DNA from: Candidatus Omnitrophota bacterium
GTDB taxonomy: Bacteria; Omnitrophota; Gorgyraeia; Gygaellales; Profunditerraquicolaceae
Length of the DNA: 64,000 bases
Direction of reading: 5' to 3'
NCBI GenBank assembly: GCA_030650425.1
Contig: JAUSED010000008.1
Location: 68,554 to 132,553, forward strand
Shown in pieces: positions 1 through 64,000 of the stretch. Made by a program: the position numbers and the translations under genes. The notes under the pieces were generated by a model. That model saw nothing but the letters and a program-made list of their open reading frames with translations. It was not told where the DNA came from and ran no database searches. Numbering within the stretch: position 1 is the first letter of the stretch; each line of letters opens with the position of its first letter.

Positions 1-1
1 C

Positions 2-826
2 TTGGATATTAGCAAGCTAAAAATCGTTTTTAACAGCAAGTGGTTTGAAAAAATGAAGGGCCAAGAGTTCGGGATGCTGCTTACCCACTATACAGCTAAT
101 AAAATGCTAGATCGTGAAGATTTTAGTCAGAGAAGGGCTAACAAAAAACCCGTATATATATCTGAGTTTATTTACCCCATACTTCAAGGGTATGATTCGG
201 TAATGCTTAAGGCAGATGTGGAATTAGGCGGGACCGACCAGATATTTAACCTTTTAGTTGGACGCGACCTGCAGGTGGATTTTAAACAACCTCAGCAGGT
301 AGTCATAACTATGCCGCTTTTAGAAGGGACCGACGGCGTCCAGAAAATGAGTAAGTCCTACGCTAACTATATCGGCATAAGTGAACCGACTAAAGAGATC
401 TTCGGAAAGATTATGTCTATCTCCGACGAGCTTATGCTAAAATATTACGAATTATTGACCGATGAAAATATGGATAGTATCAGAAAAATGCATCCTAAGC
501 AAGCCAAGGTAAATTTAGCTAAGCTGATCATCGCGCAATACCATTCAAAACCTGCCGCGGAAAAAGAGGCCGTGGAATTTGAGCGCGTCTTCTCGCAAAA
601 AGAAATACCGCAGGAAATCATCAAGTTTAAAACTGACGGTAAGAAAAAGATTATCATTATTCTTACTGAGAGCGGGCTGGCCGCAAGCGGTAACGAAGCC
701 CGTAGATTAATTAAGCAGGGAGCGGTAACCTTCGATAGCCAAAAAATAGAAAAGGAAGATTTTACGCCCAAGACGAGCGGTATTCTTAAGGCCGGCTCTC
801 GCAGGTTCTTGAAGATTATAATATGA
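2..826 (+). CDS. tyrS: tyrosine--tRNA ligase, C-terminal portion (5' end lies outside the window)
   Basis: KMSKS class-I aaRS signature (VQKMSKSYANYIG); GGTDQ motif; C-terminal S4-like domain (EARRLIKQGAVTFDSQKI). The ORF runs into the window edge. Confidence 0.8.
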   Translation: MDISKLKIVFNSKWFEKMKGQEFGMLLTHYTANKMLDREDFSQRRANKKPVYISEFIYPILQGYDSVMLKADVELGGTDQIFNLLVGRDLQVDFKQPQQVVITMPLLEGTDGVQKMSKSYANYIGISEPTKEIFGKIMSISDELMLKYYELLTDENMDSIRKMHPKQAKVNLAKLIIAQYHSKPAAEKEAVEFERVFSQKEIPQEIIKFKTDGKKKIIIILTESGLAASGNEARRLIKQGAVTFDSQKIEKEDFTPKTSGILKAGSRRFLKIII

Positions 827-1083
827 TCTCCACCCTCATCGGCTTAAGCGCCGCCACCTTAACTATGTTTTCCTTTATCCCGCAGATAGCTAGAGCGCTG
901 CGGACTAAATCTGTCAAAGATGTCAGCCCGGTTACCTTGTTTCAGCTTTCGCTGGGGGTGTGCTTATGGATAATCTACGGGGTTTTACGGAAAGATCCGG
1001 TAATCATAACCGCGAATGTGGTAACTTTAATCAGCCTGGGAATACTCATATTTTTGTTTTTTAAATATGGGAGAGAAAAATGA
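823..1083 (+). CDS. SemiSWEET / PQ-loop sugar transporter (about 86 aa, 3 TM)
   Basis: 86-aa hydrophobic protein with a PQ motif (FIPQIARAL) and the [11 protein letters not shown] / ANVVTL pattern, very close to characterised bacterial SemiSWEETs. Start overlaps the tyrS stop. Confidence 0.8.
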
Positions 1084-1946
1084 AAGGGATAATCTTAGCC
1101 GGCGGTAAAGCTACGCGGCTTTACCCGATTACTAAAGGTATATGTAAACAGCTGCTGCCTATTTACGATAAACCGATGATTTATTATCCGCTTTCGGTTT
1201 TAATGCTGGCTGGGATTAGGGATATTTTAGTTATTTCTACGCTTAAAGATACTCCTCGGTTTCGGGACTTGTTGGGAGACGGGAGGGGCCTGGGGATCAG
1301 ACTTTCTTATGCCGTGCAGCCTGAGCCAAAAGGCATTGCTCAAAGTTTTATTATCGCCGAAGAATTCATCGGCAGAGAGAGCGTTTCGCTTATTTTAGGA
1401 GATAATGTATTCTACGGCCATAATTTAAGCGAGCTCTTGCGGGAGGCGGCCAAGCTAAAAAACGGGGCGCTGGTTTTTGGTTATTATGTTAAAGACCCAG
1501 GCCGTTACGGCGTGGTTGAATTTAATAAAAAATGCAAGGTGGTTTCTATCGCGGAAAAGCCCAGGAAGCCAAAATCAAATTGGGTGGTTTCGGGGTTATA
1601 TTTTTATGATAACAAAGTCGTGGATATTGCCAAGAAACTCAGGCCTTCCAGCCGCGGAGAACTGGAAATCACTTCGGTTAATAATGAATACATCAAACGC
1701 GGAAAACTGAAGGTGCAATTTCTCGGCCGGGGCCACGCTTGGCTCGATACAGGCACCTACGAATCTTTGATTGATGCCTCCATCTTTATTAAGACGATCG
1801 AGGAGAGGCAGGGGTTAAAGATCGGCTGTATTGAAGAGGTTAGCTATCGCATGGGATATATCAATAAAAAACAACTTTTTAACTTAGCTAACCAGATACC
1901 TACAAGCTACGGCGAATATTTAAAGGATTTACTGAAGCAGCAGTAG
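1080..1946 (+). CDS. rmlA: glucose-1-phosphate thymidylyltransferase
   Basis: [16 protein letters not shown]...[17 protein letters not shown], the canonical RmlA/RfbA N-terminus. Length 288 aa. ATGA overlap with the upstream gene. Confidence 0.92.
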
Positions 1947-1953
1947 GGAAGCG

Positions 1954-2012
1954 GCAGTAGGGGACACTTTCCTACGTTCGTTTACTGCTTGTTGGAAAGT
2001 GTCCCCTACTGC
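1954..2012. repeat. perfect 19-bp inverted repeat (GCAGTAGGGGACACTTTCC ... GGAAAGTGTCCCCTACTGC) around a 21-nt loop, immediately after the rmlA stop
   Basis: Read directly from sequence. The arms are exact reverse complements. No downstream U-tract. Confidence 0.9.
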
Positions 2013-2023
2013 TGTCGAAGTCT

Positions 2024-2040
2024 GGAAAATGTCCCCTAGG
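2024..2040. repeat. third, degenerate copy of the same arm (GGAAAATGTCCCCTAGG) 11 nt after the hairpin
   Basis: Matches the right arm at 14 of 17 positions. Lies just upstream of the next start codon. Confidence 0.6.
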
Positions 2041-2048
2041 ATGCTAAA

Positions 2049-2870
2049 ATGAACAAAAAAATCCTTATACTGGGTAAAGGCTTTATCGGCGAGAGGCTGC
2101 AAAGGGCGCTGAATTGCCGGATTTCCGGAAAATTCATAAGATCTTTTGCTGATGCCGATAAAATAATCAGGCAATATAAACCTAGGGTAATCATTAATTG
2201 TATCGGTATAACGGGAAAGAGGAATGTTGATGATTGCGAACTGGAAAAAGACACAACTTTACTGGCAAATAGTTTTGTCCCGTTAATGCTGGCGGAAGCC
2301 GCGCTGCGTAATAATATCAAGCTGGTGCATATCTCTACCGGCTGTATATTTAATTTTGATTACGCTAGAAATAAGCCCATTAAAGAAGAAACTCTGCCGG
2401 ATTTTTTTGATTTATTCTATAGCCGTTCCAAGATTTATTCGGATATAGCGTTAGAAGCGTTAAGTAAGAAATACAATATTTTAATCGCACGCCTGCGTAT
2501 CCCGCTATTAAATGAATCTCATCCCAAAAACCTTCTGGATAAATTGATCAAGTATAAGCAAGTAATCGATATCCCCAATTCCGTAACCTATATCCCTGAT
2601 TTTGTCCGAGCGCTAAAACACTTGATTAAAATTAATGCCAGAGGATCCTATAACATAGTTAATAAGGGAGGCTTGCGGTATCCTAAACTTATGGATATAT
2701 ATAAAAAACATGTTCCCGGTTTTAGTTATGAAAAAATAGATTTCCATAAATTGAGTTTGACTCGCACAAATCTAATTATGTCCACGCGTAAACTTGAAAA
2801 GAGCGGTTTTAAAGTCCGTAAGATTGATTCTGTGTTGGAAGAATGCGTAAAAGAATACCTAAAATCTTAG
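2049..2870 (+). CDS. RmlD-family NAD(P)-dependent sugar-nucleotide reductase (dTDP-4-dehydro-6-deoxyhexose reductase-like)
   Basis: N-terminal Rossmann ILILGKGFIGERL; 273 aa; sugar-nucleotide-binding (RmlD-type) layout; sits between rmlA and rmlB. Confidence 0.55.
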   Translation: MNKKILILGKGFIGERLQRALNCRISGKFIRSFADADKIIRQYKPRVIINCIGITGKRNVDDCELEKDTTLLANSFVPLMLAEAALRNNIKLVHISTGCIFNFDYARNKPIKEETLPDFFDLFYSRSKIYSDIALEALSKKYNILIARLRIPLLNESHPKNLLDKLIKYKQVIDIPNSVTYIPDFVRALKHLIKINARGSYNIVNKGGLRYPKLMDIYKKHVPGFSYEKIDFHKLSLTRTNLIMSTRKLEKSGFKVRKIDSVLEECVKEYLKS

Positions 2871-3886
2871 TCACCGGAGGCGCGGGGTTTATCGCTAGCG
2901 CCTTTGCGCGATCAGTCATTGCGAGGAGCGAAGCGACGAAGCAATCTCCGTTTCTTCAGGTTATAGTTGTCGATAACCTCACCTACGCCGGCGATTTAAA
3001 ACGCCTCGGACGAAAAAGGGGACTGTCCCCGAAGGGGACTGTCCCCTTTTTCTATAAGGTAGATATTTGCGACAAAAAACAAATTGCGCGTATCTTTAAA
3101 AAAGAAAAACCTGATATCGTGGTTAACTTTGCCGCCGAAACCCACGTCGATAGAAGTATCTTAGATGGAGACAAATTTCTCACGACAAATATTCTCGGTA
3201 CACAAAACCTACTGGAAGCGGCCAAGGAATTTGGCATAAGCCGTTTTGTGCATATTTCAACCGATGAAGTTTATGGGGATATAAAAAGAGGCAGGTTTAC
3301 GGAGAATTCTCCTTTAAATCCAAGTTCACCGTATTCCGCGAGCAAGGCCAGCGCGGATTTATTGGTTAAATCATATATCAGGACCTACAAATTCCCAGCT
3401 ATAATCGTCCGTCCTTCCAATAATTACGGGCCTTGGCAATATCCCGAAAAATTAATTCCGGTAATAATTTACAAAGCTATAAAAAATGAAAAAGTTCCTA
3501 TTTATGCCAAAGGCTTGAATGTGCGCGAATGGCTCTATGTTGATGATTGCGCCAGCGCGATTTCAAAAATATTGGAAAAGGGTAAACCCGGTGAAATTTA
3601 TAATATCGGTTCAGGAAACGAATGTAAGAATATCGAAGTGGTAAAGAAAATTCTTGATATTTTGGGAAAACCGCATAGCCTGATTAAATTCGTCCAGGAC
3701 CGTCCCGGCCATGATATCCGTTATTCTCTGGATTCTTCTAAGATAAGAAGAGAACTTGGTTGGTCGCCGGAGATAAGCTTTGATACAGGGATTAAAAAAA
3801 CAGTTAATTGGTATGTCGCTAACTTCTCTTGGCTTGAAACAAAGGCTAAAATTTTAAGAAATTACTGGAAGAAGGTGTATAAATAA
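2843..3886 (+). CDS. rmlB: dTDP-glucose 4,6-dehydratase
   Basis: [12 protein letters not shown]...[11 protein letters not shown]...[12 protein letters not shown]...[14 protein letters not shown], the RmlB hallmarks. Carries an in-frame palindromic segment at 3013-3051. Confidence 0.88.
3013..3051. repeat. 39-nt near-perfect palindrome inside rmlB: A5-GGGGACTGTCCCC-GAA-GGGGACTGTCCCC-T5 (two tandem 13-nt self-complementary units)
   Basis: Read directly. Each 13-mer is its own reverse complement around a central T. Encodes ...[15 protein letters not shown]... in a loop that is only about 4 aa longer than in E. coli RmlB. Confidence 0.85.
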
Positions 3887-4944
3887 TGGCGATTGTCTTA
3901 GTTACCGGTTCTTGCGGTTTAATCGGCTCTGAAACCGTAAGTTTCTTCGCCGAAAAAGGTTTTGATGTTGTGGGAATTGATAATAATATGCGTAAGTTAT
4001 TTTTCGGAGAAGACGGTTCCGTGCTTTGGAACCTAATGCGCATTAAGGCAAAATATAAGAACTACAAACATTATTCCGCGGATATCCGACGAGAAAATCA
4101 AATTAATAAAATATTTAAAAAATATGCTTCAGATATCGCGCTAATCGTCCATGCCGCGGCCCAGCCTTCACACGATTGGGCAGCCAAAGATCCGATGATC
4201 GATTTTGGGGTGAACGCGGCCGGAACATTGATTCTTCTGGAAGCCTTGCGTAAGTTCTGCCCTCAAGCGGTTTTCATTTTTATCTCTACCAATAAAGTTT
4301 ACGGTGATACTCCGAACCGCCTGCCGCTGATTGAAAGAGAAAAGCGTTTTGAGCTTCCGACAGATCATAAATTTTATAAAGGGATTGATGAATCGATGAA
4401 TATTGATCAGTCTCTGCATTCGGTTTTCGGGGCGTCAAAGGTAAGCGCTGATATTATGACTCAGGAATACGGCAGGTATTTTGGGCTTAAAACCGGCATA
4501 TTCCGCGGCGGCTGCCTTACCGGCCCGTTACATTCCGGAGCCCAATTACACGGTTTCTTGTCTTATTTTGTAAAATGCGCAATTACCGGCCGTAAATATA
4601 TGATTTACGGGTATAAAGGCAAACAGGTGCGGGATAATATTCATTCCTACGATTTGGTGAATGCGTTTTATCATTTCTTCAAAGCGCCGCGCTCCGGCCA
4701 AGTATATAACATCGGCGGCAGCAGGCTTGCCAATATTTCCATCTTAGAGGCGATTGATTTGTGCGAAAAAATAAGCGGCAGGAAATTTAATTATGAATAC
4801 GTGGATAAAAACAGGATCGGCGACCATATCTGGTGGATAAGCGACGTCTCCAAATTCAAATCGCATTATCCCGGATGGCAATACAAATTCGGCATAGAGG
4901 ATACGATGCAACAGATTTACCAAGCGCAGAAAGAATTGTTATGA
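3886..4944 (+). CDS. NAD-dependent epimerase/dehydratase (extended SDR, CDP-paratose/tyvelose 2-epimerase-like)
   Basis: [13 protein letters not shown]; [11 protein letters not shown]; [11 protein letters not shown] (YxxxK). 352 aa. Confidence 0.6.
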
Positions 4945-5978
4945 AATATAAAAGTTTACTGATTACCGGCGGCGCGGGTTTTATCGGCAGCAACTTAGCG
5001 GTCTATTTTAAGCGTAAATTTCCGTTTCTTAAGGTGTTTGTTTTAGATAATCTGGTGCGCCGGGGAAGTGAATTTAATTTGCCGCGGCTTAAAGAAAACG
5101 GCATTAAATTTATCCGCGGGGATATTCGGCGTCCTAAAGACCTTGATTTGAAGTTTGAAATAGACTTGATATTGGAATGTTCTGCGGAGCCCTCGGTATT
5201 GGCAGGTTATCAGAATCCAGCCTATATTATTGACACAAATCTGATCGGCACGGTTAATTGCCTTGAGTTGTGCCGCAAGCGTAAAGCGGGGATGATTTTT
5301 CTTTCTACCAGCAGGGTTTATCCTTATGAAAAAATAAACGCGATTAGGCGCCTGGAAACAAAAAGCAGGTTTGAATGGCCGCGTTCTTCCGGTATTGGCG
5401 CGGATTTTTCTCTGACCGGACCAAAGACTTTATACGGCGCGACTAAACTGGCGTCGGAATTCATCCTTCAGGAGTATATTGCCGCATACGGCATCAGAGC
5501 GGTTGTGAATCGTTGCGCAGTGGTTGCCGGACCGTGGCAGTTTGGCAAGGTTGACCAAGGTGTGTTTACCTACTGGATGCTGGCGCACTATTTTAAGAAA
5601 CCGCTTAAATATATCGGTTTTGGCGGGCAGGGAAAGCAGGTGCGCGATCTTTTACACGTTGATGACCTTTGCCGGTTAATTGGCTTGCAGGCAAACATCC
5701 TTTCTCAATTAAGCGGTAATACCTATAATGTCGGCGGCGCAAGAGAGGTAAGCCTTTCTTTGTTGGAGGCCACCGCGCTTTGCCGGCAGATTACCGGTAA
5801 CAAGATTAAAGTAGGACGAAACCCGCGTAACCGGCCGGGAGATATCGCGATATACCTTACAGACAACCAGAAAGTTACCCGGGAACTGAAATGGAAACCG
5901 CAGAAGCCGGCAGCAATGATTCTAAATGATATCTTTAACTGGATTAGAGATAATGAATCACAGCTAAGAGAGCTATAG
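4941..5978 (+). CDS. NAD-dependent epimerase/dehydratase (CDP-paratose 2-epimerase-like), paralogue of the previous gene
   Basis: [18 protein letters not shown]...[14 protein letters not shown]...YGATKLASE. Start taken at ATG 4941 (ATGA overlap) rather than the upstream in-frame extension in the ORF track. Confidence 0.65.
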
Positions 5979-5984
5979 TGAATA

Positions 5985-6725
5985 ATGCTTAAGGATACAC
6001 TCCGCAAGCGTTTTATTGCCGTCGAATCCGACACTCTGGTTATCGAAACAATCCAAACCGAATCAAAAACCCTCCGTCAGCGCCTACGCGTGCTTAGGCT
6101 TAAAGGCACTTGGCGCGCTAATATCCAGAATGAGCTTTGTTTTGATGCTGTCCTGCGTAGGGGTCCGCCGGAGCACTATTCCTTCAAAGGAACTTGGAAG
6201 TTAAACAATAACCAACAGATCGAATATAACTGCGGCGAAGGCCCGGACGTCTTGACCTTCAAAGGCCACTGGGGTATATCTTCGGCTAATCGGCTTGTTT
6301 ATGCTTTGGAAGGCAGTTCAACCTCGCGTTTTGAATTTAAAGTCCAGCTTGAATCGTCAACACTTTATCCTAAAGCAGGCCAGATCCGCTACCGTATTGG
6401 CATAGGCGCGCGGAAAAATCGCCTGACTGCGGCAGGCCAGATGCTTATTCTTTATGGCGAATGGAAGTTTGGCCGCGATTTGGGGTTAATTTTCCAGATG
6501 AATTATGGGCAAGGAAGAGTTAAATCTATTGTTTTTGGGGCAGAGGTGACCTTTGATCACAATAAGCTTATTTTCGCGCTTAGAAATGAGTTTGGCGAGA
6601 CTTTAGGCCTAACCCTTACTATGACGCATCAATTCTTAGAAGATCTTGATACCGAAGCCTTTATCAGGCTGAAATCCCGCCGCAATGAACAGGCAATAGA
6701 AGTCGGAATAACCATTCCTTTTTGA
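5985..6725 (+). CDS. hypothetical protein, no recognisable domain (246 aa; soluble, predicted beta-rich)
   Basis: Clean ORF with coding-like composition. No motif I can assign. Confidence 0.4.
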   Translation: MLKDTLRKRFIAVESDTLVIETIQTESKTLRQRLRVLRLKGTWRANIQNELCFDAVLRRGPPEHYSFKGTWKLNNNQQIEYNCGEGPDVLTFKGHWGISSANRLVYALEGSSTSRFEFKVQLESSTLYPKAGQIRYRIGIGARKNRLTAAGQMLILYGEWKFGRDLGLIFQMNYGQGRVKSIVFGAEVTFDHNKLIFALRNEFGETLGLTLTMTHQFLEDLDTEAFIRLKSRRNEQAIEVGITIPF

Positions 6726-6739
6726 GCAAAAAACACTTT

Positions 6740-6816
6740 ATTCCCAAGGCTTTAATGATATAATATTAATTCTTAATAATGCCGTCATTGTGAGCGATCG
6801 ATTCCATTATAATGAA
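6740..6816 (+). promoter_or_regulatory. AT-rich intergenic region with candidate sigma70-type promoters (TTTATT-N16-TATAAT near 6743-6770; second TATAAT inside the palindrome CATTATAATG near 6806-6815)
   Basis: One of only a few intergenic gaps of about 100 nt. Hexamers read by eye. Confidence 0.35.
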
Positions 6817-6824
6817 GGTTTAAT

Positions 6825-7559
6825 ATGTCAAAACACTATGGTTGGTTACCGGACATTCCGGATAAGCGCGATTTACTCTACAGCGCCATCAAGCCCCGCG
6901 TCAGGCTTCTTCCTAAAGTTGACTTACGCGCAAGCTGTTCGCAAGTTGAACAGCAGGGAAAATTAGGCAGCTGTACCGCCAATGCCCTTGCAGGGAACAT
7001 TGAATATCTGGATAATCTTGTTGATTCAACTTATACCGATGTCAGCCGTCTTTTTATTTATTATAACGAAAGAGAGCTTGAATACACGCAAGATTATGAT
7101 GCCGGGGCATCTTTGCGCGACGGTATAAAAACTTTGAGGAAAACCGGTTATTGCTGGGAGAAAACTTGGCCTTATAAAATCGCCTTATTTGATCAAAAGC
7201 CGCCGCTTCGCTGTTATGAAGAAGCCAAACAGCATTGTATCCAATCTTACCACCGAATTAATAATTTACTGGAGATGCTGGTTTGTTTGAGTCAAGGCTA
7301 TCCTTTTGTTTTTGGTTTTACCGTTTACGAAAGTTTTGAGAGCCTAGCCGTAAAACGCTCCGGCGTGGCGAATATGCCTAAAAGAGGAGAACGCGTTTTA
7401 GGAGGGCACGCGGTGATGGCAGTCGGCTACAATCAGCAAGAGAAGCGTTTTCTGGCGCGTAATTCCTGGGGGAGGCAATGGGGTAAGCAAGGTTATTTCA
7501 CCATGCCTTTTGAATATCTGGAAAGCTTAGCCGCCGATTTTTGGACGATACGGAAATAG
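6825..7559 (+). CDS. papain-like (C1 family) cysteine peptidase, cytoplasmic (no signal peptide)
   Basis: Catalytic-triad context: QGKLGSCTANA (Gln/Cys), GGHAVMAVGY (His), NSWG (Asn-Trp). 244 aa. Confidence 0.7.
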   Translation: MSKHYGWLPDIPDKRDLLYSAIKPRVRLLPKVDLRASCSQVEQQGKLGSCTANALAGNIEYLDNLVDSTYTDVSRLFIYYNERELEYTQDYDAGASLRDGIKTLRKTGYCWEKTWPYKIALFDQKPPLRCYEEAKQHCIQSYHRINNLLEMLVCLSQGYPFVFGFTVYESFESLAVKRSGVANMPKRGERVLGGHAVMAVGYNQQEKRFLARNSWGRQWGKQGYFTMPFEYLESLAADFWTIRK

Positions 7560-7568
7560 AGGAGTAAA

Positions 7569-9579
<2,011 letters not shown>

Positions 9580-9585
9580 GCACTT

Positions 9586-9618
9586 TTGACTTGACAAAAC
9601 GGGTGTTTCTTGTACGAT
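9586..9618 (+). promoter_or_regulatory. sigma70-like promoter: TTGACA (9591-9596) - 16 nt - TGtTACGAT (extended -10, 9611-9618)
   Basis: Read directly. Sits in a 99-nt gap upstream of the regulator gene. Confidence 0.5.
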
Positions 9619-9664
9619 ATGTTCATTAATTGAACTGTTCATTTGTTCAGGTATTGAACATCAT
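9619..9664 (+). promoter_or_regulatory. operator-like array of TGTTCA/TGAACA half-sites (two TGTTCA-N5-TGAAC(A) dyads) between the promoter and the regulator start
   Basis: aTGTTCAttaatTGAACtGTTCAttTGTTCAggtatTGAACAtcat read directly from sequence. Confidence 0.5.
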
Positions 9665-9678
9665 AAGGGAGTAATTTT

Positions 9679-10218
9679 ATGCTTGATGAAAGAGATTTTG
9701 AGCTAATAAATATTATTGGTTCAGAAATTGCCTCCAACCAGCGTGACCTATCCCGCCAAATGAACCTTTCCTTAGGGATGACTAATATGCTTATCCGGCG
9801 GCTTCTTGCCAAAGGATATATTCGTATCCGTCAGTTGAATAAGAAAAAATTTGAGTATATCCTTACACCTGAAGGATTTAAAGAGAAGATGCGTAAATCC
9901 GTAAAATATACCTTAAAGACAATCAATTCAATTGGCCTGATTAAAGAGCGTTTTAATTCTTTATTTAAAGAGATATACGCGAAAGGCGAACGGAGATTTT
10001 TTATCCTTGGCGAGTCTGATTTGACTTTTTTAGTGGAGATGGTCATGCGCGAACTTTCTTTGAAGGATTGTTCTGTTGAGCGGATTAAAGATTTACCGAG
10101 TAATGGGATAAACGGGACTATTCTCGTCTGTCAAGAGGATATTTTTGATAAGATTACGGCTGATAATAAGGTTGATTTGATTCATGAATTGGCCAAGGAT
10201 TTAGTCCTAAAAAACTAA
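9679..10218 (+). CDS. winged-helix (MarR-like N-terminal) transcriptional regulator with a C-terminal domain of unknown function
   Basis: N-terminal 60 aa resemble a wHTH (NQRDLSRQMNLSLGMTNMLIRRLLAKGYI). 179 aa. Confidence 0.45.
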   Translation: MLDERDFELINIIGSEIASNQRDLSRQMNLSLGMTNMLIRRLLAKGYIRIRQLNKKKFEYILTPEGFKEKMRKSVKYTLKTINSIGLIKERFNSLFKEIYAKGERRFFILGESDLTFLVEMVMRELSLKDCSVERIKDLPSNGINGTILVCQEDIFDKITADNKVDLIHELAKDLVLKN

Positions 10219-10235
10219 AATTATTGAGGAGACTT

Positions 10236-11267
10236 ATGCTTAGCCATAAAACTATTTTGATCACCGGCGGGACAGGGTCATTCGGTAAAAAAATGCTCCA
10301 GATTGTGCTTGCGCAGTATAAACCGAAGCGGCTTATCATCTTCAGCCGCGATGAGTTGAAACAATTCGAGATGGCCCAGAAGTGGGGTCCGCATAAATAT
10401 CCATCTCTTCAGTATGTTTTGGGAGATGTGCGGGATAGGGATCGTTTGATGAGTGTATTTAAAGGAGTTGATTATATTATCCACGCAGCCGCCTTAAAGC
10501 AGGTTCCGGCAGCAGAACGCAACCCGGAAGAATATATCAAGACTAACGTTCTGGGGGCGATGAATATTATCGATGCGGCAATCCAATGCAAGGTTAAGAG
10601 CGTTGTAGCTTTGTCAACTGACAAGGCCTGCAACCCGATCAATCTTTACGGGGCGACCAAGCTCTGTTCCGACAAGCTGTTTACGGCAGCAGGGTTTTTA
10701 GCCACAGAAAATGAAACGCGCTTTGCGGTTGTGCGTTATGGTAATGTTTTGGGCAGCCGTGGGTCGGTTGTGCCGTTTTTTAAGGAACGCCTGAAAACAG
10801 GTGTGTTGCCTATTACGGATGAACGGATGACTCGTTTTTGGATCACACTTGACCAGGCGGCTTATTTTGTTTTGGAATCATTAAAACGTATGAAGGGAGG
10901 CGAGATCTTTGTCCCGCGCATCCCTTCGATGAAGATTGTGGACCTTGCCAAGGCCATAGGGCCTAAATGTAAGCTTGAGGCTGTAGGTATCCGCCCCGGT
11001 GAAAAGATCCACGAGACTCTTATCAGCGAGGATGAGGCGCGTAATACCGTAATATTTAAGGATTGTTTTGTGGTTCAGCATAATGCCACGCTGCGTTCGG
11101 ATCTAGCCAAGGGTAAGGGACGGTTATCCCCCGAAGGATTTAGGTATAATTCTGGTGATAACGATATGTGGCTTTCTATCTCGGATCTTAAAAAACTGGT
11201 TGAGCAAGTCGCAGATGATTATGCCATTGAAGATTCCCGTTGGTCAATGGACGATTTACCGGAGTAA
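10236..11267 (+). CDS. pseB: UDP-N-acetylglucosamine 4,6-dehydratase (inverting), PseB/FlaA1/CapD short form
   Basis: TILITGGTGSFGK; YGATKLCSDKL; about 343 aa. ATG 10236 preferred (GAGGAG RBS 6 nt upstream) over TTG 10224. Confidence 0.75.
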   Translation: MLSHKTILITGGTGSFGKKMLQIVLAQYKPKRLIIFSRDELKQFEMAQKWGPHKYPSLQYVLGDVRDRDRLMSVFKGVDYIIHAAALKQVPAAERNPEEYIKTNVLGAMNIIDAAIQCKVKSVVALSTDKACNPINLYGATKLCSDKLFTAAGFLATENETRFAVVRYGNVLGSRGSVVPFFKERLKTGVLPITDERMTRFWITLDQAAYFVLESLKRMKGGEIFVPRIPSMKIVDLAKAIGPKCKLEAVGIRPGEKIHETLISEDEARNTVIFKDCFVVQHNATLRSDLAKGKGRLSPEGFRYNSGDNDMWLSISDLKKLVEQVADDYAIEDSRWSMDDLPE

Positions 11268-11305
11268 AGTTGAGAAATCTACAGGTAGAAAGTTGGTAGC
11301 TGTTT

Positions 11306-12271
11306 ATGAAAGAAGACCGGTTATTTGATCGTAAAGCATTAAAATTAGAATCCTTATCCCAAAGGAAGAGTGATTTGAATGTTTCCATAATCGCGCCGCT
11401 GGATTTTAACTTAAACTTTAAATCAAACGGTGACTTGAAAGAAATTAGTAAGCGGATAATCAGGGCCAAAAAGAAGAAAGCCTCCGTCATCTGGATGATA
11501 GGCGGGCACGTTATCAGGTCAGGGGTACAGCGATATATCATAGATTTGATGGAGAGAGGATATATTTCCTGTTTGGCGATGAACGGAGCCGGGATAATTC
11601 ATGATTATGAATTATCTCTTATTGGGGCAACTACCGAGAGCGTGGCTCAATATATCAAAGAAGGGCAGTTCGGTTTATGGAAAGAAACAGGAGAAATCAA
11701 TAATATAATCAATAGAAGCTACAAGCAGGGACTTGGTTTGGGCGAGGGAGTTGGTAAAGCTATTTACGAAGGCGATTTTCCTTATAAAGAGTTTAGCCTG
11801 TTGGCAGCAGGTTATCGTTTGAAGATTCCGGTAACGGTGCACGTCGGCATAGGTTATGATATTATCCATGAGCATCCTAATTGCGATGGCGCGGCAACGG
11901 GCGCTACTTCTTACCGCGATTTTCTAATCTTTACCAAATTAGTCAGCAATCTGGAAAGGGGAGTAATCATGAATTTCGGGAGCGCAGTAATGGCCCCGGA
12001 GGTATTCTTGAAGGCCTTGAGCATGGCAAGGAACGCTCTCCGCCGGAAGAAGAAGCAAATCAGGCATTTTACTTCAGTTGTCTGCGACCTTTATAATTTA
12101 CCGGCTAAATTTAACAAAGAACCGGATAAGCGCAATCCGGGTTATTATTTCAGGCCGTGGAAGACAATGCTCGTCAGGACAGTAGCTGACGGAGGAAGCT
12201 CTTTTTACGTCAAAGGCTGCCACGCGGATATTCTCCCTGCGCTTTGGAAAGAGATTAATGAAAATTCTTGA
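11306..12271 (+). CDS. deoxyhypusine-synthase-like (DHS-fold) protein of unknown function
   Basis: Segment VIWMIGGHVIRSGVQRYIIDLMERGYISCLAMNGAGIIHDYE matches the DHS core block [41 protein letters not shown]. 321 aa. Confidence 0.4.
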   Translation: MKEDRLFDRKALKLESLSQRKSDLNVSIIAPLDFNLNFKSNGDLKEISKRIIRAKKKKASVIWMIGGHVIRSGVQRYIIDLMERGYISCLAMNGAGIIHDYELSLIGATTESVAQYIKEGQFGLWKETGEINNIINRSYKQGLGLGEGVGKAIYEGDFPYKEFSLLAAGYRLKIPVTVHVGIGYDIIHEHPNCDGAATGATSYRDFLIFTKLVSNLERGVIMNFGSAVMAPEVFLKALSMARNALRRKKKQIRHFTSVVCDLYNLPAKFNKEPDKRNPGYYFRPWKTMLVRTVADGGSSFYVKGCHADILPALWKEINENS

Positions 12272-12734
12272 AATCGACAGTTTGGCAAAGACAATTAAAG
12301 GCCTGAAGGCTTCCGGAAAAAAGGTTGTCCTCTGTCACGGCTGTTTTGACCTTATGCACCCCGGACATATTAAATATTTTCAAGCCGCTAAAAAAATGGG
12401 GGATATTCTTGTTGTAACGGTTACCCCTGATATTTATATTGATAAAGGGCCGGGGAGGCCGGTATTTAACCAGCAATTACGGGTTGAATCAATCGCCGCC
12501 CTTGAATGCGTTGATTATGTAGCGCTAAATCAGTGGTCCACGGCAGAAGAAACCTTGAGGTTATTAAGGCCTGATATATATGTTAAAGGGCAGGAATTCG
12601 AAGGGCTTCAAGATAAGACTGGGAAACTCCAGAAAGAATTAAAAGTTATTCAGGAAGTCGGAGCCGAAATAAGGTTTACTCATGAGGTGGTATTTTCTTC
12701 AACCAGATTAATTAATAATAACCTTAAAAAATAA
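12258..12734 (+). CDS. cytidylyltransferase-like nucleotidyltransferase (HldE/RfaE domain II-like; heptose-1-phosphate adenylyltransferase family)
   Basis: VVLCHGCFDLMHPGHIKYF; 158 aa stand-alone domain. Confidence 0.7.
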   Translation: MKILEIDSLAKTIKGLKASGKKVVLCHGCFDLMHPGHIKYFQAAKKMGDILVVTVTPDIYIDKGPGRPVFNQQLRVESIAALECVDYVALNQWSTAEETLRLLRPDIYVKGQEFEGLQDKTGKLQKELKVIQEVGAEIRFTHEVVFSSTRLINNNLKK

Positions 12735-12735
12735 A

Positions 12736-14268
12736 ATGAAAAACACGCCCAAAAGTAAAATATTATTGCTTGATGATTTAATTAATAAAGTAAAGAGCCT
12801 TAAGGCTTCCGGAAAAGTTGTAGTCCAGAGCCACGGAATCTTTGACTTAATCCATCCCGGAGTGATCGAACATCTTAAATCAGCTAAGGAACGAGGAGAT
12901 GTGTTGATAGCTACCGTTATCACGGATAAAGATGTGCGTAAGGGTCCGGGTAGGCCGATCTTCTCCGGAAATTTAAGGGCAGAAAATGTAGCGAGCCTTT
13001 CTATGGTTGATTATGTTTGCGTGGTAGGTGATGAAACACCTTTTGAATGCGTAAAAAGAATAAAACCGAATATTTTTGCCAAAGGAAAATCAATAAAAGA
13101 TCTTGATAATGAAATTAACAATAAGATATTTGAAGAAGTAAAGGAGCTTTATTTCGGAAAGGTAAGGATCCATGAAACCGGTGGCTTCTCTTTAAGCTCT
13201 TCGGAAATAATCAATAATTTTATTGATATCTATCCTGAAGAGGTAAAAAGCTTTCTGAAAGACTTCTCCAGGAAATACAGTTTTAAGGAGATAAGCAGAA
13301 AGATAAACAGCTTAAATAAATTAAAGATACTTCTTGTTGGTGACGGCATAATAGATGAGTATCATTATTGCGAGGCTATGGGTAGGTCAGCTAAGGCTCC
13401 GCTGGTGGTAAATAAATATATAACCCATGAGATATTTGCCGGAGGCGCTTTTGCCATTGCGAACCATTTGGCGGGATTATCAGGAAACATTCATTTAGTC
13501 TCTTTACTGGGAAACGAACCAGCCAGGGAGGATTTTATTCGCTCCAACTTGAAACCGAATGTAACTACGAAGTTTTTTTACCGTAAAGACGGCTCTACAA
13601 TAGTAAAAAAGAGGTACATAAACCAGTATCAGAACCAAAAACTTTTTGAAGTTAATTACCTAAGCGACTCTTATATTAATGGTGGTTTGGAATCAGGGAT
13701 AATTAAATACTTGAATAGCGTGGCAGCGTCTTATGATTTAATCTTGATTTCCGATTTTGGCCATGGTTTTATTACGAATCGGATAATCGAAGCAATTCAG
13801 GATTCTAAGGTTAAGTTTGCGGTGAATACCCAGACAAATGCCGCTAATGCCGGCTTTAACATGATTACCAAGTATCGTAAGCCGTTTTATGTTTGCTTGG
13901 ATGAACCGGAATTAAGATGGGCAGCGCAAGAGAGATTCGCCGATATTGAATCTGTAGCTAAGAAAATCCTGGAAACCGTCCATGCCTCTAACCTTGTTGT
14001 AACCTTGGGTAAAAGAGGCTCATTTGGGATAAATAATAGAGGCCAGATAAATTATACTCCTATTTTTTCTTCAAAAGTTATAGATACTGTAGGTGCTGGC
14101 GACGCTTTTTTTGCTTTTACCGCGCCTTGTGTTGCTCAGAAGATGCCTCTGGATTTAGTTTCTTTTATCGGAAATGCCGTAGGGGCCTTAGCAGTTCAGA
14201 TCGTTTGTAACAAAAGACCAATTGAAAAATATGAACTCCTTGAGTTTATCCACGCGCTAATGAAGTAG
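12736..14268 (+). CDS. bifunctional nucleotidyltransferase (N-terminal) / PfkB-family sugar kinase (C-terminal); HldE-like with reversed domain order
   Basis: N-terminal VVVQSHGIFDLIHPGVIEHL (paralogue of the upstream gene). C-terminal DTVGAGDAFFAFTA ribokinase/PfkB motif. 510 aa. Confidence 0.7.
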   Translation: MKNTPKSKILLLDDLINKVKSLKASGKVVVQSHGIFDLIHPGVIEHLKSAKERGDVLIATVITDKDVRKGPGRPIFSGNLRAENVASLSMVDYVCVVGDETPFECVKRIKPNIFAKGKSIKDLDNEINNKIFEEVKELYFGKVRIHETGGFSLSSSEIINNFIDIYPEEVKSFLKDFSRKYSFKEISRKINSLNKLKILLVGDGIIDEYHYCEAMGRSAKAPLVVNKYITHEIFAGGAFAIANHLAGLSGNIHLVSLLGNEPAREDFIRSNLKPNVTTKFFYRKDGSTIVKKRYINQYQNQKLFEVNYLSDSYINGGLESGIIKYLNSVAASYDLILISDFGHGFITNRIIEAIQDSKVKFAVNTQTNAANAGFNMITKYRKPFYVCLDEPELRWAAQERFADIESVAKKILETVHASNLVVTLGKRGSFGINNRGQINYTPIFSSKVIDTVGAGDAFFAFTAPCVAQKMPLDLVSFIGNAVGALAVQIVCNKRPIEKYELLEFIHALMK

Positions 14269-14271
14269 GAT

Positions 14272-14850
14272 TTGGATATGAAAAAAGATATAGGAAAATA
14301 CCATAAACGTTTTTTAAAGCTGATCGATTCTATTATAGCCACGGATTGCCGTAATAAAGATATCGATTTTCTTTTCGGCATTGAGATCGCCTGCAATTTA
14401 ATTAAAAAACAATCAAAAAAAAACAGTAAGATCTTTTTTGTCGGAAATGGCGGAAGCGCTGCTATTGCAAATCACGCTGCGATTGATTTTATGAAAAATT
14501 TGGGATTAAGGGCACATTCTTTCAGCGATAGTTCGCTATTAACCTGCATTAGTAATGATTTTGGATACGAATATGTTTTTGCTAAACCAATTGAGTTTTT
14601 TTCTGACAAAGAGGATGTACTAGTTACTATTAGTAGCTCTGGTAAGTCTAAAAATATACTAAAAGCAGTCGAGATTGCGGAGTCAAAAGGCGTTGATATC
14701 ATTACTTTATCAGGGTTTGATTTGAATAATCCCTTGCGCTCAAAGGGCGTTTGTAATTTTTATGTTCCCTCTAAAGAATACGGCCTTGTAGAAGTGGCGC
14801 ATCAATACATTTGTCACTATATCGCGGATATTCTAATGAAGCATAAATAA
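14272..14850 (+). CDS. gmhA: SIS-domain sedoheptulose-7-phosphate isomerase (GmhA-like)
   Basis: IFFVGNGGSAAIANHAAIDF...VLVTISSSGKSKNIL; 192 aa. Confidence 0.75.
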   Translation: MDMKKDIGKYHKRFLKLIDSIIATDCRNKDIDFLFGIEIACNLIKKQSKKNSKIFFVGNGGSAAIANHAAIDFMKNLGLRAHSFSDSSLLTCISNDFGYEYVFAKPIEFFSDKEDVLVTISSSGKSKNILKAVEIAESKGVDIITLSGFDLNNPLRSKGVCNFYVPSKEYGLVEVAHQYICHYIADILMKHK

Positions 14851-14852
14851 AA

Positions 14853-15920
14853 ATGGATAAATTCAAAATAGATAGCCATAAATTAATGTACCACGTGGAT
14901 CGTCTTTCAGATTGGCATGCCGGAAAGAATATCTATCCTATCTACATTGAAGTAGGTCCTTCGGGAGCCTGCAATCACCGTTGCGTGTATTGCGCGCTTG
15001 ACTTTATGGAGTATCAGCCACGCTTCCTTAAAACCGAGATCTTTTTGGAGCGCTTATCCGAATTCGGCGTTAAAGGCGTTCGAAGCATGATGTTCGCTGG
15101 CGAAGGCGAGCCATTCTTGCACAAAGATATAGCCGAGATCGCTGTACATACGAAAAAGGCTGGTATAGATGTCGCATTCACTACGAATGGGACTCTAATG
15201 AAAAGGGATATTGCTGAAAAGATCCTGGGGGTGACGGAATGGATCAAGATCAGCATTAATGGTGCAACAGCCGGTACATATGCCAAAATTCATCGGACAA
15301 CAGAGAATGATTTTCATCGTTTAATCAATAATTTGAAAGAGGCAGTCAATCTCCGGCGCAAGAACAATTATAGTTGTACCATCGGCATGCAGCTTCTATT
15401 GTTACCGGATAATTACCACGAGGCCGTCTCTTTGGCGCGCCTGGCTAGAGATATCGGATTGGATTATTTGGTGATCAAGCCGTATTCTCAGCATCCGCAG
15501 AGTAAAACTAATATTTATAGCAATATTAAATATAGCGATTATTTTTTCCTGCAGGATGAGTTACTTAAAGAGAATACGGCGGATTTTCAGGTTATTTTTC
15601 GTATAAATACAATGAAGAAATGGGACAATGGCCAGAAACCTTATAATCGCTGTATTGCCCAGCCGTTTTGGTCGCATATCGACGCGGGCGGAAATGTATG
15701 GGGTTGCAGCGCGTTCTTGAATGTCGAACGGTTCTTGTATGGCAACATCTATGAACAGACTTTTCAGGAGATTTGGGAGGGTAAAAAACGTTTGGAATCG
15801 CTGCATTGGGTTGAAGGGTACATGGATGCTACCGGTTGCCGTCTGAACTGTAGAATGGATGAGGTGAACCGGTACTTATGGGAATTAAAGATCCCACCAG
15901 AGCATGTGAATTTTATTTGA
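14853..15920 (+). CDS. radical SAM protein (with C-terminal Cys-rich SPASM/twitch-like region)
   Basis: CNHRCVYC (CxxxCxxC); later Cys cluster WGCSAF...GCRLNC. 355 aa. Confidence 0.7.
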   Translation: MDKFKIDSHKLMYHVDRLSDWHAGKNIYPIYIEVGPSGACNHRCVYCALDFMEYQPRFLKTEIFLERLSEFGVKGVRSMMFAGEGEPFLHKDIAEIAVHTKKAGIDVAFTTNGTLMKRDIAEKILGVTEWIKISINGATAGTYAKIHRTTENDFHRLINNLKEAVNLRRKNNYSCTIGMQLLLLPDNYHEAVSLARLARDIGLDYLVIKPYSQHPQSKTNIYSNIKYSDYFFLQDELLKENTADFQVIFRINTMKKWDNGQKPYNRCIAQPFWSHIDAGGNVWGCSAFLNVERFLYGNIYEQTFQEIWEGKKRLESLHWVEGYMDATGCRLNCRMDEVNRYLWELKIPPEHVNFI

Positions 15921-15944
15921 TATTAATATGAAAAAAGGATGTTT

Positions 15945-16787
15945 ATGCCGTTATCGATAGAAGAATTGGAAGTTAAAGCTCGCAAAGTTCGTCAAGAGAT
16001 TTTTAAGATGATCTGTGGCGCAGGCGGCGGGCATATCCCGGCTTGTTTATCCATCGTCGAAATTTTAGTTACGCTTTACAACGGTGTGCTTAGGGTTAAT
16101 CCTGGCGGGCCTCGCGATCCCGGTCGTGATCGATTCATTTTGAGTAAAGGGCACGGCGGTGTCGCGCTTTATGCCATATTGGCGGATAAAGGATTTCTTG
16201 ACCCTCGGCTTTTGTTAACCCATGGAAAGAAAGGAACTATTCTCGGTGGGCATCCGGATATGCATAAGGTCTCGGGGATCGAGGCTTCCACAGGAGCTCT
16301 CGGGCACGGGCTCCCTTTTGGCGCCGGTGTTGCGTTGGCAGCGAAAATAGACGCTAAAGATTATCGCGTATTTGTTCTTGTAGGAGACGGGGAATGCCAG
16401 GAGGGGAGTATTTGGGAAGCCGCGCTTTTTGCGCCTCAAATGAGACTCGATAATCTTACAGTAATTGTGGATCACAACAAGCTGCAAGCTATGGGCAGTT
16501 TAGACGATATTATCGGGTTATCTCCCTTTGCAGATAAATGGAAGGTTTTTGGTTGGGCAGTGGAAGAGGTTGATGGCAATAATATCAGTGATCTCCGCAA
16601 TACTTTTGGCCGGCTTCCTCTGAAGCCTGGCCGGCCAACTTGTATTGTCGCGCATACGCTCAAAGGAAAGGGAATTTCGTTTATGGAGAATGCGCCGATT
16701 TGGCACTATCGGATGCCAAATCCCGAAGAGATGAAGATGGCATGTGCAGAACTAGGATTGGCATTTGAAGATGGAGTTATCGAATGA
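15945..16787 (+). CDS. transketolase, N-terminal (TPP-binding) subunit
   Basis: Split transketolase N half: GHGG...LVGDGECQEGSIWEA. AAGGA RBS 6 nt upstream of ATG 15945. Confidence 0.8.
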   Translation: MPLSIEELEVKARKVRQEIFKMICGAGGGHIPACLSIVEILVTLYNGVLRVNPGGPRDPGRDRFILSKGHGGVALYAILADKGFLDPRLLLTHGKKGTILGGHPDMHKVSGIEASTGALGHGLPFGAGVALAAKIDAKDYRVFVLVGDGECQEGSIWEAALFAPQMRLDNLTVIVDHNKLQAMGSLDDIIGLSPFADKWKVFGWAVEEVDGNNISDLRNTFGRLPLKPGRPTCIVAHTLKGKGISFMENAPIWHYRMPNPEEMKMACAELGLAFEDGVIE

Positions 16788-17704
16788 GGAATGCTTACTT
16801 ATCGGCGTTATATGATTTAGCGAAAGAGAATAAAAATATAATGGCGTTGATTTCTGATAACGGCGCGATTGTTTATGATCAATATCGTGCGGATTTTCCT
16901 GAACAGTATCTTAACTGCGGGATTTCTGAAGCAAATATGGTCGGGGTTTCCGCCGGATTAGCGTCGTGCGGTAAGATCCCTTTTGCGTATACGATCGCGA
17001 ACTTTATAGTGTATCGCGCGTTTGAGCAGATCCGTAATGACGTCTGTCTTCAAAAAATGAATGTTAAATTAGTCGGAATTGGCGTTGGTTTTGTGTATAG
17101 CATTTTGGGGCCTACGCACCATACAACGGAAGATATCGCGTTGATGCGGGCGCTGCCGAATATGACTATTTTCTCTCCGTGTGACCCGCGAGAGGCGAAA
17201 AAGGTTACTTATGCCGCTGCTCAAATCAATGGCCCGGTTTATATCCGCCTGGCAACCGGCGGGACTCCGAAGGTTTATGAAAAAGATTATGATTTTCAGG
17301 TCGGCAGAGGCGTTGTCTTAAGAGAAGGCCGTGACCTAACAATGATTTCGACCGGTAGTATTTTGCTGGAGGCCTTGCAAGCGGCTGACCAGCTAAAGGC
17401 AGAGGGCGTAGGTGTACGGTTTATCAATATGCATACATTAAAGCCAATGGATCAGGCGATTATTCTAAAAGCCGCACGGGAGACAAGCCGTATTCTGATC
17501 GTTGAAGATCAAAATTTACAGGGAGGATTAGGTTCGGCGGTTGCCGAAACTTTGGCTGATAATGCAGTCGTCTGTAGATTCAAACGTTTAGGCTTACAAG
17601 ATGTTTTTACGGAAGGCTATGGTTCGTACCAGGATTTAAAGGAAATTAACGGGATCGCGAAGAAAAATATTAAGGATGCCGCTAAAGGCCTGTTGGAGGC
17701 GTAA
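16784..17704 (+). CDS. transketolase, C-terminal (pyrimidine-binding/transketolase C) subunit
   Basis: Split transketolase C half. ATGA overlap with the N subunit. Confidence 0.8.
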   Translation: MRNAYLSALYDLAKENKNIMALISDNGAIVYDQYRADFPEQYLNCGISEANMVGVSAGLASCGKIPFAYTIANFIVYRAFEQIRNDVCLQKMNVKLVGIGVGFVYSILGPTHHTTEDIALMRALPNMTIFSPCDPREAKKVTYAAAQINGPVYIRLATGGTPKVYEKDYDFQVGRGVVLREGRDLTMISTGSILLEALQAADQLKAEGVGVRFINMHTLKPMDQAIILKAARETSRILIVEDQNLQGGLGSAVAETLADNAVVCRFKRLGLQDVFTEGYGSYQDLKEINGIAKKNIKDAAKGLLEA

Positions 17705-17705
17705 G

Positions 17706-18371
17706 ATGGGACAATTATTGAATATTATCACTCCGCTGCATACAAGAACTAAACGTAATTATCTGGAACGTATGCAGAATGAAAAAGTATATTGTTCAGA
17801 AGTCGCCCGAAAATATGGAAAAGATTTCTGGGATGGCGACCGGCAGTTTGGTTATGGAGGATATAAATATGACGGCCGCTGGTCAGTTGCCGTGGAGGCG
17901 TTAGCCAGGCAGTATGGATTAAAGACGGATGCCCGTATTTTGGATGTCGGCTGCGGCAAAGGGTTTATGCTCTATGAGTTTAAAAATATTTTAAAGGATT
18001 GTACCGTCAAAGGTTTTGATATCTCCCATTATGCCGTTAAAAACGGCAAAGAGGAAATCAAGGAAGATTTATTCTGCCATAAAGCGGAAGCGGCGCCGTA
18101 TCCTTTTAAAGATAAAGAATTTGATTTGGTTATCTCCACGGGTACATTGCATAATTTGCGGGTTTATGATTTAAAGCAGGCGCTTCAGGAAATTGAGCGC
18201 GTTGGAAAGAATAAGTATATTTTGGTTGAAGCCTTCCGTAACATAGAGGAGCTTTTTAATCTTCAATGCTGGGCGTTGACCTGCGAACTGTTTTTCCGTC
18301 CCGAGGAGTGGGTCTGGTTATTCCAGGAATTCGGCTATACCGGAGATTATGAATTTATCTACTTTGAATAA
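17706..18371 (+). CDS. class I SAM-dependent methyltransferase
   Basis: ILDVGCGKGFMLYEF (motif I GxGxG); LVISTGTLHNL. ATG 17706 used, not the overlapping upstream extension. Confidence 0.7.
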   Translation: MGQLLNIITPLHTRTKRNYLERMQNEKVYCSEVARKYGKDFWDGDRQFGYGGYKYDGRWSVAVEALARQYGLKTDARILDVGCGKGFMLYEFKNILKDCTVKGFDISHYAVKNGKEEIKEDLFCHKAEAAPYPFKDKEFDLVISTGTLHNLRVYDLKQALQEIERVGKNKYILVEAFRNIEELFNLQCWALTCELFFRPEEWVWLFQEFGYTGDYEFIYFE

Positions 18372-18380
18372 AAGAAAAAA

Positions 18381-19463
18381 ATGAAGAAAGAAGCCAGCCT
18401 TTTATATACTAAAATGAAGATTTTCCATTTTAAGGATAAAATCGATTCTTTGACTCGGAATAATCCTTTGATTATGCCTCCCTTGCATATTCGGATAAAG
18501 CCGACGAATGCCTGTAATCATAATTGTACTTATTGCGCTTATCGGGTGGATAACCTGCAACTTGGTAAAAACATGGAGACAAGAGATTCTATTCCGAAAG
18601 AAAAGATGCTCGAGATAATCGAAGATTTAAGGGAGATAAAAGTTAAAGCTGTTACTTTTAGCGGCGGAGGCGAGCCTTTTTGCTATCCCTATCTGTTTGA
18701 CGCGGTATTAAAGCTTATTAAATCAAAGATTTCCTTTGCTTCGCTAACTAACGGTTCTCTGCTCTCGGGAGATATTGCCGAACTCTTCAGCCGTTACGCT
18801 ACTTGGGTAAGGATTTCTATTGACGGCTGGGATGATAAGAGTTATTCCATCTACCGCCGGGTGCGCGAGGGCGAATTCAGTAAAGTTATACATAATATCA
18901 AGTGTTTTAAAAAAAATAGAGGAAGATGTTATTTAGGGGTGAGTATTGTTGTTAATAAGCATAACGCTCCCCATATATATGACCTTGTGATGCTTTTACG
19001 CGATAGCGGCACTGATAGCGTGAAGATATCGCCTTGTATTATCAGTAACAGTGGAAAAAGCAATAATGCTTATCATAGCAGTCTTTATAAAACAGTTAAA
19101 GGCCAAATTGCTAAGGCATATAGTAGGTGCGCTAAAAAAGGATTCGAGATTTTTGATTCATATCATACCCAACTGGAAAGTTTTGCCAAGTCTTACCATT
19201 GGTGTCCTTATTTACAGATTCTTCCGGTGATAGGAGCTGATTTAAATATCTATCCATGCCAAGATAAAGCATATAATCTTGATGAGGGATTGGTTGGTTC
19301 GATAAAAAAGGAAAGATTCAAGGATTTTTGGTTTTCAAATAAAAACAAGTTTTTTAAGGTAAATCCTGCAAAGGTTTGCAATCATCACTGCGTTGCAAAT
19401 GAGAAAAATAAGATGATTCTGGAATATTTAAATACGGACGCTAAGCATTTATTTTTCGTTTAG
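18381..19463 (+). CDS. radical SAM protein with C-terminal Cys-rich (SPASM-like) region; paralogue of 14853-15920
   Basis: CNHNCTYC; C-terminal CPYLQ...CQDKAYN...CNHHC. Confidence 0.7.
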   Translation: MKKEASLLYTKMKIFHFKDKIDSLTRNNPLIMPPLHIRIKPTNACNHNCTYCAYRVDNLQLGKNMETRDSIPKEKMLEIIEDLREIKVKAVTFSGGGEPFCYPYLFDAVLKLIKSKISFASLTNGSLLSGDIAELFSRYATWVRISIDGWDDKSYSIYRRVREGEFSKVIHNIKCFKKNRGRCYLGVSIVVNKHNAPHIYDLVMLLRDSGTDSVKISPCIISNSGKSNNAYHSSLYKTVKGQIAKAYSRCAKKGFEIFDSYHTQLESFAKSYHWCPYLQILPVIGADLNIYPCQDKAYNLDEGLVGSIKKERFKDFWFSNKNKFFKVNPAKVCNHHCVANEKNKMILEYLNTDAKHLFFV

Positions 19464-19492
19464 GGCTCTAAATCTATGGAGAACGGGGTTCA

Positions 19493-20371
19493 GTGAGGAA
19501 GGTTATTCTGCTTGGGCATACTGGTTTTGTCGGGTCTCATTTATATAAGTCACTGGTCCAAACTTTACCTGAAGTGCCGCTTGTAGGATCTTCATTCCCG
19601 GAGCTTGACCTGACGCGATCCGAAAGCGTTGGTATATTAAAGGCGTTATTCGATCGGCATACAGTGGTTATCCTTTGTTCAGGCATTAAGCGGCAGTTTG
19701 GCGATAGCCCGGATATCTTTGAAAAAAATGTTGCGATGTGTTTGAATGTTGTCCGGGCGTTAGAGGTATCGCCGGTTGCCAGGATGGTCTTTTTTAGTTC
19801 TATGGCTGTTTATGGGGAAGACATCCATAATATTGGCATTGATGAGAATACGCCCATATGTCCACGATCTTACTACGGCCTTGCGAAATATGTAGGGGAA
19901 CTTGTTTTCGAACGTATCTTCAGCCGTCAGAATGGTTCTTACGTGGCTATACGCCTGCCGGTTATTTATGGTCCTGGGGATGGAGGCAATACCTATGGCC
20001 CGGCCGGGTTCTTGAAAGCTGCGATGGAGGGCCGGGTAGTCACGCTATGGGGCGATGGGGAGGAGCTAAGGGAGTTTATATTTATTGATGATGTTGTCGA
20101 AATTGTTAAACGCCTCTTGACGGTTGAGTATCAAGGTGTTGTGAATGTTACTGCCGGTAAAAGTTACTCGTTTAGGGACATTTTGAATATTCTTGATCGA
20201 CTTTTGCCGCAAGGCGTTCAAGTGGCATCGCGGGCTCGTTCCAAGGATAAGGTGGATAATGCCAGCTGTAACGCCAAAATTCAGCAGTGGACGGGTGGGT
20301 TTGTTTTTACGGCTCTTGAGGATGGTATTCGAAAAATGTTTGAAGTCGAAAAGTCGCGTGTTAAACCGTAG
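19493..20371 (+). CDS. NAD-dependent epimerase/dehydratase family protein (possible NDP-sugar 4-reductase or heptose 6-epimerase-like)
   Basis: VILLGHTGFVGSHL; YGLAKYVGE; GTG start. Confidence 0.55.
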   Translation: MRKVILLGHTGFVGSHLYKSLVQTLPEVPLVGSSFPELDLTRSESVGILKALFDRHTVVILCSGIKRQFGDSPDIFEKNVAMCLNVVRALEVSPVARMVFFSSMAVYGEDIHNIGIDENTPICPRSYYGLAKYVGELVFERIFSRQNGSYVAIRLPVIYGPGDGGNTYGPAGFLKAAMEGRVVTLWGDGEELREFIFIDDVVEIVKRLLTVEYQGVVNVTAGKSYSFRDILNILDRLLPQGVQVASRARSKDKVDNASCNAKIQQWTGGFVFTALEDGIRKMFEVEKSRVKP

Positions 20372-20385
20372 CAGGCAGGTCTTCT

Positions 20386-21582
20386 ATGTTGCTTTGCAGG
20401 GCATGTTATTCCGAGAGCGTTTTCCCAATGCTTGATGTTGGATTGCAACCGTTGAGTAATCGGTTTGTTTGTATAAAAGGCGAAGAGGAGCCGCTTTTTC
20501 CTTTTAAGTGGAATTTATGCCGGCGTTGCGGGCTCGTTCAGTTTGATACTTCTGTGCCGGCTGATGAACTTAAGCCGCGTTTCAATTGGATCACCTACAG
20601 CGAACCCGAAGACCATTTAGATGATATGGTGGATATGCTTGAGGAATTACCTGGAATGACAACAAATTCGCTTCTTATGGGTGTGAGCTATAAAGATGAT
20701 ACAACGCTTCGCCGTTTTGAGAAGAAAGGCGTAACGCGCACAATTCGTATTGATCAAGCGGCTGACCTCGGCATTACGGATAGGTGCGCTGGAATAGAGA
20801 CACTGCAGAATCGTATTATTCCAGAGCGAATGCTCGAGGTTTCCGCTAAATATGGGCGGGTTAATATGGTTATTGTCCGCCAGGTGCTTGAGCATGCGGA
20901 GGATCTAAGGGCTTTTTTAAATGGTCTCAAAGAATTAATTGCGCCCGGCGGTTATGTTGTTATTGAGGTCCCTGATTCTTTACGCGCGATTGAACGTTGT
21001 GACTATACGATGCTTTGGGAGGAGCATGTTGTATATTTTACCCCATCAACCTTTCGCCGTTGCCTTAATGAGGCGGGATTCAATGTGGTGAATTTTATCG
21101 TTTATCCGTATACCTTTGAGGACTCTTTGGTTTGTGTTGCCCAGATCGGAAAACATGGCGGGGTGCAGCAAAAGGAAGAGGTGAAAAAGGCTTTGTTAGA
21201 TGCGGAACATTTCGCGAAAGAATTCAAGGGTTATGGTATTAAATTCAAAAATGCGCTGGAAGCATTTTATCGGGAAAAGGGTAAAATTGCCATATTTGGA
21301 GCCGGACACCAGGCCTGCGGCTACGTTAATTTTTTTGGCCTCACGGATCTGATCGACTTTGTGGTAGATGACAATCCTAATAAAAAGGAGCTTTTTATGC
21401 CGGGTTCGCAATTACCGATTCTGAGTTCCCGGGCTTTGTTGGAACGGGATATTAAACTATGCCTGTTGACGATTAATCCCATTCGCGAAGAGAACGTATT
21501 ATTACGTAATTGCGCTTTTGTTGGTCAGGGGGGCCAGTTTAGGTCCATTTTTTTGTCCAGCCGTCACGCATTTAAGTGCTAA
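20386..21582 (+). CDS. NDP-hexose C-methyltransferase family protein (TylC3/NovU-like: Zn-ribbon + class I MT + C-MT C-terminal domain)
   Basis: N-terminal CRAC...CRRC zinc ribbon; MT core VIEVPD; C-terminal Rossmann-like region (IFGAGHQA). 398 aa. Confidence 0.55.
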   Translation: MLLCRACYSESVFPMLDVGLQPLSNRFVCIKGEEEPLFPFKWNLCRRCGLVQFDTSVPADELKPRFNWITYSEPEDHLDDMVDMLEELPGMTTNSLLMGVSYKDDTTLRRFEKKGVTRTIRIDQAADLGITDRCAGIETLQNRIIPERMLEVSAKYGRVNMVIVRQVLEHAEDLRAFLNGLKELIAPGGYVVIEVPDSLRAIERCDYTMLWEEHVVYFTPSTFRRCLNEAGFNVVNFIVYPYTFEDSLVCVAQIGKHGGVQQKEEVKKALLDAEHFAKEFKGYGIKFKNALEAFYREKGKIAIFGAGHQACGYVNFFGLTDLIDFVVDDNPNKKELFMPGSQLPILSSRALLERDIKLCLLTINPIREENVLLRNCAFVGQGGQFRSIFLSSRHAFKC

Positions 21583-21591
21583 GGAGGTTTG

Positions 21592-22101
21592 ATGGTTTAT
21601 AAAAAGATAAATGACGAAGTTTTGTATTCTGATGAGCAGATCGTTACGGTGAGCGCCTCTGACCTTGCGTTTTTGAAAGAAGCCGCTACGCACAATGTGC
21701 GTAAACGAATTCGTTTATGCACCCATACCGGGGTAAATGATAAAGTCCATGAAATGTTCATTGTCCATATGAAGGGCGCCTATGTTCGTCCGCATAAAAT
21801 TTTAGGTAAGAGTGAGTCATTCCAGGTTCTTGAGGGCGAGGTTGACGTTATTTTGTATGCCGATGATGGCCGCCTGACGCGGGTTATTAAGATGGGGGAT
21901 ATGGCTTCTGATAAGGCGTTTTATTATAGGCTTCCCGAGTCGGTCTTCCATACGCTTCGCGTCCGTTCCGAGGTGGTTTGTTTTAAGGAGGTCACGCTTG
22001 GCCCATTTATCTCTAATGGTACGATTTTTGCGCCGTGGTCGCCAGACCAGAATGATCTTTCTGGTGTGGCGAAGTTCTTAGAGAAGCTTAACGAGGCATA
22101 G
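21592..22101 (+). CDS. cupin-fold protein (possibly WbuC family)
   Basis: Small beta-rich protein with His-containing motifs (HTGVNDKVHEMFIVHMKG) between two C-methyltransferase genes. AGGAGG RBS. Confidence 0.35.
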   Translation: MVYKKINDEVLYSDEQIVTVSASDLAFLKEAATHNVRKRIRLCTHTGVNDKVHEMFIVHMKGAYVRPHKILGKSESFQVLEGEVDVILYADDGRLTRVIKMGDMASDKAFYYRLPESVFHTLRVRSEVVCFKEVTLGPFISNGTIFAPWSPDQNDLSGVAKFLEKLNEA

Positions 22102-22147
22102 ACTTTTAAAAGACTAGGGGAAACAGAGTAAATAAAAAGGAAAAAAG

Positions 22148-23398
22148 ATGAAAAAAGAATATTATAAAAGATCTACCTGCCGTCTATGTGATTCAACAAG
22201 GGTTTACTCCGGAGTAAAATTTGAGGCGACTCCGCCCGGCGATACTTTTGTAACACAAGCGGAGATTAACCGGGCACAAAAGAGATATCCTATTGATGTT
22301 TGTCTCTGCGAGGATTGCGGCAGTATTCAGCTTTTAGATGTGGTAAACCCAGAGATTCTTTATGGCCCTTATCTTTATCAGACATCCATCTCTCTGGGGT
22401 TGCCTGAGCATTTTCGCAGGTATGCAGATGAGGTTTTGGCTGCGGTAGCCATTAAGCCGGGCAGCCTGGTTATTGATATCGGCAGTAATGACGGGACCCT
22501 TTTGCGGTGTTTTCAGGAAAGAGGTATGAAGGTATTGGGGATAGATCCCGCGTCGGCGGCGGTTAAGACTGCCCTTGCAAGAGGGGTTGATACGATTCAG
22601 GCGTTCTTTGACCGAAACCTGGCCAGGAAAATACGCAGCGAGCGGGGAGATGTCGGGATCGTAGCTGCTAATAATGTGATTGCTAATGTTGATGCGCTGG
22701 GGGATTTCGTAGACGGCATCAGAGAACTTATTGAGCCTAACGGATATTTTGTGATGGAAACCGGCTGCGGGGCGTCCCTTCTTGAGAAACGATTAATTGA
22801 TGTGGTCTATCACGAGCACCTTTCTTATTTTACAGTAAAACCTTTGGAGGGTTTCTTTCGTCGGCATGGGATGAAGATTATTGATGCGTATTGGATTCCC
22901 TCTAAAGGGGGTTCGATTCGTTGTTTTGTTCAAGCGGATAAATCTTCGGCCATTCCGAAGCCGTCGGTTAGGGAGATGATTTATATGGAAGAAGATAAAG
23001 GCATTGGCACTATGGATTCGCTCCGCAAGATGGGCGTGTTTATCACGGAAAGAAAAAAAGGGTTAACATCTCTTCTTGATGGTCTTCGGGCGCAGGGAAA
23101 GACGATCGTTGGTTACGGCGCTTCTGTTGGCGTGACCACGCTCTTGTACCTCTTTGGTTTGGATAAGTACCTGGATTATCTGGTTGATGATGATGCAACG
23201 CGATTTGAGCGTTTTTCTCCCGGGCAGCATATCCCGGTGTATTCGTCGGTTGTCCTTAATGAAAAAAACCCCGATTATGTCCTTATTTTAGCGTGGCGCT
23301 ATACAGACCCGATTATGAAACGCCACGAAAAATATATCCAGCAGGGAGGAAGGTTTATTTCACTTTTGCCCGAGTTAAAGATTTTCGGTGTTTCTTAA
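22148..23398 (+). CDS. NDP-hexose C-methyltransferase family protein (TylC3-like), second paralogue
   Basis: CRLC...CEDC zinc ribbon; VIDIGSNDGTLL motif I; same architecture as 20386-21582. Confidence 0.55.
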   Translation: MKKEYYKRSTCRLCDSTRVYSGVKFEATPPGDTFVTQAEINRAQKRYPIDVCLCEDCGSIQLLDVVNPEILYGPYLYQTSISLGLPEHFRRYADEVLAAVAIKPGSLVIDIGSNDGTLLRCFQERGMKVLGIDPASAAVKTALARGVDTIQAFFDRNLARKIRSERGDVGIVAANNVIANVDALGDFVDGIRELIEPNGYFVMETGCGASLLEKRLIDVVYHEHLSYFTVKPLEGFFRRHGMKIIDAYWIPSKGGSIRCFVQADKSSAIPKPSVREMIYMEEDKGIGTMDSLRKMGVFITERKKGLTSLLDGLRAQGKTIVGYGASVGVTTLLYLFGLDKYLDYLVDDDATRFERFSPGQHIPVYSSVVLNEKNPDYVLILAWRYTDPIMKRHEKYIQQGGRFISLLPELKIFGVS

Positions 23399-23419
23399 TG
23401 ATTTTTTGGAGGGAGTTAC

Positions 23420-24571
23420 TTGAAGAAGGCAAAAAGTTTTTTAGAGTTTTATGGTGAGCATAATATTTCTCCTGTTCGGCAGGATTTATCCGATTATCTG
23501 AAGCATCGCCTCCGGAGAGAATGTTTGTATAGGCACTTAGGTTTATTACCGAGTTATTTTACAGGAAAGAAGATTTTGGAATTCGGCCCGGGAGGCGGAT
23601 TCAATTCCCTTATTATTGCGGATTTTGGTCCAAGACAGTATACTTTAGTGGAAGGGAATCCACAGGGAGTAAGGGAGATAAAGGCTAATTTTAAAAAGCA
23701 TCCTTTATTAAATTTTGGCCGGTTCAAGGTAGTTCACTCTAAGGTAGAGGATTATTCAACCAAAGAATTATTCGATATCGCTATTTGTGAATGCATGGTT
23801 CCTCATTCCAAGAATCAGGCGGTCATCTTGAATAAGCTGGATTCTTTATTGCTCCCGAAGGGAGTTATGATTGTGACTTGCGAAGATGAAATATCTTCTT
23901 TTTATGAATTTATTAAGCGGTATTTTGCCTTTCAGCTCGTAAAGGATGTTGTCGGTTTTGAAAACAAGGTTTCTATTTTGGTTGAGGCATTTGAGCGCCA
24001 TAAGAAAACCTTACTCGGTAGCAGCAGGTATACCCGTGATTGGGTTATAGATACTTTTTTAAACGAAGCGGTTTTTAATCCGTTATTTTCCATTAAGGAT
24101 TGCCTTGCCTCTTTGGGGAAAAAATATCTGGTTTACCATACCTCTCCGATGATTTTTACCGATTATCGATGGTACAAATCTATCCCTGAAGATCGCAAAA
24201 GTTTTAATAATTATGTCATAGAGGAATTTGATACAATCCGGCATAATTTATTTTTTACGAATAAAAATTTTAATAAGCGCACAAAAATTAAGAACGATAA
24301 GTTATCTAAGCTTTGCTGGCAAGCCAGGAGGTTAATTTATCTTAATGAAATGAAAGGATTGGATGTAAAAAAAAGCATGCTTGAGGTTATTTCCGGATTA
24401 ATATCTAATTTAAAAGACACAGACAATGACGTCCTTGGGTCTCTAAGGGATATTCGGGAACTCTTGAAGATGAAAATACAAGTTAAGGATATCAGTCAAA
24501 AGTATCCATTGTTTATAAAAGCCTTTGGAAAAGTGTCACAATACATAAGCCTGATAAAAAATCATGAATAA
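23420..24571 (+). CDS. putative SAM-dependent methyltransferase (class I-like) with a long C-terminal extension
   Basis: ILEFGPGGGFNSLIIA motif I. TTG start with GGAGGG RBS. Confidence 0.45.
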   Translation: MKKAKSFLEFYGEHNISPVRQDLSDYLKHRLRRECLYRHLGLLPSYFTGKKILEFGPGGGFNSLIIADFGPRQYTLVEGNPQGVREIKANFKKHPLLNFGRFKVVHSKVEDYSTKELFDIAICECMVPHSKNQAVILNKLDSLLLPKGVMIVTCEDEISSFYEFIKRYFAFQLVKDVVGFENKVSILVEAFERHKKTLLGSSRYTRDWVIDTFLNEAVFNPLFSIKDCLASLGKKYLVYHTSPMIFTDYRWYKSIPEDRKSFNNYVIEEFDTIRHNLFFTNKNFNKRTKIKNDKLSKLCWQARRLIYLNEMKGLDVKKSMLEVISGLISNLKDTDNDVLGSLRDIRELLKMKIQVKDISQKYPLFIKAFGKVSQYISLIKNHE

Positions 24572-25310
24572 ACATATTCTGATTATTGGCGGTACCAGGG
24601 GGTTGGGTAAAGTATTGGTTAAGAATCTTTTAAAAAAGAAATACGTTTTGTCTGTAGTTGGCCGAACAGCCGCCTTCTCCCGGCGCGCTCACCCCGGGAT
24701 AGTTTATTGGCCATATGATTTACGGCATACCCAAAATATCCCCAGGCTTATTTCGCGTATTTTAAAGGCAAAAGGCAAGCTTGACAGCATCGTTTTTCTG
24801 CAAAGATTTAGAGGACAGGGAGACGCTTGGCAGGGAGAAATAGATGTTAGTCTGACCGCAACTAAGATTATTATTGATAGCGCGGCAGGGCATTTTAATA
24901 AAAAAGGGAATAAGACAATTGTGATTGTAAGCTCTATTGCGGGCTCATTAATTGTAGAAGACCAACCTTTAAGTTACCATGTGGGGAAAGCAGCCTTGAA
25001 CCAGATGGTCAGATTTTATGCTGTTAAGTTAGCCGTAAAGGGAGTGCGGGTTAACGGGGTCTCTCCGACATTGGTCCTAAAGCCCGAGTCAAAACAGTTT
25101 TATTTAAAGGATAAGGGCCTCTACAATTTATATAAGGCGGTCCACCCTTTAAATAAAATAAATACGGCGGAAGAAGTAGCCGATATTATTGAATTCCTTA
25201 TGCATGACAAATCCAGGGCAATTTCCGGTCAAAACATTGTTGTTGACGGAGCCTTATCTTTGCAGGGACACGAAAGCCTGGCTGTAAAATTAAATAATTT
25301 TGGGGAATAA
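24564..25310 (+). CDS. short-chain dehydrogenase/reductase (SDR)
   Basis: ILIIGGTRGLGK; YHVGKAAL (YxxxK). Confidence 0.7.
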   Translation: MNKHILIIGGTRGLGKVLVKNLLKKKYVLSVVGRTAAFSRRAHPGIVYWPYDLRHTQNIPRLISRILKAKGKLDSIVFLQRFRGQGDAWQGEIDVSLTATKIIIDSAAGHFNKKGNKTIVIVSSIAGSLIVEDQPLSYHVGKAALNQMVRFYAVKLAVKGVRVNGVSPTLVLKPESKQFYLKDKGLYNLYKAVHPLNKINTAEEVADIIEFLMHDKSRAISGQNIVVDGALSLQGHESLAVKLNNFGE

Positions 25311-25333
25311 AGGTTGGTTAAACGGCGGAGGTT

Positions 25334-26587
25334 ATGCAAAATCTCCATAAAAGGATAAATTTGATTAGGAAGATTTATTTGTTGAGTAAAAAAATTTGTT
25401 TCTTCATTTTGGCTATGCCTTTTATTATGGTTATGTCAATATTACGGCCGTTTATCTTAGTACGTTTAGGGCTTGTTGATATTGGGCGCTTTGGTGGCGT
25501 GTATGACGCCGAATGGTATTTGGCTGAACGGGCTGCGGGTATTCATCAAAAAAGAAGTTTTGATCTATTTTTTTTCTTTCGCTCTACAGGGATTATCTCT
25601 AATCAGTTTTGGGAAAAATTATGGAAACGGACATTAAATGTTTTTCCTTTTTGGCGGCTTGGGTACACTTTATATACATTATGCCATAAATTTCAGGTGC
25701 TTCATGTACATATTATACCCCTGGATGATGTCAGGCCAATTTATGGAAAAGAATATAAGGGATTTATAACACATCATTGTATTTTAAAGCATTACCAGCC
25801 CCCTGTTTTATTTACCCCTGAGGAAGAATTATTGGGGAAAGACGCTTTGGAGCATTTTGGTATTTCGCAGAGCAAGCCTTTTATATGTTTTCATGCAAGG
25901 GATTCTGCTTATTTGGAAAGGATAGCGCCTAATTGCGATTGGCGGTATCACGGTTATAGAGATTCGGATATTAAAAATTATATTCCGGCGGCAGAAGAAC
26001 TGATGCGCCGCGGTTATTATACCGTCAGAATGGGGGTTTTTGTAAAAGAGAAGTTATCTCTTGAAAATCCTTTGTTTATCGATTATGCCATGAATGGCAA
26101 GCGGACAGAATTTTTGGATATATATTTGGGAGCAAAATGCCGTTTCTTTGTCTGTTCTGATACCGGCATATCTATGGTCCCTGAAGTTTTTAGGAGGCCG
26201 TTGGTCTATGTAAACTGGGTGCCTTTACTACGCTGCCCCGCATTCTATGTCCATAATGCTTTATTGATTCCTAAAAAGTTTATTTTAAAAAAAGAAAAAC
26301 GCGAGCTGACATTTCGGGAGATTATTTTTTCACCAATAGGAAGCACGTTTGAAAAGGGAGTTTTTGACCGGATGGGGATAGAGTTAATAGAGAATACGCC
26401 GGAGGAAATTACAGCTGTAGCCTTGGAAATGGATGAACGTTTTAATGGTAGATGGAAAACAACAGATGAAGATGAGGAGTTGCAGCGGCGTTTTTGGAAA
26501 CTTTTTGAGTCGTACGAATTAAATAATCCCGGCGTTAGAATAGGCGCTGAATTTTTACGCCAGCACAAATATTTATTGGATAATTAA
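25334..26587 (+). CDS. putative GT-B-like glycosyltransferase of uncharacterised family (TIGR04372-like), paralogue A
   Basis: CRFFVCSDTGISMVPEVFRRPLVYVNWVP, a GT-B C-terminal-like block shared with the next gene. Confidence 0.35.
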   Translation: MQNLHKRINLIRKIYLLSKKICFFILAMPFIMVMSILRPFILVRLGLVDIGRFGGVYDAEWYLAERAAGIHQKRSFDLFFFFRSTGIISNQFWEKLWKRTLNVFPFWRLGYTLYTLCHKFQVLHVHIIPLDDVRPIYGKEYKGFITHHCILKHYQPPVLFTPEEELLGKDALEHFGISQSKPFICFHARDSAYLERIAPNCDWRYHGYRDSDIKNYIPAAEELMRRGYYTVRMGVFVKEKLSLENPLFIDYAMNGKRTEFLDIYLGAKCRFFVCSDTGISMVPEVFRRPLVYVNWVPLLRCPAFYVHNALLIPKKFILKKEKRELTFREIIFSPIGSTFEKGVFDRMGIELIENTPEEITAVALEMDERFNGRWKTTDEDEELQRRFWKLFESYELNNPGVRIGAEFLRQHKYLLDN

Positions 26588-26595
26588 TAACCCTT

Positions 26596-28188
26596 ATGGC
26601 GATTGTTAAGAAAATTTATTTATTTTTTAAGCATCAGGCCGATGATCTTCAAGAAGGCGGCCTGTGCGTCTTTTTTAGAAAAGTTAAAAAGTTTCCGCAA
26701 CTCTTCCTCTTGCGGATTTTTGCTCCGTTGGCGGTTAAGTGGGGTATTCATTGGCCAAAGGCGTATCTTTTTATGGCCTATAAGTTTATAAAACAATATA
26801 AGACTACGCGTGTAAGCCATCGCGTAAATAGAAAAGAATTAGAAGCCCTTTCCGAGAAGTCTATAAATTATATGAAGAAATATATTGGATATAAACCAAT
26901 CGCGGCTAATTTATCTGACTGGATTAACGCAAACAATGGATTGAGTTTCTTTCTCTGGGATAAGGGCGATATTAATGAAACGATTCAAAGTATAAATAGA
27001 GTCATGGAGATACAAAATACAATATGCCGAGAGCATCAATTGGATAAATTGGATATCGTTTTTATCCCGCGGGCATTTGCGATAGGGGCAATCGGTCCTT
27101 ATGAGAATGTTTACTCATATATTAAGGCAGGAATCCTTGGCCTGCGTCCTCCTCAAAAGATGATTCTGCTGCTGGAGCCCGACGCGCAAGTTAACAACAG
27201 GCATTATTTAAATTATTTTAAGCAATACATTTCAATTATAACGGATACCAGGCTTATTGAGCTGCTTTCTCCTTTAGAGAAGTTTTTGGCTGTTCCTTTG
27301 GGTTTAATTATGCCTATTTACGGGAAAGGCTTTATAAGCCATCTTTCTTTTGGTTTAATTCAAGAGCAATGGCATAAAGAGAAGCGCACGCCGTTGCTCA
27401 CTCTTTTAAATACAGATCGCCAACGCGGCTGGCAGCATTTAATATCTTTGGGGGTTCCTCAGGGGGCCTGGTTTGTGTGTTTGCATGTAAGAGAATCGGG
27501 ATGGCGCGATGAGGGGTCTATTTCAGAAGATTACCGGAATGCCGACATCAATACCTACATACCGGCGATAAAGGCGATTACTTCTGCCGGCGGTTGGGTT
27601 ATTCGTATAGGTGATCCGGGGATGAAGCCATTGCCTGAAATGTCTCAGGTTATTGATTATGCGCATAGTAATATTAAAAGCGATTGGATGGATGTGTTTT
27701 TATGCGCAGAATGCCGGTTTTTTATCGGGACATCTTCCGGGCCATTTACTTTGGCGGTAGCCTTTGGAGTCCCTGTTTTGGTAACGAATCTGCTGCCCGG
27801 GCATGCCCTATATCATCTATCCAGTAAAGATCTATTTCTTCCGAGGCTTTGCTGGTTAGAAGATGAAAAACGTTATCTTAATTTTAGAGAGTTAATCGCT
27901 CCACCGGTAGGAATGGCCAGTTCAAAAACTTCTTTTGAGAAACTGCATCTTAATATTGTGCCTAATGATGCCGAGGAAATTAAGGATTTAGTTATAGAGA
28001 TGTTAGAAAAATGTGCTGGCAAATTAAAATATAGCGATGAAGAAGAAAATTTACAGAGATGTTTTAAAATGATGGCTGCCGAATGCGGCAAACTTTACGG
28101 TGACGAAAGGATCGTTTGTAATGCGCGCATAGGAAGATATTTTTTATCTCGACATGCGCCACTCTTATGGAGGGGACAAAATGATTGA
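26596..28188 (+). CDS. putative GT-B-like glycosyltransferase of uncharacterised family (TIGR04372-like), paralogue B (530 aa)
   Basis: CAECRFFIGTSSGPFTLAVAFGVPVLVTNLLP, paralogous to the preceding gene. Confidence 0.35.
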   Translation: MAIVKKIYLFFKHQADDLQEGGLCVFFRKVKKFPQLFLLRIFAPLAVKWGIHWPKAYLFMAYKFIKQYKTTRVSHRVNRKELEALSEKSINYMKKYIGYKPIAANLSDWINANNGLSFFLWDKGDINETIQSINRVMEIQNTICREHQLDKLDIVFIPRAFAIGAIGPYENVYSYIKAGILGLRPPQKMILLLEPDAQVNNRHYLNYFKQYISIITDTRLIELLSPLEKFLAVPLGLIMPIYGKGFISHLSFGLIQEQWHKEKRTPLLTLLNTDRQRGWQHLISLGVPQGAWFVCLHVRESGWRDEGSISEDYRNADINTYIPAIKAITSAGGWVIRIGDPGMKPLPEMSQVIDYAHSNIKSDWMDVFLCAECRFFIGTSSGPFTLAVAFGVPVLVTNLLPGHALYHLSSKDLFLPRLCWLEDEKRYLNFRELIAPPVGMASSKTSFEKLHLNIVPNDAEEIKDLVIEMLEKCAGKLKYSDEEENLQRCFKMMAAECGKLYGDERIVCNARIGRYFLSRHAPLLWRGQND

Positions 28189-29593
28189 GCCAAAGAATAG
28201 GTTAAAACGTTTAATTAATATTTATCTGGGATTGTTTGTTCTCTTGAGCCTTTTTGCAGTAGTGTACACCGTTTTTACAAACTATGCTGCGCATGAAAAA
28301 ATTCTCAACAAATCTTTAATCGCAACTCTTTCTTTTGCTATTGTCACGGCAGCGCTGTTTTTTTTGGACGCGAAAAAGAGAGCCAATGCCGCGTTAATGC
28401 ATTTTTCGATACTTTTCTCTCTATTTTTAATCAATCTGTTGTTTGAAATTCCGTTAGATCAAGGCAACATTGAACGCGCGGCAAAGCGCACAGGCATTAA
28501 ATGGGATAAAAGAAATAAATATGAGGTTGTAGATGCTCTTAGGAAAAAGGATATTACGGCATTTCCTACTGCATTTTTTCCGGCTTTTGTCGGCGAGGAG
28601 GGTTTCTTTACGGAGAAATTCGGGCTTAAATTGGATAACCTTTTTCCGCTAAGCGGAGTTGCCAATGTTGAAACGGTGCTATCCAATGAAACCGGGGAAT
28701 GGATAATTTATAAGTCGGATAGATATGGATTTAACAATGACGATAGTGTTTATGAAAAAAGCGGCCGGCCTATTCTTATTGTGGGTGATTCTTTTGCGCA
28801 AGGCATAAGCGTTCCTCAAAAAGATAGTGTTGCCGGTAATCTTTTACATAGAGGTTACAAAGCTATCAGTTTGGGCACAGGAGGCAGCGGGCCGCTAATT
28901 GAACTGGCCGCAATAAAAGAGTATGGGCCTTATCTAAAACCTAAAATAATATTGTGGTTCTATTATGAAGGGAACAATTACCTCCATTTACCTAAGGAAT
29001 ATAGGTATCCTGCGTTGAACAAGTATCTTGAGAAGGGATATTCGCAGCACTTAATTAATAGACAGCCGGAGATAGATCAATTTTGGGCCGATTTTTTTGC
29101 TAAAGCAGAAAAATACCTTAAAAACGAAAAGGAGAGTGTTGTATTCTGGAGGAAGGCAAGCTCCAAGAAGCTGCTTAAGGGCTTAATTCTAAGAATGGTT
29201 ACATTACACAATATCAGAAAGATTGCAGGGGTTTCAAGGCATAGCTATCTTTTTGAAGGGGTAGATAGGTCGGGTTTTGACACAACGGAGCCAATGTTCA
29301 GGAATGTTATGAAAATAGCTAAGGAGGAGGCGGAGGGCTTAGGCGCCAAACTATATTTTGTATATCTCCCGAACTATGCAAGTTTTTTTAACCAGAAAAT
29401 TCTGCTATCGCCAAGTTCCCAGACAGTCCGGAAGATTATAGCTGAATTGGATATCCCTGTTATTGATTTTTATAAATGCTTAAAGGATACCGGAGATCCG
29501 AACGAGTTTTTTCCGTTTCGGCTAGGCGGCCATTATAGCGTTAAAGGGTATAATTTATTAGCGAATCTTATTGAAGAGGAGGCGTTAAAGTGA
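28181..29593 (+). CDS. membrane-anchored SGNH/GDSL-type hydrolase or acyltransferase
   Basis: Two N-terminal TM helices, then ILIVGDSFAQG (GDS block). GGAGGGG RBS before ATG 28181. Confidence 0.5.
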   Translation: MIEPKNRLKRLINIYLGLFVLLSLFAVVYTVFTNYAAHEKILNKSLIATLSFAIVTAALFFLDAKKRANAALMHFSILFSLFLINLLFEIPLDQGNIERAAKRTGIKWDKRNKYEVVDALRKKDITAFPTAFFPAFVGEEGFFTEKFGLKLDNLFPLSGVANVETVLSNETGEWIIYKSDRYGFNNDDSVYEKSGRPILIVGDSFAQGISVPQKDSVAGNLLHRGYKAISLGTGGSGPLIELAAIKEYGPYLKPKIILWFYYEGNNYLHLPKEYRYPALNKYLEKGYSQHLINRQPEIDQFWADFFAKAEKYLKNEKESVVFWRKASSKKLLKGLILRMVTLHNIRKIAGVSRHSYLFEGVDRSGFDTTEPMFRNVMKIAKEEAEGLGAKLYFVYLPNYASFFNQKILLSPSSQTVRKIIAELDIPVIDFYKCLKDTGDPNEFFPFRLGGHYSVKGYNLLANLIEEEALK

Positions 29594-30549
29594 GGTTAAC
29601 GTTTCATTCAAGATCGCAAGCCATTAAGAATTGTTGGCGATTTATAAAAAGGGCAATTTTTTTTATCCAAAGCAAGCTAAGTAAGTTTATTATATGGTCA
29701 TCACAAATAACGAAAACCGAATTTAGGTTAAGGAATGAGATCAACCGCTATTATGATGATTTTTATTTGCGTAAAGATTTTTCGGAATATATCTCAAGAA
29801 TTTTTAATGGAAAATTGATTCATCTTGATGTGGGTTCACGAGGAGGTTCTTTAGAAATTACCAAAAAATATTCGAAATTTATGGAAATAATAATGTGCGA
29901 ACCTGAGAAGCGGGAAGCTAAAAAATTACGAGAAGAAGGATTTAAGGTAATTGATATGCCATTATCGAAGGATTGCCAAGAAGCGACCTTTTTTGAAACT
30001 CGTATGCCCGCCGGTTCTTCTATTTATAGGCCGCAAGGCCCTTATTTAGATTTTTATGATACTGAGCCGGATTGCTCTTTTCGCTATGAAATTATTAATC
30101 AGCGGGTTATTAACTGTTCTACTCTTTCGAAAGAGCTTTCTAATCTGGGAGTTTTAGATCTTGATTTCTTAAAAATAGATACCCAGGGGGCGGAATTAGA
30201 TGTCTTGATGGGATTAGGAAAATATCGGCCCTTAATTATGCAGGTGGAAATTGAATATTTGCCTTTATATCATAATATGCCAAATGCTTATCAGGTTTGT
30301 CAGTATCTTTTTGAATTAGGCTACATACCTTTTACACTGACATCGCATAATGCCAGGGCCTTATGCCCTATTTGGGGGGATGGCTTTTTTATGCCTAGTT
30401 GGGTAGACCCTAAGGGGATTGAGTTAATTCAAGCCAGAGAAGAAAAGTATATTGCATTAATGCTTATGTTTGGGCAGTTAACTATACTTAAATTTGTTAA
30501 TGAGAAGATTAAGCTGCGCAACGCTAGTTTTATTAAATCATTTAATTAA
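29590..30549 (+). CDS. FkbM-family methyltransferase
   Basis: LDFLKIDTQGAELDVLMG, the signature FkbM block. GTG start overlapping the upstream stop. Confidence 0.65.
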   Translation: MRLTFHSRSQAIKNCWRFIKRAIFFIQSKLSKFIIWSSQITKTEFRLRNEINRYYDDFYLRKDFSEYISRIFNGKLIHLDVGSRGGSLEITKKYSKFMEIIMCEPEKREAKKLREEGFKVIDMPLSKDCQEATFFETRMPAGSSIYRPQGPYLDFYDTEPDCSFRYEIINQRVINCSTLSKELSNLGVLDLDFLKIDTQGAELDVLMGLGKYRPLIMQVEIEYLPLYHNMPNAYQVCQYLFELGYIPFTLTSHNARALCPIWGDGFFMPSWVDPKGIELIQAREEKYIALMLMFGQLTILKFVNEKIKLRNASFIKSFN

Positions 30550-30558
30550 GAGATACAT

Positions 30559-32370
30559 ATGTTTTCTTCAGCAAGAAAAATATTAAGTTTATTGACGATC
30601 GGCGGCCGAAAGAAATTCTTTTGGTTAATGGCGGCTACTATTGTTATGGCTTTCCTTGATATGATTGGGGTAGCTTCAATATTTCCATTTTTAAGCTTGA
30701 TTTCTAATCCCGAAGCAATTCATACAAATTTAAAATTAAAATGGGTTTATGATACATTTCAATTTACAAACAAAGATAGTTTTCTTATAACTTTGGGTGT
30801 ATTTTCATTTGCTCTTTTGGTAATTAACAACGTTCTTCGAGCCAATATAGCAATGGCATTGCTTCGGTTTACCTGGTATATACGTTATGTTATTTCAAAA
30901 GATTTATTTTCAAAGTATCTTTTTGAACCATATGTATTCTTTCTTAATCGAAATACTTCAGAGCTTACGGCTTATTTGGCTTCAGAGGTGGCTCGGGTTG
31001 TAAGCAGCGTACTTATTCCGGCTGTGCAAGTATGCGCGCAATTTTTGCTTGTTTTGTTGATACTTGTGTTACTAATAATAGTTAATCCGATTATAGCAGT
31101 AGTTGTTTTTATGGTTATTGGCGGCGGGTATGCCATAATTTACGTTTTTACGAAAAAGCGGCTTTCACAAACTGGAAAGAACCTATCAAGGTACAGTAAA
31201 GAAATATTTAAAGCCCTTAATGAAACTTTTGGGGGGATAAAAGAGATTAAACTTTCAGGAAAAGAAGCAGTGTTTATAGAAAAATTTTCTATTCCTACTA
31301 AAAAAAGCGTTAACTGTTATTGCTCTCAATTTTTGATTTCTCAAGTCCCTAAATATGCTTTTGAAGTTTTAGCATTTGGAGGGATATTATTTATTGCGGT
31401 TTATATTGCAATTATTAAAAAAGAACCTCAACAAGTTTTTCCTCTTGTGGGCTTGTACGCGCTAGCCGCATACCGTTTATTTCCTGCGATGCAGCAAGTG
31501 TTTAGCGAACTTACTTCAATACAGTTTGGGTATACCGCATTTGAAAATGTGTATCAAGATTTTCATAATCGTACAAGAAGAAAACACGAAGAAAGAATAG
31601 TTCCTGCGCTAGCGTTGCCTTTTTTAAACGGTATTGAATTTAGAAATTTGGCATTCACTTATCCCAACGCACAAAAACCCGTTATTGAAAATCTTAATTT
31701 CATTATTAAGGCAAATACAACTGTCGGCTTAGTGGGGGGGTCAGGAGCGGGCAAGACTACAATGGTTGATATTTTACTTGGTTTATTGCGCCCCCAAAAG
31801 GGAGAACTCGTTGTAGATGATACGATAATCAGTGACGATAATCTTTTTTCATGGCAGGCTAATATTGGTTATGTTACTCAACATATTTATTTGTGTGATG
31901 ATACTATTACCCGAAATATCGCTTTTGGCGTCCCGGATCAAGAGATTGACCATCAGGCTGTAAAGCGCGCGGCCAAGTTAGCGAATATCGATGATTTTGT
32001 CGTTAATGAGCTTCCTTATGGTTATGATACGGAAATTGGCGAGCGGGGCGTGCGTCTTAGCGGAGGGCAAAGGCAGCGGATAGGTATTGCCAGGGCAATG
32101 TATTACAACCCATCATTACTGGTGTTTGATGAGGCGACAAGCGCGCTTGACGGAATTACGGAAGGAATTATCTTAGAAGCAATTCACAATTTAGCGCATC
32201 AGAAAACTATTATCATCATTGCGCATAGGTTTAGCACGGTTAAAGAGTGTGACGTAATTTATATGCTGGAAAGGGGAAAAATCGTTGGGCAGGGTACGTA
32301 CGCGCAGCTTTTAGATGACAATGAACAATTTCGTCAAATGGCCAAGGTAACTTTAAGAAAGAACGATTAG
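30559..32370 (+). CDS. ABC transporter, fused permease/ATPase (type-1 exporter)
   Basis: Six-helix TMD followed by Walker A GGSGAGKTT, signature LSGGQRQR, Walker B LLVFDEATSALD. Confidence 0.88.
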   Translation: MFSSARKILSLLTIGGRKKFFWLMAATIVMAFLDMIGVASIFPFLSLISNPEAIHTNLKLKWVYDTFQFTNKDSFLITLGVFSFALLVINNVLRANIAMALLRFTWYIRYVISKDLFSKYLFEPYVFFLNRNTSELTAYLASEVARVVSSVLIPAVQVCAQFLLVLLILVLLIIVNPIIAVVVFMVIGGGYAIIYVFTKKRLSQTGKNLSRYSKEIFKALNETFGGIKEIKLSGKEAVFIEKFSIPTKKSVNCYCSQFLISQVPKYAFEVLAFGGILFIAVYIAIIKKEPQQVFPLVGLYALAAYRLFPAMQQVFSELTSIQFGYTAFENVYQDFHNRTRRKHEERIVPALALPFLNGIEFRNLAFTYPNAQKPVIENLNFIIKANTTVGLVGGSGAGKTTMVDILLGLLRPQKGELVVDDTIISDDNLFSWQANIGYVTQHIYLCDDTITRNIAFGVPDQEIDHQAVKRAAKLANIDDFVVNELPYGYDTEIGERGVRLSGGQRQRIGIARAMYYNPSLLVFDEATSALDGITEGIILEAIHNLAHQKTIIIIAHRFSTVKECDVIYMLERGKIVGQGTYAQLLDDNEQFRQMAKVTLRKND

Positions 32371-32376
32371 GGAAAT

Positions 32377-34521
32377 ATGGCGGTTAATTCAAGGAAAAAA
32401 ATTTTAATTACAGGCGCGAGCGGAGTTTTAGGCAGCAACCTCACGTTTTTCTTTAAAGATTATTTTGATGTTATCGGAGTTTATCATTCGCATCCTGTTT
32501 CTATGGCTGCGGCAGAAATGGTTCAGGCGGACCTTTGTGATGCGAGAATAGTTACAGGCTTGGTAGTAAAGTATAAACCAGATGTTATTATTCATTGTGC
32601 CGCGCAGGTGGATGTAGATGCCTGTGAGGAGAATCCTAAGCTTGCGCATCGAAAGAATGTGGAGATGACGCGTAATATTGTTAATGCCATAAGAAACCGG
32701 AAGGCCAAATTAGTTTTCATTTCAACGGATCTTGTTTATGGCCCATCAAACAGGCCTCATAAAGAAGAGGATGTTCTTTTGCCATGCAATGAATATGGCC
32801 GCACCAAAGTTTTGGCGGAGGAAGTTGTCCTCAAGAGAAAAGGCGCACTTGTTTTAAGAACAAATTTTTTTGGATGGAGTGTTGGTGGAAGAAAGAGCCT
32901 TGGGGAATGGGTGATTGAATCTTTGAGCCAGAATGTTCGAATCCAGGGGTTTAAAGATGTCCATTTTTCTTCTATCTATACGTTTGATCTAGCGGAAATT
33001 CTAAGTCGGTGCTTACGAAAGAATTTAAGCGGAGTGTTTAATCTGGGATCAGCCACTTCTTTATCTAAATATGAGTTTTTGAGAAGTATAGGGAATTCTC
33101 TATCTCTCAACGTCTCTTTGGTTGATAAGATCTCTGTTGATGATTTACCTTTACGCGCGGCGCGCAACAAGAATACCATAATGGATATCCGCAAAATCTC
33201 TATGGCGCTGGGTATAAAACTTCCTACTCTGGAAGATTCTCTTGAGCACTTTGTGGTTCATTATCGTAAAGGGATGTCTCGAGTAATTTGTGGGTCAGAG
33301 GCCTGTTATCCCGAATTAGACTATATTCCTTACGGACGGCAGTGGATTGATGAAGAAGATATTAACGCGGTTGTTCAAGTGCTTAAATCGCCCAATTTAG
33401 CTCAAGGCCCAAAAATTATTGAGTTTGAGTATGCTCTTGCGCAATATGCTGGCGCGGAATATTGCGCGGCGCTTAATTCAGGAACATCCGCCCTTCACGC
33501 GGCGTGTCTTGCTATTGGCATTAAGAAGGGCGACGAAGTTATCACGTCCGCGAATACTTTTGTGGCATCGTCCAATTGTGTTGTTTATTGCGGGGGGACT
33601 CCTATTTTCGCGGATATAGACCTTAAAACATACAATCTTTCTCATCTTGATGTTGAAAAAAAGATTACAGCAAGGACCAAAGCTGTTATTCTTGTTCATT
33701 TTGCCGGGCAGAGCTGTGATATGCAGGTTCTTTGTTCAGTGGTGCGTAAAAAAGAAAAGCAATTTGGACGAAAAATCTATATTATCGAAGATGCTTCTCA
33801 TGCTTTGGGGTCTTGTTATAAGAAGGCCCCGGTAGGAAATTGCCGGTTTTCAGATATGGCGGTTTTAAGTTTTCATCCGGTTAAACATATTACAACTGGG
33901 GAAGGAGGAGCTGTTTTAACGAATAGCAAAGAGATGTATCGCAAGGTCTGTTATTTTCGTTCTCATGGGATCACCGGATTCCCAGAGGAACTCACGAATC
34001 AACCAGAGGGATTTGAGGAAGTGCGCAATAGAGGGCTAATGAAAAAACCATGGTATTATGAACAGCTTTATCTTGGGTATAATTATCGCATCACCGATAT
34101 TCAGTGTGCTTTGGGTATATCTCAACTACGTAAATTAGCCATGTTTAAGGAGCGCCGCCGGCAGATTTGGGATTTTTATAATCGTTGTTTTAAAAATGAA
34201 GGACTTTTAGTTATTCCTTATGAAAGTCAGGATGCGGATAGTAATTTTCATCTGTATGTGGTATTGATTGATTTCGTGGCTCTAAATAAAACCCGGACAG
34301 AAGTAATGCTGGCATTAAAAGATTTTGGCGTCGGTACCCAAGTTCACTATATTCCGGTGTATACACATCCATTTTATCGCGATCGATTTAACGGGACTTG
34401 GGGAGATTGCCCTAATGCTGAAAAATATTATAAAAAATGTCTTTCTCTTCCTATTTTTCCAGCAATGAAAGATAGGGATGTCAGAAAAGTAATTGAGTCT
34501 ATTTATAAGGTCCTAAATTAG
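32377..34521 (+). CDS. fusion protein: RmlD-like NAD(P) reductase domain (N-terminal) + DegT/DnrJ/EryC1 PLP-dependent sugar aminotransferase (C-terminal, PseC-like)
   Basis: N-terminal ILITGASGVLGSNL...FISTDLVYG...YGRTKVLAE. C-terminal IIEDASHALGS, FHPVKHITTGEGGAV, SNFHLYVV. 714 aa. Confidence 0.7.
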   Translation: MAVNSRKKILITGASGVLGSNLTFFFKDYFDVIGVYHSHPVSMAAAEMVQADLCDARIVTGLVVKYKPDVIIHCAAQVDVDACEENPKLAHRKNVEMTRNIVNAIRNRKAKLVFISTDLVYGPSNRPHKEEDVLLPCNEYGRTKVLAEEVVLKRKGALVLRTNFFGWSVGGRKSLGEWVIESLSQNVRIQGFKDVHFSSIYTFDLAEILSRCLRKNLSGVFNLGSATSLSKYEFLRSIGNSLSLNVSLVDKISVDDLPLRAARNKNTIMDIRKISMALGIKLPTLEDSLEHFVVHYRKGMSRVICGSEACYPELDYIPYGRQWIDEEDINAVVQVLKSPNLAQGPKIIEFEYALAQYAGAEYCAALNSGTSALHAACLAIGIKKGDEVITSANTFVASSNCVVYCGGTPIFADIDLKTYNLSHLDVEKKITARTKAVILVHFAGQSCDMQVLCSVVRKKEKQFGRKIYIIEDASHALGSCYKKAPVGNCRFSDMAVLSFHPVKHITTGEGGAVLTNSKEMYRKVCYFRSHGITGFPEELTNQPEGFEEVRNRGLMKKPWYYEQLYLGYNYRITDIQCALGISQLRKLAMFKERRRQIWDFYNRCFKNEGLLVIPYESQDADSNFHLYVVLIDFVALNKTRTEVMLALKDFGVGTQVHYIPVYTHPFYRDRFNGTWGDCPNAEKYYKKCLSLPIFPAMKDRDVRKVIESIYKVLN

Positions 34522-34545
34522 GCCCTTTATAAAAGGGGGTAATCG

Positions 34546-36156
34546 TTGAGGGTTCTTTTGGTAGTTCCTGATTATGGAACTAGGAAGTATTTTATGCCGG
34601 TAGGCATTATGTATGTTTCTGCTTATTTAAAACAACAGAAGCATGATGTTATTTGCCTTAATCAAAATCATTATCCAGCTGGCCGTCTTAAAGAGTTGTT
34701 GCAAGAAATGCCTTTTGATGTGGTTGCGACCGGAGGACTTTTTGTCGATATTGTTATTTGTCAGAATGTTATTCGAACCGTTCGAGAATACGATCCCAAC
34801 ATAAAAGTGATTTTGGGAGGAGCTATTGCTTCTGCTGACCCGGAGTTTATTATGGGAGAATTGAAGCCGGATTTTTTAGTGATTGGTGAAGGAGAACGGA
34901 CAGCGGATTTACTTTTGAAGGCATTAGAAAATAGAACGTCTCTACGGCAGGTCAATGGTATTGGATTTATCGAAGAGGGAAAGTTGGTAAAAACGCCTCC
35001 GACTTCCTTGATTAAGGATCTTGATACTCTTCCTTTACCGGATTACGAAGGATTTGAATATAATGATTATTTAGATCGAGTTTCTTCGCGTAATCCACAA
35101 CTTTGCTCTATTCGAGGTAATGATCATATGGTAAGGATGGCTCCTGTGTTCTCTAGCCGTGATTGTGTAGCTAAGTGCACGTTTTGCTACCGGCTCATGG
35201 GAGGCAAGTACCGTCTTCGTTCCATTCGCAATGTTATTCGTGAGATTCATTATTTGGTAGATCGTTACAAGGTCAATGAAATTTCTGTTCTTGATGAGAT
35301 GTTCGTGACAGGGAAAGATCGAATTCAGGAGTTTTGTGAGGCTATCAAACCGCTGGGGATTCCTTGGCAGTGTCAGTCGCGAGTGACGGCGGTTAATGAT
35401 GAGATTTTAATAATGATGAAAGAATCGGGATGTTATTTTATTAGTTATGGTTTTGAGAGCGGAAGCCCGACCGTCTTAAAAAGTATGCGCAAGGGAGTTT
35501 CGCCGGAAAGTATGGAGCGGGCGATCAGGTCTACGCAAAAGGCTCGGATGGCGATTCAGGGAAATTTTATTTTTGGTGATCCGGCAGAGACGATGGCCAC
35601 AGCTAGAGAAACAATTCAATTCTCGAGAAAATTTGAGCGCCTTTTTTTGGGGTATGGATTTATTTTTCCTTATCCAGGAACGGAACTTTATAGCAGGCTG
35701 GTCTTACAGGGAAAGATGCCTGATCGGCGGTTATTTTATGAATGCCCCGGGCATAAGTTTTATAATATGACGAACCTGTCAGATATTGATTTTCAGGTAT
35801 TAGTTATGAAGGTCCGGGTTGAACAATTTCGTCGTAACTTACTTTCATCAGGCAAAATTCTCAGTTTAAAGAAAAAGGAGAAGGGTTGGTATTTAATTGA
35901 TTTTCGTTGTCACCATTGCGGCGGTGACAACCCTGGGTGCCTGATGGAGTCTTCCGGGAAGAATATAATAATATGTAAATATTGTTATCAACGGAATGGA
36001 TTTGATCGTGCTGACATCAGGTTTGGAGATGCCCGGGCATTTATCAAAAAGATTCTTTTCTTTTATGTGATGTCGATTCCGGGTTCCTTGTTTTTTTTTA
36101 AGGCTCGTTGTTACTTACGCAATATGAAGGCATGGTTAAAAAAAGGATGTGTATAA
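34546..36156 (+). CDS. cobalamin-binding (class B) radical SAM protein
   Basis: N-terminal B12-binding-like domain (VLLVVPD...GGLF); CVAKCTFC; extra C-terminal Cys (CHHCGG...CKYCYQ). Confidence 0.65.
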   Translation: MRVLLVVPDYGTRKYFMPVGIMYVSAYLKQQKHDVICLNQNHYPAGRLKELLQEMPFDVVATGGLFVDIVICQNVIRTVREYDPNIKVILGGAIASADPEFIMGELKPDFLVIGEGERTADLLLKALENRTSLRQVNGIGFIEEGKLVKTPPTSLIKDLDTLPLPDYEGFEYNDYLDRVSSRNPQLCSIRGNDHMVRMAPVFSSRDCVAKCTFCYRLMGGKYRLRSIRNVIREIHYLVDRYKVNEISVLDEMFVTGKDRIQEFCEAIKPLGIPWQCQSRVTAVNDEILIMMKESGCYFISYGFESGSPTVLKSMRKGVSPESMERAIRSTQKARMAIQGNFIFGDPAETMATARETIQFSRKFERLFLGYGFIFPYPGTELYSRLVLQGKMPDRRLFYECPGHKFYNMTNLSDIDFQVLVMKVRVEQFRRNLLSSGKILSLKKKEKGWYLIDFRCHHCGGDNPGCLMESSGKNIIICKYCYQRNGFDRADIRFGDARAFIKKILFFYVMSIPGSLFFFKARCYLRNMKAWLKKGCV

Positions 36157-36162
36157 AATATC

Positions 36163-37479
36163 ATGAATCTTCAAAAATCGCAGGAGTGCCAAAATAAAGC
36201 CCGTAAATTAATACCCGGTATGACACAGCTTTTGTCCAAACGGCCGGATATGTTTTCGCTTGGTGTGTGGCCAACGTATTACAGTAAGTCCAAAGGCGCG
36301 AAAGTTTGGGATTTAGACGGTAATGTTTATATTGATATGAGTATTGCTGGTATTGGGGCTAATATTCTTGGTTACGCTGATCAGGATATTAATGCCGCGG
36401 TAATTGACGCGATTAAGAACGGTTCAAGTTCATCGTTGAATTGTCCGGAGGAAGTTGATCTTGCGGAAGAATTGTGTAGTTTGCATCCTTGGGCGCAGAT
36501 GGTCCGTTTCGCGCGTAGTGGCGGCGAGTCTATGGCGGTTGCGGTGCGTATTGCGCGGGCGCATACCGGCCGTGATCTTGTGGTGATTTGTGGTTACCAC
36601 GGCTGGCATGACTGGTATCTAGCCGCTAATCTTGGTACCGAGAACGCTTTGGGAGAGCATCTTATTCCTGGATTAAGCCCAACCGGCGTGCCAAAAGCGC
36701 TTAAAGGCACAACGTTAACATTTAAATATAATGATATCGATAGTCTTAAAACGGTGATTGCCGCGCATAAGGGTGAGGTTGCGGCTATTGTTATGGAGCC
36801 GGTGCGTAATATCCAGCCTACGCAGGGTTTTTTGCAGGGTGTTAGATTGCTGACTGATCAGGCAGGCGCTATATTTATTTTTGATGAAATTTCATCAGGT
36901 TTTCGTTTGAATTGTGGTGGGGCGCATATTCTTTACGGGGTTGATCCGGATATAGCAGTTTTTTCAAAGGCTTTGGGCAATGGTTATCCTATTGCGGCTA
37001 TTATTGGCCGTGCCTTCGTTATGGAGTCGGCGCAGAAAAGTTTTATCAGCAGCACGATGTGGACGGAACGTATTGGCCCTGTTGCGGCATTGGCAATGAT
37101 AAAGAAGTTTCGCGCTTTTAAAGCGCACGAGCATCTAATGGAAATAGGGAGGTTGGTCCAGAAGGGTTGGGAGGTTGTTAGTAAGCGTCATGGCTTGCCG
37201 GTTAAGATTTCTGGAATCTATCCGCTTGGTCATTTTGTTTTTGATGATCAGGATCAGCCGGTTATGAAAGCATTTTTTGTGCAGGAAATGCTGGCGAAAG
37301 GATTTTTGGCATCGAACGTTTTTTATTCCATGTTAGCGCATACCAAAGAAGATGTTGAGGCATATTTGATGGCGGCGGATGAGGTGTTTGGGCGCATTAG
37401 GCAGTTAAAAGATAGCGGTAGACTGCGCTCCGCGCTGAAAGGCGAGCCGTCAGCTTCGGGTTTTAAGCGGATGACTTAA
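36163..37479 (+). CDS. class III aminotransferase (glutamate-1-semialdehyde 2,1-aminomutase-like)
   Basis: GSA-aminomutase-like layout with FDEISSGFR. 438 aa. Confidence 0.75.
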   Translation: MNLQKSQECQNKARKLIPGMTQLLSKRPDMFSLGVWPTYYSKSKGAKVWDLDGNVYIDMSIAGIGANILGYADQDINAAVIDAIKNGSSSSLNCPEEVDLAEELCSLHPWAQMVRFARSGGESMAVAVRIARAHTGRDLVVICGYHGWHDWYLAANLGTENALGEHLIPGLSPTGVPKALKGTTLTFKYNDIDSLKTVIAAHKGEVAAIVMEPVRNIQPTQGFLQGVRLLTDQAGAIFIFDEISSGFRLNCGGAHILYGVDPDIAVFSKALGNGYPIAAIIGRAFVMESAQKSFISSTMWTERIGPVAALAMIKKFRAFKAHEHLMEIGRLVQKGWEVVSKRHGLPVKISGIYPLGHFVFDDQDQPVMKAFFVQEMLAKGFLASNVFYSMLAHTKEDVEAYLMAADEVFGRIRQLKDSGRLRSALKGEPSASGFKRMT

Positions 37480-38367
37480 ATGACCGATAGATTAGTTCTT
37501 GGCACTGTTCAATTGGGCATGCCATATGGTATTAGCAATAAAACTGGAAAGCCGGATTTTAATAGTGCATGCGATATGATTAAAACGGCTTTTGATCAAG
37601 ATATTGCATGTTTTGATACCGCCCAGGCTTACGGGGATAGCGAAGAGGTTTTGGGAAGAGTCTTTGCTAAACTTAAGGTAGGCGCGCAGGTAAAGGTTTA
37701 TAGTAAATTGCATCCGCGGCTTGATTTGCATGACGAAGACGCCGTTAGGCAATCAGTTGAGGATTCTTTGCGCAAGCTTAATATGGACCAGCTTGAAGGT
37801 TTGTTGTTGCATGGCGAAGATGGGATACGATTTTGGGATGAAGGGTTGGGCAATGTGTTGAGGGGATTGGTTATCCGGGGGAAAGTGAAGTTGATCGGTG
37901 TTTCGTTTTATACTCCAGAAAAAGCCCTTGATGCTTTGGATGTTGACGGAATCGACATGATACAGGTGCCAGCCAATATATTTGACCGTCGGTTTGAGGA
38001 TGCCGGTGTCTTTAGAAAGGCTCAAGAGCGCGGTAAAGAAGTTTTTATACGTAGCGTGTTTCTTCAGGGCCTTCTTCTGATGGAACCGGAGGCTATCCCT
38101 GAGAAGGTGTGGCTGGCAAGAAGAGCGGTGGCTGAGTTCGCAAAGCTTGCTTCTGTGTGGCGGTTAGATCGTAAAGAGCTGGCCTTAAGATATGTGTTGA
38201 GCAAATGGCGGTATGCGCGGGTAGTCGTTGGAGCAGAAACTGCGCAGCAGGTGGCAGAAAACGTCAAGATCGCTATTCAAGATTTACCCCAGGAATGCAT
38301 GCATCAAATTGATAAGGCATTTAAAAGAGTAGAGCAGAAAATTATTAACCCCGCTGAATGGGCGTAA
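37480..38367 (+). CDS. aldo/keto reductase
   Basis: LVLGTVQLGMPYG; DTAQAYGDSEEVLG. Confidence 0.7.
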   Translation: MTDRLVLGTVQLGMPYGISNKTGKPDFNSACDMIKTAFDQDIACFDTAQAYGDSEEVLGRVFAKLKVGAQVKVYSKLHPRLDLHDEDAVRQSVEDSLRKLNMDQLEGLLLHGEDGIRFWDEGLGNVLRGLVIRGKVKLIGVSFYTPEKALDALDVDGIDMIQVPANIFDRRFEDAGVFRKAQERGKEVFIRSVFLQGLLLMEPEAIPEKVWLARRAVAEFAKLASVWRLDRKELALRYVLSKWRYARVVVGAETAQQVAENVKIAIQDLPQECMHQIDKAFKRVEQKIINPAEWA

Positions 38368-38391
38368 AAATATCGGAGGCAAAAAGTTATC

Positions 38392-39771
38392 ATGAAAGAG
38401 AAGGTTGTTTTATTTTATCCGAGTTTCACAGGCAGCGGTAAATATCATTGGGCGCCATTCCCCTATATTTATTTAGGGCCTTTCTTGGAGAAGGAGGGGT
38501 TTGAAGTCCGGGTGATTGACGCCCGCGTGGATTCGCAATGGAGAATCGTTCTTAAGCGCGCCTTGGACGGTGCCCTTTGCCTAGGGGTTACCTCAATGAC
38601 TGGGCCGGATTATAATGATGCCGTCGAGGCTACGCGTATTGCCAAGGCGATAGATTCTTGGTTCCCTGTGATCTGGGGAGGCCCCCAGGCAACGGATCAG
38701 ACCAGCCTTATCGCGGATATTGCCAGCGTCGATGTAGTGGTCAGGGGGCAGGGAGAGATTGTTTTACGGGAATTTGTTCAGAGGCTTGCTGCGGGCAAGC
38801 CGTATAATGACCTGAAGGGGATTGTGTATAAACACGGGGGAGTTGTTTACGAAAATAAGCCGGCCGAACCGATCCCGTTTGATTATGATATTTTTGAAGG
38901 TTGGCATCTTTTGGATATTGAAAAATACCGTTCCCCGAACAATATTGTTGCTATTTTTACAGCCAGAGGTTGCCCGTTCTCCTGCACTTTTTGCACTACC
39001 GGGGCAAAATCATATTCTGAGCGCAGCTTTGAACAGGTTCAAAGACAGGTTCTATATGTTGTTAATGACCTTAAGTTTGACAACATTTTCATTCAGGATG
39101 GGACTTATTTTTTTAATAAGGACAGGGTTCTAAAAATAGCTCGTTGGTTTGTTGACGTTAACCTGAATATTAAGTGGAAGGCCAAGGCGCGTGCGAATAC
39201 GTTGTTCATCTATTCTGATGAAGAAATGCGCCTATTGAAGAAGTCAGGCCTTGTTTCGATATTCTTTGGAATGGAGTCAGGCTCTGATAAGGTATTGAAG
39301 AATATGAATAAGAATATTAAATCACAAGACGCGGAAAGAAGCGCTAAGATTTGCCGCAGCCATGGCATAGAATTTTATGCATCGTATATGTTCGCTACGC
39401 CTTATGAAACAGTTGAAGACCTTAAAGCTACGATTGAGAGTATGAGACGCATTAAGCAAGTTAATCCAGATGCAGTCATCCAAAATTGTATTTATCTGCC
39501 GCTTCCGGGGACGCCGATGTATGAGCAGGCGCGAGCCTGCGGGTTTGTCCCTCACCTGACTATTGAGGAATGGGGGAACCGGAAGGTAGCGACACACTTT
39601 GATTCAAAAGATTTGGTTACTTGGATTCCCGAAGATATCCTACAGGAGTATATCAAGGTTTATTCACAGGAATTCACGGGTTATAAAAATCTGTGGGAGC
39701 GTGAACTCGATGGTTCATATAAATCGGTATTTAATTCGCCTTCTGGCTCAGAAATGGAGGCTGAAGGTTAA
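38392..39771 (+). CDS. cobalamin-binding (class B) radical SAM protein
   Basis: VVLFYPSF...; ARGCPFSCTFC. Confidence 0.7.
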   Translation: MKEKVVLFYPSFTGSGKYHWAPFPYIYLGPFLEKEGFEVRVIDARVDSQWRIVLKRALDGALCLGVTSMTGPDYNDAVEATRIAKAIDSWFPVIWGGPQATDQTSLIADIASVDVVVRGQGEIVLREFVQRLAAGKPYNDLKGIVYKHGGVVYENKPAEPIPFDYDIFEGWHLLDIEKYRSPNNIVAIFTARGCPFSCTFCTTGAKSYSERSFEQVQRQVLYVVNDLKFDNIFIQDGTYFFNKDRVLKIARWFVDVNLNIKWKAKARANTLFIYSDEEMRLLKKSGLVSIFFGMESGSDKVLKNMNKNIKSQDAERSAKICRSHGIEFYASYMFATPYETVEDLKATIESMRRIKQVNPDAVIQNCIYLPLPGTPMYEQARACGFVPHLTIEEWGNRKVATHFDSKDLVTWIPEDILQEYIKVYSQEFTGYKNLWERELDGSYKSVFNSPSGSEMEAEG

Positions 39772-40310
39772 TGGATACGCTGATAGGAGAGAGGATATAT
39801 TTTAAGAAGCTTGATCCGGATGGGCTTTCGTCATCCTATGTATCTTGGATGAAAGATACAGGGGTTGTGCGGTTTTTGGATAACCCTACTGGAGATTTCA
39901 ACGAAGTCCGCCTAAAAGAATTTGTCTCTAAGATGAATGCAAGCGGACGGGACTATCTTTTTGGTATTTTTTTGAACAAGGATTCCAGACATATCGGTAA
40001 TATTAAGCTGGGTAATGTTCATTCTGTTCATCGGTTCGCTGACCTTGGTATTATTATTGGAGCAAAAGACTGCTGGGGGAGGGGATACGCTACGGAGGCC
40101 GTTTGCCTTTTGACAGATTATGCTTTTGGGCCTTTAAGATTGCGTAAGGTGATTGCCGGAATGTTGGCCGTTAACCAGGCCTCGTACAAAGTTTTTTTAA
40201 AGGCAGGATATCGCGAGGTTGGCCGTTATGCTAAACATCGGCTGGTAAATGGTGTTTTTGTTGATTCTATTATTGTTGAAAAGTGTGCGGATGGGGCAGT
40301 ACCTGGTTAA
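39771..40310 (+). CDS. GNAT-family N-acetyltransferase (candidate PseH-like)
   Basis: GNAT A-motif region GIIIGAKDCWGRGYATEA. 179 aa. Sits beside the Pse genes. Confidence 0.6.
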   Translation: MDTLIGERIYFKKLDPDGLSSSYVSWMKDTGVVRFLDNPTGDFNEVRLKEFVSKMNASGRDYLFGIFLNKDSRHIGNIKLGNVHSVHRFADLGIIIGAKDCWGRGYATEAVCLLTDYAFGPLRLRKVIAGMLAVNQASYKVFLKAGYREVGRYAKHRLVNGVFVDSIIVEKCADGAVPG

Positions 40311-40326
40311 TAAGAAGTGGTGAGAT

Positions 40327-41055
40327 GTGAAGCCGTTAACTGTAGCGATTATTCAGGCGCGTAATGGTTCAACGCGCCTTCCTGGCAAGGTAATGCGCTG
40401 TGTGAATGAGCGCCCGATGGTTATCTGGGTTGTGGACCGTGTTCGAGCAGCTACTTTAGTTGATGAAGTGGTTGTGGCGACAACAGTTGATGCGCAAGAT
40501 GACGCTATGGCCGAGATGCTTTCTGATTCCGGAGTTAGGGTTCTGCGTGGTTCGACGCATGATGTTCTGGATCGGTATTATGTTGCGGCCCGCCAGGTTA
40601 GCGTAGAGAATATTGTTCGGATCACCGCGGATTGCCCTTTGATTGACGCGAGGGTCATCGACGATGTGGTGGGTCTTTTTTTAAAAAGCGGATCTGATTA
40701 TACATGCAATATCATGTCCAGGACTTATCCCGATGGGCAGGATGTGGAGGTTTTTTCTTTCGGTTCTCTGGAGCGGGCCTGGCAAGAAGCTAAAACACCA
40801 AGAGAGCGCGAGCATGTGACGATTTATTTCAGAGAGCATCCGGAGTTCTTTAAGATATCAAATTTGAAGTATGAGCATGAGTGGGGGCATATGCGTTGGA
40901 CGCTTGATTATGCGGAAGATTTTGCTATGATTGAAGAGGTCTTTAGGGCCTTTAAAGGCAGGGAATTAGAAGTTTCTATGGAGGAAATCGCGGCGTTTCT
41001 GCAGAAGAATCCGCAGGTCTGTGCTTTAAACCGTAAATATGCGGTGCAGGGTTGA
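40327..41055 (+). CDS. SpsF/NeuA-family cytidylyltransferase (candidate CMP-nonulosonate synthetase)
   Basis: AIIQARNGSTRLPGKV. 242 aa. GTG start. Confidence 0.6.
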   Translation: MKPLTVAIIQARNGSTRLPGKVMRCVNERPMVIWVVDRVRAATLVDEVVVATTVDAQDDAMAEMLSDSGVRVLRGSTHDVLDRYYVAARQVSVENIVRITADCPLIDARVIDDVVGLFLKSGSDYTCNIMSRTYPDGQDVEVFSFGSLERAWQEAKTPREREHVTIYFREHPEFFKISNLKYEHEWGHMRWTLDYAEDFAMIEEVFRAFKGRELEVSMEEIAAFLQKNPQVCALNRKYAVQG

Positions 41056-42047
41056 TGAAAGTTGCTATTTTGACTGAGGGCGGGAGAGCAAGAGGGCTTG
41101 GGCACGTGGTTCGTTGCCTTTCTTTACGGTTTGCTTTTTTGGAGTCTGGAGCGGAATGCGAGATGTTCATTGATGGGGACGATGCCTTGGGCAGCGTTAT
41201 GTCCGGCGCGCCTTGGCGTTGCTTGCATTGGGTAAGTGACGCGGAGATAATACGCGCTGTTGTTGGCGCCGCGGACATAGTTGTCATTGATTCCTATCTT
41301 GCTGCCCAGAATGTTTATGATGTAGTAGCGGAGAGTAAAAAATTAGCGATGTTTTTTGATGATACGCGCCGGCTGTTATATCCTTGCGGGTATGTGGTTA
41401 ACGCAAGTGCCGAATCTACAGGAACCGGATATCCGCCGCGGCAGGGTGTCAAATATTGCTTGGGGCCAGATTACATTTGTTTACGTCGTGAATTCTGGGA
41501 TCTTACTCCTTTCTTAGTTAGGCCGGATATTAAAAGGGTTTTCTTATCTTTTGGTGCGGTTGACAGTAAGAATATTCTTGGTCGCGTTTTAGGCGCATGC
41601 GTGAGCGCGCGCCCTGATTTGACATATCTGGCTGTGGTTGGGCCGGCGACCAGGAAAGGTCTTTCGTTATTGGAGGCCTACGAAAATGTTCAGTCAGTAG
41701 AATTTCTAAGAGATGTTTCGGTTAATAGGCTTATTAGCGCGATGCAAAGCGTTGATGTTGCGGTGAGTTCTTGCGGGCAGACTATTTATGAACTGGCTAA
41801 AACAGGTGTGCCATCTGTAACGGTGAGAGCCCATGAAAATCAGTACCTGACTTGGCAGATGATGGTAAGTTCAGGCGCTGTATGTGATGGCGGGGCTGTC
41901 AATGAAACACTGGAAGGCAGAGTGTTAGCAGCTCTGCAGGCAATGCAGGCCCCATCACTTAGGCAAGTCTGTCAAGATTCAGGTTGCCGCTTAGTAGACG
42001 GCCAAGGCGCTCGCCGTATCGTGAGCATACTTTTAAAAGGGAAGTAA
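41055..42047 (+). CDS. pseG: UDP-2,4-diacetamido-2,4,6-trideoxy-beta-L-altropyranose hydrolase (PseG/SpsG-like)
   Basis: KVAILTEGGRARGLGHVVRCLSL, the PseG-type N-terminal motif. GT28-like C-terminal half. Confidence 0.65.
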   Translation: MKVAILTEGGRARGLGHVVRCLSLRFAFLESGAECEMFIDGDDALGSVMSGAPWRCLHWVSDAEIIRAVVGAADIVVIDSYLAAQNVYDVVAESKKLAMFFDDTRRLLYPCGYVVNASAESTGTGYPPRQGVKYCLGPDYICLRREFWDLTPFLVRPDIKRVFLSFGAVDSKNILGRVLGACVSARPDLTYLAVVGPATRKGLSLLEAYENVQSVEFLRDVSVNRLISAMQSVDVAVSSCGQTIYELAKTGVPSVTVRAHENQYLTWQMMVSSGAVCDGGAVNETLEGRVLAALQAMQAPSLRQVCQDSGCRLVDGQGARRIVSILLKGK

Positions 42048-42048
42048 T

Positions 42049-43083
42049 ATGGAGCAAGGACCTTTCATTACGATTAACGGGCATCAGGTCGGGCCAGATT
42101 TTCCCGTCTATATCATCGCGGAAATAGGAATCAACCATAACGGTTGTCTTTCGACGGCGCTTGAGATGGTGCGTGTTGCCAAATCGGCAGGGGCGGATGC
42201 TGTTAAAGTTCAGATTCTTACCGCGGATCGTTGTTACAGCCGGAATAGCCCTTCTTATGCTATTTTTAAGAAAGCGGAGCTAACACATGACGATTGGCGT
42301 CTTGTGTTTAAAGAGGCTCAGTTGATCGGAATTGATTGTTTTGCGACATTCGTTGATGTCGCGGACCTGAAGGATTTTTCTGATCTCGTTAAGCCTGCAG
42401 TGAAGATTTCATCCAGCTGTATCACAAATATGCCTTTGTTGGAATATGTGGCAAAGTTAGGTGTGCCGGTCTTGGTCTCTAGCGGAATGAGCGATTTGGA
42501 GGAGGTACGGGAGGCGGTGCGGGTGTTACGCGCGGGCGGACAAAAGGATATCGCGCTTTTTCATTGTACATCGCTTTATCCTGCTCCTATTGAGGCATTG
42601 AATTTACGGGCGATCAGAACCATTGCTAGTGAATTTTCGGATATTCCTGTGGGATATTCTGATCATTCCGCAGGGATAATGGCCTCTGTTCTGTCGGTCG
42701 CGCTTGGTAGCGTTTTGGTCGAGAAACATTTTACTTTGAATAAACAGATGGAAGGCCCTGACCATCATTTTTCAGCTGATCCACAAGAGATGATTGAATT
42801 AGTGACAGCAATTCGTTCGGCTGCGGCAGCATTGGGCCGTGCAGAGAAGGCGCCTGATTCCCAAGAGGTTGCTGCGCGTGGCCACTTGCGCAGGACCATT
42901 GTCGCTTTGCGGGATATTTCAGCTGGAGAGGCCCTTACGCCAGAAAATACGGGATTGAAAAGGTGTGGCTCTATAGGGCTGGCGCCCGGAGAATTAGCAA
43001 ATGTTCTTGGGCGTGTTTTACGCTCTTCTATCAAAAGGGATGACCCGATCACTGAGCGTTTATTCTTGGAGAGTAGTGTATGA
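42049..43083 (+). CDS. pseI: N-acetylneuraminate-synthase-family enzyme (pseudaminic acid synthase PseI-like)
   Basis: YIIAEIGINHNG; TIM-barrel plus C-terminal SAF domain. 344 aa. Confidence 0.75.
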   Translation: MEQGPFITINGHQVGPDFPVYIIAEIGINHNGCLSTALEMVRVAKSAGADAVKVQILTADRCYSRNSPSYAIFKKAELTHDDWRLVFKEAQLIGIDCFATFVDVADLKDFSDLVKPAVKISSSCITNMPLLEYVAKLGVPVLVSSGMSDLEEVREAVRVLRAGGQKDIALFHCTSLYPAPIEALNLRAIRTIASEFSDIPVGYSDHSAGIMASVLSVALGSVLVEKHFTLNKQMEGPDHHFSADPQEMIELVTAIRSAAAALGRAEKAPDSQEVAARGHLRRTIVALRDISAGEALTPENTGLKRCGSIGLAPGELANVLGRVLRSSIKRDDPITERLFLESSV

Positions 43084-44090
43084 AAAAGAAGGTGCTGCTT
43101 ACTTCTTTCGGGGGCGTGTGGTCACTGGCTTTTTATGAGGATTTTTTGAAACGCGGAGATTACCGGGTTTTTTTTGCAGACGTTGATTCGCGCGCCCGCG
43201 CGCGATGTTTTGTGAAGGATTTTTTAACCCTTTTATCTCCCGGTGATCCGCATTACGTTGATGACCTCTTTGCTATTTGCCGCCGTAACGATATTCGATT
43301 TGTTATTCCCGGGGCAGACGAAGAGGCATTAAGGCTTATGCCGGAGCGCGCTCGTTTTGAACGTGCTGGCATTCTTCTGGCTGTTCAAGATATGGAGACG
43401 GCTTTGTGTTTTTCGTCTAAGTCAAGGATGTACGATTTTCTGCGGAAAAAGGGATTTCCTGTGCCATTCTATAAACGTTTCAAGACGAAACAGGGGTTTG
43501 AAGATGCTCTCTTGTCAGCAGAATATCCTGCGCGGCCTCTATTAATAAAGCCTGATAACGGACGAGGGGGCCGGGGGGTAATTTTGTTGTCGCAGCGGGC
43601 ATTTCCAAATAAAGATCAGTTGCAAATAATGGATAGTGCAGCGTTTCGTCAAATGATTGATGATGAACAGGAATATATACTCATGGATTACTTTGAGGCG
43701 GATACGTATGATATGGATGTATTGACTTACGAAGACGGCAGCGTATTTTTTGGGCTGCGTAAAAGATTTGCCAATGTATCTAAGGTTTTTATGGGTAATA
43801 TATTTGAAAGGCATGAACGGATTGAGGAGCTCTGCCGGAAACTTTATAACGTGTTACCGACACGCTACCTTATTGATTACGATATCATTGTTCCTGAGGG
43901 CCGGGAGCCTTTTTTGATGGAAGTCAATCCTAGGCCTAGCGGTAGCACGATATCCTATCTTCCTTTTGGGTATAATTTATATCATATTTTAATGCAGACA
44001 TACTTAGATAAAAAAAAGACAGTGCCGGATGGGTCGTATATCGGTAGGACAGCGCATGCGTTCCATCGTGTTTTGAAGGATGCGAGGTAA
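43080..44090 (+). CDS. ATP-grasp domain protein
   Basis: ATP-grasp layout; LIKPDNGRGGRGV; EVNPRPSGS. Confidence 0.55.
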   Translation: MKKKVLLTSFGGVWSLAFYEDFLKRGDYRVFFADVDSRARARCFVKDFLTLLSPGDPHYVDDLFAICRRNDIRFVIPGADEEALRLMPERARFERAGILLAVQDMETALCFSSKSRMYDFLRKKGFPVPFYKRFKTKQGFEDALLSAEYPARPLLIKPDNGRGGRGVILLSQRAFPNKDQLQIMDSAAFRQMIDDEQEYILMDYFEADTYDMDVLTYEDGSVFFGLRKRFANVSKVFMGNIFERHERIEELCRKLYNVLPTRYLIDYDIIVPEGREPFLMEVNPRPSGSTISYLPFGYNLYHILMQTYLDKKKTVPDGSYIGRTAHAFHRVLKDAR

Positions 44091-44096
44091 GTAAGT

Positions 44097-44837
44097 ATGG
44101 CTGAACAAATTCTGATTGTAGCAGCTCATCCGGATGATGAAGTGATAGGTTGCGGGGGAGCGATCGCTTGGCATTCCGCACGTGGAGATTATGTTCGGAT
44201 GATAATTATGGCGGATGGCGTAACATCAAGAAGCTACAATCCCGATATTCCGGTGCCTCGCGCAGAGGAGTTGTTGGTTTATCAGCAGGCTATTGAGCGT
44301 CGTAAAACCGAGTGCCGGGACGCGGCATCCCTTCTCGGCGTCAAGAAAAACGCTGTTTATTTCTTAGATCTGGCGGATCAACGTTTGGATACATATCCGT
44401 TTCTTGATTTGGTAAAACATATCGAGAAGGTCAAGGGGATTTTTTCTCCGACGCTGGTTTACACACATTTTTTCGGCGATCTTAATTTGGACCATCGTTT
44501 GACTGCTCAGGCTGTGTTGACCGCGTTCCGTCCGCGATTAGGAACTACTGCGGCAGTGAAGCTTTTTGAGGTCTATGAGACAACAAGAATTTCTAATCAG
44601 GCAGGTTATGGTGATTTTGTTCCGGATTATTTATTGGATATTTCGCCGTTTTGGGAGCTTAAGCAGAAGGCTCTTAGTGTTTATGTGAGTGAGAGTTGCA
44701 AGTATCCTCATTTCCGTTCTGTCCAGGCCTTGAGGGAACGGGCTGCTTTTTGGGGGGAGCGATCCGGCGTAAAATATGGAGAGGCTTTTTTGACCCGTTA
44801 CGCAGCTAGTGAGGAAATAGCTTATGGGAAAAGGTAA
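44097..44837 (+). CDS. PIG-L/LmbE-family N-deacetylase
   Basis: ILIVAAHPDDEVIGCGG signature. Confidence 0.8.
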   Translation: MAEQILIVAAHPDDEVIGCGGAIAWHSARGDYVRMIIMADGVTSRSYNPDIPVPRAEELLVYQQAIERRKTECRDAASLLGVKKNAVYFLDLADQRLDTYPFLDLVKHIEKVKGIFSPTLVYTHFFGDLNLDHRLTAQAVLTAFRPRLGTTAAVKLFEVYETTRISNQAGYGDFVPDYLLDISPFWELKQKALSVYVSESCKYPHFRSVQALRERAAFWGERSGVKYGEAFLTRYAASEEIAYGKR

Positions 44838-45327
44838 GGTGTCTTTAACAGGCGCGATAGGAGGCGGTGTACGTTTAAGGCCGGCTCGGGAAAGTGACGC
44901 GGAGTTTCTTTTTAAGCTGCGTAACGATCCTGAGGTTAGGCGCAGCGCCTTTAATGAGAAGCCCCTTGTATGGGAGGAGCATTTAAGTTGGATGGCAAAT
45001 AAATTGGCATCGCATAAGACAACCATCTTCATTGCCGAAGTGGAGGGGCAGCCTGCGGGCCAGGTGCGTTTCGATCTCGAAGAAGAGGGGGCGGTTGTGG
45101 ATATTACTTTAGCGCAACATCTGCGTGGTCGCGGGCTCGGGACGATTCTTCTGGAGCAAGGGGTCGGTCATTTTATTACGATGATGCCGGGAGTTAGTAT
45201 TGTGGCTTATGTGAAGAAAGAAAACACCCCGTCGTTGAGATGCTTTAAGAAGGCGGGATTCAGGGATGAGGGGGCTGTTATTATTCAGGGAACATCTTGT
45301 CACCGGATGCTTTTTTTATCTGATTAA
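44824..45327 (+). CDS. GNAT-family N-acyltransferase
   Basis: GNAT motif A LRGRGLGTILLE. 167 aa. Overlaps the deacetylase stop. Confidence 0.65.
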   Translation: MGKGKVSLTGAIGGGVRLRPARESDAEFLFKLRNDPEVRRSAFNEKPLVWEEHLSWMANKLASHKTTIFIAEVEGQPAGQVRFDLEEEGAVVDITLAQHLRGRGLGTILLEQGVGHFITMMPGVSIVAYVKKENTPSLRCFKKAGFRDEGAVIIQGTSCHRMLFLSD

Positions 45328-45363
45328 ACGGTTTTATTTAGTTGTAATAGGTTGGTGTCAAAA

Positions 45364-47031
45364 ATGAAAAAAAAGAATATTTTATTCGTCCATCTTCCTT
45401 CTTTGTCTGTTAAGTACATTGTTGAATCAATGAAGACGAAGAGTACTCAGGAGGTAAACTTAAGTTTTCCGCTGGGAATCTTGTATCTTTCATCGTATTT
45501 AAGAGCCAGCTGCGGTGCGGTCGGACGGGTAGCCATGCTTGATTATCCGTTGTATGTAAGGCAGGGCATCTCGAAGTATGAGTCGATTGAGGATTTTATC
45601 CTGAAAGAAGCGCAAAAACATATCGATTTTAAACCGGACATTATTGCATTTTCTCTTATGTTTTCTGCTTCCCATCAATTTTTCAAAATAGCAGCGCAAA
45701 CATTGAAATCGCTCTATCCTAATTCGATAAGCGTTGTTGGGGGAATCCACGCGACAAATATTTCTGATTTTCTACTTGATCAGAATTGTGCGGATTACGT
45801 GATCCGCGGCGAAGGAGAAGAAGCTTTTTCAAAAATGGTGGAATTATTAGCGCAGAACTTGCCTATAGACCTGGAAGGCGTTTACTCAAAAGCCAGCCAT
45901 AGCCTGCCTGTGCGGGATAAGATGACAGGATTTATTCAGGATCTGGACTCCTTGCCTTTCCCTGATTGGTCATTGTTGGAAATGGACAATTATTTGCTTT
46001 CAGACCAGAGGCGGTATACTGATAAAATTCTAGATAAACGCATGGCCACACTCATAACAACTCGTGGTTGTCCTTATAGGTGCAGTTTTTGTTCGGCGCA
46101 TACGGTCCATGGCAGGGTGATGAGATATCGTTCCATAGAGGATATTATAGAGGAGATAAAAACCCTGTATGAGCGTTATGGCGTGAATATTTTTGTGCCC
46201 TTCGATGATCTCTTTACCGCGAAAAAAGAACGGGCTTTATCGCTGTTGAGAAACATAAAAGCTCTTAATATCCCTCGTATGGAGGTGCAGTTCCCCAACG
46301 CACTGCACGTGAATACTTTGGATAACGACATTTTGGATTTGATGATTGAATGCGGAGTTAAGGTATTTAATCTGGCCATTGAGACGGGCACAGAGTACAT
46401 GCAGAAGAAGATTAATAAGCATTGCGATCTCAATAAAGCGCGAATGATTATCGATTATTGCCGAAAAAAAGGGATGATGGTCCGCTGCAATTTCATTCTT
46501 GGTTTTCCCGGGGAAACCAAGGAAATGATGAGCGAAAGCACGCGGTATATGAAAACTATCAGGCCGGATTGGTATAATTTATATATGGCCACACCCCTCA
46601 TCGGCACAGAGATGTATGATCAATTCGTGGAAAAAGGATATATCGTAGATTGTGAGGATACCTGGAATCAGGCTTTGGTTCAGAACCGAGCTTTTGACAC
46701 AGACGAAATTTCAGCAGTTGATTTGAAACGTTTTATTGACCGAACAAATATCGAGTTGAATTTTTTAAATAATAACAATTATCTGGAAGGAAAGTTTGAT
46801 CGGGCAACTTTATTATTTTATGATATTGTTAAACATTACCCGTTTCAAATATTCTCTTATTACGGGTTGTATCTTTCGTACAGAGGAAAAAAAGATTATG
46901 CGGGCGCAGACGGTTTCTTGAAGAAGATGGAAGATGTTATTGTCTCGGATCACCGCGCGGCCGAACTTTATAATAAGTACAATGATTTATTCCCCGAAAA
47001 CATTATAAACAGAATTGGGAGGTTCGTATGA
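45364..47031 (+). CDS. cobalamin-binding (class B) radical SAM protein
   Basis: ILFVHLPS...; TTRGCPYRCSFC. About 555 aa. Confidence 0.7.
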   Translation: MKKKNILFVHLPSLSVKYIVESMKTKSTQEVNLSFPLGILYLSSYLRASCGAVGRVAMLDYPLYVRQGISKYESIEDFILKEAQKHIDFKPDIIAFSLMFSASHQFFKIAAQTLKSLYPNSISVVGGIHATNISDFLLDQNCADYVIRGEGEEAFSKMVELLAQNLPIDLEGVYSKASHSLPVRDKMTGFIQDLDSLPFPDWSLLEMDNYLLSDQRRYTDKILDKRMATLITTRGCPYRCSFCSAHTVHGRVMRYRSIEDIIEEIKTLYERYGVNIFVPFDDLFTAKKERALSLLRNIKALNIPRMEVQFPNALHVNTLDNDILDLMIECGVKVFNLAIETGTEYMQKKINKHCDLNKARMIIDYCRKKGMMVRCNFILGFPGETKEMMSESTRYMKTIRPDWYNLYMATPLIGTEMYDQFVEKGYIVDCEDTWNQALVQNRAFDTDEISAVDLKRFIDRTNIELNFLNNNNYLEGKFDRATLLFYDIVKHYPFQIFSYYGLYLSYRGKKDYAGADGFLKKMEDVIVSDHRAAELYNKYNDLFPENIINRIGRFV

Positions 47032-48119
47032 AAACATCTGGGTTTACGGAGAAACTATACGGTGGATTCCAATTTAAATATTCGATTGATAGCCTTCCGC
47101 TACCGGATGGGTTCATCCGTTATCACCAGGATAATTTCTCTAGATATTTTCTATTACCCAAAGAAGAATTTAAGGGCAAGGCTATACTGGAGACTGGCTG
47201 CGGGCCGGGAAAGCACGCTGTGGCGTTGGCATTGCTGGGCGCACAGGTTACAGCAGTGGATCTGTCGGATGACAATGTTGAGAGAGGCAGGAGATTAATA
47301 GAATATTACAAATTCTCGAATCTTAACTTCTTAAAGCATGATCTCATGCAGCCTCTTTTACTGGAAGCTAATTTTGATCTGATAAGCATTCATAATTGGA
47401 TTCAGCATTCGTTAAATCCGGGGCTTGTCTTGAAGAACTTGACGGCTTTGCTAAAGCCGGGAGGAAGATGCTATATCAGTTGCTATCATGCTAATACATT
47501 CAGATTTTTCATCACCCAGATCGCGCGCTCATTGCTTATTCCCGGAGATTTTGAACAAATGCAGCAATTGGTTATGTTCGTTTTCCCCAGCGGATTCCGG
47601 GGATTTTCCAACCCCGATGATATATATTTTGAGAATATCTTTGATGATTTTCTTGTGCCGTATTGCCATACAACGACATATCCGATGCTTCTGTCCGTTA
47701 TGCAGGGGCTGGGGTACAGGGCTATTACGCAGGCCCCCGAGATAGGGGAGATATACGGCTACGATAATATTGCTTTGCGCATGGGCTTTGAGAAACAGGG
47801 CAATGTTAAGGTTAGTGATAAGGTGGCTTTTGATTGTTCAGTTGACGAATTTGACCGCGGATGCCCGGATATAGTTAAAGAGTCTATAAAATTGGCTGAA
47901 GAGGTCATCGCTTCTGTGAAGAAAGAAGGCGACCGAGAAAAAATCATGTTTTTTTGCTTAGGACTCTATCGGTTGAGAGCCGAAACTTGCGCAGAGAATA
48001 ATATGGGGCTAAAACACGGCTTGTTGCAGCAATACTTGAATATGGTGCTTTCAGGTAACATTAAGGCACACTCTGTTTTTTACGAAATGAAAGATTTTTA
48101 TGCAACCCCACAAGGATAA
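47028..48119 (+). CDS. class I SAM-dependent methyltransferase
   Basis: ILETGCGPGKHAVALA...VDLSDDNV...LKPGG. Confidence 0.7.
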   Translation: MKTSGFTEKLYGGFQFKYSIDSLPLPDGFIRYHQDNFSRYFLLPKEEFKGKAILETGCGPGKHAVALALLGAQVTAVDLSDDNVERGRRLIEYYKFSNLNFLKHDLMQPLLLEANFDLISIHNWIQHSLNPGLVLKNLTALLKPGGRCYISCYHANTFRFFITQIARSLLIPGDFEQMQQLVMFVFPSGFRGFSNPDDIYFENIFDDFLVPYCHTTTYPMLLSVMQGLGYRAITQAPEIGEIYGYDNIALRMGFEKQGNVKVSDKVAFDCSVDEFDRGCPDIVKESIKLAEEVIASVKKEGDREKIMFFCLGLYRLRAETCAENNMGLKHGLLQQYLNMVLSGNIKAHSVFYEMKDFYATPQG

Positions 48120-48122
48120 CTT

Positions 48123-50060
48123 ATGTGCGGTATAGCGGCAATCTTTAGCCTTGATGGAACTCCGGTTAAGGATGCGCGGTTAAGGGCCGAACGGATGAAA
48201 AAATTGCTTTATCATCGCGGTCCGGATAGCTGCGGTGTTTATGTTTCTCCTGACGGCGCCTGCGCCCTTGCGGTAACGCGCTTGGCTATAGTTGAACCCG
48301 GAAATACCCTTTCTCAGCCGTTGGCTACGGCCGACGGCAAGTGCGTGCTGGCGTTTAACGGGGAAATATATAACTATCTTGAAATGCGGCAATATCTGCA
48401 GTCGCGCGGGGTGCGCCTGCGGACCAAAATGGATACCGAGATTTTGCTTGAAGGGCTGCGTTTGGAAGGAGAGTCTTTCCTTGAGCGGCTTGACGGGATG
48501 TGGGCATTTGCTTTTTATAATGCGGCGGACAGGTCGCTTCTCTTAAGCCGCGATGTGCTGGGAGAGCGGCATCTGTTTTATCGTGTGGAGGGCAATGAAC
48601 TTATCTTTGCTTCCGAAGTAAAACCATTGCTTGCGGACTCATCGTTAACATTCAAGCTTGATTTTGAAAGCTTTTTGACTTCGTTGCAATATTTTGCTCC
48701 AGCTCCCGGCAAAACCATGGTGCGGGGTATCGAAAGGCTGCGGCCAGGTTATAATATTCAACTTAAGCAGAATGTTCCACCGAGGTTTTATTTACATCGC
48801 AAGCTGCATCCTGAGAAGTGGTTTGGCTTTTTTGATAAGGAGCCTTCTTTTCAAGAGGTTACCTCTCGTTTTGAAGACCTTTTTTTATCAGTTTGCAAGC
48901 GGCGTTTCCCGCGAGAGGTCCCGTTTATGTCCACATTAAGCGGCGGGATTGATAGCACGGCGATATGTATATTTCTCAGTGAATATGGAAAAGTGCCTGT
49001 TCGGACTCTTTTTGGAGAAGGGCCGCGTAAGCAGAATTATGCATCTGGAGAAATGACCGAATATGAGGCCAGCCTTTTTACTTCTCGTAAACTAGGGACT
49101 TCTCATAGTTATATAAATTTTGATTGTTCTGAATATGTGGATGTCTTAATCCATCTTGCGGGTAACGCTTTTGACGGGATTTATGATAACGGTACGGCAA
49201 TGTATGAGATGTTAGCGCGGCATGCCCATAAGAACGGCGCCAAGGTGCTGCTTTTTGCCGAAGGCCCAGACGAGTTTTTGGGTTATCCGAAAGATCTTCG
49301 CGCGTACACAGCAGATAGGCTTTATCATCGCAACAAGATTTTTTTTAAGATTATGCATTTTTTGTCGTCTCATACATCAGGCCGGCGTTTGCTAGAGAAA
49401 ACTGGATTTGCTCAGGCTATTATCCCAAACGGAATTTCGTATAAGCCTTTCCGGTTTTCTCCTATTAATAAAAGCTGGGGGCGCGCGGATATGCTTAAGC
49501 TTGTGAGCCATTCTCAATTTAATCTGGTCCGGGATCATTATGGCGTGGCAGCGCCTCAATATGATGATATCAGGCATAGGCTTGACTTTGCACAAATGCG
49601 AGCGTTGTCATACGCGGCTTTTAGCCTGCCTGATATGTATAATTTGAGAATAGATAAAGGGAATATGAATACCTCCGTAGAGGCGCGTCTTCCTTACCAG
49701 GCGCCGGAAATGGTGGAGTTTTTAGTAGCGCTTCCTTCTGTTTATCGGTTTGGCAAGGGGGTGACGACAAAATATATTCTTCGCGAGGTTGTTCGTAAGC
49801 ATATTGGTCCAGAGATCGCGTACCGTAAAAAAAGGGGGTTTGCTTTACCTCTTTGGGATCTTCCTCATATTTATAAAGCAATGGGTTATGATGAGATTTT
49901 ACGCGCTACTCCGGTATTTGAAGAATATTCATTTTCTAAGGGATTGAGGGAATTTATCTTGCGCGAAGAAAATAAGAGTTTTGTCTGGCCGTTCTATGCC
50001 TTGGCCAGGGTTCATGAACAGCTGGAAAAAAAATTGTACCTTAAGAATATTGATGGCTAA
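48123..50060 (+). CDS. asparagine-synthase-family glutamine amidotransferase (AsnB-like)
   Basis: MCGIAAIF (N-terminal Cys nucleophile); SGGIDST PP-loop. 645 aa. Confidence 0.85.
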   Translation: MCGIAAIFSLDGTPVKDARLRAERMKKLLYHRGPDSCGVYVSPDGACALAVTRLAIVEPGNTLSQPLATADGKCVLAFNGEIYNYLEMRQYLQSRGVRLRTKMDTEILLEGLRLEGESFLERLDGMWAFAFYNAADRSLLLSRDVLGERHLFYRVEGNELIFASEVKPLLADSSLTFKLDFESFLTSLQYFAPAPGKTMVRGIERLRPGYNIQLKQNVPPRFYLHRKLHPEKWFGFFDKEPSFQEVTSRFEDLFLSVCKRRFPREVPFMSTLSGGIDSTAICIFLSEYGKVPVRTLFGEGPRKQNYASGEMTEYEASLFTSRKLGTSHSYINFDCSEYVDVLIHLAGNAFDGIYDNGTAMYEMLARHAHKNGAKVLLFAEGPDEFLGYPKDLRAYTADRLYHRNKIFFKIMHFLSSHTSGRRLLEKTGFAQAIIPNGISYKPFRFSPINKSWGRADMLKLVSHSQFNLVRDHYGVAAPQYDDIRHRLDFAQMRALSYAAFSLPDMYNLRIDKGNMNTSVEARLPYQAPEMVEFLVALPSVYRFGKGVTTKYILREVVRKHIGPEIAYRKKRGFALPLWDLPHIYKAMGYDEILRATPVFEEYSFSKGLREFILREENKSFVWPFYALARVHEQLEKKLYLKNIDG

Positions 50061-52008
50061 AGCGGGATTTTCTATGTTAGAGCGGCGTATCATTATCTTT
50101 GAACGTTGTTATGGTTGGGCGTTTTGGTTTTTAATTTGGAATATCATACTGGGGCGGCGGGCCTACGTGGTAGATCCGTATTGGGCATATCATCATGTTC
50201 GAACGCCTATTCGGGGTTTTCCACATTCTTTGCCCGCATTTGTTAAAATAATGGTTAAGACCGGCTGGGTTAAGGTTTTAACCGTTGAAGAGTTGGGATG
50301 CCGCAGACATATTATTGAGGCGACGGAGCAAGCTGTGCGTTATTGTGAAAAGGCCGGAGATGTTTTTCAGGCCGAAGTCCGCAATAAAGATTTTTTAAGT
50401 TTCTATAAGGCTATTTTGGGCGATGCGGTGGTTGAGCGAACGATTAAGAAATCGGTGTGTAATGCCTTGGCTGAGTTTTTGTCTGTAAGGCTTTTGTTGA
50501 AGGCGCTTAGGAAGTGTTTTGGATCAAAAGAGTTTATGTTTATTCCGGCTTATAATGCGAGGCAGTATTTATTTTTTGAAAAGATATGGCCTAAATTGGA
50601 GCCTGATCATCCGGAGGCCGCGTTTAGATTCTCTCGGTTGACTTTGTGGTTTGATACCGTAGCATTTGGTTTTATTTTGTGTATGGATATCGGACGAGGT
50701 TTGGTCAAAGCGTTCATATTGTTCGCAAACAGGATCTGCCGGCGCGGACTTGTTCCGAGAGATGCCGTATGCGGCGTTTCTTTAGTTTCACTTGCCCGGC
50801 AGATAGGCGATGCCCAGAAATCTCTTAGCTTTCTTGTTGATGGCGCGCTGATCCGCCGAGAGGATACGATTATTTTCAATTACGCGAAGTGCGGCCCTCG
50901 AAAGAAGGCGTTTTTGTCCCGGAAGTTCCCAAACATTGTGCATATGCAAGACGCGGGCATAAGCTGGAGTGATTTTTTAACCTGCTTGAATGGCGCGCGT
51001 TCGGCGTTAAGAGGTTTTTCTTTAGGTGTGGGGATTGTTTATAAGGATTTGTCTTTGGTAATGGAGAATTATTTTGTCTGGAAGCAGATCGGAGAACGCA
51101 TTAGGCTTAGAAACTTTGTGACCCATTGCGACTTTGGCGCTTCGCAACTCGGGCGTAATTTGGCTTTGCGTGAGAAAGGCGTGAGGACATGGTTGTTTAT
51201 GGATTCTGCTAATCAGTCCTGTAATTTTATGACTGACAACAATGTTATGGGCGCGCAGCATCCTTTTTGGTGCTATCTGGACTATGATCATTTTGTTGCC
51301 TGGACCCCTTTTTTAGCGCAGTATTTTGCTTCGCATCCGGGTAGCGCCAAGCAGTTTCACGTAACCGGATGTTTTTGGGCAGACTATATTCAACCAAGGC
51401 GCGATGCCTTTAAGGCGCTCTCCATGGGATTACAAGAGCGGCTAAAGAGAAAGAAGGTTGTGGCGGCCTTTGACTCGACCTATTCAAGAAAAGGGATGAC
51501 TTCTTATCAGGAGGGGATTGCTTTTGCGCGGCATATTCTTGCGTTAGCTGATCTGAGCGATGATCTGCTTATCTTGTGGAGAGAGAAAATTACGCGTAAG
51601 TTACATTATAAGCTGGACGATATGAGCGCGGATGAACTTTTGGCTGTGTATGCAAAAATGGATGCGCATCCTCGGATTATTAACGTAACCAGAACATTAA
51701 CCGCAGGGGATATGATTGCTGTTTCCGACCTTGTTATTTCTTTTCCGTTCACATCTACCAGTCTGGAGGCGTTAAGCGCCCATAGAAGAGCGATTTGGCA
51801 TGATCCGTTAGCTTTTTATCGCAGGAATATTTATGATGATCGGCTGGTTACGCATGGCTGGAATGAGCTTCAAGATTTAGTTGTTCGGTTACTGCGGGGA
51901 GAGGAGCTGTCATTTGGGGAGGCCGAATCGAAGGTTAGGGATCCTTATTCTGACGGCCATGCGACGAATCGGTTTAGGAGATTATTATTGCAGTCGGAGC
52001 GTGATTAA
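50053..52008 (+). CDS. large hypothetical protein with GT-B-like C-terminal block (candidate glycosyl/glycerophospho-transferase or polymerase)
   Basis: No N-terminal match; C-terminal LTAGDMIAVSDLVISFPFTSTSLEALSAHRRAIWHD resembles the TagF/GT-B donor-binding region. Start at ATG 50053 overlapping the asnB stop. Confidence 0.35.
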   Translation: MAKAGFSMLERRIIIFERCYGWAFWFLIWNIILGRRAYVVDPYWAYHHVRTPIRGFPHSLPAFVKIMVKTGWVKVLTVEELGCRRHIIEATEQAVRYCEKAGDVFQAEVRNKDFLSFYKAILGDAVVERTIKKSVCNALAEFLSVRLLLKALRKCFGSKEFMFIPAYNARQYLFFEKIWPKLEPDHPEAAFRFSRLTLWFDTVAFGFILCMDIGRGLVKAFILFANRICRRGLVPRDAVCGVSLVSLARQIGDAQKSLSFLVDGALIRREDTIIFNYAKCGPRKKAFLSRKFPNIVHMQDAGISWSDFLTCLNGARSALRGFSLGVGIVYKDLSLVMENYFVWKQIGERIRLRNFVTHCDFGASQLGRNLALREKGVRTWLFMDSANQSCNFMTDNNVMGAQHPFWCYLDYDHFVAWTPFLAQYFASHPGSAKQFHVTGCFWADYIQPRRDAFKALSMGLQERLKRKKVVAAFDSTYSRKGMTSYQEGIAFARHILALADLSDDLLILWREKITRKLHYKLDDMSADELLAVYAKMDAHPRIINVTRTLTAGDMIAVSDLVISFPFTSTSLEALSAHRRAIWHDPLAFYRRNIYDDRLVTHGWNELQDLVVRLLRGEELSFGEAESKVRDPYSDGHATNRFRRLLLQSERD

Positions 52009-52021
52009 ACAGAATTATCTT

Positions 52022-53872
52022 ATGAAAAGAGTTGTAATAGCAAAGAATATTGACAAAAATACATTAAAGATGATTAGGGATCATCTTCCCGGGGGTAACG
52101 ATGAAAGGATCTATCTGGTATTTGGTAATCCAGATATTCATAACCTACATTCTTTAGAGGCATTGGGCTTTAAAGAGCAGTGCTTGCCTGCGCATGATGA
52201 ACAATACCGGGATAACTTTTTACGTGAATATATTGATCTTATAGGCAGCATAGGCAAAGAAAATAATATTCTTGAGTGGTGGGCAACGGATATAGCTTCT
52301 AAAAATCGTTTTACTTCCAGGATAACGGAGTTGTTATCTCATTTTTTAGACATTGTACAGACAGCCAAGGATAAGCCATTCGGGATTATGGTAGTGGTAA
52401 ATCCGGATTGGGCAATCGTTTCTTCTCTAAAGAAAGCCTGCCTAAAAGATGGCATTGGTTTTATTGCAGGTAATGGTTTTGCAGTGGAAAAAATTTTCAG
52501 TTTTACAGCTTTAAGGTTAAGAAGCCTGGCCTCTGTTATACGTAATTTTGGGAAGATAGGCATTAGATCTATCTATTGCCGTTTTATACTAGGGAAGAAG
52601 ACGCAATCCTCTGTGAAGGATAGCGGGCCATATTATGTGGTTAAGACATTCATCTACAACAGTTCTTTTTCCGAAGGGCATGATTATAAAGATAGCTTTT
52701 TCGGAAAACTACCGTATATATTAAGCAAAAACAGAAAAGTGCTCATTTTTGCTTCCGTACTCGGAAGCTATCGTTACTGTCTGCAAGAGATAAAAAAATG
52801 TAATTCGTTTAGGATTATTCCCGTAGAATATTTTATTACCTTTTTGGATTTAATTTCAGCTTTCAAGGCATTTATCTTGTCTAGGGTGGTTATAAGCGAT
52901 AAATATATGCTTAGCTGTGAAGTAGCGGGTATAATACGAAATGAGTTGGAGCGGACATGGAATGGAATACAGTATTACCAACTGTTCCATTACTGGGCTT
53001 TAAAGCGGCTGCTAAGCGGGGTAAGGGTGGATACCTTTCTTTTGACTTATGAGAATAATCCGTGGGAGAAGATGTGCATAGCCGCGTTAAGGCAGATATC
53101 GCCGGACACTTTTATCATAGGCTATCAACATACAATTGTTTCTCAGGCTTCGGCGAATATGTTCCCCAGCCGTTATGAAAATGGCATTATGCCTTTTCCT
53201 GATAAGATAGTGACGGTTGGCGAGGCCACTAAGAATATTATGCAGCGATACGGGAATTTTGGGGATGTTTCAATCCGCGCTTCATGCGGCCTCAGGTTTG
53301 AGTATCTTTTCGATCTAGGCCGGCTTGAGAGGAAAAATAATGGGAATATTCTGCTTGCGCTTGAAGGCATAAAAGATGCGCATAAACTAGTGGCTTATGT
53401 TCTCAGAGAGCTGGGAGGAAAAAGTAAGTACAACGTTAGAATCAGGACTCATCCCGCGCTTCCCTGGCAATATTTTCAGAGTAGGTGTAGATTTGACCTG
53501 GCGAAATACTCCAATTTTCATCTTTCGCCTGGAGGATTAGTAAGGGCCGACATGGAGTGGGCAGATACAGTTATATACTGGGGAAGCACTATCGCTGTTG
53601 AAGCGCTTAACCTTGGCAGGCCCGTAGTTCACTATAACACAGGCTCTATCTTAAATTATGACCCTTTATTTGAATCCTCCGATTTTAAATGGGTAGTAAA
53701 CGAAAATGTCAGTTTGACCGTTATCCTTGAAAAGATAAATAGTCTGGATGATCAGGAGTTTACTTCTGGCTGGAAAAAGGCAAAAACATATTTGGACGAC
53801 TATTTCCATCCGATCACCGAAGAAAATATGAAAGAATTTATAAAAGATGCCTCGTCAATTGGGGCAAAGTGA
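52022..53872 (+). CDS. large hypothetical protein with GT-B-like C-terminal block (second candidate transferase)
   Basis: ADMEWADTVIYWGSTIAVEALNLGRPVVHYNTG, a GT-B-type block. ATG 52022 chosen after the upstream stop. Confidence 0.35.
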   Translation: MKRVVIAKNIDKNTLKMIRDHLPGGNDERIYLVFGNPDIHNLHSLEALGFKEQCLPAHDEQYRDNFLREYIDLIGSIGKENNILEWWATDIASKNRFTSRITELLSHFLDIVQTAKDKPFGIMVVVNPDWAIVSSLKKACLKDGIGFIAGNGFAVEKIFSFTALRLRSLASVIRNFGKIGIRSIYCRFILGKKTQSSVKDSGPYYVVKTFIYNSSFSEGHDYKDSFFGKLPYILSKNRKVLIFASVLGSYRYCLQEIKKCNSFRIIPVEYFITFLDLISAFKAFILSRVVISDKYMLSCEVAGIIRNELERTWNGIQYYQLFHYWALKRLLSGVRVDTFLLTYENNPWEKMCIAALRQISPDTFIIGYQHTIVSQASANMFPSRYENGIMPFPDKIVTVGEATKNIMQRYGNFGDVSIRASCGLRFEYLFDLGRLERKNNGNILLALEGIKDAHKLVAYVLRELGGKSKYNVRIRTHPALPWQYFQSRCRFDLAKYSNFHLSPGGLVRADMEWADTVIYWGSTIAVEALNLGRPVVHYNTGSILNYDPLFESSDFKWVVNENVSLTVILEKINSLDDQEFTSGWKKAKTYLDDYFHPITEENMKEFIKDASSIGAK

Positions 53873-53879
53873 GAATAGG

Positions 53880-54962
53880 ATGCGAGAGAACAAAAAAATA
53901 TTAAAGGCTGGTATAATCGGTTACGGTTATATGGGTAAAATTCGTAAAAAGATTATTGAGTCTTCGGCGGTCCTTAAACTCGAGGGAATATGCGATATAA
54001 ATAGAGAGTTGATTACCGTTGATCAGTCTGTTAAATGCAAGATCTATGATTCTTATAAGAAACTAATCGCGTCGGATATCGACATTGTTTTTGTCTGTAC
54101 GCCTAATTCATTTTCCCCTCAGATCGTGGTTGACAGCTTGCGGGCTGGCAAACATGTTTTCTGTGAGAAACCTCCCGGAAGGACGCTTGCGGATGTAAAA
54201 CTGATCATAGAGCAGGAGAAAAAGCGCCCGGAACTTAAACTGATGTTTGGTTTTAACCATAGATATCATCCGGGAATACTCGAGGCCAGGACTATCGTTG
54301 ACAGCAAGAGATTTGGTAAAATCTTATTTTTAAAAGGGACATACGGAAAATCGGGAGGCAGGAACTATCTTCAGTCTTGGCGTAACCAAAAAGAGGTAGC
54401 AGGGGGAGGCATACTCCTTGATCAGGGAATACATATGCTTGATTTGTTTCGTTATTTCTGTGGTAATTTCAGTGAGGTAAAATGCTTTCTTTCGAAGATG
54501 TTCTGGGATACTGATGTCGAAGATAACGCCTTTATTTTTCTCCGCAACAGGTTTGGGCAGGTCGCTACCCTCCATTCTTCAGCTACATTGTGGAAACACT
54601 GTTTCAGGATAGAGATATTTCTTGAGGATGCTTACCTTATAGTATCTGGTCTTTTGTCCAAAACAGGAAGCTACGGCAGGGAAACTCTCACTATCGGCCG
54701 GAGGCAATTTGAAGACGAAACTTTCGCTTTGGGCAATCCGCGGGAAGAGGTGGTGTATTTTGACCAGGATTTATCTTGGGAGGCAGAAGTAACCAAGTTT
54801 ATCGACTATATTACCAATGATAATAAGGTGGATAATAGCTCTTCTTATGACGCGCTAAAGGTAATGGAGATAATAGAACGGGCGTATAAGAACAATTCAG
54901 TCAAAGGTTGCCCTAATCTGGCGGGAAAAGGAGATCGATTCCATGAAAAACGTAGTAATTAA
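53880..54962 (+). CDS. Gfo/Idh/MocA-family NAD(P)-dependent oxidoreductase
   Basis: KAGIIGYGYMGK; HVFCEKPP. Confidence 0.8.
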   Translation: MRENKKILKAGIIGYGYMGKIRKKIIESSAVLKLEGICDINRELITVDQSVKCKIYDSYKKLIASDIDIVFVCTPNSFSPQIVVDSLRAGKHVFCEKPPGRTLADVKLIIEQEKKRPELKLMFGFNHRYHPGILEARTIVDSKRFGKILFLKGTYGKSGGRNYLQSWRNQKEVAGGGILLDQGIHMLDLFRYFCGNFSEVKCFLSKMFWDTDVEDNAFIFLRNRFGQVATLHSSATLWKHCFRIEIFLEDAYLIVSGLLSKTGSYGRETLTIGRRQFEDETFALGNPREEVVYFDQDLSWEAEVTKFIDYITNDNKVDNSSSYDALKVMEIIERAYKNNSVKGCPNLAGKGDRFHEKRSN

Positions 54963-55971
54963 TGAGACCGGAAAGGCGTCTGAGTTTAAGCCGGATGTAA
55001 TATTTGAAAAATACCTGAAGCTGGCTGAAAAAGATGTAAGGGATGAATTTAGTCAGAAAAGAAACCTGGCACTCTCAAATTGTCCTGCCTGCAGGTCGAA
55101 AAAGAAAAGAATCGTTTTTTCCCATTTTGGGTTTGAATATGCGGAGTGTTTGGCTTGTGACAGTGTCTATATGAACCCGCGTCCCCTAGACGCAAAGATT
55201 AAAAAACACTACCTTGAATCGGCTTCAGCCAGTTTTTGGCGGAATACGCTTTCAAAAAAGACTGAAGGTAAAAGAAAAGAAAAGATTTACGAAAAACGAT
55301 TCCAGTGGTTCAGTGATATTGCCCAAAACCACTTACCTTGCGCCACCACGATTGCTGATTTTAATTCAAAAGACCCGGAATACACCAAGGAATTCCTGCA
55401 AAACGGTTATTTTAAGCGCAAAATAGTGATTAATCCATATTTTAATATCTTAGCGTTGGATAAGTTTAACGTAGACGCAAGCAGCTACCCGGTGATAGAA
55501 GAGCTTGCTGATTCGCTTGAGGATAGAGGGATGGTTGATGTTGCCTGTGCGTTTGAAGCTATAGATTGTTTTGCGGATGTTGAGCTCTTACTTAAGACTA
55601 TTAATGCTTTGCTATGCAAGGGCGGCTTGTGTTTTGTGACTACTATTTCAATCAGTGGGTTTGATCTTCAGGTTTTGTGGGGAAATTCAACGAGTATATT
55701 CCCGCCTGACAGGATTAATGTCTTTTCCCGAAAAGGACTTGAGCTATTGTTTAAACGGCATGGTTTTGATATAATAGAATATAGTACGCCCGGTTTCCTG
55801 GATTTAGATATAGTTAAAAACGCGCTAAAGAAAGATTCATCTATTGAACTGCCAAGATTCGTCAGGACTATTCTTAAGAATGGCGATGATCAAGTCTATC
55901 AGGATTTTCAGGAGTTTTTGCAGTTAAGCAAACTCAGCTCATTCGTTAGAATAGTGCTTAAGAAAAAATAA
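54943..55971 (+). CDS. putative methyltransferase with N-terminal Zn-ribbon (CPAC...CLAC)
   Basis: Zn-ribbon followed by a Rossmann-like MT-like core. 342 aa. Confidence 0.4.
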   Translation: MKNVVINETGKASEFKPDVIFEKYLKLAEKDVRDEFSQKRNLALSNCPACRSKKKRIVFSHFGFEYAECLACDSVYMNPRPLDAKIKKHYLESASASFWRNTLSKKTEGKRKEKIYEKRFQWFSDIAQNHLPCATTIADFNSKDPEYTKEFLQNGYFKRKIVINPYFNILALDKFNVDASSYPVIEELADSLEDRGMVDVACAFEAIDCFADVELLLKTINALLCKGGLCFVTTISISGFDLQVLWGNSTSIFPPDRINVFSRKGLELLFKRHGFDIIEYSTPGFLDLDIVKNALKKDSSIELPRFVRTILKNGDDQVYQDFQEFLQLSKLSSFVRIVLKKK

Positions 55972-55981
55972 GAGGAGAAAT

Positions 55982-56584
55982 ATGGCATACGTCGAGCAGT
56001 ATCTAAAAGAGGTAACGGAAATAGCGCAGGGCATAAACGTAGTTGATATTGAAAAAATAATAAAAGTATTACTGCAAGTAAAACAAGATAATGGCCGTAT
56101 TTTCTTTTTGGGAGTGGGCGGCAGCGCAGGGAACGCATCGCATGCGGTAAACGATTTCAGGAAACTTGCTGGATTTGAGGCGTATTCGCCTGTTGACAAT
56201 GTATCTGAGCTTATGGCTAGGACAAATGACGAGGGTTGGGATACGGTTTTTTCGGAATGGCTAAAAGGTAGCCGTTTGCGTAAAGAGGATGCGGTTTTTG
56301 TTTTTTCAGTCGGGGGCGGTAACGCTGAAAAAAACATAAGCAAAAATCTGGTGACGGCGCTTGAATATGCCAAATCGGTCAAAGCAAAAATTTTAGGTAT
56401 CATAGGCAGGGATGGCGGATTTACTGCTCAGGTCGCGGACGCCTGTGTTATAGTTCCTACGGTCAATTCCAACACGGTTACTCCTCACTCCGAGGCTTTC
56501 CAGGGTGTGATATGGCATCTGATAGTATCAGACTCCAGGCTTAGAGTTGTTGAGAACAAATGGGAGTCCTTTAACAAAAAATAA
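55982..56584 (+). CDS. SIS-domain sugar-phosphate isomerase (second GmhA-like copy)
   Basis: IFFLGVGGSAGNASHAVNDF...VFVFSVGGGN. Confidence 0.7.
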   Translation: MAYVEQYLKEVTEIAQGINVVDIEKIIKVLLQVKQDNGRIFFLGVGGSAGNASHAVNDFRKLAGFEAYSPVDNVSELMARTNDEGWDTVFSEWLKGSRLRKEDAVFVFSVGGGNAEKNISKNLVTALEYAKSVKAKILGIIGRDGGFTAQVADACVIVPTVNSNTVTPHSEAFQGVIWHLIVSDSRLRVVENKWESFNKK

Positions 56585-56596
56585 GGAGTTGAATAA

Positions 56597-57283
56597 ATGG
56601 CGATCTTCTTGGATACGGGAAATATTAAAGAGGTAGAAAGATTCATGAAAATGGGTATTATCCGCGGTGTGACTACTAATCCGACCATATTGTTTAAGGC
56701 CGGGGTAACGTCAGGTAATCAAGGAATTAAGTCTAGGTCTATTGAGATCTCGAAGATAATAGCGCCCTATCCTTTGTCTGTCGAGGTCACGACTAACGAT
56801 TATGACAAGATGATCGAACAGGCTCAGGAATATTCAGGATGGGCTAAGAATATTAACGTGAAGATCACTATCCACGGCCCAAAGGGCGAGACCGAAAACC
56901 TTGAAGCTATACACGAGCTTTCATCAAAATATAAGATGAGCATTAACGCGACCGCTATGATGAGCGCCCAGCAATGCTTGCTTGCTGCAATGGCAGGCGC
57001 TGAGTATGTGTCTATTTTTGGAGGTAGGGTTAATAATATGGGCTATAATTCTTGTTCCGAGATCAGCAAGCTCAGGGTTGTGCTTGACAGGCAGCAGTTA
57101 ACCTCAAAGATTATAGTAGGTTCTACTAGGGAGGTTCTTAATATCATAGAGTGGCTGGAGGCTGGCGCGGATATTGTCACCGTTTTGCCGGAGATACTTA
57201 ACGGCATGATTGTTCATCCTTATTCAAAGGAGACTGTGCAGATGTTTCTGGAAGACGCAGCCAAGACAGAAAGGTTGCTCTAA
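56597..57283 (+). CDS. transaldolase-family protein (Fsa/TalC-type)
   Basis: IFLDTGNIKEV...GVTTNPTIL, the Fsa/TalC N-terminus. 228 aa. Confidence 0.8.
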   Translation: MAIFLDTGNIKEVERFMKMGIIRGVTTNPTILFKAGVTSGNQGIKSRSIEISKIIAPYPLSVEVTTNDYDKMIEQAQEYSGWAKNINVKITIHGPKGETENLEAIHELSSKYKMSINATAMMSAQQCLLAAMAGAEYVSIFGGRVNNMGYNSCSEISKLRVVLDRQQLTSKIIVGSTREVLNIIEWLEAGADIVTVLPEILNGMIVHPYSKETVQMFLEDAAKTERLL

Positions 57284-57297
57284 AAAAGGGGATTAAG

Positions 57298-58086
57298 ATG
57301 CTTGCTATGGAAAAAAGAAGATTGGTTTTAAGGACAAAATTGAGAAGTCGCAAACTGGTTTTTGCGGCTTGGACATCGCTCTATCATCCTTCAATAACGG
57401 AGATCTTCAGCCATTCCGGGGTTGATTTTGTAGGGATAGATATCGAGCATAGTACTATAAGCCAGGAACAGTCTCAACGCATCATCGCAACAGCCCAGGC
57501 ATCAGATTCATTATGCCTGCCAAGGGTAGCGTCGCATAATATGGAAATGATAAAACGGTTGTTGGATTCCGGGGCTGACGGTATCATAGTCCCTATGGTT
57601 AATACTGCGCGGGAAGCCCGGGAGATCGCATCCTGGTGTAAATATCCGCCGCAGGGAAAGCGCAGTTTTGGAATTTCCCGCGGGCAGGGTTACGGTTTTG
57701 ATTTTGACAGGTATACAAAAAAATGGAATTCTGTTTCTTCGCTGATAGTCCAGATAGAATCTATTACCGGAGTTGAGAATATTGAAGATATCCTTGGCAT
57801 AGATGCTGTAGACGCAGCAATGGTAGGCCCTTATGATCTCTCAGGTTCACTTAATATTCCCGGAAAAATTGACCACCCAAAAATCCGCGAAGCGGCAAAA
57901 CGGGTTATTGCCGCGTGCAGGAAAGCCGGTAAAGCCTGTGGCACGCAGATCATAGATCCCGATGCCAGACAGATAAAAAATGCCTTAGATCAGGGGTTTA
58001 CTTTTATTGTCCTTTCCTCAGATGTTTTTTTACTCTGGAAATGGGCGCAAAGGATGCGTGGGTATACCCGTATGAATAGAAAATAA
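57298..58086 (+). CDS. HpcH/HpaI-family class II (pyruvate/2-keto-3-deoxy acid) aldolase
   Basis: IVQIESITGVENIEDILGIDAVDAAMVGPYDLSGSL block. 262 aa. Confidence 0.65.
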   Translation: MLAMEKRRLVLRTKLRSRKLVFAAWTSLYHPSITEIFSHSGVDFVGIDIEHSTISQEQSQRIIATAQASDSLCLPRVASHNMEMIKRLLDSGADGIIVPMVNTAREAREIASWCKYPPQGKRSFGISRGQGYGFDFDRYTKKWNSVSSLIVQIESITGVENIEDILGIDAVDAAMVGPYDLSGSLNIPGKIDHPKIREAAKRVIAACRKAGKACGTQIIDPDARQIKNALDQGFTFIVLSSDVFLLWKWAQRMRGYTRMNRK

Positions 58087-58089
58087 AAA

Positions 58090-58743
58090 ATGAACCATAA
58101 GGTTATTGTTTTTGATTTTGACGGCGTAATCGTTGAATCGAACGGTATCAAGCACGATGCTTTTTCCAGTATTTTTCGCCGCTACCCAAAATATTACAAA
58201 ACTATGATGTCGTTTCATTACGAACACAATCATCTGCCTCGCCAGGATAAATTCAGGTATCTGGTGAAGGAACTAATGGGTAAAACTGACTGCGAGGATG
58301 ATGTTGCCAGCCTTACTTATGAGTTTGAGGGTTTAACGCGGCAGCGAATCATTTCCTGTCCATATGTTGCGGGGGCTAGGGAATGCATAGATTATTTCTC
58401 TGATCGTCTTCCATTGTATATAGTTTCAGCCACGCCAGAAGCGGAATTAATGATTATACTTGAGGCTCGGGACATGATTAAGAAGTTTAAGGGAGTGTAT
58501 GGCCCTCCTATGACAAAGAGCCATGCTTTTAAAACGATAATTGGGCAAGAACAGGTTGCCGCCTTTCAGGTTTTGTTTGTCGGAGATAGCATTGAAGATT
58601 ATTCTGTCGCGAAAGAAGCGGGAATTTATTTTGTAGCAAGAAAAACTAAAGAAAATTCATTCGATGCGCATATACCTATTTGTAATAATCTAAGCGAATT
58701 AAAGGATTTGATTCTTGATGGTTCGAAGCCAGCATGGCGATAG
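58090..58743 (+). CDS. HAD-superfamily hydrolase (phosphatase)
   Basis: VIVFDFDGVIV (DxD motif I); LFVGDSIEDY. Confidence 0.7.
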   Translation: MNHKVIVFDFDGVIVESNGIKHDAFSSIFRRYPKYYKTMMSFHYEHNHLPRQDKFRYLVKELMGKTDCEDDVASLTYEFEGLTRQRIISCPYVAGARECIDYFSDRLPLYIVSATPEAELMIILEARDMIKKFKGVYGPPMTKSHAFKTIIGQEQVAAFQVLFVGDSIEDYSVAKEAGIYFVARKTKENSFDAHIPICNNLSELKDLILDGSKPAWR

Positions 58744-58753
58744 GAGGTACGAA

Positions 58754-59533
58754 TTGTCTGAATACATTTCAGGTCTTTTTGGTTTAGAAGGTAAGACTGC
58801 TGCTGTTATTGGGGCCGGCGGATATCTTTGTAGTGAAATGTCCAAAGCATTCTCTAAGGCCGGAGCTAGGGTGGCCGTCATTGATAAAAACCTGGAAAAT
58901 GCTAAAAAGGTTTCTGAAGCTATCCGCGCTTTTGGCGGTGATTCCATAGCTTTGGATATAGACGTCACACAAAAAGGAAGCCATGAAAAGGCGCTTGAAA
59001 CAGTGCTTAAGAAATTCAAGACTATAGATATCCTGGTTAATGGCGCGGGGATAAATGCTCCTACTAAGTTTTTTGAGATAAGCCTGCAGGAATGGGAGGG
59101 TATTATTGCCGTTTGTCTTACCGGCACCATGCTTGGTTGTCAGGTTTTCGGCGGCCAAATGGTAAAAGAGAATAAGGGGTCCATTATTAATGTATCATCT
59201 GCTTCGGCTGGGCCGCCGCTTTCGAAGGCGTTTACCTATTCCGTAGCTAAGTCCGGGGTAAAAAATCTTACCCAGAATCTGGCCCGCGAATGGGCTCCTT
59301 ACAATGTAAGGGTTAATGCTCTTTGTCCGGGATTTTTTCCGACCGAATGGAGTAAAAATAATTTTATTGACGTACACAGAGAAAAGGCTATATTAGAACA
59401 TACTCCAATGAAAAGGTATGGAAGGCCTGAAGAGTTAGTAGGAGCAGTGCTTTGGCTTTCTTCTGAGTCTGCCAGTTTTGTCACGGGCGCAGAGATAAAA
59501 GTGGATGGCGGATTTTCCTGCATGACTATATAG
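58754..59533 (+). CDS. SDR-family oxidoreductase (FabG-like)
   Basis: KTAAVIGAGGYLC; YSVAKSGV (YxxxK). TTG start with AGGAGG RBS 6 nt upstream. Confidence 0.7.
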   Translation: MSEYISGLFGLEGKTAAVIGAGGYLCSEMSKAFSKAGARVAVIDKNLENAKKVSEAIRAFGGDSIALDIDVTQKGSHEKALETVLKKFKTIDILVNGAGINAPTKFFEISLQEWEGIIAVCLTGTMLGCQVFGGQMVKENKGSIINVSSASAGPPLSKAFTYSVAKSGVKNLTQNLAREWAPYNVRVNALCPGFFPTEWSKNNFIDVHREKAILEHTPMKRYGRPEELVGAVLWLSSESASFVTGAEIKVDGGFSCMTI

Positions 59534-59540
59534 TTTACTT

Positions 59541-60305
59541 ATGAAAAAAAATGTTGCTGGGAAAATGGTGGTTATCACAGGCGGCAGCCGGGGCATAGGC
59601 GCTGCGATCACCAAGGCATTTTGGGAGGCCGGAGACTATGTGCTTGTCGGAGCAAGAAGATCCAACGATTTTCTTAAAGGCTTCGGAAGGAGGGTTCGTT
59701 TTAAAAAGATTGACGTGCGCTTTGAATCAGAACAGGCGGCCTTAGCGGGCACAGCCATAAAATGGAGAGGCCGAATAGATATATTTGTAAATTGCGCGGG
59801 ATTTTCCGATTGGCGCTCTGTGGATAAAGTTGATGAAAAATTCTGGAGCACAATGATCGACACGAACCTAAAGGGGGTATTTTGGGGCTGCAAGGTTGCT
59901 TCCCTCTGCCTGCCTAAAGGCGGCTGTATCATTAATATCTCAAGCCTCGCCGGAAAACGCGGCAGCGCAAACAACTCCGTTTATTGCGCGTCAAAATTTG
60001 GTGTTAATGGAATAACGCAGTCGTTGGCGAAAGAGTTGGGTCCCAGAGGGATCAGGGTAAATGCGCTATGCCCTGTCTATGTTGAGACTGAAGCCTTACA
60101 TAACGCGCTTGGCGATGAGCTATCTCCGTCAGGAGGAAAGAATATAAACGTTTTCTTGAAAGATTTTGCTAAAAGTAATGCGGCGCTGAGGCGTTTGCCT
60201 AGCGCTGAAGAGATAGCGCAACTTTGCGTTTTCTTGGCATCGGATAAAGCCTCGGCAATTACCGGCCAGTGCATTAATGTTGACTGCGGAGTTTTGCCGC
60301 AATAA
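59541..60305 (+). CDS. SDR-family oxidoreductase (FabG-like)
   Basis: MVVITGGSRGIGAAI; YCASKFGV. Confidence 0.75.
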   Translation: MKKNVAGKMVVITGGSRGIGAAITKAFWEAGDYVLVGARRSNDFLKGFGRRVRFKKIDVRFESEQAALAGTAIKWRGRIDIFVNCAGFSDWRSVDKVDEKFWSTMIDTNLKGVFWGCKVASLCLPKGGCIINISSLAGKRGSANNSVYCASKFGVNGITQSLAKELGPRGIRVNALCPVYVETEALHNALGDELSPSGGKNINVFLKDFAKSNAALRRLPSAEEIAQLCVFLASDKASAITGQCINVDCGVLPQ

Positions 60306-60319
60306 TTAAAGAGGAGAAT

Positions 60320-61093
60320 GTGCGCAAACGAAAGGTAGTAGGCGTAATACCCGCGCGGATGGAGGCATCGAGGTTTCCGGGAAAACCGCTGGCGATGATA
60401 CTCGGTTTGCCGATGATCGAGCATGTGCGCAGAAGAGTTTGCCTCTCCGATGTATTTGACGATATTTATGTAGCGACATGCAACAAAGAGATATTTGATA
60501 CGGTTAGGAAAAATGGCGGCAAGGCCTTAATGACAGCGAATACCCATCAACGTTGCACGGATAGGGTAGAAGAAGCGGTCCGTGAAATCGACGCCGACAT
60601 CGTAGTCATAATCCAGGGGGACGAGCCCCTGCTCGATCCGCATATCTTCCATAGCTTAATTGAGCCTATGTTGAGAGATAATTTTCTAAAATGCGCTAAT
60701 CTCTTATCGGTTATAAATGAGAAAAGCGACCTGGCGGATACCGATATAGTAAAGGCTGTTTTGGATGAGCAGGGTTTTGTGATGTATTATTCAAGGGCGC
60801 CGATTCCTTACCTGCGCGCGGATAAATCTCGCCCGATGTATCGTCAGACAGGATTATCGGTTTTCACAAAAAAATTTATTCAGCTATTTTCTAATTTGGC
60901 GCCTACGCCCCTTGAAAAAGCAGAATCTGTTGATTTTTTACGTATCCTTGAGCACGGTTACGAAATTAAAGGTGTCCTCTATAATAATATGACGGTTGGC
61001 ATAGACCGTCAGGATGATATTCAAAAAGTGGAAACCATCCTAAAAGCCGATCCAAAACAGTTCGGCATATATGAAAATATATTAAAGATATGA
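60320..61093 (+). CDS. 3-deoxy-manno-octulosonate cytidylyltransferase-like (CMP-Kdo synthetase family)
   Basis: VVGVIPARMEASRFPGKPLAMILGLPMIEHV matches the KdsB N-terminus. GTG start with AGGAGA RBS. Confidence 0.7.
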   Translation: MRKRKVVGVIPARMEASRFPGKPLAMILGLPMIEHVRRRVCLSDVFDDIYVATCNKEIFDTVRKNGGKALMTANTHQRCTDRVEEAVREIDADIVVIIQGDEPLLDPHIFHSLIEPMLRDNFLKCANLLSVINEKSDLADTDIVKAVLDEQGFVMYYSRAPIPYLRADKSRPMYRQTGLSVFTKKFIQLFSNLAPTPLEKAESVDFLRILEHGYEIKGVLYNNMTVGIDRQDDIQKVETILKADPKQFGIYENILKI

Positions 61094-62013
61094 AAGCGAA
61101 GATATTTGTTGCCTTGTCTTCATTTGCGGAATTTGGAAACGAGCCCTTGAAGCTATTTGAGGATAATGGGTTTGAATACTCCCTTAATTCTCTGGGAAGG
61201 CGCCTGATACAGCAGGAAATCGTCCAGCTGGGAAAAGACTGCGAAGGGATTATCGCGGGGGTTGAACCTTATGACGATTATGTGTTGGAGAGGATGCCGA
61301 AACTACGTTGTATAAGCCGCTGCGGCGTTGGAATAGATAATATAGACCTGGGGAAGGCAAAAGAAAAAGGGATTACCGTCAAAAATACCCCCGATATTGT
61401 AACCCTGCCTGTAGCTGAGTTGACGATAGGTATGATCTTTGATTTGTTGCGGAAGATATCCTATCACACTAATCTGATGAAAGCGCGCCAATGGCGGAGA
61501 AAGGCAGGCAGTTTGCTTTCAGGCAGTAAAATCGGAGTCTTGGGGTTAGGGAGGATAGGGAAAAAAGTATCTGAAATGCTCGTTGGTTTGAATGCCGTTG
61601 TTTACGGAGCCGATTTATCTCCAAACACTTCCTGGGCAGCGAAGAATAAAGTTGAAATTGTTTCTAAGGATTTTATATTAAGGGAATGTGATATCATAAC
61701 TATTCATATTGCATCACCGGAGGGGGAGGAGTTTATTCTTAGTAAAAAAGAAATCGAAGCTATGAAAAAAGGGGCTTTATTGATCAATACCTCCAGAGGT
61801 AAATTTCTTGATGAAACAGCCTTATGCGCTGCCTTGGAGTCAAATCATCTAGGCGGAGCTGCGTTAGATGTGTATTCCCAGGAGCCTTATGCTGGGCCTT
61901 TATGCGATATGGATAATGTTGTGTTAATCCCCCATCTAGGCAGTTTCACCAGAGAATCAAGAAATCAAATGGAAATAGAAGCCGTTAAAAATGCAATCAA
62001 TTTTCTTAAGTAA
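61090..62013 (+). CDS. D-isomer-specific 2-hydroxyacid dehydrogenase (NAD-binding)
   Basis: IGVLGLGRIGKKV; catalytic and NAD-binding domain layout. Confidence 0.8.
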   Translation: MKAKIFVALSSFAEFGNEPLKLFEDNGFEYSLNSLGRRLIQQEIVQLGKDCEGIIAGVEPYDDYVLERMPKLRCISRCGVGIDNIDLGKAKEKGITVKNTPDIVTLPVAELTIGMIFDLLRKISYHTNLMKARQWRRKAGSLLSGSKIGVLGLGRIGKKVSEMLVGLNAVVYGADLSPNTSWAAKNKVEIVSKDFILRECDIITIHIASPEGEEFILSKKEIEAMKKGALLINTSRGKFLDETALCAALESNHLGGAALDVYSQEPYAGPLCDMDNVVLIPHLGSFTRESRNQMEIEAVKNAINFLK

Positions 62014-62041
62014 ATTTCAAGCAGTATATTTTAAACTAAGC

Positions 62042-62698
62042 ATGTTTACGAAAAGCTTGCGGAATATTCCTGCGCAAACAAGCAAAGAAATAAATATGTT
62101 CAAGATAATTCTTGATCAATATCTAGATAGGCCTATTAAAATTTTTGAATGGGGGAGCGGATGCAGCACAATTTATTATTCAAAGTATTTAAAATCTAAA
62201 AATGCGAATTTCCAGTGGCATGCGGTTGATAATAATAAGCCTTGGTATGAAAAGGTATTAACTGATATAAAAAAAGAAAATCTGATCTCTCATATCCATC
62301 TATATTTGAAAGAATTCTTGCCATTTTGGCAGAAGCCGGGATGGGGCCAAATACCGCCTCCCTGCGCTGTTTTTAGCCCGAAGGAAGATAATGAATGGGC
62401 TTATATTCGTCTGCCTCAAGAGATGAATCAGAAATTTGATATCATTATTATTGACGCAAGGTTTCGCAGGCATTGCGTTCAGATTGCCAAGCAGGTACTC
62501 GCCCCCGGTGGGGTTGTGATTATGCATGACGCGCATAAACCGCATTATCACCAGGGATTGGAGGGTTTTCCTTTAAGGAGTTTTTACGATACTGGTTCTT
62601 GGTATCCGTTTCAAGAAAGACCCAATCAAGTTTGGGTGGGCAGTATGAAAAATCAAATTATTTTTGACGTACTAAAATCATTCGAGAAGGCTGTATGA
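62042..62698 (+). CDS. putative SAM-dependent methyltransferase-like protein (start uncertain)
   Basis: IFEWGSGCSTIYY (GxGxG-like); IIIDARF...GGVVIMHD. The ORF track extends upstream to 61991 into the previous gene, so the start is uncertain. Confidence 0.35.
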   Translation: MFTKSLRNIPAQTSKEINMFKIILDQYLDRPIKIFEWGSGCSTIYYSKYLKSKNANFQWHAVDNNKPWYEKVLTDIKKENLISHIHLYLKEFLPFWQKPGWGQIPPPCAVFSPKEDNEWAYIRLPQEMNQKFDIIIIDARFRRHCVQIAKQVLAPGGVVIMHDAHKPHYHQGLEGFPLRSFYDTGSWYPFQERPNQVWVGSMKNQIIFDVLKSFEKAV

Positions 62699-64000
62699 TG
62701 AAAGTCTTGCTTATTAATCCCCCGATGTTGGTAGATGAAAAACCGAAATTTCCTTCTTTTGGCATGGCCTATATTTATCATGCCTTACGGTCAGCTGGTT
62801 ATGAAACGGCCTTGCTGGATATTGACGCTTATCGCTACCCTAAAGAATACGTTCTTGACTTTATCCGGGCGAATCAACCGGATGTAATTGGTCTAGGCGG
62901 CCTGGTCACGGTTTACCCTTATTTGGCCTGGCTGGTCCCGGAGGCCCGGAAAATATTCCCGGATATTAAAATAGCGCTTGGAGGTCCGGTAGCCTCATCG
63001 TTAAGAGAAAGGTGTTTTGAACGGTTAGCCGTTGATTTTATTGTTGTCGGGGAAGGCGAACTAACTGTTGTCCAGTTATTAAATGCCTTGCAGGGCAAGG
63101 AAAATATACTTCAGGTGAATGGAATAGGATTTAAAGATAGCGGAAAGGTTATTTTTACAGAACCCAGGCCCTTGATGCCGGATCTCTCAGGGGTGCCTTT
63201 TTTTGATGATACGATCTTTCCGATGGAAGATTTTCTTAAGCGGAGCTCCGGGGTTTTCCAGATTCACGTCCAACGGGGATGTCCGTCTAATTGCACTTTT
63301 TGTTTTAACGCCTTCCGTGTGGTGAGCCGAAAGGTGCGTTATCGGCCTGTCTCGCATATTCTGAGGGAGTTAAAATCGTTTAAAGAGAAATATAAAGAAA
63401 AAATAAGTCTTTTTGCGCTCGCAGGTGAATGCGTCACTATGAACAGAGAATGGCTGAGAGATTTCTCCCAAGGCCTAATTGAGGCCGAATTAAACATCAA
63501 TTATCGTGTTACCTCCCGCGTTGATACGATCGATGAAGAAAGATTGGAGTGGCTGCGCAGAAGCGGCTGCTCAACAATCTCTTTTGGGCTTGAATCCGGC
63601 AGCAGCGATATCCTAAGAATTATGCGGAAAAACTCTACGCCGGAGAAAGGCCTCCGCGCTGTTCATTTGGCGCGGAAGTATATCCCGCACGTTGAAGTTT
63701 CCATTATGCTGGGATATGTGGGAGAAAATCGGAAAACCTTGGATGAGACAGTATCTTTTTGCAAAAAGCTGGGCATCCGTCCGGTTATTTTTTATGCGAC
63801 ACCTTTTCCGGGTACGGAACTCTATTCCATGGCGCTGCAAAAAAGACGTATTCTTGACGAAGAAAGTTATCTGATGGGCCTGGATAAAAAGGTTATTTCT
63901 GCGTTGAACCTGAATTTAACCGATATGGAAGATAAGGATGCGCGCTCCTTAATCATTGCGGCCCATAAAGAAATTGAGAGATATTATTTTGTACGCAGCC
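62698..64000 (+). CDS. cobalamin-binding (class B) radical SAM protein, 3' end outside the window
   Basis: Open frame from ATG 62698 to the window edge with no stop. VLLINPP... B12-binding-like N-terminus; QRGCPSNCTFC. Not in the ORF track because it is unterminated. Confidence 0.7.
   Translation, partial: MKVLLINPPMLVDEKPKFPSFGMAYIYHALRSAGYETALLDIDAYRYPKEYVLDFIRANQPDVIGLGGLVTVYPYLAWLVPEARKIFPDIKIALGGPVASSLRERCFERLAVDFIVVGEGELTVVQLLNALQGKENILQVNGIGFKDSGKVIFTEPRPLMPDLSGVPFFDDTIFPMEDFLKRSSGVFQIHVQRGCPSNCTFCFNAFRVVSRKVRYRPVSHILRELKSFKEKYKEKISLFALAGECVTMNREWLRDFSQGLIEAELNINYRVTSRVDTIDEERLEWLRRSGCSTISFGLESGSSDILRIMRKNSTPEKGLRAVHLARKYIPHVEVSIMLGYVGENRKTLDETVSFCKKLGIRPVIFYATPFPGTELYSMALQKRRILDEESYLMGLDKKVISALNLNLTDMEDKDARSLIIAAHKEIERYYFVRS

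Follow-up and report, generated by a model that had tools for sequence, protein, structure and literature searches.

The closest known relatives of the two methyltransferase-like proteins studied here are TcaB9, KijD1, MtmC and TylC3/EryBIII/AviG1, all of them dTDP-4-keto-sugar 3-C-methyltransferases that serve deoxysugar synthesis for antibiotics (PDB 3NDI, 5T64, 4RV9). PDB entry titles name Y76, H181, Y222, E224 and H225 (TcaB9 numbering) as residues probed by mutation. In this type of enzyme the motif I Gly and a downstream Asp contact AdoMet, and methylation by TylCIII leaves C-3' inverted (PMC3539893). Outside antibiotics, the TylCIII homologue CBU_0691 of Coxiella burnetii, which retains motifs I and II, has been proposed to act in the synthesis of the LPS sugar virenose (6-deoxy-3-C-methylgulose), a role predicted in silico (PMC3539893). 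A second point of comparison is S. aureus CapF, an SDR plus a cupin working on a nucleotide-4-keto sugar, which carries out C3-epimerisation followed by C4-reduction (PMC3699295). WbuC (TIGR04366 / DUF6016) is a cupin encoded in E. coli O-antigen clusters of the L-FucNAc type. The P. aeruginosa counterpart of CapF, likewise a bifunctional SDR-cupin enzyme of UDP-L-FucNAc synthesis, is WbjC.

In the window, that is, the whole stretch of 64,000 nucleotides of Candidatus Omnitrophota DNA that was analysed, three plus-strand genes combine features of these systems. A first-pass annotation had described them as two related sugar C-methyltransferase genes flanking a small cupin, and the arrangement was confirmed at its exact positions:

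20386..21582, plus strand: MT-A, 398 aa, TylC3 fold, member of what we call the 'WEEH' clade
21592..22101, plus strand: cupin, 169 aa from the ATG at 21592, WbuC family
22148..23398, plus strand: MT-B, 416 aa, TylC3/TcaB9/MtmC type

The mechanical ORF of the cupin starts at TTG 21589 (170 aa); the likely start is ATG 21592, which is preceded by the Shine-Dalgarno sequence AAGGAGG at the stop codon of MT-A. The genes are separated by 6-46 nt, and neither promoter-like nor terminator-like sites showed an excess over shuffled expectation, an arrangement consistent with one operon. Chance can be excluded as the source of these reading frames, given their length, the strength of their profile matches, hundreds of orthologues and the presence of an identical protein in a MAG at NCBI. 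MT-A and MT-B are homologous yet distant (24% identity, E=3e-31). Both have the predicted zinc ribbon, class I methyltransferase core and sugar C-methyltransferase C-terminal domain (PF08421, PF13489 and PF08484), and the proposed profile search for the Methyltransf_13/14 pair recovered PF08421 and PF08484 in both proteins rather than placing them in an unrelated family.

MT-B is, as predicted from its sequence, a canonical TylC3/TcaB9/MtmC-type SAM-dependent NDP-keto-sugar C-methyltransferase. It matched PF08421 Methyltransf_13 with 59.4 bits (cut-off 31.3) and, above the curated cut-offs, PF13489 Methyltransf_23 with 55.8 bits (profile positions 6-162) and PF08484 Methyltransf_14 with 144.8 bits (positions 2-160 of 160). 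It matches MtmC (1.2e-75; 35% identity over 397 aa), TcaB9 (8e-61) and KijD1 (3e-58), and its zinc-ribbon cysteines C11, C14, C54 and C57 line up with those of TcaB9/MtmC. The active site reads as follows:

22475-22495, plus strand: SAM motif I DIGSNDG, intact
22685-22687, plus strand: Asn180, in place of TcaB9 His181
22808-22819, plus strand: YHEH, holding the equivalents of Tyr222, Glu224 and His225

With Y75 as the equivalent of Tyr76, four of the five residues Tyr76, His181, Tyr222, Glu224 and His225 are kept, the exception being His181; the beta2 Asp is present too, in GIDP. Unlike TcaB9, MT-B has Asn at this position, which is divided evenly in 58 MT-B homologues from related cassettes (29 His, 29 Asn), and all 58 retain D/E-x-G-x-N-x-G. 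MT-B resembles TcaB9, KijD1 and MtmC in its three domains, in the zinc ribbon and SAM motif, and in having the Tyr76, Tyr222, Glu224 and His225 equivalents, and the earlier reading as a TylC3/NovU/EryBIII-type enzyme stands for this protein. By analogy with the closest solved relatives, its Glu-His pair would enolise an NDP-4-keto sugar, after which the alpha-carbon, most likely C-3 though perhaps C-5 as with NovU, would be methylated. Going by the description of CBU_0691 (PMC3539893), MT-B shares with that protein motifs I and II, the TylC3-type identity and a place in cell-surface glycan synthesis outside antibiotics. That description mentions neither an MT-A-like partner nor a WbuC cupin or a transketolase.

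MT-A is built on the same plan. All three Pfam domains were found above curated cut-offs (PF08421 48.1, PF13489 51.5 and PF08484 53.9 bits), PF13489 at profile positions 74-162 only and PF08484 at positions 44-155; no NCBIfam family matched. Its best listed sequence relative is MtmC (2e-25), and an AF2 model (pLDDT 91.8) superposes on MtmC, KijD1 and TcaB9 with TM 0.76-0.79 over about 410 columns (Foldseek). The decisive sites are:

20395..20529, plus strand: zinc ribbon CxxC...CxxC (C4, C7, C45, C48), aligned with the TcaB9/MtmC cysteines
20680..20700, plus strand: loop GVSYKDD, residues 99-105, where TcaB9 has its SAM motif I (E111-G117, EIGCNDG)
20893-20895, plus strand: His170, equivalent to TcaB9 His181, invariant or nearly so in the clade
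21016..21027, plus strand: WEEH, residues 211-214, corresponding to Y222-D-E224-H225 of TcaB9

Across the clade, (S/T)(F/Y)KDD stands in for the SAM glycine loop. Among 77 MT-A homologues none has Gly at either motif I glycine position: G113 is replaced by S in 44 and T in 33, N115 by K in 75, G117 by D in 72 and E in 3, and E111 by G in 58 and A in 18. The K, D and D of the new loop are conserved in 72-75 of the 77 sequences, and the same loop is found in 45 phmmer matches that had been chosen without any pattern. The two aromatics after beta3 (TcaB9 F154/F155) are lost in the clade as well, and the beta2 Asp/Glu is conserved in part (53 of 77, MT-A of the window included). None of the six methyltransferase profiles covered the half of the core that contains motif I, their matches beginning only at profile positions 47-74. 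Canonical SAM binding by MT-A is hence unlikely; we infer that SAM is not bound, and an unusual binding mode may exist. We accordingly do not expect MT-A to be a canonical SAM-dependent methyltransferase. The architecture was read correctly for both proteins, but the suggestion that two enzymes imply two C-methylations lacks support; a single C-methylation is most likely.

That both proteins are nevertheless active SAM-dependent C-methyltransferases, setting two C-methyl branches or one on each of two sugars beside an ordinary cupin epimerase, is distinctly unlikely in our view. It would accord with the shared three-domain architecture, with the Glu-His pair, the His181 equivalent and the beta2 Asp kept in MT-A of the window, and with the joint occurrence of MT-A and MT-B in 34 of 41 fully flanked loci. 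Against it, both glycines of motif I, the acid before them and both post-beta3 aromatics are replaced throughout the clade, in a core half that no methyltransferase profile recognises. Some fusion lineages, moreover, have drifted to unrelated loops such as GLSEHDV and VVTPFEN, a change incompatible with a SAM site. In a neighbour-joining tree MT-A groups with the fusions in a single clade separate from MT-B/MtmC/TcaB9. MT-A belongs to an old sister clade of the canonical enzymes and is no second copy of MT-B. The clade member P0381, basal in that tree, still has a canonical loop; this might be counted in favour of two active enzymes, and its basal position suggests that the SAM loop was lost secondarily.

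Other features have been kept in MT-A. The zinc-ribbon cysteines are retained in 71-76 of 80 clade members. In WEEH the Glu-His pair (Glu213, His214) is preserved and Tyr222 of TcaB9 has become Trp211; the Glu224/His225 equivalents are invariant or nearly so across the clade, an invariance that is partly circular for WEEH since the 80 loci were retrieved in part with a WEEH-containing pattern. Phe66 stands for Tyr76, at a position that varies between Y, F and V. The C-terminal motif FGAGH...DDNPxK...PGS is invariant. With zinc ribbon, C-terminal domain and the His181/Glu224/His225 equivalents all retained, the clade, by analogy, would still bind an NDP-sugar. Like TcaB9, KijD1 and MtmC, MT-A thus has the fold, zinc ribbon, NDP-sugar domain and His181/Glu224/His225; unlike them it has no SAM glycine loop, carries Trp at the Tyr222 position and Phe at that of Tyr76, and comes with an obligate cupin. 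One could picture MT-A as an inert pseudoenzyme, an NDP-sugar scaffold that presents or channels an unstable 4-keto intermediate to the cupin and an SDR, these two doing all of the chemistry. The lost cofactor site, the well-conserved NDP-sugar domain and the obligate pairing and fusion with the cupin (see below) would suit such a role, which we consider unlikely: the near-invariant His181, Glu224 and His225 equivalents and the strongly conserved K-D-D loop form the pattern of a working active site rather than of a mere binding module.

Methyltransferase folds have been turned to other chemistry before. The cyclase SpnF and the hydroxylase RdmB no longer methylate, and most such non-methylating enzymes still bind SAM. 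Together with the 10-decarboxylase TamK, a weak structural match of MT-A, they set a precedent for another use of the class I fold, although, unlike MT-A, they lie outside the sugar C-methyltransferase family.

The cupin between the two genes clearly belongs to the WbuC family and is a predicted metal cupin. It matched TIGR04366 cupin_WbuC over model positions 2-132 of 132 with 121.8 bits (cut-off 42), and its AF2 model is a beta-barrel (pLDDT 96.9). Its metal site is predicted as follows:

21793..21816, plus strand: metal motif 1, H68-K-I70-x4-E75 (family form HxH(x)4E)
21949-21951, plus strand: H120, the motif 2 His, a predicted metal ligand

H68, E75 and H120 are present and the second motif 1 His is replaced by Ile70 (codon ATT). 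The window cupin departs here from the WbuC-family consensus: His occupies this position in 71 of 72 cupins adjoining MT-A homologues. An epimerase or isomerase, as first suggested, was a reasonable guess, but the family is that of WbuC and not of RmlC/FdtA-type enzymes. Foldseek aligned the window cupin with the cupin domain of CapF (4yrd/3st7) at E about 5e-6, TM 0.46-0.49 and 15-17% identity, a match no better than that to many unrelated cupins, and a profile search of PDB sequences with the window cupin did not find CapF. The relation to CapF is therefore a generic analogy and not family membership.

MT-A and the cupin go together. The cupin is present in all 41 fully flanked loci, and in 58 of 80 loci the distance to MT-A is under 300 nt; MT-B is optional (34 of 41). 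The position of the cupin's Shine-Dalgarno sequence at the end of MT-A also favours functional coupling. The other 7 loci, with MT-A and cupin but no MT-B, count against the reading of two active methyltransferases. An exhaustive search seeded by the cupin alone revealed MT-A fused to a cupin in at least 17 cluster representatives: 12 full-length MT-A~cupin, 1 truncated, 1 in reverse order and 3 with an SDR in front (SDR19~MT-A~cupin, in P0258, P0263 and P0296). The SDR of our locus lies directly upstream:

19493..20371, plus strand: SDR19, extended SDR with GxxGxxG and Y128xxxK, PF01370 124 bits

All 17 fusions contain the signature W(E/D)(E/D)H, and their methyltransferase parts score 172-356 bits to MT-A vs 48-130 bits to MT-B. 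Fusion of MT-A to MT-B was never seen among them, which again argues against two active C-methyltransferases. The cupin is the obligate partner of MT-A, and both would work as one unit, often with the upstream SDR. The triple fusions share with CapF the N-terminal SDR and C-terminal cupin (PMC3699295), whereas CapF has no TylC3-like domain in between. In the portions of the WbuC literature accessible to us, the gene appears as a neighbour of mcr-9 or blaCTX-M, and we found no mention there of an MT-A-type association or of fusions.

SDR19 is probably the 4-ketoreductase of the module: it resembles GDP-fucose synthase/RmlD, NF047922 aligns over its full length below the cut-off, and it is found immediately upstream of MT-A in 39 of 80 loci. 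At our thresholds, SDR19 is missing from 19 of the 41 fully flanked loci, and 15 have neither SDR19 nor SDR24, the downstream SDR listed below. Might MT-A then be a nicotinamide-dependent ketoreductase itself, with NAD(P)H in the former SAM pocket? The basic residues K103, R110, R121 and R165, new and invariant in the clade, lie around that pocket. In both structure and sequence MT-A matches MtmC best, and for MtmC, its closest solved homologue, a second activity as 4-ketoreductase is reported; the S. argillaceus TylCIII homologue is reported to have 4-ketoreductase activity (PMC3539893). We hold this to be very unlikely, as no dinucleotide-binding motif is evident in MT-A and the activity would be redundant beside a dedicated SDR that is immediately upstream in many loci and fused in three lineages.

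The trio is part of a cassette conserved across many phyla and some archaea, which in the window further comprises:

12258..14850, plus strand: sugar activation genes (next three lines), divergent, all below equivalog cut-offs, recurring in related loci
12258-12734, plus strand: RfaE-II-like nucleotidyltransferase
12736-14268, plus strand: HldE-like nucleotidyltransferase and PfkB kinase in reverse order
14272-14850, plus strand: GmhA-like SIS isomerase
14853..15920, plus strand: radical SAM/SPASM protein, at the site taken by a 4,6-dehydratase-like SDR in most related cassettes
15939..17704, plus strand: split transketolase (N-terminal subunit 15939-16787, C-terminal subunit 16784-17704)
17676-18371, plus strand: MT17, small class I methyltransferase with canonical motif
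18381-19463, plus strand: second radical SAM protein
23420-24571, plus strand: class I methyltransferase with C-terminal extension, downstream accessory
24564-25310, plus strand: SDR24, classical SDR, downstream accessory (15 of 41 fully flanked loci)
25334-26587, plus strand: GT25, TIGR04372-family glycosyltransferase, downstream accessory (10 of 41 fully flanked loci)

The split transketolase (PF00456, PF02779/PF02780; NF004559 259 + 243 bits) is found in 28-30 and MT17 in 32 of the 41 fully flanked loci, and the radical SAM/SPASM variant also in L003, L014, L017, L026 and L031. GmhA- and HldE-like proteins fell below the equivalog level (TIGR00441 100.4 bits vs a cut-off of 209.45; NF008454 155.5 bits vs 521, domains reversed); they are related enzymes whose substrate may be other than sedoheptulose 7-phosphate. 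Because of the split transketolase, GmhA-like isomerase and HldE-like kinase/nucleotidyltransferase, the cassette substrate is probably an NDP-heptose-like sugar rather than a dTDP-6-deoxyglucose, and the dTDP-4-keto-6-deoxyglucose of the first-pass annotation is doubtful beside such neighbours. The context of MT-B would then be a surface-glycan, heptose-type one, unlike the dTDP-2,6-dideoxyhexose pathways of antibiotics, and the product, we infer, a modified surface sugar. The supposed rarity of such enzymes outside antibiotic pathways needs qualifying too, the MT-A clade alone being present in at least 193 species-level genomes of many phyla.

Transketolase and heptose-type genes in one cassette also bring to mind C-C bond formation, in which the enolate chemistry of MT-A would serve an aldol or cyclase-type step on a higher-carbon sugar, leading to a branched or carbocyclic monosaccharide of the caryose or bradyrhizose kind. 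SpnF is a methyltransferase-fold cyclase, and the cassette does occur in Bradyrhizobium. The bradyrhizose producers BTAi1 and ORS278 have complete chromosomes of 7-8 Mb; of the 120 best-matching relatives of the STM 3843 protein, none lies on a complete Bradyrhizobium chromosome like theirs. For the published candidate operon for bradyrhizose, the description goes no further than 11 sugar-modification genes, one of them for a 4,6-dehydratase (PMC4743980). With no direct evidence of an electrophilic partner either, the idea seems highly improbable.

We therefore favour, at roughly even odds (about 0.5), the reading that MT-B is the sole real C-methyltransferase of the locus and that MT-A, cupin and SDR form a non-methylating epimerase-type unit acting on an NDP-heptose-like sugar. 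The trio would be co-transcribed members of a sugar-nucleotide tailoring cassette whose upstream genes, GmhA-like, HldE-like and transketolase, make the substrate. MT-A would deprotonate the carbon beside the 4-keto group in the fashion of the C-methyltransferases and, having no methyl donor, return a proton from the opposite face, the conserved Lys103, predicted to lie where the SAM methyl would be, serving as candidate proton donor. MT-A might thereby act as an epimerase or isomerase, or at least as a non-methylating accessory enzyme; the remaining epimerisation and the reduction of the 4-keto group would fall to the cupin and SDR19, much as in CapF. Weighing against this reading are the loci that have no SDR19, the generic character of the likeness to CapF, the missing metal-ligand His of the window cupin and the survival of the beta2 acid in most of the clade. 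As we found no member of the MT-A clade or the WbuC family with a tested function, this chemistry, the order of its steps and the identity of the sugar are extrapolated.

In a wider view it is possible, and we propose it tentatively as somewhat less than an even chance, that the 'WEEH' clade is an unrecognised family, in which a sugar C-methyltransferase scaffold has lost its use of SAM and serves as the enolising NDP-sugar subunit of a three-component system with WbuC cupin and SDR. An NDP-heptose-like 4-keto sugar would there undergo epimerisation, isomerisation or C-C chemistry. If this were true, it would provide a first function for the widespread orphan WbuC family, and it would mean that a surface-sugar pathway is common to Omnitrophota, Verrucomicrobiota, Planctomycetota, cyanobacteria, alphaproteobacteria and some archaea.

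The trio at the centre of this region consists of two proteins of TylC3-type architecture with a small cupin between them:

20386-21582, forward strand: MT-A, 398 aa, with PF08421, a class I methyltransferase core and PF08484
21592 (ATG, the likely start; the mechanical ORF starts at TTG 21589) to 22101, forward strand: WbuC cupin (TIGR04366)
22148-23398, forward strand: MT-B, 416 aa, with PF08421, a class I methyltransferase core and PF08484

The genes are tightly spaced, and the ATG of the cupin lies 3 nt after an AAGGAGG sequence that abuts the MT-A stop codon. In both flanking proteins the zinc ribbon (PF08421), the methyltransferase core and the C-methyltransferase C-terminal domain (PF08484), on which the first-pass annotation had made its assignment depend, score above the curated Pfam cut-offs. 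The middle protein belongs to the WbuC cupin metalloprotein family, with 121.8 bits against an NCBIfam cut-off of 42. An identical MT-A sequence is recorded in a Candidatus Omnitrophota MAG on a 288 kb contig, and the gene order of the trio is repeated on a second assembly. Since all three genes match their profiles above cut-off and identical or co-ordered records exist elsewhere, the arrangement originally described is confirmed. Promoter-like and terminator-like sites within the region showed no excess over shuffled expectation. Automatic annotation names MT-A and MT-B alike 'class I SAM-dependent methyltransferase', and counting domains alone predicts two C-methyl branches. The evidence on MT-A argues otherwise.

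MT-B adds a member to a family already known, though in less familiar surroundings. It matches the solved sugar 3-C-methyltransferases MtmC (1.2e-75; 35% identity over 397 residues), TcaB9 (8e-61) and KijD1 (3e-58), and its methyltransferase profile match covers profile positions 6-162. For the residue comparison the TcaB9 and MtmC sequences were transcribed from their alignments to MT-B, and the TcaB9 numbering was anchored by mutant chains (PDB titles list Y76F, H181N, Y222F, E224Q and H225N); residue roles were drawn from PDB entry titles, the mutant chains in the alignments, PMC3539893 and general background. MT-B keeps motif I (D/E-x-G-x-N-x-G), Tyr76, Glu224 and His225; among its 58 cassette homologues motif I, Glu224 and His225 are each kept in 58/58, and Tyr76 in 57. 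Position 181 is His in 29 and Asn in 29 (Asn180 in the MT-B studied here), with no clear correlation to a neighbouring SDR24 (the classical SDR at 24564-25310 in the window), and position 222 in the cassette homologues from loci L002-L081 is Tyr in 37 and Phe in 20. These two splits may mark two substrate or regiochemistry classes. A predicted precedent for an MT-B-type enzyme in LPS is Coxiella CBU_0691 (PMC3539893).

MT-A shares 24% identity with MT-B, matches the solved enzymes weakly (MtmC, 2e-25) and has no match among the NCBIfam models. No methyltransferase profile aligns to it before profile positions 47-74, which leaves the half of the core with SAM motif I unrecognised. Across 77-80 homologues, G113 has become Ser (44) or Thr (33), N115 Lys (75), G117 Asp (72) or Glu (3) and E111 Gly (58) or Ala (18); both aromatic residues after beta3 are gone, and the beta2 acid is partly retained (53/77). 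The same clade retains His181, Glu224 and His225, while Tyr222 is replaced by Trp and Tyr76 varies. Because the genomes were scanned with a peptide pattern that contains WEEH, finding WEEH invariant among those sequences is to some extent circular; the loop lies outside the pattern, and its form (S/T)(F/Y)KDD also occurs in 45 phmmer matches unselected by pattern. A C-terminal block, FGAGH...DDNPxK...PGS, is invariant in a 30-sequence alignment. The AlphaFold model of MT-A (pLDDT 91.8) superposes on MtmC, KijD1 and TcaB9 with TM 0.76-0.79 over ~410 columns. In the TylC3-type family AdoMet is contacted by the motif I glycine and a downstream Asp (PMC3539893). MT-A thus retains the scaffold and the sugar-facing part of its active site but lacks the canonical cofactor part, and it belongs to a large uncharacterised clade that probably no longer methylates. 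We put the probability at about 0.8 that MT-A is no canonical SAM-dependent C-methyltransferase and that its function is bound up with that of the cupin. That both proteins are active C-methyltransferases would agree with their common domain architecture and, given the substituted motif I, seems quite unlikely. A further protein in the window (54943-55971, 342 aa) has a PF13489 match only at profile positions 76-163, much as MT-A does, and matched no NCBIfam model; it was considered as an MT-A relative and rejected (E=0.053).

A genome scan with one genome per species yielded at least 193 MT-A relatives. The 80 loci retrieved for comparison span Omnitrophota, Verrucomicrobiota, Planctomycetota, Acidobacteriota, Nitrospirota, cyanobacteria (including a Crocosphaera watsonii plasmid), alphaproteobacteria (Bradyrhizobium, Bosea and Algihabitans) and archaea. 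A tblastn comparison using every window ORF located a WbuC cupin in 71/80 loci, in 58 of them no more than 300 nt from MT-A. Where complete 10 kb flanks were available (41 loci) the pairing is obligate, with a cupin in 41/41. The same 41 loci carry a separate MT-B in 34, the small class I methyltransferase MT17 in 32, transketolase subunits in 28-30, a 4,6-dehydratase-like SDR in 21, the extended SDR19 in 19 and SDR24 in 15.

The association extends to gene fusion. An exhaustive HMMER search from the cupin alone gave, among its best 150 representatives, 12 full-length MT~cupin proteins (558-600 aa) and one truncated, one protein in reverse order and three SDR19~MT~cupin proteins (811-929 aa). 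All 17 fusions carry W(E/D)(E/D)H and not YxEH, and their methyltransferase parts are nearer to MT-A (172-356 bits) than to MT-B (48-130 bits). In a rough neighbour-joining tree without bootstrap they all group with MT-A in a single clade, separate from MT-B, MtmC and TcaB9. The loop has drifted to unrelated sequences in more basal fusion lineages. The reverse-order cupin~MT protein (P0381, 590 aa) has the WEEH signature and yet an intact SAM loop (DVGCNDG, followed by GIEP). It is the sole canonical-loop member and is basal in the rough tree; it may be a relative that still methylates and illustrates the origin of the clade. The 17 fusions among the best 150 representatives, three of them including SDR19, argue strongly that MT-A, the cupin and SDR19 act on one and the same molecule, with MT-B as a frequent but separable addition. 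Taken with the residue changes, the fusions place MT-A in a probably non-methylating clade, and the step from two such enzymes to two C-methyl branches is not supported. An MT-A that serves as an inert scaffold would also accord with the loss of motif I and the fusions; with the sugar-side residues conserved, we consider it unlikely.

The cupin model (pLDDT 96.9) resembles solved structures at the generic cupin level only (TM at most 0.6), the Staphylococcus aureus CapF cupin domain and metal-dependent sugar isomerases being among the matches. A sequence-level link of WbuC to CapF or to RmlC/FdtA-type sugar cupins was rejected, as a PDB profile search gave only a weak L-ribose isomerase metal-motif match (E=0.019). 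The family metal motif is HxH(x)4E...H, and its second His is found in 71/72 cupins adjoining MT-A homologues. Residue 70 of the present cupin is Ile (ATT, 21799-21801), which is not a simple sequencing error because a His codon is two base changes away. Among the best 150 WbuC-family representatives 25 are tandem double cupins of ~350 aa, including the nine top-scoring ones (P0241-P0249). In the PDB, NCBIfam and the searchable literature we found no characterised member of the MT-A clade or the WbuC family, and literature searches for these Pfam/TIGRFAM families, or for a sugar C-methyltransferase with heptose and transketolase genes, found nothing relevant. CapF, composed of an SDR and a cupin, acts on a UDP-4-keto sugar, first epimerising C-3 and afterwards reducing C-4 (PMC3699295). 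SDR and cupin are likewise the terminal domains of the SDR19~MT-A~cupin fusions, a likeness that is an analogy and not a demonstrated homology.

We infer that MT-B transfers a methyl group to the alpha-carbon of an NDP-4-keto sugar; C-3' is inverted when TylCIII-type enzymes methylate (PMC3539893). MT-A might take the same type of substrate, enolise it via Glu213/His214 and, without a methyl donor, reprotonate the sugar, with the conserved Lys103 of the former SAM loop as candidate acid. An epimer or isomer would result, and it would fall to the metal cupin and SDR19 to finish the stereochemical editing and the 4-keto reduction. We put forward this specific epimerase mechanism for MT-A only tentatively. 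An MtmC-like NAD(P)H ketoreductase would fit the shared fold; with the 4-keto reduction provisionally given to SDR19, it appears very unlikely. Formation of a C-C bond toward a carbocyclic or branched higher sugar could likewise use enolate chemistry and is highly improbable.

The genes upstream of the trio bear on the substrate:

Upstream of the trio: RfaE-II-like nucleotidyltransferase
Upstream of the trio: HldE-like nucleotidyltransferase/PfkB kinase, reverse domain order
Upstream of the trio: GmhA-like isomerase
14853-15920, upstream of the trio: radical SAM/SPASM protein
Upstream of the trio: split transketolase, the two halves jointly reaching the transketolase equivalog score
Upstream of the trio: MT17 (17676-18371), then a second radical SAM protein (18381-19463) and SDR19 (19493-20371, forward strand)

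The substrate first suggested was dTDP-4-keto-6-deoxyglucose; from these heptose-type genes an NDP-heptose-like sugar is a better guess, whichever ketose phosphate is the precursor. The GmhA-like and HldE-like scores lie well under the equivalog cut-offs, hence sedoheptulose 7-phosphate is one possible precursor and a different ketose phosphate another. A genuine RmlB is encoded elsewhere in the window, at 2843. The window shares with loci L003, L014, L017, L026 and L031 a cassette variant in which a radical SAM/SPASM protein replaces the usual 4,6-dehydratase-like SDR and a second radical SAM protein stands between MT17 and SDR19. It may provide an oxygen-independent path to a keto or deoxy intermediate.

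The cassette is also found in cultivable alphaproteobacteria, namely Bradyrhizobium sp. STM 3843 (L070) and unclassified Bradyrhizobium (L082-L084), which would be practical hosts for pathway genetics. Extra genes in these loci encode a Zn-dependent alcohol dehydrogenase, an APH-type kinase, an NTP_transferase, a GT2 and an AsnB-like amidotransferase. For the bradyrhizose producers BTAi1 and ORS278 a complete chromosome of 7-8 Mb is expected. Of the 120 best relatives found for the STM 3843 protein (at least 59% identity) none lies on a complete 7-8 Mb Bradyrhizobium chromosome. A link to bradyrhizose, in whose synthesis an 11-gene operon that includes a 4,6-dehydratase is implicated (PMC4743980), is thus unsupported.

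The window (1-64000) is a one-strand surface-glycan super-cluster, with ~60 ORFs of at least 150 aa lying almost gapless on the forward strand and positive GC skew throughout. Its gene classes comprise Rml, GMD, pseudaminic/nonulosonic acid, aminosugar, B12-radical-SAM, glycosyltransferase and export genes:

1080-3886, forward strand: RmlA/RmlB/RmlD-like genes
7569-9579, forward strand: GMD and Fcl-like SDR
9679, forward strand: MarR_EPS regulator
10224, forward strand: PseB
25334 and 26596, forward strand: two TIGR04372 glycosyltransferases
30559, forward strand: ABC exporter
40327 and 60320, forward strand: two CMP-type cytidylyltransferases
41052, forward strand: PseG-like protein
42049, forward strand: NeuB
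49981, forward strand: PFTS-motif protein
51881, forward strand: LIC13510-like protein

Three B12-binding radical SAM proteins (34546-36156, 38392-39771 and 45352-47031) could, as candidates, methylate further carbons or carry out different radical reactions, on sugars or on groups attached to them. A 714-aa protein (32377-34521) fuses an RmlD-like reductase domain to a DegT/DnrJ/EryC1 aminotransferase domain, and a papain-family (Peptidase_C1) cysteine protease gene (6825-7559) sits amid sugar-nucleotide genes. A second ketose-phosphate style module at 55982-61093, whose content suggests that another higher (ulosonic-type) sugar is made, comprises a SIS isomerase, a transaldolase/FSA-family aldolase, an HpcH/HpaI aldolase, a HAD phosphatase, two classical SDRs and a CMP-type cytidylyltransferase. 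Homologues of the genes at 55982 and 56597 adjoin MT-A in locus L013.

Taken as a whole, the MT-A/WbuC/SDR module amounts to a novel variation on a known type of system. If MT-A is indeed non-methylating, pathway predictions would have to be corrected in hundreds of environmental genomes, and WbuC, a cupin known mostly beside mcr-9 and in O-antigen loci, would gain a concrete partner and context. It would also be another case of a methyltransferase fold recruited to different chemistry in sugar-nucleotide metabolism, and the conserved cassette would point to a higher sugar, probably with C-methylation, that many uncultured lineages carry on their surface.

Follow-up and report, generated by a model that had tools for sequence, protein, structure and literature searches.

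A candidate tailoring gene set for a non-standard N-acyl nonulosonic acid beside a NeuB/PseI-like synthase in Candidatus Omnitrophota

Related nonulosonate and amidotransferase systems

The flagellin sugar of Clostridium botulinum is 7-acetamido-5-(N-methyl-glutam-4-yl)-legionaminic acid. It is a 5,7-diamino nonulosonate in which the GlcNAc-derived N5 acetyl group is replaced by a carboxyl-linked amino acid that is then N-methylated. Making such a sugar takes a deacetylase, a ligase and a methyltransferase, the same set as found at the locus described here. Related strains show ions 1 Da lighter and a further 14 Da heavier, which would fit amidated and further methylated forms. The likeness is one of sugar structure alone; the backbone is legionaminic and the genes lie in a Gram-positive flagellar island. 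The sfmABCDE operon of Shewanella oneidensis combines a PseI-like synthase, a SAM methyltransferase and an ATP-grasp carboxylate-amine ligase, and its glycan is a mono-N-acetyl nonulosonate to which an additional methylated acid moiety is attached. The mass shift is smaller when the ligase gene is lost than when the other genes are. However, SfmE is annotated as a different ATP-grasp family (ATP-grasp_4, 412 aa), PIG-L and AsnB are not reported for sfm, and the target is flagellin, whereas no flagellar genes were seen in our window, the whole 64-kb stretch of DNA analyzed.

A similar logic is found outside nonulosonates. In the N-acetylglutaminylglutamine amide (NAGGN) pathway a GNAT and an ATP-grasp enzyme, which are fused in Ngg, make an N-acetylated compound with an amide linkage, whose free carboxylate is then amide-capped by the AsnB-type AsnO. 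The three enzyme types and the capping logic are the same as proposed here, and an ATP-grasp+GNAT2-like fusion also occurs among relatives of the ATP-grasp enzyme in the window. The window enzymes are nevertheless not members of this pathway (the AsnO-type model TIGR03104 gives 182.6 bits against a cutoff of 570), and NAGGN itself is a dipeptide osmolyte in free form rather than a substituent on a sugar.

Other precedents concern the acyl groups themselves. Vibrio vulnificus makes Leg5Ac7AcAla. In the SugarBase preprint, the legionaminic-type cluster of Candidatus Kuenenia stuttgartiensis has a deacetylase among its nonulosonate genes, and CMP-nonulosonates were seen that leave one amine free and carry formyl as a non-acetyl acyl group; re-acylation there is by a formyltransferase rather than an ATP-grasp enzyme. 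The Pse5Am7Gra cluster of Tannerella forsythia has a 605-aa AsnB homologue beside pseBCFHGI, proposed to act on Pse, and has no known gene for its non-acetyl N7 acyl group (PMC6120980). It differs in that ATP-grasp and PIG-L are not reported, and a uronamide in the glycan is possibly the real target of its AsnB homologue.

Gene order and surroundings

Six plus-strand genes occupy positions 43080-50060, and each neighboring pair overlaps or is at most 24 nt apart. They encode an ATP-grasp carboxylate-amine ligase (43080-44090, 336 aa; Pfam ATP-grasp_3, ATPgrasp_Ter and PylC-like_N), a PIG-L/LmbE metal-dependent de-N-acetylase (44097-44837, 246 aa; Pfam PIG-L, 87.6 bits against a cutoff of 28.2), a second GNAT N-acyltransferase, GNAT2 (44824-45327, 167 aa; Acetyltransf_3 and Acetyltransf_1), a B12-binding radical SAM enzyme (45352-47031, 559 aa; B12-binding and Radical_SAM), a class I SAM-dependent methyltransferase (47028-48119, 363 aa; Methyltransf_31/25/11) and an AsnB-family glutamine-dependent amidotransferase (48123-50060, 645 aa; GATase_7 and Asn_synthase). 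A preliminary description had named four of them, and the open reading frames and Pfam/NCBIfam scans bear out both the positions and the families of these four; it had missed the radical SAM enzyme and the methyltransferase. The packing is tight, with overlaps of 4, 14 and 4 nt and gaps of 3-24 nt. The start of the ATP-grasp gene overlaps the stop of the NeuB gene by 4 nt, the two being translationally coupled, and the PIG-L and GNAT2 genes overlap by 14 nt. Terminator-like matches in a scan all fall inside open reading frames and none between genes, and Rfam gave zero matches.

The nonulosonate genes upstream are real, as had been claimed. The synthase is a NeuB/PseI-like protein (42049-43083, plus strand; Pfam NeuB 240.7 bits, plus SAF) that scores 299 bits with NeuB_NnaB and 257 bits with PseI, both under the equivalog cutoffs. 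It is preceded on the same strand, at 39771-42047, by GNAT1 with a PseH-like role, a CTP_transf_3 cytidylyltransferase (40327-41055) and a PseG-like hydrolase (41052-42047), identified in Pfam/NCBIfam scans. Counterparts of these three in locus L001 are 73%, 76% and 64% identical, respectively, with the order kept. Further upstream (32377-39771, plus strand), in the first half of the proposed operon, are an RmlD-like+PseC fusion (32377-34521), a B12 radical SAM enzyme, a class-III aminotransferase, an aldo-keto reductase and another B12 radical SAM enzyme. The C-terminal half of the fusion is a PseC equivalog (473 bits against a cutoff of 423). The aminotransferase, reductase and cytidylyltransferase recur alongside PIG-L elsewhere and also occur as fusions there. 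A PseB equivalog, the inverting UDP-GlcNAc 4,6-dehydratase (10224-11267, plus strand; TIGR03589, 472.8 bits against a cutoff of 407.75), lies 22 kb upstream. Since PseB and PseC both pass their equivalog cutoffs, the early Pse steps look standard. Downstream, two large plus-strand proteins follow at 49981-53872, a 675-aa PFTS-motif protein (TIGR04417, 110.8 bits against a cutoff of 100; probable start ATG 50053 by start codon analysis) and a 663-aa protein (TIGR04326, 36 bits, under its cutoff). Their counterparts come after the tailoring genes in L001, L034 and L040, and the two proteins are likely users of the activated sugar. The window also encodes many other sugar pathways, including a second cytidylyltransferase cluster at 55982-62013.

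Linkage and catalytic features of the six enzymes

We retrieved 33 loci from many phyla by ATP-grasp homology alone; their sources include Omnitrophota, Parcubacteria, Prochlorococcus, Pelagibacteraceae, Rhizobiaceae, Myxococcota and Thermodesulfobacteriota. In 32 of the 33, NeuB is no more than 10 kb from the ATP-grasp gene, with direct adjacency in 26, and PIG-L is found in 22. A 2-hydroxyacid dehydrogenase directly follows the ATP-grasp gene in 11 of the 33 loci, and in the P0018 contig as well; mutual exclusion of this gene and GNAT2 is not significant (Fisher p = 0.22). In L041 a homocitrate-synthase-like gene is placed between NeuB and ATP-grasp, and L003 and L041 combine the same ATP-grasp family with a formyltransferase. 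Natural fusions join the ATP-grasp domain to PseG-like, cytidylyltransferase (CTP_transf_3-like) and GNAT2-like domains. The grouping is no coincidence, as these genes are found together again in dozens of loci across unrelated phyla. This linkage, together with AsnB orthologues in nonulosonate (NulO) clusters, supports the earlier claim that the genes belong to the nonulosonate pathway rather than to primary metabolism, and none of the six is a housekeeping gene.

A structure-based look at the ligase agrees with its assignment. The AF2 model (pLDDT 94) has as best Foldseek matches 2pn1 and the carboxylate-amine ligases PurK, PurT, L-amino-acid ligases and PylC, all at 12-19% identity. Invariant residues include K114, K157, G163-R165, D266, E281, N283 and R285. 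Its similarity to PurT and PurK, enzymes that act on formate or bicarbonate, is just as high, so the coupled acid could be very small. For PIG-L, 24 homologues from NulO loci keep the AHPDDE motif (residues 10-15) and D132-H133, and among PDB sequences the nearest relatives are diacetylchitobiose deacetylases and BshB. PIG-L is tied to the cytidylyltransferase/class-III aminotransferase/aldo-keto reductase block at least as tightly as to ATP-grasp, suggesting that it may serve some other step.

GNAT2 reaches 41.9 bits with the PseH model, against a cutoff of 93, and shares 37% identity with the GNAT half of a natural ATP-grasp+GNAT fusion (P0231). Its tie to ATP-grasp is no looser than that to the deacetylase. 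A GNAT2-like gene occurs in just 7 of the 33 loci, which makes it accessory. The overlap of the PIG-L and GNAT2 genes had been read as deacetylation followed by re-acylation by the GNAT. The predicted change of N-acyl group remains reasonable, but the fusion makes it more likely that GNAT2 acetylates a residue added by the ligase than the sugar amine. The radical SAM enzyme, with a likely start at ATG 45364, has the motif C240-x3-C244-x2-C247 and reaches no NCBIfam equivalog cutoff. It is probably a C-methyltransferase. In the P0011 contig, where gene order equals that of the window, the radical SAM position is also occupied and a 367-aa methyltransferase counterpart has the same position.

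The AsnB homologue passes the general model TIGR01536 (291 bits against a cutoff of 267). It reaches only 185 bits with the E. coli-type AsnB model, whose cutoff is 499, and is 27% identical to E. coli AsnB, with an insertion and with the equivalents of D384 and S346 lost. Its orthologues (42-58% identity) likewise depart from true AsnB in an insertion and in altered Asp-site residues. These differences and the placement of the orthologues in NulO clusters indicate a tailoring paralogue rather than AsnB proper. Cys2, the PP-loop LSGGIDS, D383, R509, K570 and the K449 equivalent are retained, as is the acidic cluster E380/D383/E384, while E348 is replaced by Asp in most orthologues. In human ASNS the equivalents of this cluster bind the α-ammonium group of the substrate (PMC6748925). 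The cluster is general to the family and only weakly suggests an amino-acid substrate. The best structural matches of the AF2 model (pLDDT 91) are the tailoring enzyme TsnB9, a hydroxyamidotransferase, in first place, and the β-lactam and carbapenam synthetases. All have the same two-domain architecture as the window protein, and their substrates are larger carboxylic acids, not aspartate. However, identity is only 14-20%, these enzymes belong to secondary-metabolite pathways, and the β-lactam and carbapenam synthetases have no active glutaminase, whereas the window paralogue retains Cys2. In L040, the closest syntenic relative, ATP-grasp and PIG-L are followed by an Asn_synthase-like gene, but its protein is very different and has no glutaminase-domain match.

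Proposed product and alternative explanations

On balance we favor, by a little, a single long operon that makes a CMP-activated pseudaminic-type 5,7-diamino nonulosonic acid, with the six genes as its tailoring half. We infer the substrates, positions, step order and product from the enzyme families and their linkage. PIG-L would remove one N-acetyl group from the nonulosonate, or from a CMP-activated or hexose precursor, most likely the N5 acetyl inherited from UDP-GlcNAc. The ATP-grasp ligase would turn a carboxylic acid, for this window most likely an acidic amino acid, into an acyl phosphate and join it to the amine thus exposed. In relatives with the adjacent 2-hydroxyacid dehydrogenase or homocitrate-synthase-like gene, a hydroxy acid is more likely. 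GNAT2 would then N-acetylate the amino group of the added residue, and the AsnB paralogue would adenylate its remaining carboxylate and, using glutamine-derived ammonia, turn this into a carboxamide. Finally, the B12 radical SAM enzyme and the SAM methyltransferase would add C-methyl and N- or O-methyl groups.

It is possible, if unlikely, that the AsnB paralogue makes an acetamidino group instead, giving a Pse5Am-type sugar like Tannerella Pse5Am7Gra. The carbonyl oxygen of an N-acetyl group would be adenylated and ammonia from glutamine would displace AMP, and the other nitrogen would be deacetylated and re-acylated by PIG-L and ATP-grasp. Acetamidino is a well-documented nonulosonate modification, and other PP-loop enzymes activate amide or lactam oxygens. 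No HisH- or HisF-type domain was found among the Pfam-scanned window ORFs (nearly all of those of at least 150 aa; TIGR03573, PseA/WbuX, lay outside the window-wide scan). Several loci (L006, L010 and L020) have ATP-grasp, 2-hydroxyacid dehydrogenase, PIG-L and AsnB together, which would fit a glyceroyl plus amidino product. In T. forsythia the AsnB homologue was proposed to form the 5-acetamidino group of Pse, and the 7-glyceroyl gene is still missing, but that glycan also has N-acetylmannosaminuronamide, an ordinary explanation for the homologue (PMC6120980). Moreover, no AsnB-family enzyme is known to form an amidine, and the synthetase-site residues for carboxylate adenylation are retained in the window paralogue.

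More doubtful is that ATP-grasp and PIG-L are obligatory in a distinct nonulosonate pathway with the aminotransferase, reductase and cytidylyltransferase. Here the backbone would differ, for example by an extra amino group or changed stereochemistry, and the acetyl would be a temporary protecting group. The NeuB/ATP-grasp/PIG-L/aminotransferase/reductase/cytidylyltransferase module recurs as a unit across phyla, the aminotransferase and cytidylyltransferase are fused in L003, L035 and L041, and the fusions of ATP-grasp to PseG-like and cytidylyltransferase domains also fit. PseG, PseI, PseF and PseH models all stay under their equivalog cutoffs in the window, and the LPS loci of Legionella pneumophila serogroups 6/12 have a similar annotated set with no product assigned. 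Against this, the early steps look standard, no oxidase was identified to supply the keto or aldehyde group on which a further amination depends, and the bonds made by ATP-grasp enzymes are amides or esters, a decoration by nature.

It is improbable that the genes target another sugar of the glycan island, such as a heptose, a 6-deoxyhexose or the product of the 55982-62013 cluster. The window does encode many further sugar pathways, and AsnB homologues elsewhere amidate uronic acids (PMC6120980). However, NeuB linkage persists in loci with quite different surrounding sugar genes, the fusion partners are nonulosonate-pathway domains, and a UDP-sugar 6-dehydrogenase domain is absent among the Pfam-scanned window ORFs. 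Hardly credible is the reading of the ATP-grasp and AsnB enzymes as a purine/carbamoyl-phosphate-type ligase and an asparagine synthetase that are neighbors by chance, which the TIGR01536 score and the public annotations ('carbamoyl-phosphate synthase large subunit', 'asparagine synthase') would favor but which is largely refuted by the AsnB model scores, site changes and NulO-cluster orthologues and by the low identity of the ATP-grasp enzyme to PurK, PurT and CPS (12-19%) and its fusions.

The favored tailoring pathway would yield a methylated, acyl-capped nonulosonate whose N-substituent is not acetyl, and the downstream PFTS-motif proteins would use it for a surface glycan; a non-standard N-acyl nonulosonic acid, as first predicted, is a reasonable expectation. 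The four genes first named had been viewed as local tailoring add-ons. This does not hold for ATP-grasp and PIG-L, which are widespread core parts of a NeuB-linked module, while GNAT2, the radical SAM enzyme and the methyltransferase are its variable part.

Gene layout, core pathway and genetic linkage

The ORF listing shows the window to be a single long glycan-biosynthesis island on the + strand. At 43080-50060, next to the nonulosonate (NulO) genes, the preliminary description had placed an ATP-grasp ligase, a PIG-L deacetylase, a GNAT and an AsnB-type amidotransferase. Its coordinates and family names agree with the ORF list and with Pfam and NCBIfam scans, but its inventory was incomplete, as the stretch holds six genes, all on the + strand. 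These encode the ATP-grasp ligase (43080-44090), the PIG-L/LmbE deacetylase (44097-44837), the acetyltransferase GNAT2 (44824-45327), a B12-binding radical SAM enzyme (45352-47031), a class I SAM methyltransferase (47028-48119) and the AsnB-type glutamine amidotransferase (48123-50060); neither the radical SAM gene nor the methyltransferase gene had been named. The ATP-grasp start overlaps the stop of the NeuB/PseI-like synthase gene (NeuB, 42049-43083) by 4 nt, the PIG-L and GNAT2 genes overlap by 14 nt and the radical SAM and methyltransferase genes by 4 nt, and the remaining intergenic gaps are 3-24 nt. In the signal scan, every terminator-like site lies inside an ORF and promoter-like sites are no more frequent than in shuffles. 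The Rfam search gave zero matches.

The core pathway upstream appears to be of pseudaminic type. PseB (10224-11267) scores 472.8 bits against an equivalog cutoff of 407.75, and PseC (473.4 versus 423.5 bits) is the C-terminal half of a 714-aa protein (32377-34521) whose N-terminal half, a reductase/epimerase domain, resembles the reductase RmlD. Genes for a B12 radical SAM enzyme, a class-III aminotransferase, an aldo-keto reductase, a second B12 radical SAM enzyme, the PseH-like GNAT1, a CTP_transf_3 cytidylyltransferase, a PseG-like protein and the NeuB/PseI-like synthase follow in this order and lead to the ATP-grasp gene. PseG (102 versus 153.55 bits), PseI (257 versus 340.25) and PseF (32.1 versus 205.7) stay below their equivalog cutoffs. 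GNAT1 and GNAT2 both have the GNAT fold by Pfam, and neither qualifies as a PseH equivalog (TIGR03585, 27.0 and 41.9 bits, respectively, cutoff 93.1). Since PseG, PseI, PseF and PseH all fall short, we refer to the product as a pseudaminic-acid-type 5,7-diamino nonulosonate, where 'type' makes no claim on configuration. The PseB gene lies 22 kb upstream of the PseC fusion, behind a MarR-type regulator gene at 9679, an order shared by comparison locus L002, and the RmlD-like+PseC fusion recurs (712 aa) on the contig of the homologue P0011. Downstream of the AsnB gene, 49981-53872 encodes two large proteins of 675 and 663 aa, without a Pfam match in the library scanned. The first is a PFTS-motif polysaccharide biosynthesis protein (TIGR04417, 110.8 bits, cutoff 100); its start is probably ATG 50053, which gives an 8-nt overlap with the AsnB stop. 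The second has a weak match to Leptospira-type surface carbohydrate proteins. Both are probably users of the activated sugar.

Loci were collected from public genomes and metagenomes solely by ATP-grasp homology, and their ORFs were labelled by BLAST against the window proteins. A NeuB homologue lies within 10 kb of the ATP-grasp gene in 32 of 33 loci and is directly adjacent on the same strand in 26; PIG-L is present in 22 of the 33, some of which are incomplete. Their sources are Omnitrophota, Parcubacteria, Prochlorococcus marinus MIT 9302, Pelagibacteraceae, Rhodospirillales, Rhizobiaceae, Myxococcota, Thermodesulfobacteriota and Gammaproteobacteria. Three natural fusions also link the ligase to the NulO pathway: PseG-like with ATP-grasp (P0239), ATP-grasp with a cytidylyltransferase 36% identical to that of the window (P0265), and ATP-grasp with a GNAT that is 37% identical to GNAT2 and has no detectable similarity to GNAT1 (P0231). 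The six genes are not housekeeping neighbours by chance. A plasmid search with the ATP-grasp protein returned two matches only, both distant, from Ensifer and Haloarcula. In the cultured Ensifer adhaerens NER9 (plasmid pA, around 1.484 Mb), PIG-L, NeuB and ATP-grasp are consecutive. On the plasmid of Haloarcula sp. GH36 (L038, 10047-13745), an ATP-grasp relative of 26% identity sits between a glycosyltransferase and a HAD hydrolase, and a polysaccharide deacetylase gene adjoins the glycosyltransferase in this archaeal glycan cluster without NeuB; the pairing of deacetylase and ligase may extend past nonulosonates.

Enzyme families and conserved residues

The AF2 model of the ATP-grasp protein (pLDDT 94.2, pTM 0.91) has the three-domain ATP-grasp fold. 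Foldseek matches it with probability 1.00 to 2pn1, PurK, PurT, RizA, PylC and biotin carboxylase; the top match is 2pn1, an uncharacterised structural-genomics protein, followed by PurK, PurT, L-amino-acid ligases and PylC, with identities of just 12-19%. Residues Lys114, Lys157, Asp266, Glu281, Asn283 and Arg285 are invariant among 27 aligned homologues, the last three within the motif EVNPRPSGS. By analogy, they would be the conserved Lys, the Mg-ATP ligands and the E-x-N-x-R motif. The best NCBIfam match is PRK12767 'CPS-like protein' (89.9 bits, cutoff 218), and the purD and Ddl models give about 20 bits. Assignment as PurT, PurK, D-Ala-D-Ala ligase or carbamoyl-phosphate synthase was rejected, as no curated family cutoff was reached. 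The model and motifs point to a carboxylate-amine ligase with no characterised close relatives. Its sequence agrees at 100% identity with a protein encoded on a 288-kb contig of a Candidatus Omnitrophota MAG. An exhaustive profile search (E < 1e-30) recovers 611 clusters at 50% identity and the family is therefore large; none of these clusters has an informative name.

The PIG-L protein matches PF02585 with 87.6 bits (cutoff 28.2), and its metal motifs Ala10-His11-Pro12-Asp13-Asp14-Glu15 and Asp132-His133 are kept in at least 85% of 24 homologues from NulO loci. It is not a bacillithiol or mycothiol deacetylase by the equivalog models, missing the cutoffs of both BshB1 (62.8 versus 182.5 bits) and MshB (21 versus 224 bits). 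The radical SAM protein of 45352-47031 combines PF02310 (56.5 bits) and PF04055 (80.6 bits), with the CxxxCxxC cysteines Cys240, Cys244 and Cys247 behind an N-terminal B12-binding domain. It has the domains and motif of a class B (cobalamin-dependent) radical SAM methyltransferase and attains no named equivalog cutoff in NCBIfam. Three such B12-binding genes lie within the Pse-type operon (34546-36156, 38392-39771 and 45352-47031), and sugar C-methylation seems likely. Two more radical SAM genes occur upstream (14853-15920 and 18381-19463), and in locus L034 NeuB is surrounded by six B12 radical SAM genes.

The AsnB paralogue keeps the nucleophilic Cys2 (Met1-Cys2-Gly3) and the PP-loop Leu272-Ser273-Gly274-Gly275-Ile276-Asp277-Ser278. 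It is just 27% identical to E. coli AsnB. It owes its public name to the broad model TIGR01536, which it passes (291.1 bits, cutoff 267.1), while failing the E. coli-type model NF006949 (184.9 bits, cutoff 499). We compared the aspartate pocket residues Glu348, Asp351 and Asp384 of the E. coli enzyme, equivalent to human Glu364, Asp367 and Asp400, with roles taken from the human enzyme, in which Asp367 and Asp400 help to bind the substrate ammonium group (PMC6748925). The equivalent of Asp351 is kept (Asp383), as are those of Arg387 and Lys449. The equivalent of Glu348 is kept in the window protein and is Asp in most orthologues. The Asp384 position is Tyr or Phe, and the Ser346 position is hydrophobic (Phe, Ile or Val). 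Before the Arg387 equivalent there is an insertion, about 67 aligned columns long, that has conserved motifs of its own. The nearest structure to the AF2 model (pLDDT 91) is TsnB9, a tailoring amidotransferase whose substrate is a large acid. Orthologues with 42-58% identity occur in NulO clusters with NeuB, ATP-grasp and PIG-L; the setting, here as at the orthologues' loci, is glycan biosynthesis.

Constant and variable parts of the cluster

The metagenomic P0011 contig has the order NeuB, radical SAM, ATP-grasp, PIG-L, GNAT, radical SAM, methyltransferase, AsnB, and from ATP-grasp to AsnB this is the order of the window. In the nearest syntenic relative, L040, whose neighbour genes are up to 89% identical, the gene directly after ATP-grasp and PIG-L encodes a very divergent Asn_synthase-like protein that gave no glutaminase-domain match; GNAT2, the radical SAM gene and the methyltransferase gene are absent. 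Such a divergent protein takes this place in close relatives, with 21% identity over a short stretch; the genes listed as Asn_synthase-like or homocitrate/isopropylmalate-synthase-like are at 11801-13732 in L040 and at 8433-9998 and 12862-14505 in L041. By analogy with beta-lactam synthetase, an AsnB relative that lacks the glutaminase could make an intramolecular amide. In many other loci a 2-hydroxyacid dehydrogenase gene is directly 3' of the ligase gene, and in one a homocitrate/isopropylmalate-synthase-like gene lies between NeuB and ATP-grasp. From this gene content, ligase and deacetylase are the constant part, and the genes around the ligase look as if they supply or finish the acid that is to be joined.

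A test of whether a dehydrogenase beside the ligase and a GNAT2-like gene exclude each other, which would have pointed to a 2-hydroxy acid in some clusters and an N-acetyl-2-amino acid in others, gave counts of 11/1 versus 16/8 (Fisher p = 0.22), not a usable result. The window's own 2-hydroxyacid dehydrogenase (61090) was rejected as part of the set, being 22-31% identical to the dehydrogenases that follow ATP-grasp elsewhere.

PIG-L often also stands in a block with a cytidylyltransferase, a class-III aminotransferase and a reductase. The recurring form is cytidylyltransferase, aminotransferase, PIG-L and aldo-keto reductase. L003 (13534-15600), L035 (18391-20448) and L041 (1795-3873) encode fusions of the class-III (glutamate-1-semialdehyde aminomutase-like) aminotransferase with CTP_transf_3; the window genes for this block, listed at 36163-38367 and 40327-41055, are unfused. 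The Legionella pneumophila serogroup 6/12 LPS loci contain a similar, unannotated set, and a cytidylyltransferase+reductase fusion is reported from a Vibrio.

Other parts of the island carry further sugar genes. The segment 55982-62698, which may be a second keto-acid sugar route, encodes a SIS isomerase, a transaldolase/FSA, an HpcH/HpaI pyruvate aldolase, a HAD phosphatase and two SDRs, together with a second CTP_transf_3 cytidylyltransferase, a 2-hydroxyacid dehydrogenase that resembles phosphoglycerate dehydrogenase and a methyltransferase. In the Prochlorococcus locus L008, HpcH and a gene resembling this second cytidylyltransferase lie beside NeuB-ATP-grasp. The genes of 12258-17704 and 20386-23398 point to a heptose or to a sugar that is branched and C-methylated. 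They encode two cytidylyltransferase-like domains, one of them in fusion with a PfkB kinase, as well as a SIS isomerase, a transketolase in split form and two TylC3-like sugar C-methyltransferases. Among the nucleotide-sugar epimerase/dehydratase genes, 6825-7559 encodes a cysteine peptidase of the papain family (C1).

Proposed tailoring route and its meaning

The earlier reading of these genes as a NulO tailoring cluster finds partial support and is refined here, with ligase and deacetylase as the constant part and with the two added genes. The cluster is of a known kind, but its enzyme families have so far not been assigned to that job. From the enzyme classes, the intact motifs and the genetic linkage we infer substrates, position, step order and product as follows. 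PIG-L would take off one N-acetyl group, after which the ATP-grasp ligase would join a carboxylic acid to the freed amine. GNAT2 would then acetylate the amino group of the added residue, the AsnB paralogue would amidate its remaining carboxylate, and the radical SAM enzyme and the SAM methyltransferase would provide methyl groups.

Published NulO chemistry makes this five-step route plausible. The flagellin of C. botulinum carries legionaminic acid in which the N5 acetyl is replaced by N-methyl-glutam-4-yl. Related strains give ions that are lighter by 1 Da and heavier by a further 14 Da, masses that in our reading an amidated form and a further methylated one would fit. The V. vulnificus product is N-acetyl-alanyl legionaminic acid. 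In Kuenenia, CMP-nonulosonates bear a free amine and a formyl group, and the cluster includes a deacetylase. The Shewanella sfm operon brings together a PseI-like gene, a methyltransferase and an ATP-grasp ligase, and its glycan contains a mono-N-acetyl nonulosonate with an extra acid moiety. The NAGGN osmolyte pathway also relies on three such enzyme types, a GNAT, an ATP-grasp and an AsnB-type amidotransferase. The likeness is in logic only, the AsnO-type model TIGR03104 giving the AsnB paralogue 182.6 bits against a cutoff of 570.1.

The main rival concerns the AsnB step alone, which might yield an acetamidino group instead of an amide. This role was proposed for the AsnB homologue of the Tannerella Pse5Am7Gra cluster (PMC6120980). 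For the other route to acetamidino groups, by PseA/WbuX with HisH/HisF-like partners, the search was a Pfam scan for these partners in nearly all window ORFs of at least 150 aa, and it gave zero matches to HisH- or HisF-type domains. A broader rival is that the entire conserved module builds a different backbone and does not decorate a standard one. Action of the tailoring genes on another sugar of the island is unlikely. A primary-metabolism role for ATP-grasp and AsnB is also unlikely, given the linkage to NulO clusters, the fusions and the failed E. coli-type AsnB model.

Many bacteria carry non-acetyl N-substituents on nonulosonic acids, such as glyceroyl, hydroxybutyryl, N-acetyl-alanyl and N-methyl-glutamyl groups, and these affect immune recognition, phage susceptibility and surface charge. 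To our knowledge, the enzymes that install them are mostly unknown. The glyceroyl gene of the Tannerella Pse5Am7Gra pathway was called elusive (PMC6120980). Among the papers searched, none treats LmbE/PIG-L together with nonulosonic acids, one brings 'ATP-grasp' and 'nonulosonic' together, and a 2026 paper on Clostridium Pse mentions none of these enzymes. As public names for the AsnB paralogue and the ATP-grasp ligase, 'asparagine synthase' and 'carbamoyl-phosphate synthase large subunit' mislead. The candidate set is the PIG-L deacetylase, the NeuB-linked ATP-grasp ligase and the AsnB-family capping enzyme. It is of moderate interest because it provides testable candidates for a long-missing enzyme set, and it has cultured carriers suited to such tests in Ensifer adhaerens NER9 and in Prochlorococcus marinus MIT 9302 (locus around 1.51 Mb).

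The ligase family is carried by Omnitrophota, candidate-phyla-radiation bacteria, Prochlorococcus, SAR11 relatives and rhizobia. We put forward, tentatively and as somewhat doubtful, that NeuB-ATP-grasp-PIG-L, often with an AsnB-family protein and a B12 radical SAM enzyme, marks a widespread uncharacterised class of NulO with an obligatory ATP-dependent exchange of an acetamido group, capped and C-methylated. The added group in this class could be an amino-acid or hydroxy-acid residue that is then acetylated, amidated and C-methylated. A 2026 preprint on Magnetospirillum reports, by mass spectrometry, CMP-ulosonic acids with an extended (C10) backbone and leaves them unexplained. If the proposal is true, it might explain these compounds, and it would fill in the enzymes that are missing for the glyceroyl, aminoacyl and glutamyl substituents already known.

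What the first reader, a model, noticed from the sequence alone, without database searches (positions are those of the whole stretch)
57298..62013. Terminal module suggesting a CMP-activated ulosonic/aldonic acid made via an HpcH-type aldolase rather than a KdsA/NeuB-type synthase
An HpcH/HpaI class II pyruvate aldolase, a HAD phosphatase, two FabG-like SDRs, a KdsB-like CMP-Kdo-synthetase-family cytidylyltransferase and a D-2-hydroxyacid dehydrogenase are contiguous and co-directional. No KdsA (DAHP-synthase-like Kdo8P synthase) is seen. An aldolase-based condensation of pyruvate with an aldose followed by CMP activation would be a non-canonical route to a Kdo-like 3-deoxy-2-ulosonic acid. 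The 2-HADH and SDRs could make a 2-hydroxyacid (for example a glycerate or lactyl-type substituent).
Basis: inference. Interest (0 to 1): 0.7.

Follow-up and report, generated by a model that had tools for sequence, protein, structure and literature searches.

The report
Aldolase-based CMP-ulosonic acid gene cassette
The six genes are real and form the back half of a conserved 10-11 gene cassette, found in many bacterial phyla and a methanogen, that most likely makes a new CMP-activated keto-sugar acid using a pyruvate aldolase where known pathways use a PEP-dependent synthase; no enzyme has been tested.

Summary
Window 57298-62013 holds six contiguous + strand genes: an HpcH/HpaI aldolase, a HAD-IA hydrolase, two SDRs, a KdsB-family cytidylyltransferase and a phosphoglycerate-dehydrogenase-like 2-hydroxyacid dehydrogenase. 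No KdsA-type gene is in the 64 kb.

The unit is larger than reported. A GT-B protein (52022), a GFO/IDH/MocA oxidoreductase, a methyltransferase, a GmhA-like SIS isomerase and a transaldolase precede the aldolase. This order recurs in about 60 genomes, including Omnitrophota, Planctomycetota, Chloroflexota, Elusimicrobiota, SAR324, cultured Kiloniella laminariae and a complete Methanoregula chromosome. The aldolase orthologues are 54-69% identical. Other HpcH proteins are 38% or less and lack the cassette.

The cytidylyltransferase passes two KdsB models and fails PseF. It keeps the catalytic motifs but carries family-specific changes at three motifs invariant in solved KdsBs.

Best reading: a self-contained route in which transaldolase and isomerase make an aldose phosphate, the aldolase adds pyruvate, HAD dephosphorylates, oxidoreductases and a methyltransferase tailor, the cytidylyltransferase adds CMP, and the GT-B protein transfers. 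The product and step order are inferred. I found no published description. New variant of a known kind; interest 0.68.

The parts
52022..53872 (+). GT-B fold glycosyltransferase-like protein (616 aa, 'unk2'). It is the candidate transferase for the cassette product.
53880..54962 (+). GFO/IDH/MocA NAD(P) sugar oxidoreductase. Its role as a tailoring enzyme is inferred.
   Evidence: Pfam PF01408, PF22725 and PF02894. Below cutoff for IolG, levoglucosan dehydrogenase and UDP-GlcNAc 3-dehydrogenase. Present in 43 of 45 loci. Start at 53880 gives 360 aa.
54943..55971 (+). SAM methyltransferase with an N-terminal zinc-ribbon-like region. It overlaps the end of GFO by 20 nt.
   Evidence: PF13489 at residues 192-279. 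Weak zinc-ribbon hit at residues 37-74. Present in 41 of 45 loci.
55982..56584 (+). Single-domain SIS protein, GmhA-like (phosphosugar ketose/aldose isomerase).
   Evidence: SIS_2 scores 35 bits. TIGR00441 gmhA scores 54.9 bits, far below its cutoff of 209. The best solved relatives are all phosphoheptose isomerases; the His of GGSxxxxxH is kept and the loop aligned to GmhA STSGNS carries a 6-residue insertion. Present in 42 of 45 loci.
56597..57283 (+). Short-type transaldolase.
   Evidence: PF00923 scores 122.5 bits. Best solved relative is Thermoplasma transaldolase 3S0C at 120 bits. The residues aligned to D6, E60, K86, N108, T110, S130, F132, R135, S167 and R169 are all kept. By my own residue numbering, Phe at 132 marks a transaldolase and Tyr would mark an F6P aldolase. 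Present in 35 of 45 loci.
57298..58086 (+). HpcH/HpaI class II (metal-dependent) pyruvate aldolase. It is the proposed C-C bond-forming enzyme.
   Evidence: PF03328 scores 123.5 bits. Scores for HpaI, GarL and RhmA equivalogs are 130-146 bits against cutoffs of 369-441. Best solved relative is YfaU, 2VWS. D48, H51, R76, E154 and D180 are invariant in 16 orthologues. Orthologues are 54-69% identical; other HpcH proteins are at most 38%.
58090..58743 (+). HAD-IA hydrolase. Its role as a sugar-acid phosphate phosphatase is inferred.
   Evidence: HAD_2 scores 53 bits. TIGR01549 HAD-SF-IA is above cutoff; HAD-IIIA (the KdsC type) scores 22 against 44.6. It is the least conserved component at 26-47% identity. 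Present in 38 of 45 loci.
58754..59533 (+). SDR 1, sugar-acid dehydrogenase-like.
   Evidence: adh_short_C2 scores 184 bits. The closest NCBIfam model is D-mannonate oxidoreductase (254.7 bits, cutoff 281), followed by gluconate 5-dehydrogenase and KduD. PDB hits include gluconate 5-dehydrogenase. The likely start is TTG at 58754, preceded by AGGAGG.
59541..60305 (+). SDR 2.
   Evidence: adh_short_C2 scores 175 bits. It resembles glucose 1-dehydrogenase and FabG but is below all cutoffs. Present in 37 of 45 loci.
60320..61093 (+). KdsB-family CMP-sugar-acid synthetase (cytidylyltransferase).
   Evidence: The catalytic motifs IPARxxSxRxPGKPL, QGDEP and GxD are kept. Family-specific replacements are HxSGTER to HERCTDR, RHIGIYAY to YRQTGxSAF, and ExLEQLR to ESxDFxR. 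Public databases annotate it as 3-deoxy-manno-octulosonate cytidylyltransferase.
61090..62013 (+). D-2-hydroxyacid dehydrogenase, short phosphoglycerate-dehydrogenase-like. It overlaps the stop of the cytidylyltransferase gene by 4 nt.
   Evidence: Best solved relative is P. horikoshii PGDH 1WWK at 186 bits. Present in 36 of 45 loci. It is retained in the minimal variant L055 together with the aldolase and cytidylyltransferase.
61991..62698 (+). Methyltransf_24 protein. It is an accessory component of the cassette.
   Evidence: PF13578 scores 28 bits. It follows the dehydrogenase in only 5 of 45 full loci.

Best explanation
Window 52022-62013 (perhaps to 62698) is one copy of a horizontally spread cassette. 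It most likely encodes a self-contained pathway to a CMP-activated 2-keto, probably 3-deoxy, sugar acid that is not Kdo.

Proposed order of steps, all inferred:
1. The transaldolase builds or supplies a ketose phosphate. Sedoheptulose 7-phosphate is the obvious candidate.
2. The GmhA-like SIS isomerase converts it to the aldose phosphate.
3. The HpcH class II aldolase condenses pyruvate with that aldose. This replaces the PEP-dependent KdsA or NeuB step.
4. The HAD-IA hydrolase removes the phosphate.
5. The GFO oxidoreductase, the two SDRs, the 2-hydroxyacid dehydrogenase and the methyltransferase tailor the chain by epimerisation, oxidation and methylation.
6. The KdsB-family enzyme attaches CMP.
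7. The adjacent GT-B protein transfers the sugar to a surface glycan.

Shown here: gene content, catalytic-residue conservation, conserved order, co-divergence of the components and wide distribution. Inferred: every substrate, the step order and the product.
For: Catalytic competence is supported for three enzymes. The aldolase keeps D48, H51, R76, E154 and D180 as invariant residues. The transaldolase keeps the full Thermoplasma transaldolase active-site set. The cytidylyltransferase keeps its P-loop, QGDEP and GxD motifs.

The order GFO-MT-SIS-TAL-HpcH-HAD-SDR-SDR-CKS-HADH recurs in about 60 genomes from many phyla. In 45 loci with 6-10 kb on both sides of the aldolase, the counts are GFO 43, MT 41, SIS 42, TAL 35, HAD 38, SDR1 38, SDR2 37, CKS 37, HADH 36 and GT-B 32. 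Identities of the components co-vary across loci, with r between 0.35 and 0.86.

SIS, TAL and HAD are lost together in L053 and L055, while HpcH, CKS and HADH stay. This fits a precursor-supply sub-module plus a condensation and activation core.

The complete cassette is on the 2.17 Mb Methanoregula chromosome CP112999.1. It also occurs in Chloroflexota/Dehalococcoidia MAGs. A truncated Uhrbacteria contig carries GFO through SDR2 but ends before any cytidylyltransferase. From general knowledge these lineages lack LPS and Kdo, so the cytidylyltransferase substrate must come from the cassette.

No KdsA is in the window, and a NeuB homologue lies within 10 kb in only 3 of 69 loci. The motifs that differ from solved KdsBs are conserved within the family. 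The neighbouring protein has a GT-B fold. Genes are tightly packed and no intergenic terminator-like site was found.
Against: Nothing here is biochemical. No acceptor, donor or product has been identified.

HpcH enzymes are best known from catabolism, and aldol reactions are reversible.

The SIS protein is only weakly GmhA-like (55 bits against a cutoff of 209), so heptose phosphate is a guess.

Four oxidoreductases have no assigned step, and the model does not explain why the PGDH-like enzyme belongs to the minimal core.

In 8 of 45 loci no cytidylyltransferase was found within 10 kb. Some of these have inserted genes that may push it out of range.

I could not search the source genome, or any other carrier genome, for kdsA elsewhere.

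Many carrier genomes are MAGs, and some of their taxonomic labels may be wrong.
Confidence: 0.6

Rival explanations
1. Same cassette logic with hydroxypyruvate as the nucleophile. The PGDH-like dehydrogenase would oxidise 3-phosphoglycerate or glycerate. The HAD would dephosphorylate where needed, giving hydroxypyruvate. The HpcH aldolase would condense it with an aldose to give a 3-hydroxy-2-ulosonic acid resembling Ko, which is then CMP-activated.
For: The dehydrogenase is closest to phosphoglycerate dehydrogenases (TIGR01327 at 205 bits; 1WWK at 186 bits). It overlaps the cytidylyltransferase gene by 4 nt. HpcH, CKS and HADH form the minimal retained trio in L055. A dedicated nucleophile-supplying enzyme would explain that trio better than pyruvate, which is abundant. 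HpcH-family hydroxyketoacid aldolases exist among the solved relatives (6R62 and others).
Against: The dehydrogenase is absent from some otherwise complete cassettes (L002, L019), and in others only a distant 28-33% match to the window dehydrogenase is present (L020, L023, L027, L039). All PGDH and glyoxylate-reductase equivalog scores are well below cutoff. I know of no sequence marker that separates pyruvate-using from hydroxypyruvate-using HpcH enzymes.
Confidence: 0.2
2. The cytidylyltransferase is an ordinary capsule-type CMP-Kdo synthetase (KpsU-like paralogue) that uses Kdo from a housekeeping KdsA elsewhere. The neighbouring aldolase, SDRs and dehydrogenase would make an unrelated sugar or a non-carbohydrate substituent such as glycerate or lactate.
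For: It passes two KdsB models. KpsU is the best solved relative. Every database calls it 3-deoxy-manno-octulosonate cytidylyltransferase. The rest of the source genome was not searched.
Against: The cassette is on a complete methanogen chromosome and in Chloroflexota MAGs. Strict synteny and co-divergence link it to the aldolase. The aldolase and cytidylyltransferase stay adjacent in the stripped-down L055 variant. Motifs invariant in solved KdsBs are replaced family-wide.
Confidence: 0.1
3. The genes form a catabolic operon for a sugar acid, with aldolase cleavage, dehydrogenases, transaldolase and isomerase feeding central metabolism.
For: HpcH, KduD-like and gluconate-5-dehydrogenase-like SDRs, 2-HADH, transaldolase and SIS are all common in sugar-acid catabolism.
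Against: No cassette gene was identified as a transporter, kinase or dehydratase, and no regulator gene lies inside the window cassette. A cytidylyltransferase, methyltransferases and a GT-B protein are integral parts. The cassette is always embedded in glycan-biosynthesis islands.
Confidence: 0.03

Closest known systems
Kdo pathway (KdsD, KdsA, KdsC, KdsB)
   Same: The overall logic matches: a SIS isomerase makes an aldose phosphate, a three-carbon unit is added to give a 2-keto acid phosphate, a HAD phosphatase acts, and a KdsB-family enzyme attaches CMP. The cytidylyltransferase scores above two curated KdsB cutoffs.
   Different: There is no KdsA. An HpcH class II aldolase, presumably with pyruvate as donor, stands in its place. 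The SIS protein is GmhA-like without CBS domains. The HAD is type IA, not IIIA. A transaldolase, four oxidoreductases and one or two methyltransferases are added. Three motifs invariant in solved KdsBs are altered in the cytidylyltransferase. The cassette occurs in an archaeon.
Nonulosonic acid pathways (NeuB/PseI/LegI with NeuA/PseF/LegF) and the Kdn pathway
   Same: Both are mobile, tailoring-rich cassettes in surface-glycan islands that end in a CMP-activated 2-keto-3-deoxy acid. Such a module lies in the same window at 40327-43083.
   Different: The cassette has no NeuB-type synthase. Its cytidylyltransferase is KdsB-type (PseF 27 bits against a cutoff of 205.7). It has no nucleotide-sugar dehydratase, aminotransferase or N-acetyltransferase, so the precursor is a sugar phosphate and not a UDP- or GDP-sugar.
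2-keto-3-deoxy sugar acid aldolases of the HpcH family (YfaU/RhmA, GarL, HpaI)
   Same: The fold, the metal ligands and the catalytic Arg, His and Asp are shared. YfaU, a sugar-acid aldolase, is the closest solved relative.
   Different: These enzymes are catabolic. The cassette aldolase scores 130-146 bits against equivalog cutoffs of 369-441. It forms a separate orthologue group and sits in a biosynthetic context.
Heptose phosphate supply (GmhA with pentose-phosphate enzymes) in heptose glycan clusters
   Same: A GmhA-like SIS protein is paired with a sedoheptulose-7-phosphate-forming enzyme. The same window holds a second such pairing, SIS 14272 with a split transketolase at 15939/16784.
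   Different: The cassette has no heptose kinase or nucleotidyltransferase (HldE/HddA/HddC type). Any heptose phosphate could therefore not be activated as an ADP- or GDP-heptose by the cassette itself.

Membership tests
KdsB / CMP-Kdo synthetase | Scores above the curated family HMM cutoff | tested here: met
   NF009905 scores 263.8 against 255. NF003952 scores 245.4 against 193. TIGR00466 scores 159.5 against 155.2.
KdsB / CMP-Kdo synthetase | Catalytic motifs: N-terminal PARxxSxRxPGKPL, QGDEP aspartate, C-terminal GxD aspartate | tested here: met
   All three are present in the window protein. The P-loop and QGD(E) core are kept across the cassette orthologues; the second cassette subtype has QGDE(I/L) and GIN in place of GxD.
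KdsB / CMP-Kdo synthetase | Motifs invariant in the solved KdsBs compared here (HxSGTER, RH[IV]GIYAY, ExLEQLR); the last two lie in or beside the C-terminal domain that PMC3149649 assigns to Kdo binding | tested here: not met
   They are replaced by HERCTDR, YRQTGxSAF and ESxDFxR, and the replacements are conserved in the main cassette subtype. Which of these residues contact Kdo was not verified here.
KdsB / CMP-Kdo synthetase | Activity with Kdo and CTP | not testable with these tools
   An enzyme assay is needed.
Canonical Kdo pathway | KdsA (Kdo8P synthase, DAHP_synth_1) | tested here: not met
   None found among the 60 window ORFs of at least 150 aa that were scanned. The rest of the genome was not searched.
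Canonical Kdo pathway | KdsD (SIS plus CBS) and KdsC (HAD-IIIA) | tested here: not met
   The SIS protein is GmhA-like with a single domain. The HAD is type IA; TIGR01662 (IIIA) scores 22 against 44.6.
HpcH/HpaI class II aldolase superfamily | PF03328 above the gathering score, with metal ligands and catalytic Arg/His/Asp | tested here: met
   123.5 bits against 25. D48, H51, R76, E154 and D180 are invariant.
HpaI, GarL or RhmA equivalogs (catabolic aldolases) | Equivalog HMM cutoff | tested here: not met
   146 against 369, 140 against 407, and 130 against 441.
NulO pathway (NeuB with PseF/NeuA/LegF) | NeuB-family synthase and NulO-type cytidylyltransferase inside the unit | tested here: not met
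   The cassette has no NeuB gene. PseF scores 27 against 205.7. A NeuB homologue lies within 10 kb in only 3 of 69 loci.
Transaldolase, short type | Schiff-base Lys, catalytic Glu and Asp, Phe (not Tyr) at the FSA-discriminating position, phosphate-binding Arg and Ser | tested here: met
   Alignment to 3S0C. Residue numbering and roles are my own reading of that alignment together with general knowledge. The TIGR00875 score of 145 is below its equivalog cutoff of 246.
GmhA (sedoheptulose 7-phosphate isomerase) | Equivalog HMM cutoff and conserved phosphate-binding loop | tested here: not met
   54.9 against 209.45. The loop aligned to STSGNS carries a 6-residue insertion. The protein is related but is not an equivalog.

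The most novel reading that the evidence does not exclude
The cassette makes a sugar class not yet described. One option is a ten-carbon 3-deoxy-2-ulosonic acid built from heptose 7-phosphate plus pyruvate. The other is a 3-hydroxy, Ko-like ulosonic acid built from hydroxypyruvate. In either case it would be methylated and redox-tailored, CMP-activated, and displayed on cell surfaces across more than ten bacterial phyla and in methanogenic archaea. It would be the first ulosonic acid pathway whose chain is built by a class II aldolase instead of a PEP-dependent synthase.
Probability: 0.35. Interest if true: 0.85.

Novelty: new variant of a known kind. Interest (0 to 1): 0.68.

Why it matters
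From general knowledge, every characterised CMP-activated keto-sugar acid gets its chain from a PEP-dependent synthase of the KdsA or NeuB type. These include Kdo, Kdn, sialic, legionaminic, pseudaminic and related acids. Genome mining and annotation rely on those two markers.

A widespread aldolase-based route would have three consequences:
- A whole class of surface sugars is invisible to current searches.
- Thousands of database entries named '3-deoxy-manno-octulosonate cytidylyltransferase' are probably misnamed, including entries in organisms that are not known to make Kdo.
- Unassigned CMP-linked keto acids seen by mass spectrometry in environmental microbes (bioRxiv 10.64898/2026.04.20.719630) gain a candidate genetic origin.

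The enzymes would also be useful biocatalysts, because pyruvate is a cheaper donor than PEP. The hypothesis is directly testable. All the enzymes are small and lack predicted membrane or export domains in the scans run here, and a cultured carrier exists (Kiloniella laminariae, L023).

Tried and rejected
- Literature. Six full-text searches combined HpcH or HpaI with cytidylyltransferase, KdsB, CMP-Kdo, ulosonic acid, transaldolase or higher-carbon ulosonic names. No paper describes this cassette. The one paper containing both HpcH and cytidylyltransferase is a Halomonas genome survey.
- Kdo-contact residues. I tried to obtain them from PMC3149649 and PMC9535733. Only the domain-level assignment is given there. 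The JBC structure paper is not held. The altered motifs are therefore reported as differences from solved KdsBs, not as proven contact residues.
- Plasmids. tblastn against PLSDB found no orthologue; the best hit is 38.6% identical.
- Viruses. A scan of IMG/VR found no relative.
- Promoters and terminators. The scan found nothing above shuffled expectation and nothing in the intergenic gaps. This fits co-transcription but does not prove it.
- NeuB as the source of the cytidylyltransferase substrate. I rejected this because NeuB is rarely near the cassette (3 of 69 loci) and has its own cytidylyltransferase in this window.
- A Pse-like route with the GT-B protein acting as a PseG-type hydrolase. 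PseB and DegT genes flank some subtype-B cassettes, but they are not core genes and this route would not explain SIS, TAL or HAD.
- Chain length. I could not resolve it from sequence.

Full report
**1. The observation**

The window is a 64 kb glycan-biosynthesis island. Sixty of its 61 ORFs of at least 150 aa are on the + strand. Pfam and NCBIfam confirm each assignment:
- 57298: HpcH_HpaI aldolase
- 58090: HAD-IA hydrolase
- 58715/58754 and 59541: two classical SDRs
- 60320: CTP_transf_3 cytidylyltransferase
- 61090: D-2-hydroxyacid dehydrogenase

The cytidylyltransferase scores above three curated KdsB models (NF009905 263.8/255, NF003952 245.4/193 and TIGR00466 159.5/155.2). It scores only 27 bits on PseF. 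All 13 of its solved relatives are CMP-Kdo synthetases, and E. coli K5 KpsU is the best.

I scanned all 60 complete ORFs of at least 150 aa against Pfam. None has a KdsA/DAHP-synthase domain. The only PEP-dependent synthase is a divergent NeuB at 42049-43083. It belongs to a separate PseG/NeuB/cytidylyltransferase module.

The module is not terminal. A Methyltransf_24 gene and a B12-radical SAM gene follow it, and another assembly of the same locus continues further.

**2. The real unit is larger and strongly conserved**

The aldolase is 100% identical to a protein of a Candidatus Omnitrophota MAG. It has thousands of close relatives in metagenomes, and the top 120 are 64-86% identical. Neighbourhoods of two distant orthologues showed the same gene order. 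These were the 684 kb contig of GCA_004196255.1 and a SAR324 MAG.

A scan of one genome per GTDB species returned 67 orthologous loci at 54-69% identity. It also returned 13 loci with ordinary HpcH paralogues at no more than 37%. BLAST and HMM censuses of those loci gave a consistent order:

(GT-B protein) - GFO/IDH/MocA oxidoreductase - methyltransferase - SIS - transaldolase - HpcH - HAD - SDR - SDR - cytidylyltransferase - 2-hydroxyacid dehydrogenase

The paralogue loci have none of this.

| Component | Present in 45 loci with 6-10 kb on both sides |
|---|---|
| GFO oxidoreductase | 43 |
| Methyltransferase (MT23) | 41 |
| SIS isomerase | 42 |
| Transaldolase | 35 |
| HAD | 38 |
| SDR1 | 38 |
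| SDR2 | 37 |
| Cytidylyltransferase | 37 |
| 2-hydroxyacid dehydrogenase | 36 |
| GT-B protein | 32 |
| Methyltransf_24 | 5 |

Percent identities of the components co-vary across loci, with r from 0.35 to 0.86. Two cassette subtypes are visible.

Carriers include Omnitrophota, Planctomycetota, Chloroflexota, Elusimicrobiota, SAR324, Thermodesulfobacteriota, Bdellovibrionota and Acidobacteriota. They also include the alphaproteobacteria Kiloniella laminariae (a cultured strain) and Magnetovibrio, plus Halopseudomonas and Pseudodesulfovibrio. A truncated contig from a Candidatus Uhrbacteria MAG carries GFO through SDR2. The cassette also sits on the complete 2.17 Mb chromosome of a Methanoregula archaeon. 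I found no orthologue on PLSDB plasmids or in IMG/VR viral contigs.

**3. The individual proteins**

- Aldolase. D48, H51, R76, E154 and D180 are invariant in 16 orthologues. In the alignments to YfaU, HpaI and GarL they fall at the positions I take, from general knowledge, to be the catalytic Asp/His/Arg and the two metal ligands. The sugar-acid aldolase YfaU is the closest solved relative. Scores on the HpaI, GarL and RhmA equivalog models are about a third of their cutoffs.
- Transaldolase. It aligns end to end with Thermoplasma transaldolase. It keeps the residues aligned to D6, E60, K86, N108, T110, S130, F132, R135, S167 and R169. The numbering is my own count on that alignment. By general knowledge, Glu60 with Phe132 marks a true transaldolase and not a fructose-6-phosphate aldolase.
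- SIS protein. It resembles only phosphoheptose isomerases, and weakly. The His of the GGSxxxxxH motif is kept, and the loop aligned to the GmhA STSGNS motif has an insertion.
- HAD. It is type IA and not the IIIA type of KdsC.
- SDR1. It is nearest to D-mannonate oxidoreductase, gluconate 5-dehydrogenase and KduD, which are sugar-acid enzymes.
- 2-hydroxyacid dehydrogenase. It is nearest to short phosphoglycerate dehydrogenases.
- Cytidylyltransferase. It keeps the P-loop, QGDEP and GxD motifs. Three motifs invariant in the solved KdsBs are replaced, and the replacements are conserved in the main cassette subtype: HxSGTER becomes HERCTDR, RHIGIYAY becomes YRQTGxSAF, and ExLEQLR becomes ESxDFxR. 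The last two lie in or beside the C-terminal domain that the Aquifex KdsB paper assigns to Kdo binding (PMC3149649). I could not verify which residues contact Kdo.

**4. Most likely mechanism**

The cassette has a functional counterpart for each step of the Kdo pathway except KdsA. The SIS isomerase stands for KdsD, the HAD for KdsC and the KdsB-family enzyme for KdsB. An HpcH aldolase occupies the position of the C-C bond-forming enzyme.

I therefore propose these steps, all inferred:
1. The transaldolase and SIS protein make an aldose phosphate.
2. The aldolase adds pyruvate.
3. The HAD removes the phosphate.
4. The oxidoreductases and methyltransferase tailor the product.
5. The cytidylyltransferase activates it.
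6. The GT-B protein transfers it.

Three observations beyond synteny support this. First, SIS, TAL and HAD disappear together in L053 and L055, while the aldolase, cytidylyltransferase and dehydrogenase remain adjacent. Second, the cassette occurs in a methanogen and in Chloroflexota, which are not known to make Kdo. Third, NeuB is almost never nearby.

Chain length is unresolved. A true transaldolase paired with a GmhA-like isomerase points to a heptose 7-phosphate, which would give a ten-carbon acid. That is only an analogy.

The persistence of the PGDH-like enzyme in the minimal trio is not explained by the pyruvate model. It suggests an alternative in which hydroxypyruvate is the nucleophile and the product is a 3-hydroxy, Ko-like acid.

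**5. Rivals**

- An ordinary KpsU-type CMP-Kdo synthetase next to unrelated enzymes. This is disfavoured by the archaeal occurrence, the co-divergence and the altered motifs.
- A catabolic operon. This is disfavoured by the cytidylyltransferase, methyltransferases and GT-B protein, by the lack of any cassette gene identified as a transporter, kinase or dehydratase, and by the constant glycan-island context.

**6. Comparison with what is known**

The cassette works like the Kdo and nonulosonic acid pathways, ending in a CMP-activated 2-keto acid for surface glycans. It is a member of neither. KdsA, KdsD-type and KdsC-type proteins are absent, and so are a NeuB synthase and a NulO-type cytidylyltransferase.

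Six full-text searches found no description of it. Databases annotate its parts generically, as aldolase/citrate lyase family protein, RhmA, GarL or CMP-Kdo synthetase. [quoted passage not shown] This shows that such chemistry exists, but those acids carry N-acyl groups and no gene is linked to them.

**7. Verdict**

The central idea holds up, while the boundaries and the product need correction. This is a new variant of a known kind. Interest is 0.68 and confidence in the core mechanism is 0.6. Everything about substrates and product is inference until the assays listed under next steps are done.

Noticed in passing
window 40327-47031, with 10224-11267 and 32377-39771: A divergent nonulosonic acid module. 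It holds a cytidylyltransferase far below every equivalog cutoff, a PseG-like gene and a NeuB-like synthase (299 bits against the NeuB cutoff of 400; PseI 257 against 340). It also has two GNATs, an ATP-grasp protein, a PIG-L deacetylase, a PseB and a class-III aminotransferase. B12-binding radical SAM genes are interleaved at 34546, 38392 and 45352, with a fourth at 62698. These could C-methylate or extend the sugar, which recalls the unassigned C10 CMP-ulosonic acids reported in Magnetospirillum (bioRxiv 10.64898/2026.04.20.719630).
   Followed up: partly
window 32377-34521: A single 714 aa ORF fuses an RmlD-type reductase domain (residues 8-296) to a DegT/PseC-type aminotransferase domain (residues 324-709).
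   Followed up: no
window 12258-17704: A second heptose-type module. It has a stand-alone cytidylyltransferase-like protein and an HldE-like protein with the nucleotidyltransferase domain N-terminal and the PfkB kinase C-terminal, which from memory is the reverse of E. coli HldE. It also has a GmhA-like SIS protein, a radical SAM/SPASM protein and a split transketolase.
   Followed up: no
window 6825-7559: A papain-family (Peptidase_C1) cysteine protease gene, 56.8 bits, lies in the middle of nucleotide-sugar genes.
   Followed up: no
window 20386-23398: Two TylC3-type sugar C-methyltransferases with zinc-binding, methyltransferase and C-terminal domains, separated by a 170 aa ORF with no family match.
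   Followed up: no
window 25334-29593 and 49981-52008: Two TIGR04372-family glycosyltransferases and a 'PFTS motif' polysaccharide biosynthesis protein (TIGR04417, 110.8 bits against a cutoff of 100), none of which has a Pfam match; the 479 aa ORF at 28154-29593 also lacks a Pfam match and has only a weak NCBIfam esterase hit.
   Followed up: partly
L048, L035, L036, L060, L001 (cassette loci in other genomes): Extra tailoring genes are inserted between the conserved cassette genes. They include B12-radical SAM, FkbM methyltransferase, AsnB-like amidotransferase, GDP-mannose dehydratase with a C-methyltransferase, and a polysaccharide-deacetylase-like gene. This suggests the cassette is diversified from lineage to lineage, as nonulosonic acid clusters are.
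   Followed up: partly
L035, L049, L050, L053, L055, L057, L058, L063, L064, L066, L069: A second cassette subtype. Its cytidylyltransferase is only 34-40% identical to the window protein and has its own motif set (GILGY, IDQ(S/N)R, QGDE(I/L)L). Its GFO is about 46% identical. PseB and DegT genes lie upstream in several of these loci. It may make a different product.
   Followed up: partly
whole window: Sixty of 61 ORFs of at least 150 aa are on the + strand, and GC skew is positive in every 2 kb bin across 64 kb.
   Followed up: no
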